Of a stretch of DNA of 64,000 nucleotides, positions 1 through 64,000 are shown piece after piece. Source of the DNA: an uncultured Chloroflexia bacterium (GTDB lineage Bacteria > Chloroflexota > Limnocylindria > Limnocylindrales > CSP1-4); assembly GCA_963814315.1 (NCBI GenBank), contig CAWFCG010000001.1:904146-968145 (forward strand). Direction: 5' to 3'. The translations under genes were made by a program, and so were the position numbers. The first letter of the stretch is position 1; each line of letters starts with the position of its first letter. A model generated the notes under the pieces. The model was given only the letters and a program-made list of their open reading frames with translations, made no database searches and was not told the DNA's origin.

Positions 1-1
1 G

Positions 2-724
2 ACGGGATATGCGCTGGCCACCGCCATCGTGGGCATGGCCGCATTCATCGACCGCGTGCGCTTCGCCGGACCCGACGAACAGGGCATCGTGCTGGGCCCC
101 ATGGCGCTCTTCATGGCCATCGGCGCCTTCGCGTCCGGCTTCATGATGCGGCGCTTCAACGCCACCGCGGTCACACTCGTGGGTCTGGGCCTCAGCACCG
201 TCGGACTGCTGTGGCTCTCGACCACCCGCATCGACACGGATCTTTACGTTCCGGTGGCGTCACTTTCGCTCTTCGGCCTTGGCTTCGGGCTGACCGTCAC
301 GCCGCGTTCCATGGCCGCGGTCGAGGCCGCCGGACGCGCTGCGTTCGGTGCCGCGAGTGCCGCGGTCACCGTCGGGCGCATGGCCGGCATGGCCGTCGGC
401 ATGGCCATCCTGACCGCCTTCGGGACCACTCGGATCGACCAGGTCACGGTGGCCCTCAACGACCAGGTGTACCGTGACTCGATCCTGCCGGCGAACCTCG
501 TCGGCCAGCCCCTCGGCGACCCGTTGGTCCTCGATGCCATCGAGCGTTGGGCCTCAGCCGAAGCCGCCGAGGTATTGGGCCAGCTCTTCGTCGTGGCAGC
601 CATCGTGCTCATGGTCGCAGCGATACCGGCTTGGCTGATGCGGGAAGGCCGCAGTGAGCGTCCGACCGATGATGCGACCGGCTCGGAGCGGTCAGCACGC
701 CAGGAGATCCACGCTGGCTTCTGA
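2..724 (+). CDS. MFS transporter (DHA2/EmrB-like), C-terminal part; 5' end lies outside the window
   Basis: Frame open from base 2; several hydrophobic helices; GLGFGL motif; long loop before the last TM helix as in 14-TM MFS proteins. Confidence 0.8.
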   Translation, partial: TGYALATAIVGMAAFIDRVRFAGPDEQGIVLGPMALFMAIGAFASGFMMRRFNATAVTLVGLGLSTVGLLWLSTTRIDTDLYVPVASLSLFGLGFGLTVTPRSMAAVEAAGRAAFGAASAAVTVGRMAGMAVGMAILTAFGTTRIDQVTVALNDQVYRDSILPANLVGQPLGDPLVLDAIERWASAEAAEVLGQLFVVAAIVLMVAAIPAWLMREGRSERPTDDATGSERSARQEIHAGF

Positions 725-1568
725 CACGTATCTGCTGACCAGTGCGCAGGAGGCGTTCGGTCTGGCTCAGTCGTTCCTCGATGGGTGCCTACTGCTGGCG
801 AGCGACTTCGATGGCACGCTTTCGCGACTTGGGACCGACCCCTGGGCGGCGGCCATCATCCCCGCAGCCCAGCGGGCGCTGCGCCAGCTTGCCGCCCGCC
901 CGGACGTCCATGTCGCGCTCATCAGCGGCCGCACCGCTGTGGATCTGGCAGCGCGCGCCCGCGTCGGTGGCGTCAGCTACCACGGCGATCACGGCGCTGA
1001 ACGGGCTGATGCCCGTCGCGGTTTCCGGGTGGCAACGCTGGCGGTCGTGCGCGAGCCGGCCGACCCCACCACCGCAGCCATGGCCGAACGCCTCAAGGTG
1101 GAGGTCCCGCGAGCCGTTGACGAGACCTGGCTGGTGCTCGAGGACAAGGGTCCGGCGCTGACCTTCCACTTCCGCGCGGCTCCCGACATCGATGCGGCAC
1201 GCACGCGTGTGATCGACGCCGTCGATGCGGTCGACCCAAGCAGCGTCCTGTTCCGGGCCGGGGGCCGGCGGGCCTATGAGCTACGACCTGCCGGGGCCAC
1301 GACCAAAGGCGACGCCCTCGCGCGCCTCATCGAAGAGCATGCCCCTGACGGCGTCCTCATGCTGGGTGATGATCGACATGATGCCGGCGCCTTCGACGCG
1401 CTCCGGGCCGCCCGCCACGCGGGGCGGATCAGGGGGCTCGCGGTCGCGGTCGCCGGCCACGCCGACGTCACCCACGACGTCGCAGCGCATGCCGACCTGG
1501 TGCTGGCAGGACCCCGCGAGACGGCCCGGTTCCTGGGGCTGCTCGCCCGCCACCGCAGCCGAAGCTGA
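654..1568 (+). CDS. otsB: Trehalose-6-phosphate phosphatase (HAD IIB); true start probably downstream, near 710-735
   Basis: DFDGTL motif I, ISGR, GDHGAE, EDKGPALTFHFR, YELRP..TKG, LGDDRHD. Confidence 0.85.
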   Translation: MSVRPMMRPARSGQHARRSTLASDTYLLTSAQEAFGLAQSFLDGCLLLASDFDGTLSRLGTDPWAAAIIPAAQRALRQLAARPDVHVALISGRTAVDLAARARVGGVSYHGDHGAERADARRGFRVATLAVVREPADPTTAAMAERLKVEVPRAVDETWLVLEDKGPALTFHFRAAPDIDAARTRVIDAVDAVDPSSVLFRAGGRRAYELRPAGATTKGDALARLIEEHAPDGVLMLGDDRHDAGAFDALRAARHAGRIRGLAVAVAGHADVTHDVAAHADLVLAGPRETARFLGLLARHRSRS

Positions 1569-1580
1569 TGCGCTGGTGCG

Positions 1581-3104
1581 CTACAAGCGGGTCAGAGCGG
1601 CTGCCGCCACCTCGGTCCATTCAAGGATGGCCCCGGTCACCGGCGGGAACAGGCCGATGAGGATGGTGGCCGCGGCAGCCAGGAAGAGGCCTGTCTTGGT
1701 GAATGTGCCGATACTCACCTCTGGCGCGTCATCCTCGGGCTTGCGCATGTACATGTAGACGACGACGCGCAGGTAGTAGAAGGCAGCCATGGCCGCGTTG
1801 AGCATGATGAGCACCGCCAGCAGCGTCGTGCCGCCACCGACCTCCAGGGCGCTCAAGACGACCATGGCCTTGGCGAAGAAGCCCGCCAGCGGTGGGATGC
1901 CGGTGAGTGACAGCAGGAAGATGGTCATCAACAGGGCAGGGATGGCTGCCCGATAACCCAGCCCCGCGAACGTGGTGAGTTGGCTGGTGACACCGGGCCG
2001 CCGTTGCAGCGCCGCCACCACGGCAAACGCACCTAGGTTCATGAAGGCGTACGCGACGCTGTAGAAGAGCACCGCCTGGATGCCATCGGCAGCCACGGCC
2101 GGATCGTCGGCGGTGGCGAAGACGACCAGCCCGACCATGATGTAGCCGGTGTGCGCGATCGACGAGTACGCCAACATCCGTTTGATGTTGTCCTGACCCA
2201 TGGCCGCCAGGTTGCCCACCGTCATGGTGACCGCAGCCAGCACACCGATGATGAGTGCCCACTCTCCGCGCAGCGGCTCCAGCGCCTCCACGAAGAGTCG
2301 CAGGATAAGGGCGAAGGCCGCGACCTTGGGTCCGACCGAGAGGTAGCCCGTGACCGGGGTGGGGGATCCCTGGTAGGCGTCCGGCGTCCAGTAGTGGAAG
2401 GGCACCGCGGCGATCTTGAAGAGCACGCCCACCGTCAGTAACGCCAGGCCCAGGGCCAAGGCCAACGGCAGTGACTGGCTGCCGTCGAGGACCCCGCGCA
2501 GCGTCTCGGCGATCCCCGATACCTGGGTGCTGCCGGTGAAGCCCATCACGAACGCCAGCCCGAAGAGGAAGATGGCGCTGGAGAACGAACCCAGCAGGAA
2601 GTACTTGATGGCACCCTCGGTCGAGAGTCCATCGCGCTTGGCAAAACCGGCCAGGAGATAGCCCGGCAGCACCAGCAACTCCAGGCCCAGGAAGAGGATC
2701 AGCAGGTCCTGGCCACCGGCGATGAGCATGCCGCCGCTGATGGCGAACAACAGCGTGGCTGCGAACTCGGGTAGCGGCAGCTTGCGCGGCACCAGGTAAT
2801 CGGGTGCGAACAGCAGCGACAGCAGTCCGATGGAGATGAGCACGACGTCAAGGAGCGAGGTCATCGAGTCGCGCGTGTAGAGCGCCGGGTCGCCGATCGA
2901 ATGCGGCTCGCTGAACCCGCCGAAGTTCCATGGCGATGGTCCGATGACGATGGTGGCCACCAGCGCCACGGCCAGTCCACCAACGCCCACCGCCATGATG
3001 ATGTCGTCACGTCTGGGTAGGAACAGGTCGATGAGGATGATGCCCAGTGCCAGGCCGACCACGATGAGGAAGGGCAGCAGGGTCACCAGCGCGTCGCCGG
3101 TCAT
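1581..3104 (-). CDS. nuoN: NADH-quinone oxidoreductase subunit N
   Basis: EGAIKYFLLG, FKIAAVPFHYWTPDAYQGSPTP, KRMLAYSSIAH; last gene of the nuo operon. Confidence 0.97.
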   Translation of the reverse strand: MTGDALVTLLPFLIVVGLALGIILIDLFLPRRDDIIMAVGVGGLAVALVATIVIGPSPWNFGGFSEPHSIGDPALYTRDSMTSLLDVVLISIGLLSLLFAPDYLVPRKLPLPEFAATLLFAISGGMLIAGGQDLLILFLGLELLVLPGYLLAGFAKRDGLSTEGAIKYFLLGSFSSAIFLFGLAFVMGFTGSTQVSGIAETLRGVLDGSQSLPLALALGLALLTVGVLFKIAAVPFHYWTPDAYQGSPTPVTGYLSVGPKVAAFALILRLFVEALEPLRGEWALIIGVLAAVTMTVGNLAAMGQDNIKRMLAYSSIAHTGYIMVGLVVFATADDPAVAADGIQAVLFYSVAYAFMNLGAFAVVAALQRRPGVTSQLTTFAGLGYRAAIPALLMTIFLLSLTGIPPLAGFFAKAMVVLSALEVGGGTTLLAVLIMLNAAMAAFYYLRVVVYMYMRKPEDDAPEVSIGTFTKTGLFLAAAATILIGLFPPVTGAILEWTEVAAAALTRL

Positions 3105-4687
3105 GGCAACAGCCCCGTGGCGGCGCTCGCGACCGCGTCAGCGGCCTGGTCGATGACCGCCAGCACCCCAGCTACCGGCGAGGCGGTGAGGTCGAGCACC
3201 AACGCCGGAACGAGGCCCAGCACCACCGTCAGCACTACCAAGGGCGCCAGCGTCGCGGCCTCGAGGGGGTCGACATCGGTGAGCTTGTGGCCGAGGCCCT
3301 TCAGGAAGTCGCTGACATCGCCCATGATGATGTTCTGCACCATGTAGAGCAGATACACGGCCGCGAAGATGATGGTGAAGGCGGCCACGTAGCCCACCCA
3401 CGGCTGCCACGTGACCGCGCCCAGCATGACCAGGAACTCGCCCACGAAGCCGGCCAGTCCAGGCAGGCCCGCCGAGGCCAAGCTGAAGAACACCATCAGC
3501 GTCGCCCACACCGGGATGCGCTGGCCCAGGCCACCCATTCTGGCGATGGTTCGGTCGTGGGTCCGCTCGTAGATGACGCCCACCAGGAGAAAGAGCGCGC
3601 CGGTGATGACGCCATGGGCGACCATCTGGAAGATGGCACCCTGGACGCCCTGCTCGTTGAGCACGAAGATGCCCAACGTGACGAAGCCCATGTGGCTCAC
3701 CGACGAGTAGGCGATGAGCCGCTTGAGGTCGCTCTGGCGGATGGCCACGATAGCGCCGTAGATCATGCCCACGACCGACAGCGCGATGATGAATGGCGCG
3801 AGGTCGACCGTTGCGTCAGGGAAGAGCGGCAGGTTCAGGCGGATGAGCCCATAGCCACCGAGCTTCAGCAGCACGCCCGCGAGGATGACCGAGCCCGCGG
3901 TCGGTGCTTCCGTATGCGCGTCGGGCAACCAGGTGTGGAACGGCCACATCGGAACCTTGATAGCGAAGGCCAGGAAGAAGCCCAGGAAGGCCCAGAACTG
4001 CAACGTCGGGTCGAAGCCGAACTCGACCAGCGTGGTGTAGTCGAAGGCGCCCTGCCATGTGCCAGTCGCCTGTGAGTAGGTCCAGGCGATCGACAGGATG
4101 GCCACCAGCATCAGCAATGAGCCGACCAGCGTGTAGATGACGAACTTGATGGTGGCGTAGATGCGGTTGGCGCCGCCCCAGATGCCGATGATCAGGTACA
4201 TCGGCACCAACACCACTTCCCAGAAGACATAGAAGAGGAAGAGGTCCAGCGACAGGAACACGCCCAGCATGCCCAACTCGAGCACGAGGAACGAGATCAT
4301 GTATTCGCGCACGCGCGTCTTGATAGGACCGAAGGAGGCCAAGATGCTGATCATCGTCAGCAACGTGGTCAGCAACACCAGCACCAGCGAGATGCCGTCC
4401 ACGCCGACCTTGTACTGGATGCCGAAGAAGCCGATCCAGTCTGCCACCTGGACGAACTGGAAGCCAGCCGCCTCGTTGTCGAAGGCCAGCGCTAGCACGA
4501 TCGACAGGACGAAGGCGACCGCCGCCGTGAGCAGTGCACCCCAGCGCATCGTGGTGTCCTGGCGTTCGGCGGAGACCTCCACCCGGAAGAGCCGCAGCAC
4601 CGGGAACGCCAGCAGCAGCACCAGCGCACCGACCAGTGGCGTGAAGATGATGAAGCTGAGGATGTCGAGACGTCCCAGGTCGATCAT
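3101..4687 (-). CDS. nuoM: NADH-quinone oxidoreductase subunit M
   Basis: FYVFWEVVLVPMY, AIKVPMWPFHTWLPDAHTEAPT, LKLGGYG, LIAYSSVSHMG. Confidence 0.97.
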   Translation of the reverse strand: MIDLGRLDILSFIIFTPLVGALVLLLAFPVLRLFRVEVSAERQDTTMRWGALLTAAVAFVLSIVLALAFDNEAAGFQFVQVADWIGFFGIQYKVGVDGISLVLVLLTTLLTMISILASFGPIKTRVREYMISFLVLELGMLGVFLSLDLFLFYVFWEVVLVPMYLIIGIWGGANRIYATIKFVIYTLVGSLLMLVAILSIAWTYSQATGTWQGAFDYTTLVEFGFDPTLQFWAFLGFFLAFAIKVPMWPFHTWLPDAHTEAPTAGSVILAGVLLKLGGYGLIRLNLPLFPDATVDLAPFIIALSVVGMIYGAIVAIRQSDLKRLIAYSSVSHMGFVTLGIFVLNEQGVQGAIFQMVAHGVITGALFLLVGVIYERTHDRTIARMGGLGQRIPVWATLMVFFSLASAGLPGLAGFVGEFLVMLGAVTWQPWVGYVAAFTIIFAAVYLLYMVQNIIMGDVSDFLKGLGHKLTDVDPLEAATLAPLVVLTVVLGLVPALVLDLTASPVAGVLAVIDQAADAVASAATGLLP

Positions 4688-6699
4688 CAGCGTGCCATCA
4701 GCATGAAGAGGGCGGCCATGCCGACCAGGCCCAGAGCGATGCCCAGCGCATAATTCTGGACGCGGCCGGTCTGGATGCGGCGCACGTTGTCACCCACCGA
4801 CGTGGTCACGGCGCCGACACCGTTGACGATGCCATCGATGATCGTGACGTCGAACCACATCACGCCGTTGGCGACGGCGCCACCAAAGCGGTAGAAGATC
4901 AAGTGGTTGAGATCATCGAAGTACCACTTGTTGTAGGACGCGGTGTACAGGAAGCGTGTGAGTCGGTTGCGCCCGGCGATGGCATCGACATCCGCAAGGC
5001 GCGCCTTGCGGTTGAAGAAACCGAAGAACCAGATGCCCACCCCGATGCCAAGCGCGGCGACCGCGACCGAGGCCAGGATCAGCCCGCCATCGACGCCGAT
5101 GAGCTCGTACGCATGGTCATGGACGAGCAGGATCGCGTTGGCTTGGGCGAAGATCGGCTCCAGCCATTGCGTGATCTGGGCGTTGCCCAAAGGCAGGCCG
5201 ATGGCCAGGCCCAGGAAGATGGTCGGGATGACCAGCAGTAGCAACGGCACGGTCATCGAGCGCGGCGATTCGTGGATCCGTGGCTCCACCGCGGGGTCGA
5301 CATGGCTCTTTCCGTAGAAGGTCTTACCCATCAGACGGAACATGTAGAACCCGGTCATGGCCGCCACGATGATGCCGATCAGGAAGACCGGACCGTAACC
5401 GAAGATGAACGACTCGCCCAGGATGGAATCCTTGGAGAAGAAGCCGGCCAGTGGCGGGATCCCGGCCAGCGACAGGGCCGCGATGAGGAAGGTCCAATGG
5501 GTGATGGGAATCTTATTCCGCAGGTCACCCATCTTGTCCATGTCCTGCTCGCCATCGACGGCATGGATGACCGAGCCTGAGCCCAGGAACAACAGGCCCT
5601 TGGTGAAGCCGTGCGCCATGAGGTGGAAGATGGCCGCCACCCAGGCGCCGATGCCAAGGGCCGCGAACATGTAGCCCAGCTGGCTCAACGTCGAATAGGC
5701 CAGCACGCGTTTGATGTCTCTCTGGGTCAAGGCGATCGAGGCGGCCAGGATGGCCGTGAAGATGCCGATGCTCGCTACCAGCAGCATCGTCTCAGGCGCG
5801 GTGGCGAAGATGGGCGAGGTGCGGGCGATGAAGTAGACCCCGGCGTTGACCATGGTGGCGGCGTGGATGAGGGCGGAGACTGGCGTCGGGCCTTCCATCG
5901 CATCTGGTAGCCAGACGTGGAAGGGGAACTGGGCCGACTTGCCGGCCGCGCCAACGAAGAGCAGCAGCACCACGATGTCGCGTATCCACACGTCCGCGCT
6001 GTTCTCGAAGCCCATGAACGAATCCACCACGTTCATCGTGCCCGTCAGCAGGAAGACGCCGATGATGCCGACGATGAAGCCCTGGTCGGCGACGCGGTTG
6101 ACGAGGAACGCCTTCTTCGATGCCAGCGCCGGAGCCCGCCGCTTGTACCAGAAGCCGATGAGCAGGTAGCTCGACAGGCCCACCAGCTCCCAGGCCGCGA
6201 AGATGACCAGATAGCTGTCCGCCAGGACCAGCAGCAGCATGCTGAACATGAACAGATTGAGGTAGGCGAAGAAGCGCCAACGCGCGTCGTCATGTGCCAT
6301 ATAGCCGATGCTGTAGATGTGCACCAGCGCGCCGATCCAGGTGACCACGATGACCATCACCGCGGTGAGGTTGTCGAAGAGGAGGCCGAACTCGACCTGC
6401 AGGTCGCCCACCGGGATCCAGGTGTAGAGCGTCGCCCCGATGCGCTCGGGGTCGGCGGCCGTCAGCGACGAGAACGCCAGGGCGGTGGCGATGGCCGTGG
6501 CCGCCAGGACCGCGGTGATGGAGATGATCCAGGGTCGATGACCCAGGCGGCGACCGACCAGACCCGTGAGCAGGAAGCCGGCCAGCGGCAGCAGCAACAG
6601 CAGCAGCATCGCCACGACCTGGTAGTCCGACGCCTGCGTCAGCACAAGCGTCTCGGCGCCGTGGTCGGTGGCGGCCTCGGCGTTGAAGATTAGATCCAT
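4687..6699 (-). CDS. nuoL: NADH-quinone oxidoreductase subunit L
   Basis: WELVGLSSYLLIGFW, GKSAQFPFHVWLPDAMEGPTPVSALIHAATMV, QTGRVQNY. Confidence 0.97.
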   Translation of the reverse strand: MDLIFNAEAATDHGAETLVLTQASDYQVVAMLLLLLLPLAGFLLTGLVGRRLGHRPWIISITAVLAATAIATALAFSSLTAADPERIGATLYTWIPVGDLQVEFGLLFDNLTAVMVIVVTWIGALVHIYSIGYMAHDDARWRFFAYLNLFMFSMLLLVLADSYLVIFAAWELVGLSSYLLIGFWYKRRAPALASKKAFLVNRVADQGFIVGIIGVFLLTGTMNVVDSFMGFENSADVWIRDIVVLLLFVGAAGKSAQFPFHVWLPDAMEGPTPVSALIHAATMVNAGVYFIARTSPIFATAPETMLLVASIGIFTAILAASIALTQRDIKRVLAYSTLSQLGYMFAALGIGAWVAAIFHLMAHGFTKGLLFLGSGSVIHAVDGEQDMDKMGDLRNKIPITHWTFLIAALSLAGIPPLAGFFSKDSILGESFIFGYGPVFLIGIIVAAMTGFYMFRLMGKTFYGKSHVDPAVEPRIHESPRSMTVPLLLLVIPTIFLGLAIGLPLGNAQITQWLEPIFAQANAILLVHDHAYELIGVDGGLILASVAVAALGIGVGIWFFGFFNRKARLADVDAIAGRNRLTRFLYTASYNKWYFDDLNHLIFYRFGGAVANGVMWFDVTIIDGIVNGVGAVTTSVGDNVRRIQTGRVQNYALGIALGLVGMAALFMLMAR

Positions 6700-6705
6700 C
6701 AGCCG

Positions 6706-7017
6706 CTACTCCTTCATCGACGCGTACTCGTCGACGAGCGGCGTCCTGCGGATGCGGTAGATGGCGATGACGATGGCCAGGCCCACCGTGGCCTCACCGG
6801 CCGCCACGGCGATGACGAAGAGCGCGATGGTGGACGCCTGTGCCGCCAGCTCGGGCGTGAAAGCGCCGAAGGCGATGATCGACAGGTTGACCGCGTTGAG
6901 CATCAGCTCGATGGACATCAGCATGGCGATGGCGTTGCGCTTGGCCAGGAATCCGAAGGTGCCGATACCGAAGAGCAGCACCGACAGGACCAGGTACGCC
7001 TCCAGCGACTGGCTCAT
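6706..7017 (-). CDS. nuoK: NADH-quinone oxidoreductase subunit K
   Basis: MSIELMLNAVN, VAAGEATVGLAI; 103 aa. Confidence 0.96.
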   Translation of the reverse strand: MSQSLEAYLVLSVLLFGIGTFGFLAKRNAIAMLMSIELMLNAVNLSIIAFGAFTPELAAQASTIALFVIAVAAGEATVGLAIVIAIYRIRRTPLVDEYASMKE

Positions 7018-7550
7018 ACGTGGTCTTCCTCGTCGCGCCGGGCCAGATAGAGCCCGCCGATGATGGCTGCCAACAGCAGCACGCCCAGCACCTCGAAGGC
7101 GAAGATGTATTCGTCGAACAGCGTCAGCGCGACATCCCGTACCTGCGCCGCGTAGATCTGGCCGTTATGTGGCCAGTCGGTAAGCAGGACGGCGGCGATC
7201 ATGAGGCCCACCAGCAGCACGGCCGCGATGGCAGCCACCCACCACTGTCGCTGGAACACCAGTTTGGCGGGGCCGCGCTTGGTCGAAGTGATCATCACTG
7301 CGAACAGGATGAGCACGGCGATGGCGCCGATATACACCAGGACCTGGCTGATGGCCAGGAAGGGACTGCCCAGCAGGCCGTAGATACCGGCCAGCCCGGC
7401 AAACGACAGGATGAGCCACAAGGCTGAACGGATGACGTCCCGCCCCAGCACCACGAGCAAGGCCGAGCCCAGCATCACGCCGGCCAACGCCAGGAAGACA
7501 AGGTCGTCCCAGCGCCAGTCGAGATACGGAACCGTCTCCGGTAGCCCCAC
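7014..7550 (-). CDS. nuoJ: NADH-quinone oxidoreductase subunit J
   Basis: QVLVYIGAIAVLILFAVM, FEVLGVLLLAAIIG; GTG start at 7550 after GAGGGA (start corrected from the ORF track). Confidence 0.93.
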   Translation of the reverse strand: MGLPETVPYLDWRWDDLVFLALAGVMLGSALLVVLGRDVIRSALWLILSFAGLAGIYGLLGSPFLAISQVLVYIGAIAVLILFAVMITSTKRGPAKLVFQRQWWVAAIAAVLLVGLMIAAVLLTDWPHNGQIYAAQVRDVALTLFDEYIFAFEVLGVLLLAAIIGGLYLARRDEEDHV

Positions 7551-7566
7551 TCCCTCTGCGCCCCTC

Positions 7567-10161
7567 CTACTTGTGGTGGATGTGTGCCGCGCCATTGCCG
7601 GTCGCCCCGACAGTAGCGCCATCAGCTCCCGTGGTTGCCGTGCCGCCGGCACTGCTGGCCAGACCGGGCGGCAGCATGGGCAGCAGCCGCTGGTGCGGGA
7701 CGTCACGCCCGTCGGCTTGGGCTCGAGCGAGCCAATCACGCTCGCGGCGGACGTAGCTCAGCTCGGTATCTCGCTCCATGGCGGCCAGTGCGATGAGGTC
7801 GATCTGCGGTTCGGCGCGCAATTCATGCGCCAGCTCGAAGTCAGGCCCGCAGCGCAAGGCGTCGTAGGGGCAGGCATCGACGCAGATGCCGCACAGGATG
7901 CAACGCAATTCATCGACCTCGTACCGCTCCAGCACGCGCGGCTTGGGCATGAGCGCGCCGGTGGGACAAGTCTCGGCGCAACGGCCGCAGGACACGCACG
8001 GCGTGGTGTTCAGGCTCATGTCCAGCGGCGTGGTCACCAGCGTGTCGAAGCCGGTGCGCATGAAGTCATAGCAGGCCGCGCCGACGACCTCCTTGCAGAC
8101 GTTGGCGCAACGGCCGCAGTCGATGCAGCGTGATGGCTCTCGCAGGATGAAGGCGTGGCTGTCATCGCGGATGTAGTCGTGGTTGTAGCCGGTAAAGCGG
8201 TTCTCCTCGACGCTGCGGAAGGACAGACCGCTACGCTTTGGCTCGAGCGTCTGCAGCGTGGTGCCGTACTCGATACCCTGGCGGCGCAGATCGCAGAAGC
8301 CGATGGCCTCGCAGGTGCACTGCAGGCAGCGCGCCGACTCGCCCATGACCTCCTGCTGCGTATAGGGGATCTCGTACTCGATGTACGAGTCGTTCCGTTC
8401 CTCGGCCGGCATCGACTTCAAACGGATCCGGGGCTGCTTGACCTCGTCGGTGTAGGGCACGATGGAGAGGAACTCGGGCTGTGGCTCGGCCAGTGTCTGG
8501 CGCGTCCGGATCTCGGCGAGGTCCTGGCCCTGAAGATAGGCGTCGATGGCGTAGCTGGCGCGTCGGCCTTCGGCGACGGCCTCGACCACCGTGGCCGCTC
8601 CGGTGCGCACATCCCCCGCCCCGAAGACGCCGGCACGTCCGGTGCCGAAGGTGACCGCGTCGGCATCGAGCCGAGAGCGCTTGTTCTTCTCGATCCCCGC
8701 CGCGCCTTGATCGAGCCATGTCAGATCAGGCCCTTGGCCGATGGCCAGCAAGACGCGGTCACAGTCGATGATGAACTCGGTGCCTGCCACGGCCTGGGGT
8801 CGACGGCGGCCGGATGCGTCCGGTTCACCCAGCGCCATCCGTTGGAACTCGACCCCGGTCACCTTGTCGTTAGCATCACTAACGACTCGCGTGGGCGATG
8901 CCTGGAAGATCGCTCGAGCGCCCTCTTCGAGCATCTCGTGGACCTCACCTGCAGCCGGCATATCCTTCATGTCACGGCGATAGACCAGCGTGACCTCGGT
9001 GCAGCCCTGCCGGACCGAGGTTCGTGCGCAGTCCATGGAGGTGAAGCCGCCACCGATGACGACGACGCGCTTTCCCCTGTGGTCAGGGTAGGGGAGTCCC
9101 AGTGTGGCGATGCGGAGGTACTCAAGGCCGTCGATGACGCCGTCCGCATCCTCACCGGGGATGCCCAGCTTGTTGGTGTCATAGCAGCCGATGGCCACCA
9201 GGACCGCATCGAAGCCCTGGTTCTGAAGGTCGTCGATGCTGAAGTCGACTCCCAGCTCAGCGCCAGTGACGAGCTTGGCGCCCAGGCCCCAAACGGATTC
9301 GTACTCGGCCTCCAGGATCCGTTCCTTGGGCAGTCGGTACTCCGGGATGCCGTAGCGGAGCATGCCACCGGCCGCCGGGTCGCGTTCGAAGACGGTCACG
9401 GCATGGCCGTTGAGCGAGAGGTAATAGGCCGCTGACATGCCGCTGGGGCCGGAGCCGATGACGGCCACGCGCTTGCCCGTCGGTGGTTGTGGCTCGAACG
9501 GCGTGGGCGGCTTGGCGCCGGCTGCTTGTGCCTTCAGCACCTGGTCGCCGGCGTAGCGGTGGCTGTCGCGGATGGCGATGGCCTCCTCCACCTCGTCGCG
9601 GCGACAGTGCTCTTCACAAGGCGCTGGGCAGACGCGCCCGAGCACCGAAGGGAAGGGGATGGTGCGTTTGAAGATGCGCGCCGACTCGAGGAAATCGCCC
9701 TCGGTGTTGGCCTTCAGGAAGCCCGGGATGTCGATGTGGCTGGGGCACTTGTTCTGGCAGGGTGGCAGGCAGTAGGCGTTGTGGTCGCTGAAGATCAGCT
9801 CCAGGTTGGTCTTGCGGATCTGGCGCAGACGTGGTGTCTGCGTCCTCACCACCATGCCGGTTTCAGCCTCACGCGAGCAGGAGATGGTGGGCGTCTCTTC
9901 GCCCTCGACCTCGACCACACACATGCGGCAGGCGCCGAAACCCGGCAGCTTGGGCTCGTAGCAGAGCGTGGGCACCTCGATGCCGTGGTCTCGGCAGACT
10001 TCCAGGACGGTCTGTCCGACGCGGCCGGTCAGCGTGCGACCGTCGATTTCGATGCTGAACTCGGGTGCGACCTGACGGCGCTGCGGCGACTGCGTGGTCA
10101 GCAGGCGCTCGGCGGCCTCGTCGGGGGCGGGCGGGCTGGTCTGGGGCAGCGTGTCGGTCAT
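7567..10161 (-). CDS. Fusion: NuoG/HydA-type [2Fe-2S] domain + GltD/NfnB-like FAD/NADPH oxidoreductase + NuoG-type [4Fe-4S] motifs + C-terminal half of NuoI (StnC/SfrB-like)
   Basis: PTLC..GACRMCVVE..SC; PCQNKCP..GRVCPAPCEEHC; GSGPSG; GGGFTSMDCARTS; VYRR; RCLQCTC..C; CIDCGRCANVC; CVSCGRCAETCP; then YEVDELRCILCGICVDACP..DFELA. ATG at 10161 overlaps the nuoF stop. Confidence 0.9.
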   Translation of the reverse strand: MTDTLPQTSPPAPDEAAERLLTTQSPQRRQVAPEFSIEIDGRTLTGRVGQTVLEVCRDHGIEVPTLCYEPKLPGFGACRMCVVEVEGEETPTISCSREAETGMVVRTQTPRLRQIRKTNLELIFSDHNAYCLPPCQNKCPSHIDIPGFLKANTEGDFLESARIFKRTIPFPSVLGRVCPAPCEEHCRRDEVEEAIAIRDSHRYAGDQVLKAQAAGAKPPTPFEPQPPTGKRVAVIGSGPSGMSAAYYLSLNGHAVTVFERDPAAGGMLRYGIPEYRLPKERILEAEYESVWGLGAKLVTGAELGVDFSIDDLQNQGFDAVLVAIGCYDTNKLGIPGEDADGVIDGLEYLRIATLGLPYPDHRGKRVVVIGGGFTSMDCARTSVRQGCTEVTLVYRRDMKDMPAAGEVHEMLEEGARAIFQASPTRVVSDANDKVTGVEFQRMALGEPDASGRRRPQAVAGTEFIIDCDRVLLAIGQGPDLTWLDQGAAGIEKNKRSRLDADAVTFGTGRAGVFGAGDVRTGAATVVEAVAEGRRASYAIDAYLQGQDLAEIRTRQTLAEPQPEFLSIVPYTDEVKQPRIRLKSMPAEERNDSYIEYEIPYTQQEVMGESARCLQCTCEAIGFCDLRRQGIEYGTTLQTLEPKRSGLSFRSVEENRFTGYNHDYIRDDSHAFILREPSRCIDCGRCANVCKEVVGAACYDFMRTGFDTLVTTPLDMSLNTTPCVSCGRCAETCPTGALMPKPRVLERYEVDELRCILCGICVDACPYDALRCGPDFELAHELRAEPQIDLIALAAMERDTELSYVRRERDWLARAQADGRDVPHQRLLPMLPPGLASSAGGTATTGADGATVGATGNGAAHIHHK

Positions 10162-11486
10162 GACTGCACGGCACCGGCTAGTCGGATGGGTTGGCAGACA
10201 CCGGCGGGGCATTCGCCGCGGGTGATGTGGGCCTCGAACTCAGAGGCGAAGTATCGCATCCCACTCAGCAGCGGGTTGGAGGCGTCAGCCTCAAGTCCGC
10301 AGAGGGCGGCTGCGCGCACATCGGTGGCGAGGTCGCCCAGCAGATCGGCGTCAGAAGGTCGAGCGTGGCCGGAGCAGAAGCCCGCGCCCAGTTCTGCCAT
10401 GCGGCGCGTGCCGATGCGACAGGGGATGCTCTTGCCACAGGCGCTGTCGTTGAGGTAGCGCGTCATCAGGGTGGCCACATCGACGAGGCAGGCTCGCTCA
10501 TCGAGCACCAGCACGGTTCCGGAGCCGGCGAGGGCGCCCGCCTCACGCAAGGCTCCGTAGCTCAGCGCTGTGTCGAGGGCATCGGCGGGCAGAAAGCCGC
10601 CAGTGGGGCCGCCTACCAGCACGGCCTTCAGCGAACCCTGCACGAAGCCCCCGGGACCGTCGAGGATCTCGCCGATGGTGACGCCCAACGGCACCTCCAC
10701 GATGCCTGGCTTGCGCACGGCGCCACCCAACTGGATCAACGTGGTGCCGGGTGCCTCCGACGTACCCAACGAGGCATAGGCGCCGGCGCCGTGGCTGATG
10801 ATCCAGGGCACGGCCGCCAGCGTCTTGACGTTGTTGACGACGGTGGGCATGCCCCACAGGCCCGCGCGTGACGGATAGGGTGGGCGCTGGTCGGGCTGGG
10901 CACGGCGGTTCTCCAGTGCCCGCAGCATGACCGTCTCCTCGCCCACCACGAAGGAGCCGCTGACCTCCCGGACATCGACCTGCAGCGGCCAGCCGGTCGG
11001 GCTCGCCTCGGAGCCGATGTAGCCGCGCTCCTCAGCCTCCTCGATGGCCATCCGCAGCCGCTCTGCCGCGATCGACGAGGATGCGGCGACGGCGATGATG
11101 GCGTGTTCTGCTCGGACGGCCCAGGCGGCGACGGCCACGCCTTCCACGACCGCGTGTGGGTCCCGTTCCATCAGCGTGCGGTCGACTTGCGCCCCGGGGT
11201 CGGCCTCGAAGCCATTGGCCACGAGATAGCGACGCGTCTCTGGCTGGGTCGCACAATCTCGCCATTTGGGACCTGTGGGGTAGCCGGCCCCGCCGCGACC
11301 GCGCAGCCCTGACTCGGTCACCATGCTGATGACGGCTTCAGGCGTGAGTTCGGCGATGGCTTTGCGGTAGGCGGCCCAGGCCCCGCCCGCCTCGGCGGCC
11401 TGGAGATCCTCGACCTCGCCTTGAGCGGCGCGCGCCAGGAGGACGGAGGGCCAGTCGCGGACGCCGCTCAGGATGGGCAGGCTCAT
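10158..11486 (-). CDS. nuoF: NuoF/HydB-like FMN subunit (divergent)
   Basis: SGLRGRGGAGYPTGPKW, GEET, PTVVNNV, GGPTGG, CGKSIPC..C, C-terminal HI..ECPAGVC. Confidence 0.9.
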   Translation of the reverse strand: MSLPILSGVRDWPSVLLARAAQGEVEDLQAAEAGGAWAAYRKAIAELTPEAVISMVTESGLRGRGGAGYPTGPKWRDCATQPETRRYLVANGFEADPGAQVDRTLMERDPHAVVEGVAVAAWAVRAEHAIIAVAASSSIAAERLRMAIEEAEERGYIGSEASPTGWPLQVDVREVSGSFVVGEETVMLRALENRRAQPDQRPPYPSRAGLWGMPTVVNNVKTLAAVPWIISHGAGAYASLGTSEAPGTTLIQLGGAVRKPGIVEVPLGVTIGEILDGPGGFVQGSLKAVLVGGPTGGFLPADALDTALSYGALREAGALAGSGTVLVLDERACLVDVATLMTRYLNDSACGKSIPCRIGTRRMAELGAGFCSGHARPSDADLLGDLATDVRAAALCGLEADASNPLLSGMRYFASEFEAHITRGECPAGVCQPIRLAGAVQS

Positions 11487-12322
11487 GCGGCCTCCCCCTG
11501 TGGCACGCTGGCACGAAGGGCCGCGGCGATGGTGGCGGCATCCTGCGCGCTGGACTTCGGCAGCGCTTCACCATCGATCTCGACATAGGCGCTGCCGGAC
11601 GAGGTGCCATGGCAGTCGACCGTGCTCAGGCGCACCGCACCGTCGGGGCTCACGCCGCCGACCTCGCAGCCGAGATGCTCGCGGAAGGCGGCTAGCACGC
11701 GACCGCCGCCCAGCAGTGTGCACTGCGTGCAGCGACAGACGCGCACCACGTGGCCGACCGGCGGCTCGAAGTGCAGGTGCGGGTAGGAGGTAGCAGTGCC
11801 ATACAGCTCGGCGTACCAGGTGCCGGTCTGGTGGGCGATGTGCTGCAGCGCCGCCACCGGCAGATGCCCATAGGCGCCCTGGGTCTGCTCCAGGATGGCC
11901 AGGGCGTTGCGCGGCCGGTAGTCGTTGGCGGCCAGGATATCGTCGAGCGCTGCCAGGTCGATCAGCTCGAAAGGGTCGAAGGTGCGGTCCGGCACCGGTC
12001 GGCCGGAGCGGCGCAGGGCCAATTCCTCACGACGTTCGGCGTACTGTTCGGATGCTCCCCAGTGGACGTGGTAACGGTTGCGCGTATCGACGCCACCCAT
12101 GTCGATACACTCGATGGGGCAGGCCGCGGCACACTGGAAACAAGTCTCGCACTTGAGCGCGCCCGCTTCGTCATACAGCAGCACCAGACGGCCACGATGG
12201 CGCGGCGAGATATCGTTGACGACCTCTGGGTACTGCACCGTCACCTTGGGCCGGAACACCTGGCCGACAGCGAAGACTATGCCCCTGACGATGGACAGGC
12301 CGGGAATCCTGTCCGACCTCAC
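11483..12322 (-). CDS. Fusion: N-terminal half of NuoI + NuoE/HydC-like thioredoxin-fold [2Fe-2S] domain
   Basis: GTG at 12322 overlaps the nuoH stop (GTGA), with AAGGA upstream. NuoI part: VTVQYPE..PRHRGR..G..KCETCFQCAAACP. NuoE part: ILEQTQ..YGHLP..ELYGTATSY..VRVCRCTQC..G..DG...VDCHG. Confidence 0.88.
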   Translation of the reverse strand: MRSDRIPGLSIVRGIVFAVGQVFRPKVTVQYPEVVNDISPRHRGRLVLLYDEAGALKCETCFQCAAACPIECIDMGGVDTRNRYHVHWGASEQYAERREELALRRSGRPVPDRTFDPFELIDLAALDDILAANDYRPRNALAILEQTQGAYGHLPVAALQHIAHQTGTWYAELYGTATSYPHLHFEPPVGHVVRVCRCTQCTLLGGGRVLAAFREHLGCEVGGVSPDGAVRLSTVDCHGTSSGSAYVEIDGEALPKSSAQDAATIAAALRASVPQGEAA

Positions 12323-13713
12323 GAGAGATATTCCTTGATGATGATGATGGCCGCCGCCGTGACGAAGATGTTCAGCAGCGCCGCCGGCATCAACCACTTC
12401 CAGGCGAAGTTCATCATCTGGTCGATGCGGACGCGCGGGTAGGTCGCGCGCATGAGCACGAACAGCGCCACCAGCAGGAACGACTTGCCCAGGAACCAGA
12501 TGATGCCCATCAGGGCCTCGAAGCTGAAGAGCGCCCAGATGCTCACAGTCCCCATCAGCAGCAGGTTGGCCAGCACGAAGCCGACCAGCAGCGACTTGAT
12601 GAAGCCCCAGGAGGACTTGACCATCCAGAGCAGTGCCGTCAACGCCAGCGTCAGGCCGGCCGGCACCAGCAGTGGGATGGCCAGCAGCCACGATCCCAAT
12701 GAGCCAGGGTCGATGGCGGCCGCATCGACCGGTGTGGTGATCCCCAGGACACCCAGCAACGGATCGATGTCGAACAGGCCGTGGGGACCGCCCAGGAACA
12801 GCGTCACCGTCAGCGCCGAGAGGATGAAGACGTTCACGTACTCGGCGAAGAAGAAGAAGCCGAAGCGCATGCCGCTGTACTCGGTGGCAAAGCCGGCCAC
12901 CAGCTCCGAGTCGGCTTCGGTGTAGTCGAATGGTGTTCGGCCGGCCTCAGCAGTGGCGGCGATGAAGAAGATGATCAGCGCCAGCGGCTGCTGCCAGGCG
13001 TACCAGGCGAGGATGCCGCCTGACTGGTTCTCGATGATCTGGCCGAGGTTGAGCGTGCCGGCCAGCAGGACCACACCCATGACGCCAAGGATCAGCGGCA
13101 GCTCGTAGCTGATGACGGCGGCCGCGGCGCGCATGCCGCCCAGCAGCGAGTACTTGTTGTAGCTGGCCCAGCCGGCCATCATCAGGCCCACCACACCCAG
13201 CCCGCCGACGGCGAAGAAGTAGAGCAGGCCCAGTTCCATCTCGTAGCCGACCATGCCCGGCGCGAAGGGGATCACCAGCAGCGTCAGCACCGAGGCCAGG
13301 AAGGCCACCGCGGGCGCCAGCGTGAAGACCGGAATGTCCACGCCGCGGGGCGTGTAGTCCTCCTTGGACAGTACCTTGAGACCGGCCATGGTCGAGGCCA
13401 GTGTGCCCCACGGCCCGGTGCGGTTGGGGCCGATGCGCAGGTTCATCATGGCGATGATCTTCAGCTCCATGAAGATGATCACGAACGCTGCTGGGACCGT
13501 GAACAACAGGATGCCGGTGGCAGCGGCGATGAAGCGCAGGATCTCGAAGTTATCCTGAGCGGTGTCGATCAGCCAGCCGGTCACCCAGGGTCCGACCCCG
13601 ATGATCCACAAGACCGCGCCGGCCACGGCCACGATGGTGATCAGCGCGATGAGTGGCAGCAGGAGCTTGCCGCCCAGACTGAGCCTGTTCCAGGAGTTGT
13701 TGGCGGCACTCAC
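12319..13713 (-). CDS. nuoH: NADH-quinone oxidoreductase subunit H (enlarged, 464 aa)
   Basis: RIGPNRTGPWG, NKYSLLGGMR, ISYE, RTPFD..EADSELVAGFATEYSG, RATYPRVRIDQ. Confidence 0.96.
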   Translation of the reverse strand: MSAANNSWNRLSLGGKLLLPLIALITIVAVAGAVLWIIGVGPWVTGWLIDTAQDNFEILRFIAAATGILLFTVPAAFVIIFMELKIIAMMNLRIGPNRTGPWGTLASTMAGLKVLSKEDYTPRGVDIPVFTLAPAVAFLASVLTLLVIPFAPGMVGYEMELGLLYFFAVGGLGVVGLMMAGWASYNKYSLLGGMRAAAAVISYELPLILGVMGVVLLAGTLNLGQIIENQSGGILAWYAWQQPLALIIFFIAATAEAGRTPFDYTEADSELVAGFATEYSGMRFGFFFFAEYVNVFILSALTVTLFLGGPHGLFDIDPLLGVLGITTPVDAAAIDPGSLGSWLLAIPLLVPAGLTLALTALLWMVKSSWGFIKSLLVGFVLANLLLMGTVSIWALFSFEALMGIIWFLGKSFLLVALFVLMRATYPRVRIDQMMNFAWKWLMPAALLNIFVTAAAIIIIKEYLS

Positions 13714-14933
13714 TTGTCGATCCCACCCATGACCGGGTCCAGGCTGGCCATGATGGCCATGATGTCCGCGATCAGGTGGCCACGAGTCAGGTCACCCACG
13801 GCCTGCAGGTTGAAGTACGAAGGGTCATGGATGCGGAAGCGGAAGGGTTGGTCGGAGCCGTCGCTGATGGCGTACGAGGCGTACTGACCGCGCGGTGACT
13901 CGAGCGCGGCGAAGGCGCGTCCAGGGGGTACTCGGATGAGGCGCGGCAGCTTGGCCATGACCGGGCCGTCGGGAATCTGGTCCAACACCTGATCGATGAT
14001 CCGCAGGGACTGCTTGATCTCCTCGATGTGCAACAGGTAGCGCGCGTAGGAGTCGCCATCGGTTCGCGTGGGCACGTCGAAGTCGAGCTCCGGGTAGACG
14101 CTGTAGGGATGCGCGCGGCGCACGTCGTATGGCACACCCGTGGCCCTCAAGGGTGGTCCGCTCATGCCGAAGCGCAGCGCAGTAGCCCGGTCGAGCACGC
14201 CCAGGCCCTTGGTGCGATTGACGAAGATCTCGTTCTCGTTGAGCAGCTTCGCTTGCGAGTCGATCAGCTGGCCGGCGCGACTCATCCAATCGCCCAGGCG
14301 GCTCATGAAGTCGTGGTTGAGGTCGCCGTTTACGCCGCCGATGCGCAGGTAGTTGAAGAGCAGCTTCTGGCCCGTCAGCGCGGCCAGCATCTCCACGATC
14401 TCGTCGCGTTCGGCAAAGCCATAGAGGATCGGCGTGATGCCGCCCAGGTCGAGCGCCAGCCATCCGATGAAGAGCGCGTGGCTAGCGATGCGGTTGAGCT
14501 CCCAGGCCAGCACTCGGATGTAGTCGGCACGCCGGGGCACCGCCAGGTCCAGCAGCTTCTCCGCGGTCAGCACCGGCAGCGCTTCGCTGAACATGGAGGC
14601 GACGTATTCGAGCGGGTCGCAGTTGCTGATGGCGTGATGCCAGTCGCCGTGCTCGCAGATCTTCTCCACGCCGCGATGGAGGTAGCCCAGCACGGGATCA
14701 AGGTCGACCACCTTCTCACCGTCGATCTTGAGCACCACGCGGAGCACGCCGTGGGTGGAGGGGTGCTGCGGGCCCAGGTTGAGGAACATCTGGCCGTCCT
14801 CAAGCTGGTAGAACTCGGCCTCGCGCTCGGTGCGTGGCGTCAGCGGCGGGATAGCGTCGTAGATGGTGGCTGGGGTCTGCACCAGCACATCCGGATCGTC
14901 GAGGGAGGGGATGCTCTCGCGGTCGGTCGTCAT
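13710..14933 (-). CDS. nuoD: NADH-quinone oxidoreductase subunit D
   Basis: [36 protein letters not shown]. Confidence 0.96.
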
Positions 14934-15562
14934 GCCGGCGCCCCACCCTCGCCAAGCGCGCCCTTGTCGACCGAGCCACTCGCGGCGATGACCAGGCGCT
15001 CGCCGTCAGGCCCGATCACGGCGCCCGCCCCCGGGCTGGTGCGGATGACCGGGTCACGACGCACGTCGCCGGGTGCGAACGGAGTCTCCATGTGGCGGAT
15101 GCCTTCGCCCGGCGCACGCGAGGCGTCATCGGGCATGGCGAAGTCCTTGCGCAGCGGGAAGGCCAAGTAGTCGGGCGGCATGTAGATGCGCCGCAGGTCC
15201 CGGTTGCCCTCGAACTCGATGCCGAACATGTCATAGGCCTCGCGTTCGGCCCACTCGGCTCCTGGCCACAGGAAGGTGACCGACGGCACTCGCGGATCAT
15301 CGCGGGAGAGCCCATCGGCGATGACCCGTAGCCAGTCGGAGCTCAGGGGTGACCACAGGTGGTAGACCACCTGCATGGTCACGCCGGTGTCTACGCCGCA
15401 CATGTCTGCCAGCAGCTCGAATCGCAGGTCGCCGTCCTCGCGCACGGTACGCATGAGCGTAGGCAGCGAGGCCGGCCACGTGACCAGCTCGATGGTGTCT
15501 CCCATGGCCTCTGCGGGCACCACCAGATGATCGCCGAGGCGGTCATCGAGCTGGCGGAGCAT
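14930..15562 (-). CDS. nuoC: NADH-quinone oxidoreductase subunit C
   Basis: [27 protein letters not shown]. Confidence 0.94.
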
Positions 15563-15590
15563 GCGCGTATCCGTGGTCGGGCTCCTCTCG

Positions 15591-16280
15591 CTAGACGCCG
15601 TCAGGGACGGCGGGGCCGACCCGGCGGTCGTTCCATTGGCCGCGACGTTCCAGGATGGCCTGCTGCAGCTTCAGCATGCCGTAGATGAGGCCCTCCGGCC
15701 GGGGTGGGCAGCCGGGCACATAGACATCCACGGGCAGGAGCCGGTCGATGCCTTCGACGGTGGCGTAGGAACGCTTGTAGCGGCCGCCCGAACAGGTGCA
15801 ATCGCCCATGGCCACGCACCATTTGGGCTCCGGCATCTGCTCCCATAGGCGAACCAGCGGCCCCGCCATCTTGGTCGTCAGCGTGCCGGCCACGATGAGC
15901 ACATCAGCCTGCCGCGGACTGGCCCGGAAGGGGAACATGTTGAAGCGGTCCATGTCGTTGACGGGGGTTGCGGCCGACATCATCTCCATGGCGCAGCAGG
16001 CCAGCCCCGAGAGCAGCGGCCAGAGGCTGTTGGCACGTAAGTAGTCGAGCAGCAGATCAGCATGGGTGGGGATGACGTCGAGAGCGCCCCAGCGTCCGTC
16101 ATCACCCTTGTCGGCCAGCTCGAGCTGCTTGAGATGATCGATGGTGGCGGGTTGGCCGCTGTAAGCGTCGGGGTCGGCTGGCGTCCAGGTGGTATTGGGC
16201 AGCACGATGGTGCCGGGCCTCCTGTCGCTGGTGGCGACAGCCGTCACGTCGGCAGCCGCACCACGTTTCTTCAGCGCCAC
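15591..16280 (-). CDS. nuoB: NADH-quinone oxidoreductase subunit B
   Basis: [33 protein letters not shown] (N2 ligands intact). Confidence 0.97.
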
Positions 16281-16630
16281 GTCAGCAGGCCCTTGCGCGC
16301 GGCGTACAGCACTGACAGCTCCATGATCCCGACGAAGAGGAGCATGCCCAGGAAGCCGCCCAGCAGCAGGTCATCGAAGACCAGCGCCCACAGCGCGATG
16401 AGCACCACCTCGATGTCGAAGGCCACGAACAGCAGGGCGTACAGGTAGAAGGACAGGCCGAAACGGCCATGCGTATCGCCGTATGTGTCGATGCCCGACT
16501 CGTAGGGCAGGCCTTTGTGCCCATCACCCTTGCGGCGGTGTGTGATGAGCCACGACAGGCCGATGGTGAGGAACACGAAGCTGATGCCGGCGATAGCGAA
16601 GCCGATGACGTACCAGAGCGGAGCGGTCAA
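16271..16630 (-). CDS. nuoA: NADH-quinone oxidoreductase subunit A
   Basis: PYESG, FYLYALLFVAFDIE; TTG start after AAGGA. Confidence 0.94.
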   Translation of the reverse strand: MTAPLWYVIGFAIAGISFVFLTIGLSWLITHRRKGDGHKGLPYESGIDTYGDTHGRFGLSFYLYALLFVAFDIEVVLIALWALVFDDLLLGGFLGMLLFVGIMELSVLYAARKGLLTWR

Positions 16631-16752
16631 TGACGGTTCCTTAGCGTGAGCCGCGTTTACAGATGTGCCCGAACGCCCGAAGCCATCGCCGCGGGAATGT
16701 TGCGGGCGCAGGTGGATGTTACCGCAGGCGGCAGTGCGGCTGGATGTGCATC

Positions 16753-17370
16753 ATGGTCGGTATGGACGGGTCCGAGCTCGCCTTCATCGGTCTTGGTGCC
16801 AATGTCGGAGAGGCACGCATATCGCTGGAACGGGCCGTGGTGGCCCTGGCCGACCTGGCCGGTGTGTCGCTGACCGGGGTGTCTCGACTCTACCGGACGC
16901 GTCCTGTCGGGCCGGTGGCACAAGACGATTTCCTCAACGCGGTGGTCGGCTTGGAGGTGCCCGCCGGTGTCACCCCGGAGGCCGGTGCGAGGGCGTTGCT
17001 CGGCATTCTCAAGGGCCTGGAGCGTTCCATGGGTCGAGTGGAGCGCGAGCGTTGGGGGCCGCGGGAGGTCGATCTCGACCTGCTGCTGATCGGCGATCAC
17101 GCCGTTCGCGTGGAGCGGGACGAGGCTGCAAGGAGTGCCGATCCGGCGCGCAGCGGCGTCCAGTGGCTGGAGGTGCCACACCCATCGGCTCGGGAGCGGC
17201 TGTTCGTGCTGGCGCCGCTGGCTGACCTGGCGCCAGACCTGGTGCCGCCCGGCTGGGACGAGTCGGTGGCGGCGGCACGCGAGCGGGCGCTGACGGCGGA
17301 GGGCTCCGATGCCGTCTCGGTCGTCGCGGAGTGGGACGATGTGGCCAGCCGCTGGAGAGACGTGGAGTAG
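16753..17370 (+). CDS. folK: HPPK (2-amino-4-hydroxy-6-hydroxymethyldihydropteridine diphosphokinase)
   Basis: AFIGLGANVG, SRLYRT, QDDFLNAV, RWGPREVDLDLL, PHP..ERLFVLAPL; start at 16753 or 16762. Confidence 0.92.
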   Translation: MVGMDGSELAFIGLGANVGEARISLERAVVALADLAGVSLTGVSRLYRTRPVGPVAQDDFLNAVVGLEVPAGVTPEAGARALLGILKGLERSMGRVERERWGPREVDLDLLLIGDHAVRVERDEAARSADPARSGVQWLEVPHPSARERLFVLAPLADLAPDLVPPGWDESVAAARERALTAEGSDAVSVVAEWDDVASRWRDVE

Positions 17371-17398
17371 CCCGTGTCGCCCGCTGGGAGGCAGGGCC

Positions 17399-18946
17399 TC
17401 AGTGGCGGAAGTGGCGCCGCCCCGTGAAGACCATGGCCATGTGGTGGCGATCGGCGATCTCGACTGCCATCTCGTCGCGCACCGAGCCGCCTGGCTGGAT
17501 GATGGCGGTCACGCCCCGCTCTGCGGCCAGCGCGATGGCATCGCCGAAGGGGAAGTAGGCGTCGGATGCCAGCACCGCCCGGGCGGTGCGGTCGGCCGCG
17601 CGATGCAGCGCGATCTCGGTCGCCGTCAGGCGGCTCGGCTGGCCGGCGCCCACACCCACCAGCTGGGCGCCACGCGCCACCACCACAGCCAGGCTGGTGA
17701 CGTGGCGCACGGCACGCCAGGCGAACATCAGGTCGGTGAGCTCATCGAGCGTCGGCCGGCGCCGTGTGACCACGTTCAGCTGGGCGTGGTCGATGTCCAG
17801 CGTGTCCTTCGTCTCCACCAGCAGGCCACCTTCGATGCGGTGGAAGTCCAGCTCGGCGATGCCGTAGTCGGCCATGCCATCTCGTGGCGGCAAGGGCACC
17901 TTCAACGCCGCCAACGCGGGGCGGCCTCCGAGCACCGCACGAGCACCCTCGGAATACGCTGGCGCTGCCACACCCTCGAAGGGATTGAGCACCAGCTCCC
18001 GCGCGATGGCCTCATCCACCTCGCGGTTGAAGGCCACGACCGCGCCGTAGGCGGTCACCGGATCGCCGGCCAATGCGCGTCGGTAGGCCTCTCGTGCCTC
18101 ATCGTGTGAGGCCAGGCCCACCGGCGTGCGCTGCTTGGTGATGGCGCAGGTCGGCGAGGCGAAGTCTGAGGCCATGCGGTAGGCGGCGTCGAGATCGATG
18201 AGATCGTTGAAGGTCGGCTCGGGACCTTGGATCGGTTCGGCGTCGGCCAACGATCGCGTGCGGTGGGTGGTCTCGCGGTAGAACGCAGCGCGCTGATGGG
18301 GGTTCTCGCCGTAGGGCAGGTCGCGTTCCTTGCGCAGCACGATGCTGAACTGCTCCGGGAAGCGGATGCCGGCGATGTGGTCGAGATACGCCGCCACCTC
18401 GCCGTGATACGCGGCCACCCGCGCGAAGGCCTTGGCCGCCAGACGCTGGCGAACGTCCGCCGACACCGCCCCATGCCGGTGGATCTCCTCAACAAGTATC
18501 GGGTAGTCGGCCGGATCACAGACTGCCGCCACGCCACCGAAGTTTCGAGCCGCCGCGCCCAGGAGGGACAGGCCCGCGACATCGATCATCTCGACCGCCT
18601 CGTCGATGGCCACCACCCGACCCTCGACCTGCGGCGTGAACGGCCGGAGGCAGACGACCACGATATCGATGGCGCCGATGGCATGCTCGGCAAGGCTCGC
18701 GGTGTCGGCCCGGTCGTGACGGCGTGCCAGGATGCCAGCGTAGATCTCGGGGTGGTAGGTCGTGACCTGCCCACCGATAAGCCCGGACCCATCGGTCAGT
18801 TCGGAGACGGCGGCGACCTCGATGCCGCCGTCGGACAGAGTCGCACGCGTGCCATCGGTGGCGTAGACCTCGACCGCCTGGTCACGCAGCTCACGCGCCA
18901 GATCGCAGATCCCGGCACGGTCCGCGACCGAGAGCAGGGCTCGCAC
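17399..18946 (-). CDS. purH: PurH-like bifunctional protein (AICAR transformylase/IMP cyclohydrolase fold) with substituted active-site residues
   Basis: RALLSV, YGENPHQ, ASDAYFPF, IIQPGGSVRD, MVFTGRRHFRH; catalytic motifs diverged (see findings). Confidence 0.85.
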   Translation of the reverse strand: MRALLSVADRAGICDLARELRDQAVEVYATDGTRATLSDGGIEVAAVSELTDGSGLIGGQVTTYHPEIYAGILARRHDRADTASLAEHAIGAIDIVVVCLRPFTPQVEGRVVAIDEAVEMIDVAGLSLLGAAARNFGGVAAVCDPADYPILVEEIHRHGAVSADVRQRLAAKAFARVAAYHGEVAAYLDHIAGIRFPEQFSIVLRKERDLPYGENPHQRAAFYRETTHRTRSLADAEPIQGPEPTFNDLIDLDAAYRMASDFASPTCAITKQRTPVGLASHDEAREAYRRALAGDPVTAYGAVVAFNREVDEAIARELVLNPFEGVAAPAYSEGARAVLGGRPALAALKVPLPPRDGMADYGIAELDFHRIEGGLLVETKDTLDIDHAQLNVVTRRRPTLDELTDLMFAWRAVRHVTSLAVVVARGAQLVGVGAGQPSRLTATEIALHRAADRTARAVLASDAYFPFGDAIALAAERGVTAIIQPGGSVRDEMAVEIADRHHMAMVFTGRRHFRH

Positions 18947-19144
18947 TCGGTGCTTTCCTCCCTAGCCTCGCGCGAGCTTGAAGCAGTGTGCGCGGGAGCC
19001 CGAGTATATCGGTGCCGCGCTTGGCTACCCGGTGTGGCGGTCAGCGGCTCGACACGGAGCTCAGCTACTCCACATTGCGCCGGCAACCGGCTCGTCGCTC
19101 GACGACGATGCGAGGCCGCTGGTGACTTTGCTACTCTCGGGGCT

Positions 19145-19606
19145 GTGAACCAAGACTTCGTCGGCTCGTTGTTCCTCCGTGGCGGCTTCAGCCCGGATAA
19201 CTTCCCCGATCTCTTCTATCCCGTCTCGGTGGCGGCGCTGGTCTTCCTGATCGCCACCATCGTGCTCTACAACGTGCAGACCCGGCGGCTCCACCGCCAT
19301 CCGCCATTGGTCGCGCTGCAGGAGTGGCTGTTCTGGACGGGACTGGCGCTCTTCGGCCTGCTGTTGGTCTATGCCACCTTCAAGTTCTACTTCGTCTTCG
19401 TCCTGATCACGCTCGTGATTGGCATCGGAACCATGATCTGGATTCGCTTCTTCCGCTTCCCGCCGCTCATCTCCGCCTACAACCGGGTGCTGCGGCGGGA
19501 GCAGTACCTGAGCCAGAAGCGCTACGCCACACCGGAAGCGACCATCCGAGCCAAGGGCGGAAAGGCACGCCCCAAGACCAAGCCCAAGGCCAAGAAGAAG
19601 CGCTGA
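19145..19606 (+). CDS. Hypothetical membrane protein (3 TM helices, basic C-terminus)
   Basis: GTG at 19145; hydrophobic segments and GC3-biased codons; the upstream part of the track ORF is a purH antisense shadow. Confidence 0.7.
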   Translation: MNQDFVGSLFLRGGFSPDNFPDLFYPVSVAALVFLIATIVLYNVQTRRLHRHPPLVALQEWLFWTGLALFGLLLVYATFKFYFVFVLITLVIGIGTMIWIRFFRFPPLISAYNRVLRREQYLSQKRYATPEATIRAKGGKARPKTKPKAKKKR

Positions 19607-19635
19607 CCGCGCTGACCAGAGGCTGACCCAAGGTC

Positions 19636-20118
19636 GTGGAGATTCTGCGCTTCGGCCCCGGTTTTCGACGACCACAGCCACGCGCCGCGAGCCGAGGGCT
19701 GACCGACCAAACCATCTGGGCCGATCCTCGCGCCCGAGTCACCGAGCTGGCGTTCGCTCGCAGCGCGCTGCTGCCGCCCCAGACCAGCCCTGACCTGGGC
19801 CTCTTCATCGTCATCGCCGGAGGTGGCTGGGTCCAGGTCGGCGCGGAGCGGACCGCTATCAACCACGGCGAGGCGGTCGAACTGCCACCCGGCGTGACCC
19901 ATGGGGTCTGGACCGAGGGTTCGACCATGCGCGCCGTCCTTGTCGAGGTACCGGACCATGCCATCGAGGCCCCACATGCCCGGCTGGCCGACGCCCAGGT
20001 GACCGACCGGCAGGTCGCCGACCGACAGGTGACCGACCACGAGCCGGCACGAGGACGCTTGGCCGACCGGGAGGACCGGCCTCAGGACCATGACCCTTCC
20101 GAGGGCGAACCTTGGTAG
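19636..20118 (+). CDS. Cupin-domain protein
   Basis: LFIVIAGGGWVQVG..GEAVELPPGVTHGV cupin motifs. Confidence 0.7.
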   Translation: MEILRFGPGFRRPQPRAASRGLTDQTIWADPRARVTELAFARSALLPPQTSPDLGLFIVIAGGGWVQVGAERTAINHGEAVELPPGVTHGVWTEGSTMRAVLVEVPDHAIEAPHARLADAQVTDRQVADRQVTDHEPARGRLADREDRPQDHDPSEGEPW

Positions 20119-20143
20119 GAATGGCGAGGGCGAGCCGGAGTGG

Positions 20144-20788
20144 CTACTCGTGGGGTCCCAGCACGGCGCCAAGTTGGCCGAGCGCACGGCCGGTGGCACC
20201 CCAGACGCGGTAGCCGGCCACGGGGTAGGCGCCGTAGCGCAGGTGCCAGCCGCTGCGCTCCTCTTCGACTATCTCGACCGGCGCGTCGGGCAGGAAGTGC
20301 CGCACCGGGACGGTCAGAATGGCCGCCACCTCCCGCGCATCGGGAACCAGGAGGGGTGCACGTTCGGCGACCGCCAGCACCGGTACCAAGATGAAGCCCG
20401 AGACGCGCACATCCACCGTCTCCAGCACACCCAGCGTGGTCACGCCGGCGGCCGCGACATCGAGGCTGACCTCTTCGAACGCCTCGCGCAGCGCGGTACC
20501 CTCGGGAAAGGCGTCCTCGGATTCGCGGGCCCCACCAGGAAGCGCGACTTGGCCTGCGTGGATGTGGTCGCCTCCGGGGCGCACGATGAGCACGACGTGG
20601 GCCTCGCCGGCGGCGTCAGGATAGAGCAGCACAAGGGCAGCCGCATCGCGAGTTGGACCATCGATGTCGCGGCGTCCTCCCCTTGGCAGGCGACCGGCCC
20701 GCAGGGCGTGGGCCTCGATCTCCGGTCGCGGCGGCGGCAGTGTGGCCGGCAAGTGGGTCAGCCGCTCACGGGCTAGCTCGAAGCGCAT
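20144..20788 (-). CDS. NUDIX CoA pyrophosphatase (NudL/PCD1-like)
   Basis: HAGQVALPGG, ALREAFEEV, VWGATG. Confidence 0.9.
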   Translation of the reverse strand: MRFELARERLTHLPATLPPPRPEIEAHALRAGRLPRGGRRDIDGPTRDAAALVLLYPDAAGEAHVVLIVRPGGDHIHAGQVALPGGARESEDAFPEGTALREAFEEVSLDVAAAGVTTLGVLETVDVRVSGFILVPVLAVAERAPLLVPDAREVAAILTVPVRHFLPDAPVEIVEEERSGWHLRYGAYPVAGYRVWGATGRALGQLGAVLGPHE

Positions 20789-20797
20789 GTGCGAAGC

Positions 20798-21916
20798 CTA
20801 CGGTGTGTCGGCGAAACCGGGGAGGGTCGGCACAGTCCCGTCTGCCTCCGGACGTGCCCAGGCCAAGACGCGGAAAGCACCAAGGTGGCGCGGGTCCAGC
20901 AGCCGGGCCACGGCGCTGCGCGCGTCGAGGTAGGCCTGCGGCTCGGTCTCGGGATGGCGGCCCAGGTCAGCCAGCAGCCCGCCCAGGCCGAGTCGGCCGA
21001 GGAACTCAGCCTGTGTCGTCGCACCGACGAGGTCCAAGCCCGACTTAGCCGCCGCCCGCTCCAGGGCGCTGACGTCGACGTGTGCGGTGATGTCAGTGTG
21101 GCCGACCGCGCGCATGGGGTCGTCGGCGACTCGGTGCTCCCGATAGGTCAGCAGCGAGCCTGCCATGCGGCGGGGCCCGTAGAGCTCCACGGCGTCGTGG
21201 CCATAGTCGATCACCAGGACGACGCCGCCCGGCGCGAGTGAAGCGGCGACTTCGGCTATCCATCGCGGGGCGGCAAGGCAGACCTCAGCCTGCTGGCCCT
21301 CACGCAGCTCGACTCCATCGGCCACCAGATGCGCGGCCAGCGTTGGCGTCGAGGGCTCGGCGATGATCTCGTGGAACCAACCATCGGTCCAGCCCACGTA
21401 GATCTCCCGCAACACTCCGTCGCGCAGGATCACCCGATGCACTGGCAGGGCATCGAGGTACTCGTTGGCGATGACCAGGTCGGCCAGGCCATCGCGAGCG
21501 TCGTCCGAACGGTCGGGCAGATCTGCTCGCGTCCACACGATATCCAGATCGAGACCGACCAACGCTGTGTCTCGTAGCGTGCCGCGGCCGGCGCCGAACT
21601 CTCGCACGCGGAAAGGCAGGGGCGCACCGGCAGCCACGACCCCGCCCACGCCGCGCACTTCCGCGTCACGCACGGCCGCCACGAAGCGCCCGATGCAGCG
21701 GCCGAAGAACGGATGCAGCTCCGGTGCGCTCAGAAAGTCACCGCTGCGTGTCGGCCGCAGCTGGCTCGTCGCGTAGTAGCCCAGGCCGGGCTCGGTCAAG
21801 GCCAACAGCATGAAGCGCGCGAACGTGGTGCGCCGCTCGGGGACACCCAGGATCTCATCGCGGATGACCTCGACCAGGCGCGGCTCACTGCCGGCCCAGC
21901 GAGGGTCCCGAGCCAC
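20798..21916 (-). CDS. SAM-dependent methyltransferase, MidA/NDUFAF7 family
   Basis: FARFM..AL..GYY, GDFLSAPE, EFGAGRG, ANEYLDALP, IDYG, DITAHVD, TQAEFL. Confidence 0.88.
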   Translation of the reverse strand: MARDPRWAGSEPRLVEVIRDEILGVPERRTTFARFMLLALTEPGLGYYATSQLRPTRSGDFLSAPELHPFFGRCIGRFVAAVRDAEVRGVGGVVAAGAPLPFRVREFGAGRGTLRDTALVGLDLDIVWTRADLPDRSDDARDGLADLVIANEYLDALPVHRVILRDGVLREIYVGWTDGWFHEIIAEPSTPTLAAHLVADGVELREGQQAEVCLAAPRWIAEVAASLAPGGVVLVIDYGHDAVELYGPRRMAGSLLTYREHRVADDPMRAVGHTDITAHVDVSALERAAAKSGLDLVGATTQAEFLGRLGLGGLLADLGRHPETEPQAYLDARSAVARLLDPRHLGAFRVLAWARPEADGTVPTLPGFADTP

Positions 21917-24649
21917 CTAGTTCAGCCGCTTCTTGCCATCGTCAGTGTTCGGCTCGGTCGAGGGCAGGTCCATCAGGTTGGGCTGCAGCCCGGCACCGAC
22001 GGGCTCACCAGTGGCCCTTGGGTCACGCCGACCGGCAGCCTCAGACACGAACGTCTCTCCCTCCGAGCCGGTGCACACGATAGTGCCGCGGACCAGGTCG
22101 GCATCGGCGGTGATGGTGCTGCCGGGCTTGAACTTGCCCTCCAGCAGCGCCCGCGCCAGCGGGTTCTCAAGCAAACGCTGCACGGCACGCTTGAGTGGCC
22201 GTGCCCCGTAGTGAGGGTCGTTGCCCTCACGCCCGATGAGCGCCTTGGCCGCCGGCGTCAACACCAGCTCCAGGTCGTGATCCGCCAGGCGTGCGGCGAG
22301 ATCGGCCACCAGCAGGTCGACGATAGCTGATAGCGCCTCTTCGTCCAAGCTGTGGAAGACGATGATCTCGTCGATGCGGTTGAGGAACTCGGGCCGGAAG
22401 GTCGCCCGCAACGCTTCGGTGGCCGCCTGTTCGACCTGCGCCTCGGACGTGCCGGCGGGCCGGTCGGTGACCAGCAGCTGTGAGCCCACGTTGCTGGTCA
22501 TGATCAGCACGGTGTCCTTGAACGACACGGTGCGGCCCTGGCCATCGGTGAGGCGACCGTCATCGAGCACCTGCAAGAGCACATTGAAGACGTCCGGGTG
22601 GGCCTTCTCGATCTCGTCGAGCAGCACGACCTGATAGGGCCGGCGCCGCACAGCCTCGGTGAGCTGGCCGCCCTCTTCGTAGCCGACGTAGCCCGGAGGT
22701 GCGCCGATGAGGCGGCTGACCGCGTACTTCTCCATGTATTCGCTCATGTCGATGCGGGTCATGGCCTGCTCGTCGTCGAAGAGGAACTGCGCCAGCGCCC
22801 GCGCAGTCTCCGTCTTGCCCACGCCGGTGGGGCCCAAGAAGATGAATGAACCGATGGGGCGGCGTGGATCCTTGAGGCCGGCACGGGCACGGCGAACCGC
22901 GTCGGAGACCGCACTGATGGCCTCATCCTGGCCGATCACGCGTTCGTGCAGGCGGTCTTCCATATTGATGAGCTTGGCCTGCTCGCCCTCCATCAGCCGG
23001 GTCACGGGGATGCCGGTCCAGGACGCCACGATGCGTGCGATGTCGTCGGCATCGACCTCTTCCTTGAGCAGGCGGCGCGACCCCGCGTCGGAGGCCAGCG
23101 CGGCCTCACCCTCCGCGAGTCGCTGCTGCAGCTCGGGGATGCGGCCGTACTTGAGCTCGGCGGCGCGACCGTAGTCGGCTGATCGCTCGGCCGACTCCAC
23201 CTCGTGCTGGGCGCCCTCCAGCTCCGTCTTGGTGGCACGCAGGGCCGCGATGACGGCCTTCTCACCCTCCCATTGGCTCTTCAGCGCGCCAGCACGCTCG
23301 GAGATGTCAGCCAGCTCACGCTCCAGTGTCTCCAGCCGGCTCTTCGAGGCGTCGTCGGTCTCTTTGCGCAGGGCCTCGCGCTCGATCTCCAGCTGGATGC
23401 GGCGTCGTTCCAGCTCATCCAGCTCGACGGGCATGGAATCCATCTCCATGCGCAGCTTGCTGGCGGCCTCATCGACCAGGTCGATGGCCTTGTCCGGCAG
23501 GAAGCGGTCGGCGATATAGCGATTGGACAACACCGCCGCCGCAACCATGGCGGAGTCGGTGATGCGCACGCCGTGGTGCACCTCGTAGCGCTCCCGCAGG
23601 CCACGCAGGATGGAGATGGTCTCCTCCACGTTGGGTTGGTCCACGTAGACCTGCTGGAAGCGGCGCTCCAGGGCGGCGTCCTTCTCGATGTGCCGGCGGT
23701 ACTCGTCAAGGGTGGTGGCGCCGATGGTGTGCAGCTCACCGCGCGCCAGCATCGGCTTCAACAGGTTGGAGGCATCCATGGCGCCTTCCGCCGCGCCGGC
23801 GCCCACGACGGTGTGCAATTCGTCGATGAAGAGCACGACCTGGCCGTCGGAATCCTTGATCTCCTTCAGTACCGCCTTCAGGCGCTCCTCGAACTCGCCG
23901 CGGAACTTGGCTCCGGCGATGAGCGCACCCAGGTCCAAGCCTACGACCTTCTTGTCGCGCAGTCCGTCGGGCACGTCGCCGCGCACGATGCGCTGGGCTA
24001 GGCCCTCCACGATCGCGGTCTTACCCACGCCGGGCTCGCCGATGAGCACAGGGTTGTTCTTGGTGCGTCGGCTGAGCACCTGGATGACGCGGCGGATCTC
24101 CTCGTCGCGACCGACCACGGGGTCCAGCTTGCCCTCGCGCGCAGCGGCGGTCAGATCGACGCCGTACTTCTCGAGTGACTGGTAGGTGGCCTCCGGATTT
24201 TGGGTGGTCACGCGCTGGCTGCCGCGGACGGCCTCCAGGGCGTGCAGCAGCGCCTCGTGTCCGGCGCCGGCCCCCTCCAGCAGGCGCTGGGCATCGCCGC
24301 CAGCCTGCGAGGCTGCCAGCAGCAGGTGCTCGGTGGAGACGTATTCGTCGCCCAGGCGCTTGGCCTGGTCCTCGGCATTCTCGATGAGCACGCGCACGCG
24401 TGGGTCCAGGCCCAGCTGACCGCCCTCGACCTTGGCGCGACGGGACAGCACGGCCGCCACGTCGACCGCCACGCGAGCGGGGTCGGCGCCGAGCTGGCGC
24501 AGCGTCATGACAGGGATGCCCTCGGGATCATCAAGGAGCGCCGCCAGCAGATGCTCGACGTCAAGCACGGGGCTCTTGGCACTGGTGGCGAGTCGTTGCG
24601 CAGTGAGGATGGCCTCCTGTGCTTTCTGGGTGTATCGATCGAGCTTCAT
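21917..24649 (-). CDS. clpB: ATP-dependent chaperone ClpB
   Basis: Two AAA+ modules ([16 protein letters not shown]), coiled-coil middle domain, N-terminal repeats. Confidence 0.97.
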
Positions 24650-24693
24650 GGCGCGGGAGCATCCTTGTCGTCTGAGGGGGTCACTGGTCGCGG

Positions 24694-25782
24694 CTAGAGG
24701 GGTGGTGTCGCGGGTTCATGCCGCGGATCGGATTGGTCGATGTGGTCGATGAATGCCTGGGCCTTGGCGCGTCCCTCGTCGTCGAGGAATGTTGGCAGCA
24801 CCACCTTTGTGCGCACGCGCAGGTCCCCTCGACCCTCCGCTCCGAAACTTGGCAGTCCCTGCCCGGTGAGCCGGAAGACGCGACCATTCTGGGTGCCGGC
24901 TGGGATGGTCAATGCCAGCCGCTTGCCGGCCAGCGTGTTGATGTGCACATCCGCGCCCAACAGTGCTTCGCCAAGCGTCAGCGACAGGTCTATGGTCAGG
25001 TCGGCACCGTCGCGAGTGAACACCGGATGCCTGGTGACACGCACGGTGATGTAGACGTTGCCGCCACCCTCGGCCTTGCCGGTGAGGCGGATCTTCTGGC
25101 CGTCGCGCACACCCGGCGGGATCTTGACCTGGAGCGTCTTGCTGCCGATCTGTAGGTGGCGCTCGCTGCCACGCATGACCTCTTCCAGGCTGATGTTGGC
25201 GTCGGCGGTGGCATCAGCCGGACGTGATGGCGTCGGCCGACGACCACGTGGTGAGCCGGTCCCAAAGCCTGACGGAGCGTAGCCGGCGCCGCTGTCGCCA
25301 CCGACTCCACCGAAGAGTGGGTCGATGTCGACCTGCGGACCAGCGCTCCTCTGTCCCCCGCCAGCCCGAGCACCGCCCCCGCTACCGGTGAAGAAGGTGC
25401 GAAAGAAGTCGCTGAACCCGGACAGGTCTTCCGCGTTGCCGCGGTATTCGAAGCGCGCGCCGCCGGGGAAGCCACTGGTGCCGGCACCACCAGCGCCGCC
25501 GCCACCACTGAAACCAGCGAAGGGATTGCCGCCGGCAGGCCCGCCAGCTTGCTGGTAGGACTTCCAGTTGGCCCCGAGCTGATCGTACGCCTTGCGCTTC
25601 TCGGGATCAGACAGGACCTCGTTGGCCTCGCTGATCTCCTTGAAGCGCTGCTCGGCTGCGGCGTCACCCTTGTTGACGTCGGGATGGTTCTCGCGGGCAA
25701 GGCGACGGAAGGCCTTCTTGATGTCGGCCTTGCTGGCGCCTTTCTCTACACCCAGGGTGGCGTAGTAATCGCGATACTCCAT
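24694..25782 (-). CDS. DnaJ class B chaperone (CbpA-like, no Zn finger)
   Basis: MEYRDYY..HPD J-domain, G/F region, FSDFF, C-terminal domain; ATG at 25782 after GGAG. Confidence 0.93.
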
Positions 25783-25798
25783 CCGTCTCCGTTTGTCC

Positions 25799-28308
<2,510 letters not shown>

Positions 28309-28309
<1 letters not shown>

Positions 28310-28755
28310 CAGATCTCCTTGGTGGATCGGTCGCGGGTCAGGGGGAGTGGGTGTGGGTCGGTTGCTGTGGGTTGGGGCGTCTTGTCTGGCTTGGGACGGG
28401 GTGAGCTGAGCTCCTTGCCATCTTCTCGGACGGCGGCTTCGCGCTCGCTATAGAGCTGCTCCAGGATCCGCATCCCGAGTCTCTCCTCGAGCTCGAAGAG
28501 GATGCGGACCCCGGCCAGGTTCACGCCCAGATTCTGTGTCAGATGGCGGATCCAGAGGATCCGCCGCAGGTCGTTCTCCGAGTAGAGACGGATATTGGTG
28601 GGTGTGCGGGCTGGACAGACCAGCCCCTCACCCTCGTAGATGCGAAGTGTGCGGGGGTGAACGCTGACCAGCTCGGCGGCTACGCTGATGACGTAGACCG
28701 GCCGGCTGGCTTCTGGCGCACTCCGTCCCTGTCGCGCTCCCGCTCTCTCCGACAC
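28309..28755 (-). CDS. hspR: HspR-like MerR-family heat-shock regulator
   Basis: VYVISVAAELVSVHPRTLRIYE..P.RT..RLYS..LTQNLGVNLAG; GTG at 28755 just after the hsp20 stop. Confidence 0.85.
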
Positions 28756-28759
28756 AGTG

Positions 28760-29278
28760 TCAGGCCTGATCGCCCGACTTGGATGTCGTCCCATTCGCCT
28801 CACCCTGTGACGTGGCCGCGACGGTCGCTCGTCCGTCGGCGACCGTCGAAACCGGGATCTGGCGGGGCTTGGCGGCCTCGGCACGCGGGATGCTGAGATG
28901 GAGCATGCCATTCTCGAACGTCGCGCTGGCGTTATCCGTATCAAGCCCGTTGGGTAGCGTCAGCGTGCGGCTGCCGCTGCTGCGACGCAGCTCACGGTAG
29001 ACACGCTCGCCCTCGTGGGTCTCACGCTCAGCCTGCTCCCTGACGCCGATAGTGAGCGTGTCCTGGTGGACCGTGACCTCGACATCCTCGGGGCGGATGC
29101 CGGGCAGGGCCGCTTCGACGGTGATGGAGTCCTCGTTGGAGGTGATATCGAGCGGCAAGCGAGCCTCCGAACCACCCCAAGCCAGCGGCCGGAAGGTGGT
29201 GGGGTCGAACAGCCGGTCGACGGCATCGCGGAACGACATGAAGTCGGAAGGCGGTGAAGTCCTGCGGATGATAGTCAT
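28760..29278 (-). CDS. Hsp20/alpha-crystallin small heat-shock protein
   Basis: LDI..VEAALPG..RTLTLP..ATFENGMLHLSIP; ATG at 29278 after GGAGG. Confidence 0.93.
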   Translation of the reverse strand: MTIIRRTSPPSDFMSFRDAVDRLFDPTTFRPLAWGGSEARLPLDITSNEDSITVEAALPGIRPEDVEVTVHQDTLTIGVREQAERETHEGERVYRELRRSSGSRTLTLPNGLDTDNASATFENGMLHLSIPRAEAAKPRQIPVSTVADGRATVAATSQGEANGTTSKSGDQA

Positions 29279-29363
29279 TTCGTGGTTCCTCCGTGTCTTG
29301 TCAGGTCCCGTTCGGGGCACTTGGCCACGCCCCGGTATCGGACGCTGACCCTGTACACGCAAG

Positions 29364-29393
29364 ATAGTAGAACCATATCAATACCATTGTCAA
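29364..29393 (-). promoter_or_regulatory. Sigma70-type promoter of the heat-shock operon
   Basis: Minus strand TTGACA-N18-TACTAT in a locally AT-rich island; a second candidate TTGTAA-N16-TACACT lies at 29415-29442. Confidence 0.65.
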
Positions 29394-29447
29394 GAGTGTT
29401 CGCCGTTCAGTGATAGTGTAGTTGACAAAGATTCCGTTACAAAGTAT

Positions 29448-29850
29448 GCCGGCTTTGGGCAGGGGTCCGTGAGTGTGCCACGTCACAAGGGGCCGGCATA
29501 TGCAGGACCCCGGGAGCGATCCGGGCTCGTTTGCATCTGCTGCAGCACCCCGACGTGAAGACCGGCTGATCTGCCGATCCCATGCCTCAGAGGCACAGAG
29601 ATGACAGGGGAGCGGCGACTCAGGTCGCTCCGGTGTCGAGATATTGCATCTGCTGCAAGGTCCACGCCAAGCGTGGCACGGCAGCCAGGAACCGAGGCGA
29701 CTTGAGCATCAGCACCGGGGGTCCGGTGCTTCCCGTGGTGTGTGTCGCAGGACCCCTGGGCGGGTGCGCGCGCAAGGCGACTCCACGGGCGAAGGCAGCG
29801 GCAGGGGGCACGGCCAACCTTGGCGTGGGTCAGCCGACCCCCGAGCCGGC
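29448..29850 (+). ncRNA. Putative structured non-coding RNA (~400 nt), family unknown
   Basis: Extended 5'/3' end pairing and at least 7 internal hairpins; G-U wobbles favour the plus strand; no credible ORF; TTGACA at 29422 upstream. Confidence 0.45.
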
Positions 29851-29879
29851 CCCGAGTAGCGTCGCTTCGCGCAGGGCAG

Positions 29880-30560
29880 CTAGGCGGAGGCGATCTCCGG
29901 GCTTTCGCCGATGAGTTGCATACGGAGGTCGTTCTCGCATTCGGTGCGCGAGACGGCGATGACCTTGTCACCCTCCCGGAAGACCGTATCTGGACGCACC
30001 GGCTGCGCCCGGTCGTCGCGGATGACGACGAACAGGGTGCAGCCCTCCGGCAGGTCGATGTCCTCGGGGCGACGACCGAGGGCAGGCGAGTCCTCGGCGA
30101 TCTGCGCCTCCAGCAGCTCCAGCTCGCCGCCTTCGAGGTTGGCAAGGTGGAGCAGCTCGTGCACCGGGATATCCTGCTCGATGGCCGCCAACACCATCCG
30201 CGTGGGGCTGATGATCTCGTCCACGCCGAGGTTGCGGAACAAGACTTCGTTGTGTGGGTTATTGACGCGTGCGATGGTGCGCGGCACATCGAAGTGGTGC
30301 TTGGCCATCTGGCACACAACGAGGTTGTCGGCGTCGTCGCCGGTGACGGCCGCCACGATCGCGGCGCGGTTGGCGCCGGCCTCGGAGAGGTGTGTACCCT
30401 CTGAGCCGTCACGATTCACGACCACGGCACCCAACTCGTCGCGGATGCGTTCGGCACTGCGCAGATCCTTCTCCATGAGCACGATCTCGTGGCCTTCGGC
30501 GAGGAGCTCCTTGGTCAGATAGAAGCCGACGCGGCCACCACCGACGACGATCACGAACAC
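29880..30560 (-). CDS. trkA: TrkA/KtrA-type RCK potassium regulator (RCK_N + RCK_C)
   Basis: IVVGGGRVG, VTGDDADNL, IARVNNP, C-terminal RCK_C domain. Confidence 0.9.
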   Translation of the reverse strand: MFVIVVGGGRVGFYLTKELLAEGHEIVLMEKDLRSAERIRDELGAVVVNRDGSEGTHLSEAGANRAAIVAAVTGDDADNLVVCQMAKHHFDVPRTIARVNNPHNEVLFRNLGVDEIISPTRMVLAAIEQDIPVHELLHLANLEGGELELLEAQIAEDSPALGRRPEDIDLPEGCTLFVVIRDDRAQPVRPDTVFREGDKVIAVSRTECENDLRMQLIGESPEIASA

Positions 30561-30562
30561 GG

Positions 30563-31183
30563 CTATCGGCCTCCAGTGCTGTCGGTGGGGGCGGGTGTCG
30601 AGCCGGACGACGTCTCCCCGGCGCGCGCATCCGTCCCGGCGCGCGCATCCATCCCGCCAACGGTGACCGTCACGTTGCCCGCCCTGCGTACGTCCGCCGC
30701 CGCGGCCTCCGCCGTCGGAACCTCCGCCGATGCCGGTGCTGGGGGAATGACGGCAACGTTGACATCACCCGCGCCCGGCACAGCCGGAGCGCCCATATAC
30801 CGACCGATGCTGTCCATCATCATCTCAGTGCGATTGATGGTATCGAGGCCCAGCGTGGTGTACGCCCGGGAGCGCACCGGGTCGTTGATCTTGCACAGCA
30901 CGTGCGGGATGGCGAACGCCTGCCTGGCCAGCTGTGCAGCGAGGATGTTGCGGTTGTCTCCGTTGGTCAGGGCAAAGAACCACTCGGCCTCGCCAGCACC
31001 AGCGCGCTCAAGCACGCTGGCATCGGTGCCATCGCCTCGCAACGCCTGTCCGGAGAAGCCCGGTGCCAGCCGACGGAAGCTGTCGGTACTGATGTCGAGG
31101 ATGACCACCTCGTGACCTGCATCTGCGAGTTGACTTGCCAAGCCGGCACCGACTCGTCCGCTGCCGACGATGATTGCGCGCAT
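30563..31183 (-). CDS. TrkA-N (RCK_N only) protein with low-complexity tail
   Basis: MRAIIVGSGRVG, GDGTD, ALTNGDNRNI; start corrected to ATG 31183. Confidence 0.85.
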   Translation of the reverse strand: MRAIIVGSGRVGAGLASQLADAGHEVVILDISTDSFRRLAPGFSGQALRGDGTDASVLERAGAGEAEWFFALTNGDNRNILAAQLARQAFAIPHVLCKINDPVRSRAYTTLGLDTINRTEMMMDSIGRYMGAPAVPGAGDVNVAVIPPAPASAEVPTAEAAAADVRRAGNVTVTVGGMDARAGTDARAGETSSGSTPAPTDSTGGR

Positions 31184-31187
31184 CGTT

Positions 31188-31685
31188 CTAGATCCTCTTG
31201 ATGGCCCGGTTGGCGGCTTGGTCACGCTCATCGCTCCTCGCGACCGGTTCACGGACCACGAAGACACGACAGGGCGCATTCTTGAAGACATAGGGAATGG
31301 TCTGGCCGAGGGCGAAGTCGCCGCCGAAGCGGACCTTGTAGGGCAGGCCCATGACGATGGCGTCGGCATCAAGCGCGACGGCCTCGTCGACCAGTGCGGC
31401 GCCCACATCGCGTGCCTGTAGGAGTTGCGTCTCAAGTGGCACCTTCTGCGCCTCGGCCATGCCCTCCGCGAGGTCGAGTGCCCGTGACGCTTCCTCGCGC
31501 TGCTCCTCAAGGTCGTCATCGAGATCGTGCCGCCAGTCCACTTCCAGCACGTAGACCGCCACCAGCTCAGCCTCGTCGGCTCGAGCGAGCTTGCAGCCGC
31601 ACTCGATCACGAGCTCATCAGTGGGTCCGCCATCGAGGTGGAGGACGGCACGTTTCAAGGGTCTGTTCGGTGTCGGGTCGGGCAC
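31188..31685 (-). CDS. Universal stress protein (USP domain)
   Basis: LVAVYVLEV, ADAIVMG, LGQTIPYVFKNAPCRVFVVR. Confidence 0.85.
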   Translation of the reverse strand: MPDPTPNRPLKRAVLHLDGGPTDELVIECGCKLARADEAELVAVYVLEVDWRHDLDDDLEEQREEASRALDLAEGMAEAQKVPLETQLLQARDVGAALVDEAVALDADAIVMGLPYKVRFGGDFALGQTIPYVFKNAPCRVFVVREPVARSDERDQAANRAIKRI

Positions 31686-31777
31686 GGCTGAAGCCTACCA
31701 CCGCGCCATCGTCACGGGCCACGCGAGGCATGGCGCCCGGACATCGACCCTGGTGATGACCATGCGGCCGCGTGGCC

Positions 31778-33913
31778 CTAGCGCCGCCAGCCCGATCGGC
31801 GCGAGCGTATTTCAGGCTGCTTGTGCTCGCCACCGTCCTCGACATGGCCATTGCCGTCGGTCCCGCGCTCAGCGCCGAAGGGTACGTCGGCCACGACTGT
31901 GTTGGGCCGGCCGATGAGCGCCTGGCGGATGCGACTGGCCTTCTGGTTGTGCAGGAAGCGGTCCCACCAGTGTCGCGGCACGTACTCCGGCAGCACCACG
32001 ATAGTGATGGTGTTGGGCGGCGTCGGCGCCATCACGTCGAGGTAGTGCAGGAACGGCAGCACCAGGGAGCGATAGGGTGTCTCGACGATGACCAGCGGGA
32101 CACCCGGAAGCATGTGCTCCCACTCGCGCCGCAGCTGCTCGGCTGCCTCGGGATCGATGGTGAGATGGACCGCGCGAACATCATCCGACACCGTGCGGCC
32201 GAACTGGACCGAGCGGATGACCGCACGTGAGAGGTTCGGCACCGGGATGATCACGCGGCTGCTCTTGGTAGGTGGACCGTAGACGCGGCTGTGGTCGACT
32301 TCCAGCTCCTTCTCAGCCGTGTCGTACTCGTGGCGGATGAACGACATCACTCCGACCAGCACGGGGATGAGCAAGAGCACGATGAGCGAGGTCGGTGCCT
32401 TGACCACGGCCACGTCGATGGCGACCAGGCCGGTGATGACGGCACCGACGCTGTTGACGGTGAGGCGGCGACGGAAGCCAGGCGGTCGCTCACGCAGCCA
32501 GTGTCGGATCATGCCCGTCTGGCTGATGGTGAAGTCGATGAACACGCCCACGGCATACAGGGGGATCAAGGCGTGCGCCGAGGCACCGAAGACGACGACG
32601 AGGATGCTGGCAAGGATGCCGAGCACCAGGATCCCAGTGGTGAAGGCCAGGCGGTCGCCACGGTAGGCGAAGCGCCGCGGGAAGAAGTTGTCCGATGCCA
32701 GGACGGCCGCCAGGCGAGGAAAGGCGGCAAAGGACGTGTTGGCCGCCAGCATCAGGATGACCGCGGCGAAGGTCAGGAAGAGGTAGAAGCCGATGGAGTC
32801 GAGGCCGAAGACATGGCCGGCCACCTGCGACAGCACCGTGCTGTCCTGGTTGGGCACGACGGCGAAGCCGCTGGCGAGGAAGGTGATGCCGATGAACAGC
32901 GTGGCCAGCAGCACTGCCATCACCGCCAGCGTCGTCGCGGCGTTCTTCGACTCTGGAGGGTCGAAGGAGGGCACGCCGGTGGCGATGGCCTCTGTGCCGG
33001 TCAGGGCCACCGCGCCGGAGGCGAATGCGCGCATGGCCAGCAGGAGGATGGCAAAGCTGGCCATGTCGATCGAGGCGTCCCGCATGCTGGGATAGCTGGC
33101 ACCTTCACCGCCGACGATGATCTGCCACCCTCCCAGGATGATCATGAGCAGTGCAGATCCCACGAAGAGATAGGTGGGGATTGCGAAGATGTTGCCGGCC
33201 TCGCGCACTCCGCGCAGGTTGGCCAGGGTGATGACCGCCACCACGACGACGGCTATCGCCACCTGCCAGGGACCCAGGCTGGGGATGGCGGCGATGATCT
33301 GCTCCGAAGCCGAAGAGATCGACACCGCTACCGTGAGCACGTAGTCAATGAGCAGCGCTGATGCCGCGACGAGCGAGGCTGTGCGGCCGATGTTGGCCTT
33401 TGAGACCGAGTAGGAGCCGCCACCGTTGGGATACGCCACCACGACCTGTCGGTAGCTGATGGCGACGATGCCGAGCAGCAAGGCGATGGTGATGGAGACG
33501 GGCAGGGCCAGGTTCAGCGCCGCCAGGCCGATACCGCCGATCAGCAGTGCCCGCAGGATCTCCTCGGTGGCATAGGCGCTGGAGCTGATGGCGTCGGAGC
33601 TGAAGATGGCCAGGGCCTTCTTCTTGGAGAGACGCTCACCGATCTCCTCGACAGAGGCCAGGGGCCGACCGAAGAACATGCGCCGAGCGCCTGCCACGAA
33701 GCGCCGTCCCGTTTGGACTTCTTCGTGTGCCTTGGGTCGCGCCTGCAGCGCTCCCGATGGCGTGTACCGGAAGTATTCGCTCCGCGTCCGATCGATGCGC
33801 ACACGGCGGTTGCCCGGCTTCTGGCCCGAAAGGCCGCTGGCCTTGGCTGTGCGTGGCGCCTTGTCAGGATCGGAAGGTGGGCGCTGGCCGCCCTCGTCGG
33901 TCGTCATGGGCAT
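31778..33913 (-). CDS. KimA/YdaO-like APC-superfamily K+ transporter
   Basis: FSSDAISSSAYATEE, YPNGGGSY, DYVLTVAVS, NLRGVREAG, LTGTEAI, LIPLYAVGVF, cytoplasmic WW..LHNQ domain. Confidence 0.88.
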   Translation of the reverse strand: MPMTTDEGGQRPPSDPDKAPRTAKASGLSGQKPGNRRVRIDRTRSEYFRYTPSGALQARPKAHEEVQTGRRFVAGARRMFFGRPLASVEEIGERLSKKKALAIFSSDAISSSAYATEEILRALLIGGIGLAALNLALPVSITIALLLGIVAISYRQVVVAYPNGGGSYSVSKANIGRTASLVAASALLIDYVLTVAVSISSASEQIIAAIPSLGPWQVAIAVVVVAVITLANLRGVREAGNIFAIPTYLFVGSALLMIILGGWQIIVGGEGASYPSMRDASIDMASFAILLLAMRAFASGAVALTGTEAIATGVPSFDPPESKNAATTLAVMAVLLATLFIGITFLASGFAVVPNQDSTVLSQVAGHVFGLDSIGFYLFLTFAAVILMLAANTSFAAFPRLAAVLASDNFFPRRFAYRGDRLAFTTGILVLGILASILVVVFGASAHALIPLYAVGVFIDFTISQTGMIRHWLRERPPGFRRRLTVNSVGAVITGLVAIDVAVVKAPTSLIVLLLIPVLVGVMSFIRHEYDTAEKELEVDHSRVYGPPTKSSRVIIPVPNLSRAVIRSVQFGRTVSDDVRAVHLTIDPEAAEQLRREWEHMLPGVPLVIVETPYRSLVLPFLHYLDVMAPTPPNTITIVVLPEYVPRHWWDRFLHNQKASRIRQALIGRPNTVVADVPFGAERGTDGNGHVEDGGEHKQPEIRSRRSGWRR

Positions 33914-34086
33914 CGGGAGGCCACTGTCGCGGCCAGGTCGCACGCGCCCCGGACCAAGCCGCCGTGCGCGTTCACAGGTTCCTCGTCAGGATAGGCACAG
34001 CGCTCAGGGACCGATGGGTCGAATGCGTTGGGCCAGCTTTCGGTGTGGCAAGTATGCCGTGGTCTGCGGACGAGGGCATGACGCGA

Positions 34087-34809
34087 TCAGACGCCCGTCT
34101 TGAGTCGATCGGCCAGTCGACCTGGCAGGGGCAGGCGACGGATGGCCGCTTGCGTCCGCTCGATGTCGTAGTCCACGCGCAGCCAGGCGACCTCCGCCGA
34201 CTCCGTGTCGATGGTCATGGCGCAGGCGCGTGGGTCGCTATCTCGCGGCTGCCCCACCGAACCGGGGTTCAGGATGCAGCGGCGCGCGTCGAGCGTGAGT
34301 CGTCCGCCGTCCTTGGCGAACAGCGCCTCGACCTGGCCGTCGTCGTCTCGGAAGGTGAGCTGGTGATGCGTGTGACCGACGACGCAATAGGGTGTTTCGA
34401 AGGCGGCCAGGTTGATACGAGCGGCGGGGACTGAGAAGAGGTATTCCCAAAGCGGATCCCGCGGGCTGCCGTGGACCAGCGTAAAGTCGCCCTCCACGCG
34501 CCTATCGGGAAGCCCCGCCAGCCAATCGAGGTTGCGCTGCTGCATCGTCTCTGCGGTCCACACCACGGCCGCCCGGGCCAGGTCGTTGAAGGCGCCCAGC
34601 GGTAGGCGGCCGAGCACTGCGGCATCGTGGTTGCCCTGCACGGCTACGGCATCTTCGGAGCGCAAGCGTTCCACGACCTCATCGGGATGTGGGCCATAGC
34701 CCACGATGTCGCCCAGGACCCACAGGCGGTCGCGGCCAGCCACGGCCCGGAGGACGGCCTCAAGGGCGGGCAGATTGGCGTGGATGTCGGAGACCACCGC
34801 GATGTGCAT
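34087..34809 (-). CDS. Metallophosphoesterase (calcineurin-like)
   Basis: SDIHAN, LGDIVGYG, GNHD, HGSP, GHTH, NPGSVGQPRD. Confidence 0.92.
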   Translation of the reverse strand: MHIAVVSDIHANLPALEAVLRAVAGRDRLWVLGDIVGYGPHPDEVVERLRSEDAVAVQGNHDAAVLGRLPLGAFNDLARAAVVWTAETMQQRNLDWLAGLPDRRVEGDFTLVHGSPRDPLWEYLFSVPAARINLAAFETPYCVVGHTHHQLTFRDDDGQVEALFAKDGGRLTLDARRCILNPGSVGQPRDSDPRACAMTIDTESAEVAWLRVDYDIERTQAAIRRLPLPGRLADRLKTGV

Positions 34810-34864
34810 CGGCGCGAGGGTAGCAGGGCCCGGTGCGCCGGAGCAGCTTCACGCCGGAGCAGCT

Positions 34865-35732
34865 TCAGGTCTTGCGGCGCTTGCGCATGCCTGCCGGGCG
34901 CGGGTAAGCCGAGGGCGTGGGCCGTTCCTTGGAGACGAAGACCAGGCGATGGCCGGGCAGTGTCACCGCGTCCACCGTCACGACCTCCGGCCGGCCGCCT
35001 CCGGTCGCGCGGATGATGGAGCCGGCGTCACGCAACTCGGCGCGTAGACCGCCTCGCTCCACTTCTCGTTTCCAGGCCACGACCACGCCACCCACCCTGG
35101 TCAGTGGCAGGCCCAGCTCGATGACCTCTGCCAGCGAGCCGACGGCGCGGGCGACGACGAGATCCCACGCGCCTCGATGGTCGGCCTCCTCCGCCAGGTC
35201 CTCGGCGCGCTCGGCGATGGCCTCGATCAGCGGGGCGTCGGTGCCGTTCGCCTCGCTTTCCTCGTCGGCGCCGTCCGTGGCAAGGATGGCGGCGACAGCC
35301 GCCCCCGCCACGCTCAGGAAGCGCGCCTTCTTGCCCACCGAATCCAGCAGTCCAACCCGCGACAGGGACAGCGCTGCCGCCAGGGGCAGGCCGGGATAAC
35401 CACCACCCGACCCGAGGTCGAGGAGGGTCGCCCGCGGCCGCACCATCTGCGAGATCTTGTCTCACTGCGCTGAGGGAGTCGCAGGTATGGCGGCGCGCGA
35501 TGTCGGCCGGCTCGCGGATGGCGGTGAGGTTGATGGCGGCATTCCAGTCACGCAGCAATCGCGCGTGCGCCTCGTAGCTGCGCCTCGCCCCTGGCCTCGC
35601 AGCCGGTGTACCCAGCAATCCCAACTCGCGCAGACCTTCGGCGATGGTCTCGTCGAAAGCGTCGCCCATGGCTGCCAAGGTGTGAGGATCGGTCGGCAGC
35701 TCGCGACGCACGACAGCGTTAGGTTCGCTCAC
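34865..35732 (-). pseudogene. rsmG: 16S rRNA m7G527 methyltransferase RsmG (GidB), interrupted by a +1 frameshift near 35462
   Basis: N-terminal WNAAINLTAI..H..DSL in one frame; LDLGSGGGYPG, RAE, VARAVG, YPR in another; removing one base at 35462 joins them. Confidence 0.8.
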
Positions 35733-36042
35733 GTTTCGGGCCCGCCCGGGGTCAGGCATCGTGGCGGCAAGGAAAGGCGCCGGAAGCGACCCTCCTCATG
35801 GCCGGCTCGCGGTCGTCGTCGCGAACCTGAAACCCGGGCCAAAGCCGCTTCCGGCGCTGGAACGTTCCTCACACCTGTTGGCGTTTCTGTCTTCCGAAAC
35901 CCGGACGGTCGTCGCGTGCGAATCCCTCCGCACATCGCCACGGGTGGCGTTACCGTACTTCGCCACTGCGCGACACCACCTAGGGCACCGCGTGGTGCAG
36001 GAGGGGCAGTGTCCCCAACGAGTGGAGGGGCCGTCAAGCCGG

Positions 36043-36125
36043 TTATCCACCAACAGCGGTGCACGGGCGCACCGCTGTGGATAAACGTGCTCGATTCGTG
36101 GAAAAGCGGCCCCCGAAGTGGATAG
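36043..36125. promoter_or_regulatory. Cluster of DnaA-box-like sites
   Basis: TTATCCACC at 36043, perfect TGTGGATAA at 36076, CGTGGAAAA at 36097, AGTGGATAG at 36117. Confidence 0.55.
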
Positions 36126-36138
36126 TCCACCGTCGCGC

Positions 36139-36495
36139 CTAGGTTTCCGGCCCGGACCGGCTCGCGCGTGCTGGTCGGCCCAGGCTTCGGCGAACGACCT
36201 CCATGACCTCATCGGTGAGGACCTCCGCGTCCCCGCGCTTGGCCGCTGCCGTGACGCAACCGTGGACATGGTCCTCCATCAGCAGCATCGAAACCGAGTC
36301 GATGGCGGCGCGTAGCGCGGCTGTCTGTTGCAGGACGTCGACGCAGTCTTCATCACGCTCGATCATGCGTGCCACGCCGCGGACCTGTCCTTCCATGCGT
36401 GCCAGCCGTCTCAGTACTTGCTCGCGTGAGCCGCTATACGGTCGCGGAGGTCGGGCCTGTCGTCGCCTGACGCCGCCGGGGGTCGTGGCCACCAT
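36139..36495 (-). CDS. CsoR/RcnR-family metal-sensing repressor
   Basis: RLARMEGQVRGV..DCVDVLQQ..HVHGC (C-H-C fingerprint). Confidence 0.9.
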   Translation of the reverse strand: MVATTPGGVRRRQARPPRPYSGSREQVLRRLARMEGQVRGVARMIERDEDCVDVLQQTAALRAAIDSVSMLLMEDHVHGCVTAAAKRGDAEVLTDEVMEVVRRSLGRPARASRSGPET

Positions 36496-36564
36496 GCCTC
36501 CTGCTTGTCCGGGGATACTGGGTGGGAGTATATCCGCTCCTGGCCACCCTGCCGGCGAGGCCCG

Positions 36565-36983
36565 TCAGGGGGCTGGCGGCTTCTCCGCCAGCAATTCAAG
36601 GACACCCCAGGTCACGATGACCATGCCCGCGATCGCCAGCCACAGGCCGGGCGCGTCGAGCGGTGTGAGGCTGTACTCCTCCTCGCCACCGATCAGGTCG
36701 ATGGCCGCGGCGAGGAAACCCAAAACGCCGACCAGCAGCAGAACGACGTAGGTGGGGCCACGGTCGACGGCCAACTGCCGGCTCTTGGTGGTGTAAGGCA
36801 ACAGGATGGTCAGGAGCATGAGCATGGCGGCGACGAACATGATCCAACCGGGTCCCGCGAAGCCCCACGCCGTTCGTACCTCCAGCACGACACCCCCAGC
36901 CTTCTGCCAACTGAGGGGCATGGCGACGATTGCGACGATGGCGCCGATAGCGATCAGCGTTCGTCCGCGCCCCAGTCCCCGCC

Positions 36984-36987
<4 letters not shown>
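36565..36987 (-). CDS. Hypothetical 4-TM membrane protein
   Basis: Four hydrophobic segments; start overlaps the hpt stop (GTGA). Confidence 0.7.
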
Positions 36988-37541
<554 letters not shown>

Positions 37542-37589
37542 AGGCTCCGCCCTCCTTGTGGTCTTGCAAGATGGTCGCTCCGCGAGAGA

Positions 37590-38015
37590 TCAATCACTGA
37601 GTTGGGCTGCCGCTGCGGTCAGCGCCGGCGCAGCCACCGGGACGCGTTTGGGCGGTGGCTGGCCCTCGATGCCGATGAGCGAGGCAGCTGCGTCGAGCCG
37701 ACCGTACTTCAGCATCAGCGCCTTGAAGTCCCGGGCGTAGAACAGCTTGATGCGGATCATCGGATAGAGCTCGCGCAAGTGGCGCAGCTTGCGGTTCTTC
37801 TTGCGCACCAGGCTCTGCTTGAGTGTGGTCAGCTCCAGGTAAAGGTCGAGGTCAGGCAGGTAGAAGTCAGGCGAGAACGACTCGACCACCATGCCATCGC
37901 TGTTCCAGCGGATGGGAAACGTGTGCGGCTCGTAGCGCCACTCGACCTTGTAGTAGTCAAGGATGCGCGCCAGCTCGGCCTCGCTGGCGTGCGCGAAACG
38001 GGGCGATCCGCTCAA
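37590..38015 (-). CDS. Hypothetical protein with PD-(D/E)xK-like nuclease motif
   Basis: SE..WRYEP..FSPDFYLPDLDLYLELTT. Confidence 0.7.
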   Translation of the reverse strand: MSGSPRFAHASEAELARILDYYKVEWRYEPHTFPIRWNSDGMVVESFSPDFYLPDLDLYLELTTLKQSLVRKKNRKLRHLRELYPMIRIKLFYARDFKALMLKYGRLDAAASLIGIEGQPPPKRVPVAAPALTAAAAQLSD

Positions 38016-38371
38016 CGTGCCTGCCCGGCGAAGCGGGCCAGGAGCTGGTGGACGTCACCGTCGAATCCGGCCAGCAACTCGTGTGTGTCAAGGACGTCAT
38101 CCGCGCTGACCGGTGAACCATCTCCCGAGCCGCCAGCGACATCGGTGGACGCCCGCACCAGATCACCGCCCTCCAACGTGGCCTTGTCGCCGTCGATCTG
38201 GATGGTCACGATGGCCACGGCCTGGGAGCCACAGTGATCGCATGAGAGGTCGATGAAGAACAGCTCTTCGCGTTGGGCCATGAGTTGGATGTGTCCCTGA
38301 CCGTAGGCCTGTCCGCACGCGGCACAGCCGAAGGCTGCCAACTCGCTCGTCAACCAGCGCTCAGCGTCCAT
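38012..38371 (-). CDS. Hypothetical zinc-ribbon protein
   Basis: CAAC...CDHC; ATG at 38371; stop overlaps the next gene's TTG start. Confidence 0.7.
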   Translation of the reverse strand: MDAERWLTSELAAFGCAACGQAYGQGHIQLMAQREELFFIDLSCDHCGSQAVAIVTIQIDGDKATLEGGDLVRASTDVAGGSGDGSPVSADDVLDTHELLAGFDGDVHQLLARFAGQAR

Positions 38372-38553
38372 GTCCCCAGTGTACGGCGCGTGTGGTGCCG
38401 ACACGTTGCGCCGGTGTTCCATTCCGGAAACGAAACGCGGTCTGGGTCCGCGAGCGCTTGCAACGCGTGGTACAACGGGGCCACCCAACGCGGCATGGGG
38501 CGACCCAGGAGCCGCACGGAGTACATCGAATCAGCAGGGGAGGATCAGAGTCC

Positions 38554-39459
38554 ATGGGCTTGAACCACAAGCGAGCCATCGTCGTGTCCGCGGCAGCGCT
38601 GTTGGCCTTGTCCGCCGCGGCACCCGTCGTGGCGCAGGACAGCGAGCAGGACATGCTCGCGCGCATCCAGGAAGCGGGCGTCATCCGCATGTCCACCGAC
38701 CCGGCTTATCCGCCGCAGTCCGAGCTCGTCAACGGCGAGATCGTCGGCTTCGATGTCGACGTCGGGCGTGAGATCGCGACACGTCTCGGTGTCGATCTGG
38801 CGCTGGAGACGCCCGACTGGGCACTCGTCTCGGCCGGCTCATGGGGTGACCGCTGGGACTTCAGCGTGGGCTCCATGACCATCACCAGCAAGCGCCAGGA
38901 GGCGCTTGACTTCACGCAGCCCTACTACTACACCCCTGCCCAGGTGGCCGCGCACGCGGACGCCGGCATCGATACCATCGACGACCTGGCCGGCAAGACC
39001 ATCTGCGTGGGCGAGGCCACGACGTACCTTGAGTGGCTCAACGGCACGCTCGACTTCGGCACCGAGACCCCCGATGCGGTCCCGCCCGAGGGGGCCACTG
39101 TCGTGACCCGTACCACCGACCGCGACTGCGCCCAGGAATGGGGCCTCGGTCGCATGGACTACGAGGGCTGGGTGACCTCCGCTACCGTGGTCGATGACGC
39201 CATCGCCGACGGCATCCCCGTGGTGAAGCTGGGTGATCCCGTCTACTACGAGCCGCTGGCCGTGGCCTTCGACATCAACGTCGAGGACAACGACTCGCTG
39301 GTGGCCGCCGTGGACGCCATCGTCGGCGAGATGCACGCAGACGGCACGCTCAGCGAGTTGAGCCTGAAGTGGTTCGGCGAGGATCTCACCATGAAGGTCG
39401 GCGCAGCTGCCGACGATGCGATGCCAGAGGACGGGACGTCCGCAGAGGATGGGGAGTAG
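38554..39459 (+). CDS. Polar amino-acid ABC transporter substrate-binding protein
   Basis: Signal peptide, AYPP, VGFDVD, SMTIT..R, FTQPYY, DGTL..LS.KWFG; ATG at 38554. Confidence 0.92.
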   Translation: MGLNHKRAIVVSAAALLALSAAAPVVAQDSEQDMLARIQEAGVIRMSTDPAYPPQSELVNGEIVGFDVDVGREIATRLGVDLALETPDWALVSAGSWGDRWDFSVGSMTITSKRQEALDFTQPYYYTPAQVAAHADAGIDTIDDLAGKTICVGEATTYLEWLNGTLDFGTETPDAVPPEGATVVTRTTDRDCAQEWGLGRMDYEGWVTSATVVDDAIADGIPVVKLGDPVYYEPLAVAFDINVEDNDSLVAAVDAIVGEMHADGTLSELSLKWFGEDLTMKVGAAADDAMPEDGTSAEDGE

Positions 39460-39480
39460 TCCTTATCCGCTCCCTCGACC

Positions 39481-39512
39481 GGCGATGGGGACGCTTCGGC
39501 GTCTCCATCGCC
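39481..39512 (+). other. 14-bp stem with UUCG loop after the SBP gene (likely mRNA-stabilising or attenuating hairpin)
   Basis: GGCGATGGGGACGC-TTCG-GCGTCTCCATCGCC. Confidence 0.6.
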
Positions 39513-39576
39513 TGACCGTTCCGGTGTCCGGGATGCTTGAGGGTCTGGTCAGTCACACATCGCACGGCGTCTCCAC

Positions 39577-40381
39577 ATGACCGTCGCCCACGACCCCATC
39601 GTCTCCGAGAATCCTGCGGGCCGATTCGCGTCGGCGACTGCGCTTCCGCGCGGCCTTCGCGGTCACGTGGATCCTGTTCATCGGGATGTTCGCAGTGTGG
39701 CTGCTGTCGATCCCCCGTGTCGAACCCGAGTTCATCCGCGCCCAGATGGCCTACGTCCTGGCCGGCGTGCCCATGACGGTGATCGTTTCGGTCGCGTCGA
39801 TCTTGCTCGCCATCGTCTTCGCGCTCCTCGGGGCCATCGGCCGCATCTCCCCGGTCGCTCCCATCTACGCCTCGGCATCGCTCTACGTCTCGCTCGTCCG
39901 CGGCACCCCGCTCATCGTCCAGATCCTGTTCTTCTACTTGGCTCTGCCCCAACTCATCCCCGAGGCTGCCCAGATCCCCGGGCTGGTCATTGGCACCTTC
40001 GCGCTGGCCTTCAACTACGGCGCCTATATGACCGAGATCTTCCGCGCCGGTATCCAGGCCGTGCCCCACGGGCAGCGCGAGGCGGCCATGGCGCTGGGTA
40101 TGGGCGAGCGCCGCATCATGAGCAAGATCGTGTTGCCGCAGGCCGTGCGCATCGTCACGCCCGCCATCGGCAACGAGTTCATCGCCATGGTCAAGGACTC
40201 CGCGCTGGTCGCGTTCATCGGCGTGCAGGAGCTGCTGTGGCGGGCCAAGACGCTCGGCGCGGCCAACTTCCGCACCCTGGAGATGCTCATCCTCGCGGCG
40301 ACGGTGTACTGGATGCTGACGCTCATCCTGACCTTCTTCCAGGACCGCCTGGAGAAGCGCATGGCACGAGGTGATCGCTGA
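39577..40381 (+). CDS. Polar amino-acid ABC permease (apparent +1 frameshift near 39610)
   Basis: RGTPLIVQ, AYMTEIFRAGI..GQREAAMALG, KDSAL; N-terminus MTVAHDPIVSE joins ILRADSRRRLRF if one A is removed. Confidence 0.88.
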
Positions 40382-41274
40382 TGGTGGCGCTGGGCGAGGT
40401 CGTCCTGGAGGCGACCGATATCGAGAAGTACTTCGGTGACCACCATGTGCTGCATGGCGTCAGCCTGGCCGTGCGCCGGCACGAGACGGTGATGCTCATC
40501 GGCCGCTCCGGCTCCGGCAAGACCACCTTCCTGCGCTGCCTGAACTTCCTCGAGGAGCCCACCAAGGGCAGCGTGGCCATGGGCAGCCTGCACATCGAGG
40601 CGGACCCGCTGCAGAAACGCCGACGGCAGCGGCGGGGTGACATCCGCCAGCTGCGCCAGCAGACCGGCATGGTCTTCCAGGAGTTCAACCTCTTCCCGCA
40701 CATGAACGTGCTGGACAACTGCATCGAGGCCCCCACGCACGTCAAGGGTGTCAGTCGCGACGAGGCGGTCGCGACCGCTGAACGCTACCTCGACAAGGTG
40801 CAGCTGCTCGACAAGCGCGACGAGTTTCCCGACCGCATGTCCGGTGGCCAGAAGCAGCGCGCTGCCATCGCTCGCGCACTGTGCATGGAGCCTGAGGTGC
40901 TGCTCTTCGATGAGCCCACCAGCGCGCTCGATCCCGAGCTCATCGGCGAGGTCATCGTGGTCATGGAGCAGCTCGCACACGAGGGCTCCACGATGATCGT
41001 GGTCAGCCATGAGATGGCCTTCGCGCGGGAGGCTGCCGACCGCGTGCTCTACCTCGAGGATGGCCTGATCGTGGAGGAGGGTCCGCCCGAGCAGGTGCTC
41101 GATGATCCCCAGGAAGAGGCCACCAAGCTGTTCTTGCACCGTTTCCTCAGCGAGGGCGCCAGGGCGCCTACCGTGGCCGACCCGGCGCCGCCATCACCGC
41201 TGATGGGTATCCCTGGTGGGGGTAGCTCTGCTCACGACGTCAGTGGTCGCACACGTGGGGGTTTGCCCAAGTGA
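40381..41274 (+). CDS. Polar amino-acid ABC ATP-binding protein (GlnQ-like)
   Basis: GRSGSGKT, VFQEFNLFPH, MSGGQKQR, FDEPTSALDPE. Confidence 0.93.
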   Translation: MVALGEVVLEATDIEKYFGDHHVLHGVSLAVRRHETVMLIGRSGSGKTTFLRCLNFLEEPTKGSVAMGSLHIEADPLQKRRRQRRGDIRQLRQQTGMVFQEFNLFPHMNVLDNCIEAPTHVKGVSRDEAVATAERYLDKVQLLDKRDEFPDRMSGGQKQRAAIARALCMEPEVLLFDEPTSALDPELIGEVIVVMEQLAHEGSTMIVVSHEMAFAREAADRVLYLEDGLIVEEGPPEQVLDDPQEEATKLFLHRFLSEGARAPTVADPAPPSPLMGIPGGGSSAHDVSGRTRGGLPK

Positions 41275-41284
41275 CGAGTCGGCG

Positions 41285-41998
41285 CTAGATCTCCCCCAGG
41301 TAGGAGCGGCGCACGTCCTCGTTGGCGGCCAGGCCGGCGGCCGAGTCAGACAGGATGATGCGGCCGGTCTGGAGCACGTAGCCGCGATGCGCGATGGTCA
41401 ATGCCGTGGCCGCATTCTGTTCGACCAGGAGGATGGCGGCACCCTCAGCATGGATGCGCTCGATGGTCTCGAAGATGTACTCGACAAGATTTGGCGCAAG
41501 GCCCATGGAGGGCTCGTCGAGGAGCAGGATCCGCGGCTTGGTCATGAGTGCCCGGCCCATCGCCAACATCTGCTGCTCGCCACCCGAAAGCGTGCCTGCG
41601 ATCTGCTTGCGCCGCTCCTTGAGGCGCGGGAACATGGCGTAGGCGTTGGCGACACCCTCGGCGACGAGCTTGTCATCGTCGACGGTGTAGGCACCCATCA
41701 GGAGGTTCTCCTCGACGGTGAGCTGCGCGAAGATCCGTCGCCCCTCGGGGACCTGGACCACGCCGCGCGTCACCACCTGATGCGGCGCCACGTGCGTGAG
41801 ATCCTCGCCGTCGAGCGTGATGCTGCCAGACTTCGGAACGAGCACGCTGCTGATGGTATTGAGCGTGGTGGTCTTGCCGGCGCCGTTGGCACCGATGAGC
41901 GTGACGATCTCGCCCTCTCCGACGGTCAGCGAGACCCCGCGCAGGGCGTGGATCTTGCCGTAGTAGGTGTGCAGGTCGTTGATCTCGAGCAGGGCCAT
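41285..41998 (-). CDS. livF: Branched-chain amino-acid ABC ATP-binding protein
   Basis: GANGAGKT, VPEGRRIF, LSGGEQQMLA, DEPSMGLAP, VEQN. Confidence 0.93.
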   Translation of the reverse strand: MALLEINDLHTYYGKIHALRGVSLTVGEGEIVTLIGANGAGKTTTLNTISSVLVPKSGSITLDGEDLTHVAPHQVVTRGVVQVPEGRRIFAQLTVEENLLMGAYTVDDDKLVAEGVANAYAMFPRLKERRKQIAGTLSGGEQQMLAMGRALMTKPRILLLDEPSMGLAPNLVEYIFETIERIHAEGAAILLVEQNAATALTIAHRGYVLQTGRIILSDSAAGLAANEDVRRSYLGEI

Positions 41999-42000
41999 CG

Positions 42001-42900
42001 TCAGTCCTCCCGTTCCGGCGTGGCCGGCGGTTCGGCAGTGGCCGGCGGTTCCGGCCTGACGGGTGCGTCAACCCCCGTCAGGCTCGCCTCGGGTCGCGCA
42101 GTTCCCGCTTCGACGCGTTTGGCCTCTGCCTCCGCGGCAGCCTTGCCCAGATACGCCTCGATGACGCGTTTGTCACTCTGGATCTGGGCCGCTGTGCCTT
42201 CGGCGATCCGCTCGCCATAGTCGAGCACGGTGATGCGTTCGCTGATGTCCATGACGACGCGCATCTCATGCTCGATGAGCAGGATGGTGATGCCCAGGTC
42301 GTCGCGCAATCGGCGGATGAGACCGGTCATGCCGCGCGTCTCGGCCGGGTTCATGCCCGCCGTGGGCTCGTCTAGCAGCAAGAGCCGCGGGCTGGTGGCG
42401 AGCGCGCGCGCGATCTCCAGGCGTCGCTGGTCACCGTAGGGCAGGTTGCTCGCCAGCAGGTCATGGCGACCCCCCGTCAGGCCGACGTAGTCGAGCAGCC
42501 GGTGTGCCTCCTCGAGTGCTTCGGCCTCCTCTGCCCGCTGGCCGCGCGTCCTGAGCACGGCGCGGATCCAGCTGGATGAAAGATGCTGGTGTTCGCCAAC
42601 CAGCACGTTCTCGGCCGCGGTCATGCCGCCGAACAGCCGGATGTTCTGGTACGTCCGCGACAGTCCCAGCCGGGCGATCTTGTCCGGTCGCAACTCATGG
42701 ATCTCGGTACCAGCCAGGCTGATGGTGCCATCGTCGATCTGGTAGAAGCCAGCGATGCAATTGAAGAACGTCGTCTTGCCGGCACCGTTGGGGCCGATGA
42801 CGCTGACGATGGCGCCTTCATCGAGATCGAAGGTGAGGTCATTGACCGCCGTCAGGCCACCGAACCGCTTGGTGGCATTACGGGCTTCGAGCAGCGCCAC
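42001..42900 (-). CDS. livG: Branched-chain amino-acid ABC ATP-binding protein
   Basis: FGGLTAV, GPNGAGKT, LPYGDQRRLEIARAL, DEPTAG, EAYLG. Confidence 0.93.
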   Translation of the reverse strand: MALLEARNATKRFGGLTAVNDLTFDLDEGAIVSVIGPNGAGKTTFFNCIAGFYQIDDGTISLAGTEIHELRPDKIARLGLSRTYQNIRLFGGMTAAENVLVGEHQHLSSSWIRAVLRTRGQRAEEAEALEEAHRLLDYVGLTGGRHDLLASNLPYGDQRRLEIARALATSPRLLLLDEPTAGMNPAETRGMTGLIRRLRDDLGITILLIEHEMRVVMDISERITVLDYGERIAEGTAAQIQSDKRVIEAYLGKAAAEAEAKRVEAGTARPEASLTGVDAPVRPEPPATAEPPATPERED

Positions 42901-42903
42901 GGC

Positions 42904-44715
42904 CTAGGCTCCTCCGTCCGTGCCGGCGGTGGCGGTCGTCGCGGCTGATGGCGCTCCTGGCTCCACGTTGGGGCCCTCCTTGGGGTGCATCTCGTGGCGT
43001 CCCACCTGTGACGGCAGCAGGCCCTCCGGGCGCCAGCGCATGACCAGGATGAGCGCGATGCCATAGAGCAGGAAGCGGTACTCGGCGAACTCGCGAAAGA
43101 GCTCGGGCAAGCCGATGATGACGATGGCACCCAGGATGACGCCCGGAATCCTGCCCTTGCCGCCGATGATGATGATAGTGACGACGAGGATGGACACGTT
43201 GATGTTGATCGAGCTGGGTTGGATGGAGCCGTAGAGCGACGCGAAGACGGCACCGCCGAGGCCGGCAAATGCGGCGCCCAGCATGTAAGCCAGCGACTTG
43301 GTCTGGACCAGGTTAATGCCAAGTGCCTCGGCGACATCCTCGTCCTCGCGGATGGCGACCCAAGCCCGCCCTAGTCGCGAATCCCGTAGACGCACGGCCA
43401 CGAAGGCGATGATGGCGATCGAGACCAGCGAGACGTAGTAGATCTGATTGGGCCCCGCCAACCAGCTGTCCGACGAGACCTCGATGCCGATCGAGGCGAG
43501 TGGCTTGGGGATGTTGGTGATGCCCGCAGGGCCCCCGATATAGGGCTTGAGCAGGTCAGATCTGGCCAGGATGGCGATGATCTCTCCGAAGCCCAGCGTG
43601 GCGATGGCCAAGTAGTCGCCGCGGATGCCCAGGATGGGCAGCCCCAAGAGCAGCCCGAACCCCATCGCCGCGAGGATGGCGAATGGGATGGCCACGAAGA
43701 ACGGCCAGCCCAGTCCGAAATCGCCCGCTGACGTCAGCAACGCGACCGTGTAGGCGCCTACCGCGAAGAAGGCCACGAAGCCTAGGTCCAACAGGCCCGC
43801 CAGCCCCAGCGTGATGTTGAGCCCCAGGCCCATCAGGGCGTAGAGCGCCACGAGCGCGATGACCGAGGGGATGAAGCCGGTGAACCCCAGCGGCAGCAGC
43901 AGCACGAACAGCAGCAGGAGAGCACCGGCGGGGATGACGAGCGCCGGATGCTGTCGGGTCTCCACCGGAAGCGCGTGGTAGCGCTGCGCCGGCTTGAACA
44001 GGATCCAGGCGAGATAGGCCAGCACGACGAGCCCGACCACGGCGATGACTCCGCCGGCACGCAGTCCATTGGAGGCGAAAAGCTCGCGTGCCAGCCCGGA
44101 CGTCAGGTCGTGCTGCAGCATCGGCGAGCGCACGATGCTCGCGAACAGACCCATGATGATAAGCGCGGCGGTGATGACGACGATGAGGTTGCGCGCCAGT
44201 CGCGGCAGGAGCGAGAGCAGGCCACCCAGCGTGCCCAGGCTCATGCCGATCAGGGCCGGGAACCAGAAGGTCGTGGGGAAGGCGTCGCCGCTCCACATGT
44301 CACGGGCGTTCTCCACGCCCAGCAGATCCGCGCCCGAGATGAGGTCGTAGAGGTCGGGTGAGGCATTGGGCAGGTAGTCACGCAAGCCCACTGCCGGCCC
44401 CACCACGATGAGCAGCGAGAGAGCGGCACCGGCCATCAACCCGGTCACGGCCGCGGCGATGATGATGTTGGTCATACCCGCTGGGGCCTTGCGAGCGCCG
44501 GCATAGCCGGCGGCGATAGCGGTTAGCAGTAGCACCCCCTGCCCGACGGTGATGACGTCCTCGATGACGTCGCGTTCCTCGAACGTGCCCACGATGCCGA
44601 CGAGCGTGAGGTACAGCGCTGCCCCCGCGAACAGCAGGCCCACGATGACGACCTGCTTCCAGGCCTCCCAACCGCGAGCTACACCGAGTGTCCCCGCTGC
44701 GGCGCTGGCGGTCAT
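42904..44715 (-). CDS. livM: Branched-chain amino-acid ABC permease with N-terminal extension
   Basis: GLNI..GLAGLLDLGFVAFFAVGAY, RGDYLAIATLGFGE, SRLGRAW.AIREDE. Confidence 0.9.
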   Translation of the reverse strand: MTASAAAGTLGVARGWEAWKQVVIVGLLFAGAALYLTLVGIVGTFEERDVIEDVITVGQGVLLLTAIAAGYAGARKAPAGMTNIIIAAAVTGLMAGAALSLLIVVGPAVGLRDYLPNASPDLYDLISGADLLGVENARDMWSGDAFPTTFWFPALIGMSLGTLGGLLSLLPRLARNLIVVITAALIIMGLFASIVRSPMLQHDLTSGLARELFASNGLRAGGVIAVVGLVVLAYLAWILFKPAQRYHALPVETRQHPALVIPAGALLLLFVLLLPLGFTGFIPSVIALVALYALMGLGLNITLGLAGLLDLGFVAFFAVGAYTVALLTSAGDFGLGWPFFVAIPFAILAAMGFGLLLGLPILGIRGDYLAIATLGFGEIIAILARSDLLKPYIGGPAGITNIPKPLASIGIEVSSDSWLAGPNQIYYVSLVSIAIIAFVAVRLRDSRLGRAWVAIREDEDVAEALGINLVQTKSLAYMLGAAFAGLGGAVFASLYGSIQPSSININVSILVVTIIIIGGKGRIPGVILGAIVIIGLPELFREFAEYRFLLYGIALILVMRWRPEGLLPSQVGRHEMHPKEGPNVEPGAPSAATTATAGTDGGA

Positions 44716-45821
44716 GCGCGCGACCTCGAGAGCCGCTCACCCAGGATGCCCTGGGGTCGGAACATCAGCACCATCACCAGGATGGTGAAGGCGATGACGT
44801 CCTTCAATTGGCCGGAGGAGGGGACGCCGAGTCCGTCGATGATGAGCAGCGAGCCGATCGACTCAGCTTCGCCGAGCACGAAGCCGCCGACCATGGCGCC
44901 GGGGATATTGCCGATGCCGCCCAGGACCGCCGCGGTGAAGGCCTTGATACCGGGGATGAAGCCGCTGAAGAAGTTGACCTGGCCCCACAGCTGACCGTAG
45001 AGGACGCCCGCCGCACCGGCCATCGCCGCGCCCACCGCGAACGTCGTCACGATGGCGCGGTTGACGTCGATGCCCATCAGGGCGGCGGTTTGCTTGTCTT
45101 CGGAAACCGCACGGATGGCGGTGCCGATCTTGGAGCGCATCACGAACAGGTAGAGCACGGCCATCATCACCAGTGCCGAGACGATGACGACTACCTCGAT
45201 CCACTTGATCCCGAGCGCGGAAAGCAGCGGCAGCGACACGTCAGCCTCGAGGATGTCGATGTCTGGGTAGCGGAAGATGCCCGGACCGACCAGGCCGGCC
45301 ACGGTGTACTGAAGGAAGAACGACGCGCCGATGGCGCTGATGAGCAGCACCAGCCGGGGTGAGTTGCGCAGCGGCCGGTAGGCGACGCGCTCGACCGCGA
45401 GGGCCACCAGCGTGGAGACGATGGCGGCGACGAGCATCATCAGCAAGAATGAGACGATCGAGGCCAGGGGACTGGCGTTGAGGATGCCGGCGTCGTCCAG
45501 GATCACGGAGGTGAAGTAGCCCGCGAACATGCCGATCATGAAGATCTCGCCGTGGGCAAAGTTGATCATCTTCATGATCCCGTAGACCATCGTGTAGCCC
45601 AGCGCGATGAGCGCGTAGATGCCGCCTTGCACGGCACCATTGACGACGAGATCCGTCCAGGTCTCAAGGTCGAACTTGCCGCTGCTGATGGTCAGCAGCG
45701 AGCCCACCACCACCAGCAGCACGAGCAGGATGCGGAAGGCCCACAGGAAGGCGCTGACAGCGCCTTCGAAGGCGGTCTCGGTCCGGCTCGGACGACGGCG
45801 CGGTCTCAGGGTCGTTCGCAC
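44712..45821 (-). CDS. livH: Branched-chain amino-acid ABC permease
   Basis: YALIALGYTMVYG..INFAHGE, KAFTAAVLGGIG, RPQGILG. Confidence 0.92.
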   Translation of the reverse strand: MRTTLRPRRRPSRTETAFEGAVSAFLWAFRILLVLLVVVGSLLTISSGKFDLETWTDLVVNGAVQGGIYALIALGYTMVYGIMKMINFAHGEIFMIGMFAGYFTSVILDDAGILNASPLASIVSFLLMMLVAAIVSTLVALAVERVAYRPLRNSPRLVLLISAIGASFFLQYTVAGLVGPGIFRYPDIDILEADVSLPLLSALGIKWIEVVVIVSALVMMAVLYLFVMRSKIGTAIRAVSEDKQTAALMGIDVNRAIVTTFAVGAAMAGAAGVLYGQLWGQVNFFSGFIPGIKAFTAAVLGGIGNIPGAMVGGFVLGEAESIGSLLIIDGLGVPSSGQLKDVIAFTILVMVLMFRPQGILGERLSRSRA

Positions 45822-45928
45822 GTTGGGCTCTCAGTGCTGGGTCAGGTGCGTTGGAGGTCCGGACGTGGACGAGCCGGGCGTTGGGACGCCCGGCTCGAGA
45901 CCACGAGTCCGTTCAGATGTAGCTGCTT

Positions 45929-47152
45929 CTACTCCGCAGCCGGCCAGGCGAGCGCGGGCGGGAAGACCCCGTCTTCGACGGTGTCGAGCCCGACCTGGTA
46001 GATGCCGATGATCGACGCGCCGCAGTCCCCGCTCTCGGTGCATGTCAGCGTACCCGTGACGCCGGGGAAGTCCTTGGTGGCGTAGATGGCCGAGCGCAGT
46101 TCGCCCAGGTCGATGCTAAGGGATCCATCGTCGTTCTGGACAGCCACCTGCTCGATGGCCGCGAACAGAATATTGATGGCGTCGTAGACGTGCGCGTGGA
46201 ACGACTGCATGGGGCTGTCCAGGCCGGTCAGCTCCAGGTAGCCATCAAGCATGTCCTGGTAGCTCTCGGCGAGGAGGCCGAAGTTGGGGGCGGACAGGTA
46301 CATGCCCTCGACGGTCGGGCCGGCAGCATCGACGAAGTCGAGCGAGAACAGACCGTCGCTGCCGAAGAGGATGACGTCTTCAAGGCCGGCGACATCAGCG
46401 TGCTGGTCGACCAGGAAGCCGCCCTCATCGGTGAACACCGGCATGTAGATGAGCTCTGGCTCGCCCTCGGCCACGTTGGTCAGGACCGCCTTCATGTCAG
46501 TCTGGCCCTCGTTCACCGCGGTCGCCAGGGTGATCTCACCACCCAGCTTCGTGAACTCGTCGGCGAAGACGCCCGTCAACGACTCGGCATAGATGGAGCC
46601 GTCGTGGATGGTCGCTGCCTTCTTGACACCTAGCTCGTTGAACACGAACTCGGCCACGACCTTGCCCTGCACGGCATCGCTCCAGGCGGTGCGCAGGAAG
46701 CCATCAAAGCGCGCATCGCGATCGGGGAACGTCAGCGCGGGGGCAGTCGCAGAGCCGGAGATGTGGGTAAGGCCGGATTCGGTCACGATCTGAGCGGCGG
46801 CATCGGCTGCGCCGGAACAGGCCGGGCCGATGATGCCTACGATGTCCGGGTCAGACGTCAGGGCTTGGGCTGCCTGCGCGCCACCTTCGGGGCTGCACAG
46901 CGAGTCCTGGATGACCAGCTCGATCTCATGGCCGAGCAGCTCACCATCGCGGTCCTCGACCGCCGTCTGGATGCCGGCCACCATGTCATCGCCCAGCACG
47001 GCATTCGCGCCGGAAAGGACGAACATGGCACCGACCTTGATGGGCTCGCCATCAGGGATCGTCACGACTCGCGAATCCTGTGCGGCCGCGGGGGCAGCGA
47101 ACGTGGCCAGCAGACCGGCCGCCGCCAGTATGCTGAGGCTCCTTCTCATCAT
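45929..47152 (-). CDS. Branched-chain amino-acid ABC substrate-binding protein (LivK/LivJ family)
   Basis: Signal peptide, IGPACSG, SATAPALT, DAVQG, FPGVTG; ATG at 47152 after AGGAG. Confidence 0.9.
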   Translation of the reverse strand: MMRRSLSILAAAGLLATFAAPAAAQDSRVVTIPDGEPIKVGAMFVLSGANAVLGDDMVAGIQTAVEDRDGELLGHEIELVIQDSLCSPEGGAQAAQALTSDPDIVGIIGPACSGAADAAAQIVTESGLTHISGSATAPALTFPDRDARFDGFLRTAWSDAVQGKVVAEFVFNELGVKKAATIHDGSIYAESLTGVFADEFTKLGGEITLATAVNEGQTDMKAVLTNVAEGEPELIYMPVFTDEGGFLVDQHADVAGLEDVILFGSDGLFSLDFVDAAGPTVEGMYLSAPNFGLLAESYQDMLDGYLELTGLDSPMQSFHAHVYDAINILFAAIEQVAVQNDDGSLSIDLGELRSAIYATKDFPGVTGTLTCTESGDCGASIIGIYQVGLDTVEDGVFPPALAWPAAE

Positions 47153-47913
47153 GTTCCTGGATCTCCTCCTATTGGGGTCGGCCACCGGTCCGACATGGAA
47201 CCGGTCTGCCACTTGGCCGCGGCGCTGCGGTCGTCCGTCTCGCGGCAACGAGCGCGGATGGATCCACGACGGGTGTGGTCACCCAGTCCCGGTTCCCCAC
47301 ACCCTCGTGACGCGAGACATGCGCACGCAACGGCCGTGACCGCTCAAGCGTGGCGACATTCTAGACTGATGCGTGGTCGTTGTATGGTCGCAGTGCGGCG
47401 CTATCTCGGATACGGTGCCTCGTACCGATGATGCCGGCGCGCCAAAGCGACATCAGTGTGTTGACCGGGCGCACCGACGGGCTTGGTGATAGCAGTGATC
47501 CGCACCGCTGGGGTGATCCGCGGGACCAGCACTTCAGGGGACATGCTCACGGCGAGTGCCTGGTGCAGTATGATAGGTAGCGACGTCTCGAATGCCAGAC
47601 GCCGCGAGCGCCCCGGGCGTGTGCGGACAGTGACCCGACGTGGCCCTGTGATCACCCGGTGCGGCGCGCTCAAGGACGGTCTACCGCCACCACAAGGCGA
47701 GGGGCCACGTTCCATTCTGGACGCGATCAGTCGTGATCAGACTCCGGTGAAGCCCGCTTGGGCCCGGTGTCACTGAGGAGATCGACACATCAGCAACGAC
47801 CGGACACGAACATCGCGATGCGCGCTGGGCTCAGCCCAAGGACGCGACCGTCGCTTCGAGTGCCCAGCCTCGCAGAGTCGCGAACCGCGGCTCGTACCAC
47901 ACAGGAGTCCTGC

Positions 47914-49788
47914 GTGAGCAAGAACGTCGCCGTCTTCGTTGACGTCGCGAACATCTTCTATGCGGCCAAGGCCGCAGGGATCGACATCGACTACGTCACC
48001 CTTCTCAAGTCGGCCACGGCGGGCCGCGACTTCGTACGCGCCTACGCCTACACCGGCCTCGATCCCGAGAATGAGAACCAACGCCAATTCCATGCCTTCC
48101 TGGCCCGTAGCGGCTACAAGGTCGTCAGCAAGGACATCCGCAAGTACGGCGACGGCCGCATCAAGGCAAACCTTGACATCGAGCTCGTCGTCGACCTCAT
48201 GCGCATGGGTGAGAAGCTGGACGTCGCCGTCGTCATCTCGGGTGACGGTGACTTCGCCCCCGCCATCGCGGCAGTGCAGCAGATGGGCGTCCGGGTAGAG
48301 GTCATCAGCTTCCGCGGCAACACCAGCAGTGATCTCATCGACGTCGCCGACGTGTTCATCGACATCACCACGGTGGCCAAGGTGGAGAAGGGCGTCCGTA
48401 GTGGGCGCCGAGTGGCGTCCGTCGGCGATCTTTCCATGACTGAGGTGCCTGACAAGGAATCGGGCGTAGTCCCCCGTCGGCGTCGGCGTCGCGGTGAGAC
48501 GGATGACATGGTGGACAAGCCAGAACGTGCTCCGCGTCGTCCCCGTACCGTCAGGGCAGCGGCCGCAGCGACATCCGTCGAGTCCCCTGTGCCGGACCCT
48601 GTCGGCAGCACGAGGCCCATTGCCGCCAGCCTGGTCGCGCTGCCGGGCGAGAAGCTCTCCCGCGGTGCTGAGGTTCCGGCCGCGGTGCCCGAGATCGAGA
48701 TCGAGGCCGAGACCGTCGAGACGTCCGTGCCGGGTGAAGCGCAGTCGTCCGACGACGGCCGCCGCCGCCGCCGTCGTCGTGGTGGTCGTGGTCGTGGTCG
48801 AGGTGGCCGCGCCGATGAGGGCGCCGAAGGGTCGTCCGAGGGCTCGCCTGAGGAGATCGATGACGATGTGGCCGCGGTCAGCGCGCTGCCGGATGAGATT
48901 CCCACGCTTCCCCAGCATTCCGGGTTCGGCTCGGTCTGGGACAGCCAGATCGGCGTGCCCGCTGAGACGGCCACGTCGAGGCCGGCCCAAACGACGGCAT
49001 CCCCCGATGGCGAGGAGTTCGACGACGAGCCCGAGGTGCCTGAGTACCTGCTCTCAGAGAAACGACAGGGTGGTCGTGGTGGCCGAGACAGCCGAAGCGG
49101 CCGAAGCGGTCGAAATCGCGGTGGCAGCCCCGGCGGCTATCGTTCCGCCATCGACCGTGAGCGCTACGGTTCCGGGTCCGGATCCAGCTTCTCACGTGGC
49201 TCGGGCAATCGTGGTGGCCGAGGCCCATCGATGGGCACGCCTCGAGCCTCAGCGCGTTCGATGGATCCCATCGAGCAGACTCCCGGTGGCGATCCCTGGA
49301 GTGAGGTTCCGCCTGAAGTTCAGGCACTGCTGAAGGCTGAGTTGGCCCGCCGCGAGGCGGGTGCCGCCAAGCCCAAGCCTTCGGCTCCGGCCGAGGCGTC
49401 CACGCAGGCGACCGAGACGGCGGCGGCACCCAAGAAGCCCACCCGCCGCACCACCAGGAAGCCGGCCGCGGCGACCGAGGCTCCGGCCGAGGCGTCCACG
49501 CAGGCGACCGAGACGGCGGCGGCACCCAAGAAGCCCACCCGCCGCACCACCAGGAAGCCGGCCGCGGCGACCGAGGCTCCGGCCGAGGCGTCCACGCAGG
49601 CGACCGAGACGGCGGCGGCACCCAAGAAGCCCACCCGCCGCACCACCAGGAAGCCGGCCGCGGCGACCGAGGCTCCGGCCGAGGCGTCCACGCAGGCGAC
49701 CGAGACGGCGGCGGCACCCAAGAAGCCCACCCGCCGCACCACCAGGAAGCCGGCCGCGGCGACCGAGGCTCCGGCCGAAGACGCGTAG
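47914..49788 (+). CDS. NYN/LabA (DUF88) PIN-like ribonuclease with ~450-aa disordered tail
   Basis: VFVDVAN, KANLDIELVVD, SGDGDF, SSDL..AD.F; GTG at 47914 after AGGAG. Confidence 0.88.
   Translation: MSKNVAVFVDVANIFYAAKAAGIDIDYVTLLKSATAGRDFVRAYAYTGLDPENENQRQFHAFLARSGYKVVSKDIRKYGDGRIKANLDIELVVDLMRMGEKLDVAVVISGDGDFAPAIAAVQQMGVRVEVISFRGNTSSDLIDVADVFIDITTVAKVEKGVRSGRRVASVGDLSMTEVPDKESGVVPRRRRRRGETDDMVDKPERAPRRPRTVRAAAAATSVESPVPDPVGSTRPIAASLVALPGEKLSRGAEVPAAVPEIEIEAETVETSVPGEAQSSDDGRRRRRRRGGRGRGRGGRADEGAEGSSEGSPEEIDDDVAAVSALPDEIPTLPQHSGFGSVWDSQIGVPAETATSRPAQTTASPDGEEFDDEPEVPEYLLSEKRQGGRGGRDSRSGRSGRNRGGSPGGYRSAIDRERYGSGSGSSFSRGSGNRGGRGPSMGTPRASARSMDPIEQTPGGDPWSEVPPEVQALLKAELARREAGAAKPKPSAPAEASTQATETAAAPKKPTRRTTRKPAAATEAPAEASTQATETAAAPKKPTRRTTRKPAAATEAPAEASTQATETAAAPKKPTRRTTRKPAAATEAPAEASTQATETAAAPKKPTRRTTRKPAAATEAPAEDA
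49383..49778 (+). repeat. Coding tandem repeat: 4 identical 96-bp units plus a partial fifth
   Basis: Units start at 49383, 49479, 49575 and 49671 (partial at 49767); encodes APAEASTQATETAAAPKKPTRRTTRKPAAATE. Confidence 0.97.
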
Positions 49789-49798
49789 GTTCGCCGAC

Positions 49799-50935
49799 AT
49801 GGTCGATGCCGCCGAGCCTTCTCTGCCCGGCGGCAGGTTCCTGACCCGTGGGCACGCGCCGGCCCAGAGGGCAGTCGCCCTCGCTGTCCGCAGCCAGCAC
49901 CCGCCCCACGCACTCCTGTTGGTGGGTCCTCGCGGTATCGGCAAGACGACACTGGCACTCGACCTTGCCGCCGGGCTGCTTTGCCTCGCCGAGGACGTGG
50001 CGCTACGCCCTTGCCGCGACTGCGCCGCCTGCCGCAAGGTCGATGCTGGCGGCCATCCTGACGTGCACCTGTTGGCGCCAGAAGGTGCCGGTGAGCAGAT
50101 CCGGCTCGGGCAGGTCCAGACGCTGATAGCGGACCTGGCCTTGACAGCGATGGAGGGTCGCTTCCGCATCGCCATCATCAGCGCTGCCCAGCGCCTGAAC
50201 CTCGACGCCCAGAACGCACTCCTCAAGACGCTGGAGGAGCCCGGCCCGGCGACATGCCTGGTGCTCTGCGCTGACGACGCGGCGCCATTGCTGCCCACTG
50301 TGCTGTCGCGCTCGGCCCGCATGCGCCTCGCGCCACTGCCCGTCGAGATGCTCGCTGAACTGCTTGCCAAGGACGGCCACGCTCCGCCGGCCCACGCTCG
50401 AGCAGGCGCCCTCGCGGCCACAGGACGGCCCGGTTTGGCCATCCGGCTGGCGCGCCAACCAGAGGCAGTCCTGGCACGCGCTCGAATCGTTCGCACGCTG
50501 TTGGAGCTCGCCGCCGCCGACCGGCGCACTCGTCTCGCTGCTGCTGCCGACCTCATCACCGACGCCGCCTCGGTCGATGCGGCGATGCGTGACGAGCCAG
50601 CGCCGTCGTCAAGGCGCCTCCAGCCACTGGAGCGTCGCCGTGCCGTACATCTGATCATCGAAGCCTGGCGCGACGTGGGCCGAGATCTCGCGGTCGCTGC
50701 GCACGGCAACGGCCGAGGCATCCGCGACCTCGATCAACTCGAGGAGCTGCTGCTGCTGTCCGGTCGCCTCGATGAAGTCGCTCTGCACCGCTTCCTCGAT
50801 CGCCTCGACCGTCTGATGGTCGCCGTCGAGGGTTATGCCAGTCCCGAGCTCACGCTCGATGTCCTCTTGCTGACGTGGCCCAGACCACGCGCTCCCGGAG
50901 CCACGGGCGGCACGAGCACGACGAGTGCCGCATGA
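49799..50935 (+). CDS. holB: DNA polymerase III subunit delta'
   Basis: HALLLVGPRGIGK, PCRDCAAC, HPDV, AQNALLKTLEEP, LLPTVLSR; ATG at 49799. Confidence 0.93.
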   Translation: MVDAAEPSLPGGRFLTRGHAPAQRAVALAVRSQHPPHALLLVGPRGIGKTTLALDLAAGLLCLAEDVALRPCRDCAACRKVDAGGHPDVHLLAPEGAGEQIRLGQVQTLIADLALTAMEGRFRIAIISAAQRLNLDAQNALLKTLEEPGPATCLVLCADDAAPLLPTVLSRSARMRLAPLPVEMLAELLAKDGHAPPAHARAGALAATGRPGLAIRLARQPEAVLARARIVRTLLELAAADRRTRLAAAADLITDAASVDAAMRDEPAPSSRRLQPLERRRAVHLIIEAWRDVGRDLAVAAHGNGRGIRDLDQLEELLLLSGRLDEVALHRFLDRLDRLMVAVEGYASPELTLDVLLLTWPRPRAPGATGGTSTTSAA

Positions 50936-51240
50936 CGGCCCCATCAGGTGCCAGACGTCTCATGGCGATTGCGAGGGGCCAGGTCCAGGGGGTGGGCTTT
51001 CGCTGGTTCGTGGAGCGCGAGGCCGCGGGTCTGGGGCTGGACGGCTGGGTGTCCAACCAGGCCGATGGATCGGTCGAGGTCGTGGCCGAAGGCCCCAATG
51101 AGGCGCTTGATTCCCTGCTGCTGAGACTATGGGAGGGTCCCTCCGGGTCGGCGGTCAACCTGGTCGATGTGAGTTATGAGCCGGCCCGCGGAAACCTCAC
51201 CGGGTTTGCCATCCGCAGCGGAGCGCACCGCGGCGACTGA
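50932..51240 (+). CDS. acyP: Acylphosphatase
   Basis: GQVQGVGFR, GWVSNQADGSVE; ATGA overlap with holB. Confidence 0.93.
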   Translation: MTAPSGARRLMAIARGQVQGVGFRWFVEREAAGLGLDGWVSNQADGSVEVVAEGPNEALDSLLLRLWEGPSGSAVNLVDVSYEPARGNLTGFAIRSGAHRGD

Positions 51241-51287
51241 CCCTGGCCGGGTCAGACCGCGCTACATCGGACGCTGCTAAGGTGAAG

Positions 51288-54200
51288 ATGATGGATTTCC
51301 GTATCGCCCGTCCGGCCCGAGATCGCTACGGCTTCGACGAGAGCCTCTCCTTCAGCGATGGCGATGCCATCACCTTCGATGTCTCGCGTGCGTTGCCGTT
51401 GGCAGAGCGCTTCGTGCCTCCCGACTCCGATCGCGATCGAGTCGCGTCGGAGATCGCGGCCATCGGCCTCATGCAGGAGTTGGCTCATCGTGCCGTGGCT
51501 GTCGAACGGCGCGCTGATCCCGCTGCCGGTGGCCCATTGGCGCGTGGGCTCGATGTGCTCGACTCGCGCTTCGAGCCGACCGGCGTGGATGCCGGGCTGA
51601 CGATGTACGAGCGCACCTTCCCGACGCTCCCGGTGTATCGCGACGAGGTCGAGGTCGGCGAGTGGATCGCCCGCGACAAGGGTGATGTGCCGGGCCGTGA
51701 AGCAGCGCTGGAGGACCTCTTGCTCACCGGGATCGCGGCCCAGAACCCAGCCGCTGCCGCCTACCGCGAGCTGATCTCGGACCCGTCGCTGTCGGAGATA
51801 GCGCAGCGTCGACTGCTCGACGGGCTGGCCGGAGACGCCCTCGATCAGGATGACCCCGACCTCCTACGGCGGGCGCCCGCGCGCACACTGGTGCAGCGCT
51901 TGCTGGAGCCGATCAAGGCCGCGCCGCAGTCGCTGGCTGCGCAACTGCGATGGGTCCGCATCCACTGGGCGGGCTGGCTCGACGATGCCGACCTGCTGCA
52001 GATCGATCGCCAGCTGGGCGCCCTTGATGATATCGAGCGCGCCGCCTGGCTGCGAGCGCAGCGCGAACCTGGTGACGGTGGCCACGCCGAGTCAGCGGCC
52101 CTCGCCGGCTTCGGCGCCTTCGACGATGAGCCCGAGGCGTTCAGCACCGATCGCGACTGGATGGCGGAGCTGGTATTGGTGGCCAAGTCGACCTACGTCT
52201 GGCTCGCCCAGCTGTCGCGCCAATACGGCCGGGCCATCGACCGCCTGGACCAGGTCCCCAACGAGGAGCTGGAAGAGTTGCGGGCTCGTGGCTTCACGGG
52301 GCTCTGGATGATCGGCCTGTGGGAGCGCAGCCATGCGTCGCGGCGCATCAAACAGATGCGCGGCAACCCGGATGCGATGGCATCGGCCTACTCGGTCGCC
52401 GACTATCGCATCGCCGACGACCTGGGTGGTGATGCTGCCTGGTATGACCTACGGGAACGAGCCGCCGCCCGGGGTGTCCGATTGGCTGCGGACATGGTTC
52501 CCAACCACATGGGCATCGATTCGACGTGGGTGGTAGAACACCCCGAGCGCTTCGTCTCATCACCCTATCCGCCGTTCGGGTCGTACTCGTTCACCGGCGA
52601 GGACCTTTCGTCAGATGAGCGGGTAGTGATCCAACTGGAAGACCACTACTGGGATTCCTCGGATGCGGCTGTCGTGTTCAAGCGCATCGACAAGGCCAGC
52701 GGCGACGAGCGCTACATCTACCACGGCAACGATGGCACCAGCTTCCCCTGGAACGACACGGCCCAGCTCGACTATCTTGCTGCCGGGACCCGCGAGGCCG
52801 TCATCGGCCAGATCCTGGAGGTGGCTCGCCGCTTCTCAGTGATTCGCTTCGACGCCGCCATGGTGCTGGCGCGTCGCCACATCCAGCGCCTGTGGTACCC
52901 GCAACCGGGCCACGAAGCGGGCATCCCCGGGCGCTCGGCGGCGGCTGTCCCCGCGGCTGAGCTGCGCCGCTTGATGCCCCAGGAGTTCTGGCGTGAGGTG
53001 GTCGACCGCGTCGCCGCAGAGGTGCCTGACACCCTGCTGCTGGCCGAGGCGTTCTGGCTGATGGAGGGCTATTTCGTTCGCACGCTCGGCATGCACCGGG
53101 TCTACAACAGCGCCTTCATGCACATGCTTCGCGATGAGAAGAACGCCGAGTATCAGGGTGTCATCCGCGAGACAGTCTCGTTCGATGCACGCATCCTGGG
53201 TCGCTATGTCAACTTCATGAACAACCCTGACGAGCGCTCCGCCGTCGATCAGTTCGGTAGCGGTGATAAGTACTTTGGCGTGGCCACTCTGCTGGCGACC
53301 TTGCCCGGATTGCCCATGTTCGGCCACGGCCAGTTCGAGGGCTACAGCGAGCAATATGGCATGGAGTTCCGACGACCGCAGCGCGACGAATGGCCTGACG
53401 ATGGGCTGCTGGAGCGGCACCGGCACCAGATCAGTCCGCTGTTGCATCAGCGCTGGCGCTTCTCGGGCGCGTCGGGGTTCCGTCAGCTCGCAGCCCTCGA
53501 AGGCAGCGGCGCGAACGCCGACGTGTTCGCCTATGCGAACGTGGCGGAGAGCGGGCCACCCGATGCCGCCGAACGTCGCTCGCTGGTGGTCTATCTCAAC
53601 CGTTACCCACGGGCGCATGTGCGGATCCCCGGCGTGGCGGAGGCGCTGCATTTGGATGACGATCCCGATGGTTTCGTCATCCTTCGCGACCATCGCAGCG
53701 GGCTTGAGTTCTTGCGGCGCCAGCGTGACTTGCGTGAGCACGGCCTGGAGCTCGGGCTCGATGGCTACGGCTGTTACGTCTTCCTGGCCTTCGAGCAGGT
53801 CACCGATACGGCCGAAACCGGCTGGGCCGAGCTGGCCGCTCGGGTGGGGCTCGATGGTATGCCGGATGCGCACCTGGCTCTACGTCGGATGCGTGATGAG
53901 CCGATCCGGGATGCGGTCGCGGCCGTCTTCGCCACGCGTGTCGCCGAGCATGCTTTCCTGCCGCGTGTGGGCGCCGATCCGGAGACGGAGGCCGGTGCCG
54001 ATGCCGCTCGGGCGAGTCTGTCGGACGCGCTGGAGCGGGTAGCAACTATCGCCGGCCGTCGTGAGGATACGGTTAGCATCGCTCATGAGACGTCCCGATT
54101 GGCGACAGCCGTGCGCTCGGTGCGCCCGCGCCTCCTGTCGCAAGGCATCGCCGCCTGGGTCATCTTCGATGCCATATCCGAGGTGGCCTGCGATGGTGAC

Positions 54201-54638
54201 CCGGTGCGTGCCACCTCTGCGTTCGATGATTGGGGAGCCGCTGCGGCAGCGGGCGACAGGGCGCGTCGTGCCGGGAGTGGTGACGCACAAGCATGGCGCG
54301 CGGTCGAGTTGGCACGAGCCTTGCTGGCGATCGGTCCGGGCGCCTTGCTGACAGCCGCGGACGTGGACGCGCTGCCCCAAGCGTGGTTCGAGTCGCGGGC
54401 AGTGCGTGCCGCCACTGGCTGGAATGAATGGCAGGGGCAAACCTACCTGTCCCAGGAGGCGTGGGATGAGTTCATCGACGCACTCTCCGAGCGGGACGAT
54501 CTGCTGGGCAAGCCCAGTGCCATCGACGCCGCGGCTGAGCTGCGACGGCGGGCAGCAGCAGCCGGTTACCGGCTGGGTGGGACCGACACAGTCCCACATC
54601 CTCCGTCTGACCAGGTCACGCCGGCCGCCGACGCGTGA
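51288..54638 (+). CDS. Large GH13 alpha-amylase-family protein
   Basis: DMVPNH, RFDAAM (nucleophile), LAEAFW (acid/base), FMNNPDE, LPGLPM. Confidence 0.85.
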   Translation: MMDFRIARPARDRYGFDESLSFSDGDAITFDVSRALPLAERFVPPDSDRDRVASEIAAIGLMQELAHRAVAVERRADPAAGGPLARGLDVLDSRFEPTGVDAGLTMYERTFPTLPVYRDEVEVGEWIARDKGDVPGREAALEDLLLTGIAAQNPAAAAYRELISDPSLSEIAQRRLLDGLAGDALDQDDPDLLRRAPARTLVQRLLEPIKAAPQSLAAQLRWVRIHWAGWLDDADLLQIDRQLGALDDIERAAWLRAQREPGDGGHAESAALAGFGAFDDEPEAFSTDRDWMAELVLVAKSTYVWLAQLSRQYGRAIDRLDQVPNEELEELRARGFTGLWMIGLWERSHASRRIKQMRGNPDAMASAYSVADYRIADDLGGDAAWYDLRERAAARGVRLAADMVPNHMGIDSTWVVEHPERFVSSPYPPFGSYSFTGEDLSSDERVVIQLEDHYWDSSDAAVVFKRIDKASGDERYIYHGNDGTSFPWNDTAQLDYLAAGTREAVIGQILEVARRFSVIRFDAAMVLARRHIQRLWYPQPGHEAGIPGRSAAAVPAAELRRLMPQEFWREVVDRVAAEVPDTLLLAEAFWLMEGYFVRTLGMHRVYNSAFMHMLRDEKNAEYQGVIRETVSFDARILGRYVNFMNNPDERSAVDQFGSGDKYFGVATLLATLPGLPMFGHGQFEGYSEQYGMEFRRPQRDEWPDDGLLERHRHQISPLLHQRWRFSGASGFRQLAALEGSGANADVFAYANVAESGPPDAAERRSLVVYLNRYPRAHVRIPGVAEALHLDDDPDGFVILRDHRSGLEFLRRQRDLREHGLELGLDGYGCYVFLAFEQVTDTAETGWAELAARVGLDGMPDAHLALRRMRDEPIRDAVAAVFATRVAEHAFLPRVGADPETEAGADAARASLSDALERVATIAGRREDTVSIAHETSRLATAVRSVRPRLLSQGIAAWVIFDAISEVACDGDPVRATSAFDDWGAAAAAGDRARRAGSGDAQAWRAVELARALLAIGPGALLTAADVDALPQAWFESRAVRAATGWNEWQGQTYLSQEAWDEFIDALSERDDLLGKPSAIDAAAELRRRAAAAGYRLGGTDTVPHPPSDQVTPAADA

Positions 54639-55357
54639 GTGACGATCGCCTCGGCGATCTGGTCGCGGACATCACCATCTGTCGCCGCTGCCCGCGACTG
54701 GTGGCATGGCGCGAGGAGGTGGCACGCACCAAGGTATCGCGCTATCGCGACGAGGTCTACTGGGGGCGGCCCGTCCCCGGATTCGGCGATCCGACGGCTC
54801 GGCTGCTGCTCGTGGGGCTCGCCCCCGCGGCGCATGGAGGCAACCGATCCGGCCGCGTCTTCACCGGTGATAGCCGAGGCGTCTCCGGCGAGATGCTCTT
54901 CGAGGCGCTGTACCACACAGGCTACTCGCCTGGACCGCGTTCGGTGAGTGCGGCCGATGGACTCGTGCTGGACGATGCCTACATCACTGCCGTCAACCGC
55001 TGCGCGCCGCCGGCCAACAAGCCCACCCCGGCCGAGCGCGACGCCTGCCTGCCATTCCTCGTCCGTGAGTTGCGCCTGCTGCCGAGTGTCAGCGTCATCC
55101 TGGCGCTCGGCGGATACGCATGGGACGCGGTCCTGCGGGCGCTGACAGCGGAGGGGCACACGACCGTACCCAAGCCGCCCTTCGGGCATGCTGCGCGGGT
55201 CGCGGTCGGTCCCTACACGCTGCTGGGCAGCTACCACCCCAGCCAGCAGAACACCTTCACCGGTCGGGTGACGCGGTCGATGATCGAGGACATGCTCAGG
55301 ACCGCCCGCGCCGCCACGGAGATCTCCGGCTCGGCTGACCGGGGGCCTGCCCGGTGA
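54635..55357 (+). CDS. udgB: Uracil-DNA glycosylase family 5 (UdgB-like, Fe-S)
   Basis: CRRCPRL, GLAPAAHGGNRSGRVFTGD, RCAPPANKP..C, YHPSQQN. Confidence 0.92.
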   Translation: MSDDRLGDLVADITICRRCPRLVAWREEVARTKVSRYRDEVYWGRPVPGFGDPTARLLLVGLAPAAHGGNRSGRVFTGDSRGVSGEMLFEALYHTGYSPGPRSVSAADGLVLDDAYITAVNRCAPPANKPTPAERDACLPFLVRELRLLPSVSVILALGGYAWDAVLRALTAEGHTTVPKPPFGHAARVAVGPYTLLGSYHPSQQNTFTGRVTRSMIEDMLRTARAATEISGSADRGPAR

Positions 55358-55471
55358 CCGGCGCTTGCAATTCTCATACCTTGGCGCTATACCTTTCTCC
55401 GGCCGGGAAACGGGAGGGTGACATGTCCCTCGGGGGGCTCGGTCGAGGCAGTTGAGGAGAACAGTCCACCC

Positions 55472-56749
55472 GTGAGAACGCGCTATGTATCTGTTGTCGC
55501 GACAGCGACACTTCTGCTGGTATCACAGGGCATGTCGGCGGCAGCACAGGATCCGACGATCGAGGTCGTCGCGCAAGGCCTGAATACGCCGCGAGGCGTC
55601 GCCGTCGCGGACGACGGCAGCCTGTGGGTCGCCGAGGCCGGCTCGGGCGGTGACACGTGCAACGGCGACGGACTTTGCTACGGGACCACCGGAGACATCC
55701 TGCACATCACCGACGGCTCGGTCCAGAAGGTGCTCGACGGACTCATCTCGGCCGGTGCCGCCGACGATCAGGAGATCGGCGGTGTCTCGGATGTCGCGCC
55801 GATCGGCGATGGCGCCTTCTACTTCATCATGAACCTGGGCGGGGATCCGGCCGCTCGTGAGGGCTACCCGCCTGAGCTGGCTTCGGCCGGCTGGTTGATG
55901 CGTGGCTCCAGCGATGGCTCCAGCGAAGCGGTCGCGGACGTTGCCGCCTTCGAGCTCAGTGACGATCCCGATGCCGAATTCACCGGCGCCGTCCCGGATT
56001 CCAACCCCTACTCGATCGCAGTCACCGACGGTGGCGTGATCGTGGCCGATGCCGGCGGCAACGACCTGCTCATGGTCGATGATGCCGGCACCGTATCGCT
56101 GGTCGCGATGTTCCCGCCCACGATGCACGAGTTCCCCGCCGAGATGCTCGCCGCCATGGGTCCGCCTGAAGGCGAGGGCGGCGAGGCCGCAGGTGACGGC
56201 GATGCCGCCGCAGAAAGCGAAGCACCTGCCGATGGGGCCGTCGCCGCAAGCGATGCTCCGGCGTCCAGCTCGGCGCCGGCCGGTGATGCAGGCGCTGCCG
56301 GGGCCGGCGAGATGGTCCCGATCCCCGTCCAGGCCGTGCCGACAGCGGTCGTCGTGGGGCCTGATGGCGCCTACTACGTCGGCGAGCTCACGGGTGGACC
56401 GTTCCCGGTCGGCGGTGCCTCGGTCTACCGGGTCGTGCCCGGCGAAGCGCCGACGACATACGCCACCGGCTTCACCAACATCATCGACATCGGGTTCGGA
56501 CCTGACGGCACGCTGTACGTGGCCGAGATCGTGCACGACGGCCTGATGGGCGTGTTCGGCGCCGGTGCGCCACCCATCGGCGCCGTCCTGGCCGTCGCTC
56601 CGGGTGGTGGCGATGCCACCATGGTGGCCAGCGGCGAGCAGCTGATGGCTCCTGGTGGCCTCGCAGTAGGCGACGACGGCAGCATCTACGTGTCCACCGG
56701 CACCATCATGGGTCCGGGCGCCGGCGCCATCGTCAAGATCACGCCGTAG
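55472..56749 (+). CDS. Secreted ScyD/ScyE-family beta-propeller protein
   Basis: Signal peptide, GLNTPRG, VAEAG, SNPY, DAGGNDL, QAVPT..GPDGAYYVGELTG.PF. Confidence 0.85.
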   Translation: MRTRYVSVVATATLLLVSQGMSAAAQDPTIEVVAQGLNTPRGVAVADDGSLWVAEAGSGGDTCNGDGLCYGTTGDILHITDGSVQKVLDGLISAGAADDQEIGGVSDVAPIGDGAFYFIMNLGGDPAAREGYPPELASAGWLMRGSSDGSSEAVADVAAFELSDDPDAEFTGAVPDSNPYSIAVTDGGVIVADAGGNDLLMVDDAGTVSLVAMFPPTMHEFPAEMLAAMGPPEGEGGEAAGDGDAAAESEAPADGAVAASDAPASSSAPAGDAGAAGAGEMVPIPVQAVPTAVVVGPDGAYYVGELTGGPFPVGGASVYRVVPGEAPTTYATGFTNIIDIGFGPDGTLYVAEIVHDGLMGVFGAGAPPIGAVLAVAPGGGDATMVASGEQLMAPGGLAVGDDGSIYVSTGTIMGPGAGAIVKITP

Positions 56750-56799
56750 CCAAGGCTCCCACGCAAAGGGGTCGTCTCCAGCGGGGGCGACTCCGGACA

Positions 56800-56837
56800 G
56801 AGGCGGCTCGTCGGTCGGCGGGCCGCCTCCTTCTTTC
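56800..56837 (+). terminator. Probable intrinsic terminator after the ScyD/E gene
   Basis: GAGGCGGCTCGTC-GGTC-GGCGGGCCGCCTC followed by CTTCTTTC. Confidence 0.5.
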
Positions 56838-56881
56838 CCGGTCCGTGTCGTGCCCGCCTATACCCGTACACTCGGAGCCCG

Positions 56882-58231
56882 ATGCACCGAGTCCGACCGA
56901 TCATGGGGTTGCTGCAGCGCAACCCCGACTTCGCACGCTTGTACCTGGCCCTGTTGGTCGCTTTCGCGGCCGACTGGTTCGCCACGGTCGCGCTGATCGA
57001 CCTGGTCCTGGACACGACCGGCTCCACTGCCGCCGCATCGGTCATCCTGGTGCTGCAGATGGCGCCATTCCTGGTGGCCACCCCGATCGCTGGCATGCTG
57101 GCGGACCGCTTCGACCGACGCATCATGCTGGCCGGCGCCAACATCGGGCGCGGCATCGTCTGCGTCGGCCTGCTCTTCGCGGTCGACGCCGACACGGTCT
57201 GGATCGCCTTCGCGGTCGTGGCGCTGCTGGCCTTCGGGGCGGCCTTCTTCGAGCCGACCGTCTCCGCATCACTGCCCAACCTGGTCGATCGTGCCGACCT
57301 GCCCACCGCCAACGCGCTCATCGGCTCGGCCTGGGGGACGATGGTGGCCTTCGGCGCGGCGCTCGGTGGCATCGTGGCGGCCACCGTCGGGCGCGAGGTG
57401 ACCTTCCTGATGTACCCGTTGCTGTTCTTCGTCTCGGGTTCCCTGGTGTGGTCCGTCAAACGGTCCATGCGCGAGCCCGACTACGTGCCGGAGGACGCGC
57501 CCCACGGACTTGGCGGCCTGGTTTCCACCGTGACCGAGACGCTGTCCCTGGCTCGCCGTGATCACGGCGTGGCCGCCTTGTTGCTGACCAAGCCCACGTT
57601 CGGGGTCGCGACCGGCATCGTCCACATGCTGGCCATCACCAGCGACGACATCTGGGGCGCCGGACAACTTGGTGTGGGCCTCCTGTTCGCGGCACGCGGA
57701 TTGGGTTCATTGGTGGGGCCGTTCGCGGCCCGCCGCTTCGCCACCGACGACCGCACGCTGCTGCTGCGGGGCATCGGCCTGACGTTCTTCGTGTACCTGT
57801 TGGGATACGCCCTGCTGCCGCTGTCGCCGGTCATCTGGGTCGCCGCGGTCTTCGTCCTCATCGGCCATCTCGGCAGCGGTGCGCAGTGGACGCTCTCGTC
57901 GTTTGGCTTGCAACGAGCCACGCCTGACCGGGTGCGCGGCCGCGTCTTCGCCGTCGACTTCGGGTTGGCGCTGGCGGTCTCGTCGCTGTCTACGCTCGCT
58001 GCGGGAGCAATGGCGAGCGTCATCGGGCCCTTGCCCACGTTGTACGTGATGCTCGGCGCCATGGCCGCCACGGTGGCGGTGTGGTTCTGGTGGACCCGAC
58101 CGATCAGGCGGGCGCCGGGGACGCTGTCGCTATTCGTGGCCGTGAGCTTGGCGCCGGGGACGACCGATGCGTCGCCCGCCGAGTCCGTCGATGCGCCGAC
58201 GCCCCATGCCACGCCCGAACCACCGATGTGA
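56882..58231 (+). CDS. MFS transporter (MFS_3/DHA3-like)
   Basis: GMLADRFDRR motif A, about 12 TM helices, PD.VRGRVF. Confidence 0.9.
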   Translation: MHRVRPIMGLLQRNPDFARLYLALLVAFAADWFATVALIDLVLDTTGSTAAASVILVLQMAPFLVATPIAGMLADRFDRRIMLAGANIGRGIVCVGLLFAVDADTVWIAFAVVALLAFGAAFFEPTVSASLPNLVDRADLPTANALIGSAWGTMVAFGAALGGIVAATVGREVTFLMYPLLFFVSGSLVWSVKRSMREPDYVPEDAPHGLGGLVSTVTETLSLARRDHGVAALLLTKPTFGVATGIVHMLAITSDDIWGAGQLGVGLLFAARGLGSLVGPFAARRFATDDRTLLLRGIGLTFFVYLLGYALLPLSPVIWVAAVFVLIGHLGSGAQWTLSSFGLQRATPDRVRGRVFAVDFGLALAVSSLSTLAAGAMASVIGPLPTLYVMLGAMAATVAVWFWWTRPIRRAPGTLSLFVAVSLAPGTTDASPAESVDAPTPHATPEPPM

Positions 58232-58566
58232 CGGCCACTCACTGCCCGTGCGAGGGAGAGCTGTTCCGGCGCGGGCAGGCCGGTGGCCGTCGGGTTCCCG
58301 CCGAGCGGGACAACGCCCCGCGCGTGGTGGCCGTCCGACGGATCAATCCCGCGGCGCGGGCAGGAGTGTCACGTCATCCCGCTGCATGGGATGAAGCTGC
58401 TCCCGTTGGCTTGCCGCCGGTCGCGTTCTCCCGTTCAGCGGGAAGTGGGAAGACGCAGTCCCGCCGCCACACGCCGGGGCAGTCCCGCCGCCCCACGCGG
58501 CGACCGAGCCGCCGATGTGATGGCCGCTGGCACCGGACTACGAGCGAGCCGCTCCTGTCTGCCCGG

Positions 58567-59400
58567 CTACGCTGCTATGTCGCGCCGCTTGAAGAGATAC
58601 ACGCCCGCCACCAATGGGAGGACGGCCAGCATCGCCAGCAGGGCTGCCGAGCCCCAGTCGACGCCGCTCCCCAGGGGGTCCGTCCCGATGTAGTGGTGCC
58701 AGGGGGACAGCCAGGCAAGCTCGGAGATGGCATCGGCCATAGGCACGAAGCTCGACCAGGCATACATGGCGATGGCCACCAACATGGCCACCAGGATCGC
58801 CAGCACACCGCGGCCACTGACGATGGAGACGACCATCGAGACGCCCCCCACGAGGATCGCCAGCAGTGAAAGCATCAGGCTGATGGCGACGACGTTGGCG
58901 GCGCTGACGTCGATGCCGCTGACCGCGACGCCGATCCATACCAGCAGGCCGACCAGTCCGGCTGCCACGATGACGTGGATGACCATGGCGAGGACCTTGT
59001 CAGTGGCCAGACGAGTCCGCCGCGTGGGCGTCGACAGCACCAGGCCGATGGTCTCGTTCTCCATCTCACCACCGAATGCCCGCGCCGCCGAGGAGGCCGC
59101 CACGAACATCACCGTGAAGGGCACCACGATGGAGTACATCTCACCGGTCAGGTAGCCTGAAGCGGTGGCCATGTCGGCGCCGCCCGCGATGGCCATGATG
59201 GACTCGGGGAACTGCGACAGCATCTCGGTGAGGATGTCCTCAAGGGCAAGGTACATGGGTCCCATGAGCATGCCCATGGCGCCCACGCCGATGCCGACGA
59301 TGAGTGTCAGCAGCAACCGGTCGCTGATGGCCTTGGTGAGGCTGCTCGAAAGGGCCAGCCGCTGGTAGCGGCGTACGCCGGGGAGGGAAGTGGTCGTCAT
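58567..59400 (-). CDS. ABC-2 type exporter permease
   Basis: GEMENETIGLVLSTP..R..K, LSPWHHY, FKRRDI. Confidence 0.87.
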   Translation of the reverse strand: MTTTSLPGVRRYQRLALSSSLTKAISDRLLLTLIVGIGVGAMGMLMGPMYLALEDILTEMLSQFPESIMAIAGGADMATASGYLTGEMYSIVVPFTVMFVAASSAARAFGGEMENETIGLVLSTPTRRTRLATDKVLAMVIHVIVAAGLVGLLVWIGVAVSGIDVSAANVVAISLMLSLLAILVGGVSMVVSIVSGRGVLAILVAMLVAIAMYAWSSFVPMADAISELAWLSPWHHYIGTDPLGSGVDWGSAALLAMLAVLPLVAGVYLFKRRDIAA

Positions 59401-59404
59401 CGTG

Positions 59405-60205
59405 CTATCCCTTCAGGTCTCGACGCTCGAGCGTGTACAGGCCCAGCCCGAGCAGCCCGGCCGCCAGGGCGACCGCGACGCCCAGCAGCACCACGTCGAC
59501 CCCCTTGGTCAATGAGTCGGCCCCGCTGAACAAGTACCAAGGCGTCAGCTTGGCGACATCGGCCAGTTCCTTGATCACCGGCAGCAACGTGGTCACGAAG
59601 TACGACAGCACGGCTAGGCCAGCTGCGACGCCGACCCCCAGCGCCGATGAGCCCCGCCAGGCGGAGAGACCCAGCGCCAGGGCGCCAAAGAGCAGGACCA
59701 TGCCTAACAGTTGGATGCTGGCTCCGAGCACGTCTTGCTCGGAGAGGTCCATGCCCACGAGCGCTGCCGTGCCCACGACGCCCAACCAGGTCAGGACGAC
59801 GATGGTGATCGTGCCGATGCCAGCGACGGCGGCCTTGGCCAGCAGGACGGTGCGCCGGCGCAGGGGACTCGCGAGCAGGATGGGCAGGCTGCGCGCCTCT
59901 TCCTCGCCGACCGCGGCACTGGATCCCAGGCCGATAGCATAGGTCAGCAGCACCAGCGGTCCGATGAGGTTGTAGACACCGCTCATGGCCAGCCCCGCAG
60001 GCGTGCCATCGTTGCTGCCGTAGATGTTGGCAATGGCATCGGGCATGTCGGATAACAACGTCATGTAGGCATCACCCGACGAGGCCATGATGGCGATGTA
60101 CATGGCGGCGATGAGCCACATCGCGATGACCGCGATGATGGTCCACACCAGCCAGTCTCGGACCGTCTTGGCGAAGACGCTCCCGAGCAGCCGGTTACGC
60201 AGCAT
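59405..60205 (-). CDS. ABC-2 type exporter permease
   Basis: GEEEARSL..LLASP.RR..K, LTPWY, ERRDL; ATG at 60205. Confidence 0.87.
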   Translation of the reverse strand: MLRNRLLGSVFAKTVRDWLVWTIIAVIAMWLIAAMYIAIMASSGDAYMTLLSDMPDAIANIYGSNDGTPAGLAMSGVYNLIGPLVLLTYAIGLGSSAAVGEEEARSLPILLASPLRRRTVLLAKAAVAGIGTITIVVLTWLGVVGTAALVGMDLSEQDVLGASIQLLGMVLLFGALALGLSAWRGSSALGVGVAAGLAVLSYFVTTLLPVIKELADVAKLTPWYLFSGADSLTKGVDVVLLGVAVALAAGLLGLGLYTLERRDLKG

Positions 60206-61112
60206 CGTCGCCGTTCCCGTGGTAGTAGGCCAGGAAGATCTGCTCAAGGTCGGCTTCGCGGGTATTGATGTTGACGACGTCATGTTCGAGCGCGCGGCGC
60301 AGCAGCTCGTTGACCGAGCCCTCGAAAGAGACGACCACGGTATGGCCGCGCGTCTCAGCCGAGTGAACGCCCTGGATGGCCTCGAAGTCGGCCGCCTCGA
60401 CCGGCGCCCCGAACTCCAGGTCGATGCGCCGGATGGCCTTGCGCTTGAGTGCATCGACACGCTCGACCACGACCAGTCGGCCGTTGCGGAGGATGCCGAC
60501 GCGGTCGGCCACGCGTTCGACCTCAGCCAGGCTGTGGCTGGAGAGGAAGACCGTCCGCCCGTCGGCTCGGACCTCTCGGATCATGGCCTGCAGCTCCTGC
60601 TGCATGAGTGGGTCGAGGCCGGTGCTGGGCTCATCGAGGATGACCAGCTCGGCCTTGTTCATGAAGGCCTGGATGAGGCCCACCTTCTGCTTGTTGCCGG
60701 TGGAGAGATCGCCGACCTTGCGGGTCAGGTCCACCTCCAGCCGCTCGCCCAGCGAGGCCACATAGGCCTGCTCGACGCCGCCACGGAGGTTGGCCAGGTA
60801 GGTGATGTTCTCGGCGCCGGTGAGCTTGGGGTAGAGCGAGTACTCCGAGGGCATGTAAGCGATACGGCTGCGCACCTCCACCGCGTGGGTGGCCACGTCG
60901 AGTCCCAGCACGCTGGCTCGGCCCGCGGTCGGGAAGATGAAGTGGAGCAAGCTGCGAATGGTCGTGGTCTTGCCGGCGCCGTTGGGTCCCAGGAAGCCGA
61001 AGACCTCCCCACGCTGCACTTCCAGGTCCAGCTCGACCAGCGCCTTGACGTCCTTGTAGTGCTTGGTCAACCCCTCGGTCCTGATGGGCAGCGCGTCTTC
61101 GATGCTGGTCAT
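60195..61112 (-). CDS. ABC-2 exporter ATP-binding protein
   Basis: GPNGAGKT, LSTGNKQK, DEPSTGLDP, SSH; ATG at 61112. Confidence 0.93.
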   Translation of the reverse strand: MTSIEDALPIRTEGLTKHYKDVKALVELDLEVQRGEVFGFLGPNGAGKTTTIRSLLHFIFPTAGRASVLGLDVATHAVEVRSRIAYMPSEYSLYPKLTGAENITYLANLRGGVEQAYVASLGERLEVDLTRKVGDLSTGNKQKVGLIQAFMNKAELVILDEPSTGLDPLMQQELQAMIREVRADGRTVFLSSHSLAEVERVADRVGILRNGRLVVVERVDALKRKAIRRIDLEFGAPVEAADFEAIQGVHSAETRGHTVVVSFEGSVNELLRRALEHDVVNINTREADLEQIFLAYYHGNGDDAA

Positions 61113-61585
61113 GCGTCCTCTCGTTTCGCGTCCTTGTACTGCTCCCAACGGTCGGCAAGTCTCGGTAGTTCCTCCAGCCAGAAGTCGGCGAAGGCGATCA
61201 TCTCGTCGAGCCCGCCGCCTCGTGGGAGCCCTCCGAGCCGGATGACCTGCCTGCCCATGCCCGCCAGTTGACCGAAACCCTTCAGCTTGGCCTCGGCCAT
61301 GGCGATCCAGAAGTCCGCGCGCAGGCGGTAATAGGTCTTGCGGTCGCCCACACGGTGACGCTGTTCGACGGCATCCAACTGCACCAGCAACCGAGCACTG
61401 GCGCTGACCGAGGCCGGACTCAGGCCGGCGTTGGCGATGATCTCGCCGGCCGACTGCTCTGCCGGATCGCAGACCAGCAGGTAGCCGAACATCTGGCCGG
61501 CGGCGCGCGGCACACCGAGCGACGCGAACCACGTACCCATTTGCTCCATAAGCATGTCGATAGCGGGACTCTCTTGGTCTGACAT
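61109..61585 (-). CDS. GbsR/MarR-family transcriptional regulator
   Basis: GVPRAAGQMFGYLLV, wHTH SPASVS, GDRKTYY. Confidence 0.85.
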   Translation of the reverse strand: MSDQESPAIDMLMEQMGTWFASLGVPRAAGQMFGYLLVCDPAEQSAGEIIANAGLSPASVSASARLLVQLDAVEQRHRVGDRKTYYRLRADFWIAMAEAKLKGFGQLAGMGRQVIRLGGLPRGGGLDEMIAFADFWLEELPRLADRWEQYKDAKREDA

Positions 61586-61601
61586 TTCAGTATGTTCCGA
61601 A
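61586..61601. promoter_or_regulatory. Candidate autoregulatory operator (imperfect palindrome) abutting the regulator start codon
   Basis: TTCAG-N6-CCGAA in an AT-rich patch. Confidence 0.35.
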
Positions 61602-61652
61602 TGTTCTATTCATACGGATAGTACAGTAGCACGCCTGTCGAGGCCTCTGGGC

Positions 61653-62750
61653 TCAGACGCGCCGAGGGCTTCTTCCTCGAAGCAAGCCCACGACCACGAC
61701 ACCGGCGTAGAGTGCGATCGATACACCCGTCAGGATCCCGGCGGCCTGACGAAGCCCCTGGTCGAGCGTGATGTCGCCGATGATGCGGGCGGTCACCGAG
61801 ACATGCAGCAACACGAGCGGTAGCCAGGCGACCGGTTGGTAGGCGATGGGGCGCCCCAGGATGGCCGGGAAGATGATGGGGGCGTGGCCGAAGACCATCG
61901 AGAAGACGAAGCCCAGCAGCACAGCGTGGAGGTAGGCGTCATAGCCGAAGCCACCCCAGATCTGTTCGTTGGTCAGGGCCACGAGGCCCGCGAAGCCCAG
62001 CCAGACGTAGCCTGCCAGCAGGCAGGCGGCCACGAAGCGCGGCAGTCCCGAGCGCCGGATGGTCACCCGGGCTAAGTCGTAGTGCCACAGCCAGATCGCC
62101 AGCGCCAGCATGCCCACGCCCGACAGGCGCACGCCCGGTGCGACATCGATGACCATGTAGAGCAGCGCCGCGATGTAGATCCCTGCCGCAGCCGCGAATG
62201 AGCCGTGGGCGGCGCGGCTATGCACGCGCAACTTGGCCAGCTCCAGACGCTCGCCGGTGATGGTGAGCACCAGGAACGCCATCCACCACGGGGTCAGGAA
62301 GGCGACAGCGCGCCCGCCAAGCCAGGCAGCGTCGGCTAGCAGCAGGAAGCCGGCGCCGATGGTCATCACCAACACATCCAGCGTGGGATGGCGACGCAAC
62401 ATCTCCAGGTTGATAGCCACCAAGACGGCGGCACCGGCGGCCAGCAAGCCGACCGCTGGTGCGGTGGCACCCTGGATCAGCAGCACGATGGTGCCGGCCC
62501 CGCCCAGCACCGGCGCGAGGTCAGCCCAGGTCCAGTCGCGCCCGAGGACGGTGCGCATCGCGACCGAGCGCTCCAGAGCGATGAGTGTGCCGAAGACGCC
62601 TGCGGCCAGGATCGGTCCGTGCAGCATGACGCGCTCGGTCGCCAGGGCCGGCATCTCGATCCCCAGGCGAGCCAGACCGGCCAGGATGCCGATGGCCATG
62701 GCCGCCACGATGACCATCAGCAATGGCAAGTGCAGGGCTATGCGTTTCAT
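61653..62750 (-). CDS. Polytopic membrane protein, NnrS-like
   Basis: HG...FGTLIALER, LTITGERLEL, HAVLLGFVFSMVFGHAPII. Confidence 0.65.
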   Translation of the reverse strand: MKRIALHLPLLMVIVAAMAIGILAGLARLGIEMPALATERVMLHGPILAAGVFGTLIALERSVAMRTVLGRDWTWADLAPVLGGAGTIVLLIQGATAPAVGLLAAGAAVLVAINLEMLRRHPTLDVLVMTIGAGFLLLADAAWLGGRAVAFLTPWWMAFLVLTITGERLELAKLRVHSRAAHGSFAAAAGIYIAALLYMVIDVAPGVRLSGVGMLALAIWLWHYDLARVTIRRSGLPRFVAACLLAGYVWLGFAGLVALTNEQIWGGFGYDAYLHAVLLGFVFSMVFGHAPIIFPAILGRPIAYQPVAWLPLVLLHVSVTARIIGDITLDQGLRQAAGILTGVSIALYAGVVVVGLLRGRSPRRV

Positions 62751-62827
62751 GTCGCCAGCCTAGAGCGCGTGGCCAACACGAGGACGTCCTGGCGGGCCCC
62801 GTTTGACGTGACCTTCAGCCCGGGCCT

Positions 62828-63277
62828 TCAGAAGCCCCAGTGGACGATGGCCTTGCGGTCGCCCGTGCGCAGCATCTCGAGGGCCATCGAATCCGCTGGG
62901 ACCAGTGGCTCCGGCAGGGCTGTCAGTGGGGCCCATCGGAGGCCACCGTTCAGCTCCGGCTCCCGGACCGATGGTTCTCCCTCCCACCTGGAGACGGCGA
63001 AGAAGAAGTCCACCCGCTGGCCACGATCACTCGAGGTCTGCCGACGATGAATGGTGCAGATCGGCTCCAGGTCGGCCTCGTCGATGACGACACCGAGCTC
63101 TTCATACGCTTCCCTGACTGCCGCCGCGTACACGGATTCACCGCGCTCCACGTGCCCGGCAGCGCTGCATGCCCAGTGGCCGTCCATGTACCCGGTGCCC
63201 GCGCGGTGCTGGAGCAGGACCTCACTGCCACGCAGCAGGGCGACATACGCCGCGGGGACGAGAGCGAATGGCTGCAT
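62828..63277 (-). CDS. NUDIX hydrolase
   Basis: GHVERGESVYAAAVREAYEELG Nudix box; ATG at 63277. Confidence 0.88.
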   Translation of the reverse strand: MQPFALVPAAYVALLRGSEVLLQHRAGTGYMDGHWACSAAGHVERGESVYAAAVREAYEELGVVIDEADLEPICTIHRRQTSSDRGQRVDFFFAVSRWEGEPSVREPELNGGLRWAPLTALPEPLVPADSMALEMLRTGDRKAIVHWGF

Positions 63278-63355
63278 CGCGCCACGGTAGCCCATCGGCC
63301 ACGGTCCTCGATCGGGTCCGCGGCCGACTCTCGAGGCGCGTGGCATCCTGACGCC

Positions 63356-64000
63356 GTGGATGCCGAGCATGCCAGCCGACTGGTTACTGACCTCGTCGAC
63401 GCGGGTGTCCTCGTCGTCTTCGTGCCGCTGCTGTTCGTCGCGGCCGTGCTGGCGGGACCCGTCGCTCGGCGAACCGGCAGCAGCCGCCTTCTCGTGTGGC
63501 TGGCGCTCGTATCGATCGCCGGGGTCCTCGCTGCCACCCTCCGGGAACGAGACTTGTTGGCACAACTCTCGGATGCTGGTCCCTCTTCCTGTGCCGGCTG
63601 CGTCCCATTTGGTTGGTTGACCGATCCACGGCTGTGGTCTCGTGCGGCTCGCATCGACGCGGCGTGGCTGCTCAACGTGGCTCTCTTCATCCCGGCTGGC
63701 CTCCTGGTCACCCTCGCCACGCGTCGCCCGGCTCGGGTGCTCATCACCTTGGTCGGCCTGGCGCTATCGATCGAGGTCATCCAGGACCTGACTCGGCTCG
63801 GTTCGCCCGACCCGGCCGACCTCGTCGCCAACTCCGTCGGGGCCAGCATCGGGGTCGGACTGGGCATCGTGGCGTTGCGCGTGCGCCCAGCTCGCATCGC
63901 GTCTCAGCCTGACCCGACGACCTCGCGCCGAGCCGAGGTCGCCTTCGTCGTTGGTGCGATCACTATCGTCAGTCTGGGGTGGCTCGGACTCTCGCTCGGT
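63356..64000 (+). CDS. VanZ-family membrane protein (runs off the window end; missing from the ORF track)
   Basis: Open frame from GTG 63356: NVALFIPAG...SIEVIQ...DPADLVANSVGA. Confidence 0.75.
   Translation, partial: MDAEHASRLVTDLVDAGVLVVFVPLLFVAAVLAGPVARRTGSSRLLVWLALVSIAGVLAATLRERDLLAQLSDAGPSSCAGCVPFGWLTDPRLWSRAARIDAAWLLNVALFIPAGLLVTLATRRPARVLITLVGLALSIEVIQDLTRLGSPDPADLVANSVGASIGVGLGIVALRVRPARIASQPDPTTSRRAEVAFVVGAITIVSLGWLGLSLG

Follow-up and report, generated by a model that had tools for sequence, protein, structure and literature searches.

The textbook complex I is specific for NADH, and in the usual view it gained its NADH module a single time, from a soluble diaphorase. The described systems closest to the locus reported here are NfnABC/StnABC, Bfu-type NADPH:NAD+/ferredoxin transhydrogenases. 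They are made of three parts: a NuoE-type part (C/A-like), an FMN subunit (B-like) and an A/C-like subunit that combines [2Fe-2S], GltD and [4Fe-4S] elements. According to the available part of PMC10482914, the Fdh-like domain is needed in Stn for the tetramer and the active complex, and Lys170 of StnC, located at the FAD-proximal cluster, is described as 'strictly conserved'. The same source and the available part of PMC11829005 describe a two-cluster branch towards the Fdh-like domain, which is a dead end in Nfn/Stn, and both tie bifurcation to B2-B5/C1-type parts. In PMC11829005, the minimal bifurcating core is given as [B1-FMN-C1], and non-bifurcating homologues are said to be without B2-B5.

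Two membrane-bound systems have also been described. A 'Nuo-Bfu' type was predicted (Schut et al. 2022, PMC9304861), with Bfu-type ABC genes in the middle of a nuo cluster, where they replace NuoEFG. It was reported for Deferribacteres, Proteobacteria, Planctomycetes and Nitrospirae; its BfuB has extra clusters, and it is predicted to confurcate NADH and ferredoxin. In Mbx-like complexes, which are of the Mbx/Mrp type, ferredoxin-driven and reduce NAD(P)+, a GltD-related flavoprotein is said to substitute for NuoI (Degli Esposti 2015, PMC4758237). We found no published description of the split-NuoI/GltD arrangement presented below.

The nuo operon and the two halves of NuoI

The window, a stretch of 64,000 nucleotides, comes from a soil Chloroflexota bacterium, and its nuo operon encodes the sole respiratory complex I of this organism. 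The gene order is A-B-C-D-H-X-F-Y-J-K-L-M-N, and Pfam identified A, B, C, D, H, J, K, L, M and N as present and intact. The N2 cluster motifs, including GCPP, are visible in the nuoB translation, and NuoH has one match in the whole genome (91% complete). The genes are as follows.

16271..16630, minus strand: nuoA (Pfam Oxidored_q4, E 2.7e-25)
15591..16280, minus strand: nuoB (Pfam Oxidored_q6, E 2.2e-27)
14930..15562, minus strand: nuoC (Pfam Complex1_30kDa, E 4.1e-36)
13710..14933, minus strand: nuoD (Pfam Complex1_49kDa, E 8.4e-85)
12319..13713, minus strand: nuoH (Pfam NADHdh, E 9.3e-99)
11483..12322, minus strand: gene X (279 aa), NuoI N-terminal half and NuoE-like domain
10158..11486, minus strand: nuoF-like FMN/NADH subunit F (442 aa; Pfam Complex1_51K, SLBB and NADH_4Fe-4S only)
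7567..10161, minus strand: gene Y, [2Fe-2S] domain, GltD module, Fe-S motifs and NuoI C-half
7014..7550, minus strand: nuoJ (Pfam Oxidored_q3, E 3.2e-34)
6706..7017, minus strand: nuoK (Pfam Oxidored_q2)
4687..6699, minus strand: nuoL (Pfam Proton_antipo_N, Proton_antipo_M and Proton_antipo_C)
3101..4687, minus strand: nuoM (Pfam Proton_antipo_M)
1581..3104, minus strand: nuoN (Pfam Proton_antipo_M)

The pairs H/X, X/F and F/Y overlap by 4 nt each: the GTG start of X overlaps the nuoH stop, X and F overlap likewise, and the ATG start of Y overlaps the nuoF stop. The start of nuoJ is probably the GTG at 7550, 12 nt past an AGGAGG that overlaps the Y stop.

The NuoI profile TIGR01971 matched X over positions 1-66 (E 1.2e-12) and Y over positions 71-113 (E 1.4e-10), both under the family cut-off, and the same search found no intact NuoI in the genome (91% complete). 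NuoI models match X at residues 10-85, and their profile coverage ends past the first cluster motif. By BLASTP, X shares 34% identity with canonical NuoI (E 3e-13), and Y matches it at E 5e-9. The two segments are:

12068..12295, minus strand: NuoI N-half in X, residues 10-85, with C58-x2-C61-x2-C64-x3-C68-P
7810..7938, minus strand: NuoI C-half in Y, residues about 742-784, with R-C754-x2-C757-x2-C760-x3-C764-P and then a NuoI-like tail, GPDFELA

Both CxxCxxCxxxCP motifs of a one-polypeptide NuoI exist here, on two proteins. The cysteines C58, C61, C64 and C68 of X are all invariant in 7/7 X homologues, and the motif in the NuoI half of Y is present in 80/80 related loci and invariant in the alignment. 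The NuoI half of Y starts where the Fdh-like domain of NfnA/StnC would start. Since the other NuoI half is fused to NuoE in X, nuoI is split around a whole E-F-A cassette.

Pairing the Y motif with the X motif as one NuoI ferredoxin is the most economical reading of these sequences. The motifs at 722 and 754 of Y also resemble a self-contained two-cluster ferredoxin: one Pfam Fer4_7 match spans both, and the BLASTP match of Y to NuoI 52-121 likewise spans both. In a complex prediction, X residues 1-105 and Y residues 715-815 scored 0.36 (runs 0.36, 0.38 and 0.36), and the best control scored 0.00; the pLDDT of the partner did not fall below 64, and the runs had at least 93% of contacts in common. 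Of 80 solved complexes, 58 reach the mark applied, as do 2 of 110 mismatched pairs; with a score of 0.60 or less it is reached by only 7 of the 80 solved complexes, plus both passing mismatches. The prediction lends the pairing weak support, and the pass may only reflect likeness because NuoI has already been solved.

The reading of the last two Y motifs as one self-contained dicluster domain would fit an X-F-Y that is a soluble Stn-like enzyme merely located inside the operon, with the ferredoxin-like ends its own and a complex I without NuoI and NADH module. We consider this very improbable. X retains the NuoI-specific N-terminal segment and one motif only, the Y tail matches the NuoI profile, and the genome, in which the remaining ten nuo genes are intact and conserved, has no further NuoI. 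In Ktedonobacteria, moreover, the B-X-F-Y and A-C-D-H clusters are complementary. In Thermogemmatispora, these complementary clusters are nuoA-C-D-H (without B or I) and nuoB-X-F-Y. A sister family (genome G044) has B-D-X-F-Y and C-H-K-L-M-N at two loci, with one NuoH and no intact NuoI in the genome. The order H-X-F-Y-K is kept in 80 related loci, as far as the contig reaches.

Domain anatomy of Y, F and X

Gene Y encodes 864 aa; its ATG start lies at 10161 and its TAG stop at 7567-7569. In addition to the NuoI half, it comprises:

9835..10062, minus strand: NuoG/HydA-type [2Fe-2S] domain, residues 34-109, with C67, C78, C81 and C95 (Pfam Fer2_4)
8527..9783, minus strand: GltD/NfnB-like module, residues about 127-545 (Pfam Fer4_20 and Pyr_redox_2)
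7963..8328, minus strand: three four-Cys motifs, C612/615/617/623, C679/682/685/689 and C722/725/728/732

The Pfam positions that follow use the numbering of an 881-aa ORF (+17 relative to 864 aa). Fer2_4 lies at 51-126 (E 1.4e-20), and the beginning only of the NuoG His-cluster motif at 133-149. Fer4_20, the GltD/DPD N-terminal cluster domain, lies at 148-227 (E 3.6e-17), Pyr_redox_2 at 248-549 (E 1.5e-29), Fer4_Nqo3 at 689-754 and Fer4 at 764-787. The Pfam scan of Y gave no Molybdopterin or Molydop_binding match, and the NuoG model TIGR01973 reached 91.5 bits against a cut-off of 470. Together with the TIGR01971 match, these results bear out the initial annotation, which had described in Y a [2Fe-2S] domain, a GltD/NfnB-like module and Fe-S motifs, with the large molybdopterin-like domain of NuoG absent and a NuoI half in its place. 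The motifs it named (GSGPSG, GGGFTSMD and VYRR) are all present in the translation.

The GltD module has a two-cluster N-terminus and contains H127/C131/C135/C139, C178/C182/C186 and H201. The N-terminus is followed by a GxGxxG (the FAD motif GSGPSG), a GGGxT in the second Rossmann fold (GGGFT) and a YRR after the second strand (Y394-R395-R396). AF2 modelled residues 33-556 of Y with confidence, and the model resembles NfnB/NfnL/GltD with TM 0.78-0.80 (target-normalised). Over residues 557-804 the model is unreliable (pLDDT <50), so the proposed Fe-S wire from the FAD to the NuoI clusters is read from sequence homology only. The three four-Cys motifs are the homologues of the clusters that NfnA/StnC have between their GltD and Fdh-like domains, based on residue-by-residue alignment to 9bov_A and 8oh5_C and on Pfam Fer4_Nqo3. 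Eleven of their 12 Cys are invariant in 23/23 sequences and C685 is conserved in at least 90%; in an 8-sequence alignment all 12 are invariant. The four [2Fe-2S] cysteines are also invariant in 23/23, as are nearly all cluster ligands of Y and its FAD motif, GGG motif and YRR.

In GltD-family proteins, YRR binds the 2'-phosphate of NADPH. The YRR of Y aligns with that of 9bov_A, 9n5u_A, 8oh5_C and A. brasilense GltD and is common to five NADPH-dependent solved relatives, in line with the NADPH role first assigned to it. From the motif and the homologues, the Y site probably prefers NADPH over NADH.

Source annotations call Y 'FAD-dependent oxidoreductase', 'formate dehydrogenase major subunit' or similar. 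None of these names marks a Nuo subunit, so metabolic reconstructions may score such genomes as being without NuoG and NuoI.

Subunit F is shorter than its soluble counterparts. Pfam found no Fer4 or thioredoxin-like domain in F, so that the N- and C-terminal cluster domains of BfuB/StnB (B2-B5) are absent, and F matches only residues 113-526 of the 584-aa 9bov_B (386.7 bits). It scores 386.7-367 bits against NfnB/HydB/StnB versus at most 283.1 bits against complex I NuoF, and the nuoF_fam model gives 362.6 bits against a cut-off of 558.65. The remaining part of X is the NuoE-like domain:

11522..11956, minus strand: NuoE-like domain in X, residues 123-267 (Pfam 2Fe-2S_thioredx, E 1.2e-23)

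NuoE/HoxE/FdsG models match the same residues, and the closest solved chain is StnA 8oh5_A (E 8.6e-20). The E part of X, F and Y are thus all closest to solved StnABC/NfnABC chains, which agrees with the likeness of an E/F/(G+GltD) trio to StnABC that had been proposed. The domain keeps three of the four [2Fe-2S] cysteines, and the fourth is Ser (alignment A3). Relatives have fewer NuoE-type cysteines (families f2 and f4 among them) or none. In Ktedonobacteria, X is truncated and has lost the entire thioredoxin-like half of E.

The N3 motif of F in the window is C-x2-S-x2-C, with three of four cysteines (alignment A2), and of the 77 related loci of the order in which the motif was found, 73 have Thr, Ser or Ala in place of the second cysteine. 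Because this N3 cysteine is lost and the NuoE cluster has decayed, the NADH branch may be altered or weakened. These losses, and the invariance of all ligands and nucleotide motifs of the GltD module, would suit an NADPH-only complex I, in which the GltD/FAD part of Y works, F and the E part of X mainly serve as scaffold to NuoI, and NADH is oxidised elsewhere. We regard this as unlikely. In nine sequences from several classes, the FMN/NADH motifs of F (GxGGxG...K, N91 and G-E-E) are invariant, and N3 keeps three invariant cysteines, with all four in the f3 family and Ktedonobacteria. F is also full length in all lineages examined.

The same features bear on bifurcation. A bifurcating or confurcating enzyme of the 'Nuo-Bfu' type would use NAD(P)H and reduced ferredoxin jointly as electron donors; it would fit the greater closeness of F to BfuB-type chains than to NuoF, and Bfu modules within nuo clusters have been predicted (PMC9304861, in the part available). 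We nonetheless consider it very improbable. F has no N- and C-terminal domains for B2-B5, the C1 ligands are not conserved, B1 is without one cysteine in the order, and the available parts of PMC10482914 and PMC11829005 tie bifurcation to these missing parts. Bifurcation is not expected because the parts that define bifurcating Bfu enzymes are absent. With no extra domains in F, no conserved NuoE ligands and one N3 cysteine lost, the module is Stn-derived but would not bifurcate.

A candidate head with two nucleotide sites

We consider it probable, with room for doubt, that X-F-Y is a non-bifurcating complex I head whose two nucleotide sites feed one Fe-S chain, that is, part of a proton-pumping NAD(P)H:quinone oxidoreductase. 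X, F and Y would be the electron-input head of the organism's only respiratory complex I, with a soluble NfnABC/StnABC (Bfu)-type three-gene cassette sitting within nuoI. In X, the C-like gene of the cassette is joined to the end of the first NuoI half; in Y, the A-like gene, which no longer has its Fdh-like domain, is joined to the front of the second half. The two NuoI halves would meet on NuoB/D/H and bind the [4Fe-4S] clusters N6a and N6b; assembled in this way, both polypeptides would tie the head to the membrane arm. By homology we infer an FMN site for NADH in F and an FAD site in Y, probably for NADPH. Electrons from both sites would reach a shared junction cluster in Y and would continue to the NuoI clusters via the branch described as a dead end for the soluble enzymes, then to N2 (NuoB) and menaquinone, and the ordinary JKLMN arm would pump protons. 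With a GltD-type module inserted between the NuoI halves, the proton pump may therefore accept NADPH besides NADH.

A point against this scheme is that two cluster-linked nucleotide sites would tend to bring NADPH and NAD+ into equilibrium, and the scheme has no gate to prevent it.

In principle, complex I can run in either direction. The ancestry of the module lies among NADPH:NAD+/ferredoxin transhydrogenases, and PntB was not found in the genome (91% complete). X-F-Y could on this basis exchange NADH and NADPH, or reduce NADP+ with quinol and the proton-motive force, and stand in for PntAB. We think this quite unlikely, as X-F-Y belongs to the only complex I, in an aerobic-type respiratory operon, and the glucose-6-phosphate dehydrogenase present in the genome is an ordinary source of NADPH. 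The bifurcation parts that make Stn/Nfn energetically useful are absent as well, and the sequence gives no hint of the direction of flow.

The X-F-Y arrangement was matched in 41/41 close relatives and in 140/151 sampled genomes of the class (a tally that counts 7 unpublished genomes; 133/144 without those). It was also matched in 30/268 other Chloroflexota, among them the cultured Thermogemmatispora and Dictyobacter. In the tree, which also contains 46 long soluble forms, a branch with SH-aLRT 100 sets the 12 fused Y forms apart. The fused Y form has a single origin among soluble NfnA/StnC-like proteins, and the recruitment of a soluble Stn-like enzyme suggested in the initial annotation stands in this respect.

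A broader reading is put forward tentatively, and we do not lean towards it. A single in-frame insertion of an Nfn/Stn-type operon into nuoI would have produced a second, independent kind of complex I head, with a pump that burns NADPH and NADH or, reversed, makes NADPH from quinol and proton-motive force. An entire class of Chloroflexota, abundant in soil and freshwater, would have it as its only complex I, and in Ktedonobacteria the head would go with only NuoA, B, C, D and H. Such a Ktedonobacteria head would be an NAD(P)H:quinone oxidoreductase that is anchored in the membrane but has no pump, present alongside a normal complex I.

The X-F-Y head appears to have been acquired in a second event, from another family of soluble enzymes, and the joins can still be seen: NuoI, a core subunit, is divided, and both halves are fused to parts of the incoming enzyme. 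Should the FAD site function as it does in related enzymes, NADPH oxidation would be directly coupled to proton pumping. If this is true, models of redox balance and energy yield would change for a widespread soil and freshwater class, and the 'dead-end' cluster branch of the Nfn/Stn enzymes could be a live exit. The question is directly testable because the cultured Thermogemmatispora and Dictyobacter have the module.

Comparison with known systems

As judged by sequence comparison, the Stn likeness of Y lies far beyond chance. Over residues 34-765, which is nearly its whole length, Y aligns with NfnA of C. saccharolyticus (9bov_A; E 2.3e-164) and with StnC of S. ovata (8oh5_C; E 1.5e-147), and it matches 9n5u_A (T. 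sibiricus) at E 4.7e-141; Foldseek gives 35-38% identity to 9bov, 9n5u and 8oh5. NfnABC/StnABC have the same three-part set as the E part of X, F and Y, and their chains are the best solved matches for all three. Y shares with them the YRR and an Arg equivalent to StnC R239. However, Y is without the Fdh-like C-terminal domain of StnC/NfnA and ends about 100 residues past the last shared motif (864 aa versus 1172 aa for StnC and 1178 aa for NfnA). Unlike StnB/BfuB, F is without the B2-B5 domains, and unlike in NfnABC/StnABC, the C1 [2Fe-2S] ligands of X have decayed (three of four Cys in the window). StnC Lys170 corresponds to His201 in Y, which is invariant in 23/23 sequences, and StnC C114 corresponds to Ile. 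X and Y are also fused to NuoI halves inside a nuo operon, which NfnABC/StnABC are not.

The operon position and the surrounding subunits are the same as for the canonical complex I arm (e.g. T. thermophilus Nqo2/1/3/9). The [2Fe-2S] domain, the Nqo3-type ferredoxin domain, the NuoF fold and both NuoI motifs are common to the two. In contrast to canonical complex I, NuoI is spread here over two proteins, and Y, the NuoG counterpart, has a flavoprotein insert but not the large domain. The set of N1a ligands is not complete, N3 is C-x2-S/T-x2-C, and F is closer to the Bfu B subunits than to NuoF.

Nuo-Bfu and X-F-Y are alike in having a Bfu-type ABC module within a nuo cluster, with NuoEFG replaced. 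Neither the GltD module nor the split NuoI is mentioned for Nuo-Bfu in the available part of PMC9304861. In common with the Mbx-like complexes, as far as the accessible text of PMC4758237 describes them, a GltD-type NAD(P)(H) flavoprotein is found on a complex-I-like membrane module at the NuoI position. Unlike those complexes, the one described here retains NuoI (as two halves), F and a remnant of E, and its membrane arm is of the normal Nuo kind.

The nuo operon and its split nuoI gene

The window contains a single nuo operon, which spans 16630 to 1581 of the minus strand and in which nuoA, B, C, D, H, J, K, L, M and N were all confirmed with Pfam. Three further genes, called X, F and Y here, occupy the nuoH–nuoJ interval. 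In 11-subunit operons nuoI lies in this same interval, and in 14-subunit operons it follows nuoEFG. The start of each of the three genes overlaps the stop of the preceding gene by 4 nt.

11483–12322, minus strand: X, 279 aa, N-terminal half of NuoI followed by a NuoE-like part
10158–11486, minus strand: F, 442 aa, NuoF-like
7567–10161, minus strand: Y, 864 aa, [2Fe-2S] domain, GltD module and C-terminal half of NuoI

The remainder of the window carries ordinary housekeeping genes (purH, clpB, dnaJ, lon, transporters). For an ORF of 1118 aa (51282–54638, plus strand), Pfam gave no family with an E of 1e-8 or lower; the protein encoded upstream of it (47758–49788, plus strand; 676 aa) has an NYN ribonuclease domain at its N-terminus.

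The N-terminus of X consists of the NuoI-specific segment and the first NuoI motif. NuoI models cover residues 10–85, the match to canonical NuoI has E 3e-13 in BLASTP, and NuoI profile positions 1–66 are matched. A NuoE-type domain follows at residues 123–267. The initial annotation had placed a NuoI half in Y, and there the last motif and the tail do match NuoI profile positions 71–113 (window 7810–7938); in BLASTP they align with the second half of canonical NuoI. The genome, which is 91% complete, has one NuoH, and a NuoI profile search of it found no intact NuoI. Because the two halves lie in X and Y and an intact NuoI was not found in this genome, nuoI is split, with an E-F-Y cassette between its halves. 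Had a three-gene operon been inserted in frame into the nuoI gene of an A-B-C-D-H-I-J-K-L-M-N operon, precisely this arrangement would result, and we infer that such an insertion took place. An assembly artefact or a pseudogene is ruled out, since the same fused, stop-free ORFs occur in most relatives on long contigs.

The pairing of the two halves was modeled by complex prediction with X 1–105 and Y 715–815. The score was 0.36 (0.36, 0.38 and 0.36 in three runs; best control 0.00), with a partner pLDDT of at least 64 and a contact agreement between runs of at least 93%. This passes a mark attained by 58 of 80 solved complexes and 2 of 110 mismatches, although at scores of 0.60 or below it is attained by only 7 of the 80 solved complexes and by both passing mismatches. 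The prediction thus hints weakly at an X–Y pair, and the pass may stem from likeness to solved NuoI. As a caveat to the pairing, the motifs at 722 and 754 of Y, judged by their sequence, together also resemble a complete dicluster domain.

A canonical NuoG elsewhere in the genome was considered and rejected. The best NuoG-profile match (L001, G000:C1:511358–516445) is an FdsA-like formate dehydrogenase whose molybdopterin domain is complete; its gene adjoins an FdsB-like gene, the two forming an NAD-linked formate dehydrogenase pair. A HoxF/HoxU-like pair is found at L002 (G000:C3:1339922–1343536).

Domains and conserved residues

The initial annotation gave the coordinates of Y (7567–10161) exactly, and its order of a [2Fe-2S] domain, a GltD/NfnB-like module and Fe-S motifs is borne out by Pfam and NCBIfam. 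Part 1 is a NuoG/HydA-type [2Fe-2S] domain. Part 2 is a GltD/NfnB-type module, in which a two-cluster N-terminal domain precedes two Rossmann folds, the first for FAD (GSGPSG) and the second bearing GGGFT and YRR. Part 3 is a C-x2-C-x-C-x5-C motif, part 4 an Nqo3-type ferredoxin domain with two CxxCxxCxxxC(P) motifs, and part 5 one further CxxCxxCxxxCP motif. In agreement with the initial annotation, neither Pfam nor NCBIfam found a molybdopterin domain in Y. The top NCBIfam model is PRK12814, ‘putative NADPH-dependent glutamate synthase small subunit’ (E 5.7e-163, below its cut-off). The names of Y-like proteins in the databases include ‘FAD-dependent oxidoreductase’, ‘formate dehydrogenase major subunit’, ‘NADPH-dependent glutamate synthase beta subunit-like...’, ‘4Fe-4S dicluster domain-containing protein’, ‘hypothetical protein’ and ‘uncharacterized protein’; no name seen carried a Nuo subunit label.

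Conservation was assessed on 23 aligned fused forms from several classes. The [2Fe-2S] cysteines, H127/C131/C135/C139 and C178/C182/C186 are invariant, as are the FAD motif, the GGG motif, Y394-R395-R396, R276 (StnC R239) and the NuoI-half motif. In the three four-cysteine motifs 11 of the 12 cysteines are invariant, and C685 is conserved in at least 90% of the sequences. His201 (window 9559–9561) is present in 23/23 of the aligned forms and, by pattern scan, in 76 of 80 related loci. H127 presumably stands at the first cysteine of the N-terminal motif of GltD-type proteins. Both GltD-domain clusters may have a histidine ligand each.

The E part of X is less well kept. Three of the four C1/N1a cysteine ligands remain in the window (11522–11956) and fewer in the related families f2 and f4; in Ktedonobacteria the thioredoxin-like half of the E part is deleted altogether. 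The [2Fe-2S] ligands of this part thus decay stepwise across lineages (alignment A3), and its lasting role may be just to tether F to the NuoI half. F itself is a NuoF core only (Complex1_51K, SLBB and NADH_4Fe-4S in Pfam). In its N3/B1 motif (CxxCxxC) the second cysteine is lost in this order and is serine in the window (residue 353). Of 80 related loci (L040–L119), 57 have Thr at this position, 15 have Ser, one has Ala and four have Cys, and the motif was not found in three; family f3 and the Ktedonobacteria keep the cysteine. Such a replacement pattern is typical of [3Fe-4S] sites.

Distribution and relatives

Y-like ORFs occur in 24/24 genomes of the genus and in 16/16 of a second family with genomes of around 1.1 Mb; a few of these are interrupted by contig ends or single stops. 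Within the class Limnocylindria a match at E 1e-150 or better was found in 140 of 151 genomes (133/144 without the 7 unpublished genomes that the tally covers) and in 109 of the 111 of high quality. The phylum sample gave a match at E 1e-120 or better in 69/301. Outside the class the fused type, defined by coverage to residue 778 or beyond in ORFs of about 800–810 aa, is present in 30/268 genomes; three more are cut by contig ends, and four have long or other soluble-type forms. Related loci carry the name Candidatus Limnocylindria/Limnocylindrales, and the holders outside the class are Ktedonobacteria, namely the cultured Thermogemmatispora carboxidivorans (WP_052888283.1) and Dictyobacter vulcani (WP_151754733.1) along with Ktedonobacterales MAGs. 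A few proteins named Deferrimicrobium or Polarisedimenticolia are 75–85% identical to that of the window; these names from other phyla are read as probable binning or labelling noise, not as a wider spread of the gene.

The best 80 of 579 confirmed loci keep the order ...H-X-F-Y-(J)-K... as far as the contigs extend, and in 80/80 of them Y extends to residue 790 or beyond. That Y belongs to a soluble enzyme that does not dock to complex I is very improbable. In G044, a genome of a sister family of the class, B-D-X-F-Y lie at one locus and C-H-K-L-M-N at another; a single NuoH is present and an intact NuoI was not found. At locus L034 of family f4, the place of the window's 178-aa nuoJ, after Y and before nuoK, is taken by a 461-aa ORF (9963–11348), which could be either a longer NuoJ or an additional gene.

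The Thermogemmatispora genome G285 has three sets: a canonical nuoA-N (L122) that includes E, F and G as well as an intact I, a four-gene nuoB-X-F-Y cluster, and a four-gene nuoA-C-D-H cluster that is followed by unrelated genes and lacks J-N. The four-gene clusters lie at L028 (C1:1296000–1314000) and L120 (C1:585000–604000). Both clusters also occur in G309, another genome of the Ktedonobacteria (L032, L123). The complete canonical nuoA-N was confirmed in G285 only; in G309 a NuoH adjoins an intact NuoI. The two small clusters are exactly complementary, with B and the I halves in one and A, C, D and H in the other.

Identity of subunits of the window to those of complex I with X-F-Y (variant set) and of ordinary nuoA-N (canonical set) in the same genome
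Subunit; variant set; canonical set
NuoB; 57%; 50%
NuoD; 43%; 36%
NuoH; 42%; 37%

Because NuoB, NuoD and NuoH of the window are closer to the variant set, X-F-Y is tied to a distinct complex I lineage. The clusters suggest a version in Ktedonobacteria without antiporter-like subunits. They may encode an NAD(P)H:quinone oxidoreductase of eight subunits that has no pump; alternatively, J-N subunits could be shared. Dictyobacter-type genomes (L033, G393:C1:902000–921000; also G212:C38) have two tandem Y-like genes after nuoB-X-F. The ORFs at L033 are 7803–9917 and 10418–12826, and the second copy is shorter at the N-terminus (704 aa).

Among 1.84 billion representatives the best full-length relatives of Y are long soluble forms of 1000–1370 aa with 40–47% identity; those with names come from Acidobacteriota and Bacillota. 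A tree (LG+G4, quick search, first 760–780 residues) was built from 12 fused and 46 long forms. For the latter, the first 12 of 113 candidates were taken and every third one after them, and 10 fragmentary or multi-stretch rows were dropped. The fused forms make up one side of a branch with an SH-aLRT of 100, the root being set by midpoint only. A small-genome Chloroflexota (0.9–1.4 Mb) carries a soluble-type E-F-long StnC-like set (L037, G375:C29:23000–41000; ORF of about 1210 aa) adjoining a second E-F-G-like set. It may represent the kind of donor operon that was inserted.

Electron path and comparison with NfnABC and StnABC

The claimed likeness of the E/F/(G+GltD) trio to StnABC was confirmed, as solved NfnABC/StnABC chains are the best matches for all three parts. 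For Y these are NfnA of C. saccharolyticus (9bov_A, E 2.3e-164), StnC of S. ovata (8oh5_C, E 1.5e-147) and NfnA of T. sibiricus (9n5u_A, E 4.7e-141), with alignments from residue 34–37 through about 765; against NuoG chains of complex I the match is confined to the [2Fe-2S] domain. F gives 387–367 bits with NfnB, HydB and StnB chains, covering only residues 113–526 of the 584-aa 9bov_B, as against at most 283 bits with any NuoF. The best solved chain for the E part of X is StnA. An AF2 model of Y, built from a 23-row alignment, is confident for residues 33–556 and has pLDDT below 50 for 557–804. The confident region is 35–38% identical to the NfnA/StnC chains and reaches a target-normalised TM of 0.78–0.80 with NfnB/NfnL/GltD. 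NfnA (two structures), StnC and NADPH-dependent GltD share the YRR of Y at the aligned position.

The path in C. saccharolyticus NfnABC is given in part of PMC11829005 as FAD-A7-A6-A3-A2-A1-B1-FMN, with a dead-end side branch of clusters; a branch of this type in Stn is described in a section of PMC10482914 as a non-functional remnant. Y keeps motifs for all of these path and branch clusters except that of the Fdh-like domain, and in the alignment its NuoI half begins where that cluster would come. By homology, electrons of NADH would enter via FMN and the [2Fe-2S] cluster, and those of NAD(P)H via FAD and the GltD clusters. Both inputs would meet at a junction cluster of Y and exit via the former dead end to N6a/N6b, N2 and the quinone. 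This is the simplest reading of the motifs and a likely one.

We favor, with some confidence, a complex I that does not bifurcate and has two flavin sites, one for FMN and one of the GltD type for FAD; it is predicted to be a proton-pumping NAD(P)H:menaquinone oxidoreductase. An enzyme that takes NADPH only, with F as a scaffold, is unlikely. A transhydrogenase-like or reversed, NADP+-reducing role would suit a genome (91% complete) in which PntB was not found, but G6PD is present, and we consider this role rather unlikely. Any model with two sites, including the preferred one, must explain how futile transfer from NADPH to NAD+ is avoided; that the altered N3 site acts as a valve is speculation.

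Several related arrangements have been reported. In other phyla, Bfu modules are predicted to lie within nuo clusters; as presented in the portion of PMC9304861 that deals with them, they include complete BfuB subunits but no GltD module. That the window encodes such a ferredoxin-dependent type is hardly conceivable. A GltD-related flavoprotein at the NuoI position is noted for Mbx-like complexes in a passage of PMC4758237, and complex I of Thermomicrobium roseum is listed as ‘nuoA-E,H-N’ in a part of a transcriptome study (PMC6776052). In the main texts of open-access papers and bioRxiv, our searches turned up neither a split NuoI nor a nuo operon whose NuoG bears a GltD module.

Relative to NfnABC and StnABC, Y lacks the Fdh-like domain of the A subunit, F lacks the B2–B5 domains of the B subunit, and the C1 ligands and the second cysteine of the B1 motif are lost as described above. 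StnC K170 is replaced by His201 in Y, and StnC C114 by Ile145. According to a section of PMC10482914, the strictly conserved K170 of StnC sits like a ligand at the FAD-proximal cluster, and NfnB has Glu at this position. Excerpts of PMC10482914 and PMC11829005 place bifurcation in the B–C core with the clusters affected here and describe B2–B5 as absent from non-bifurcating homologues.
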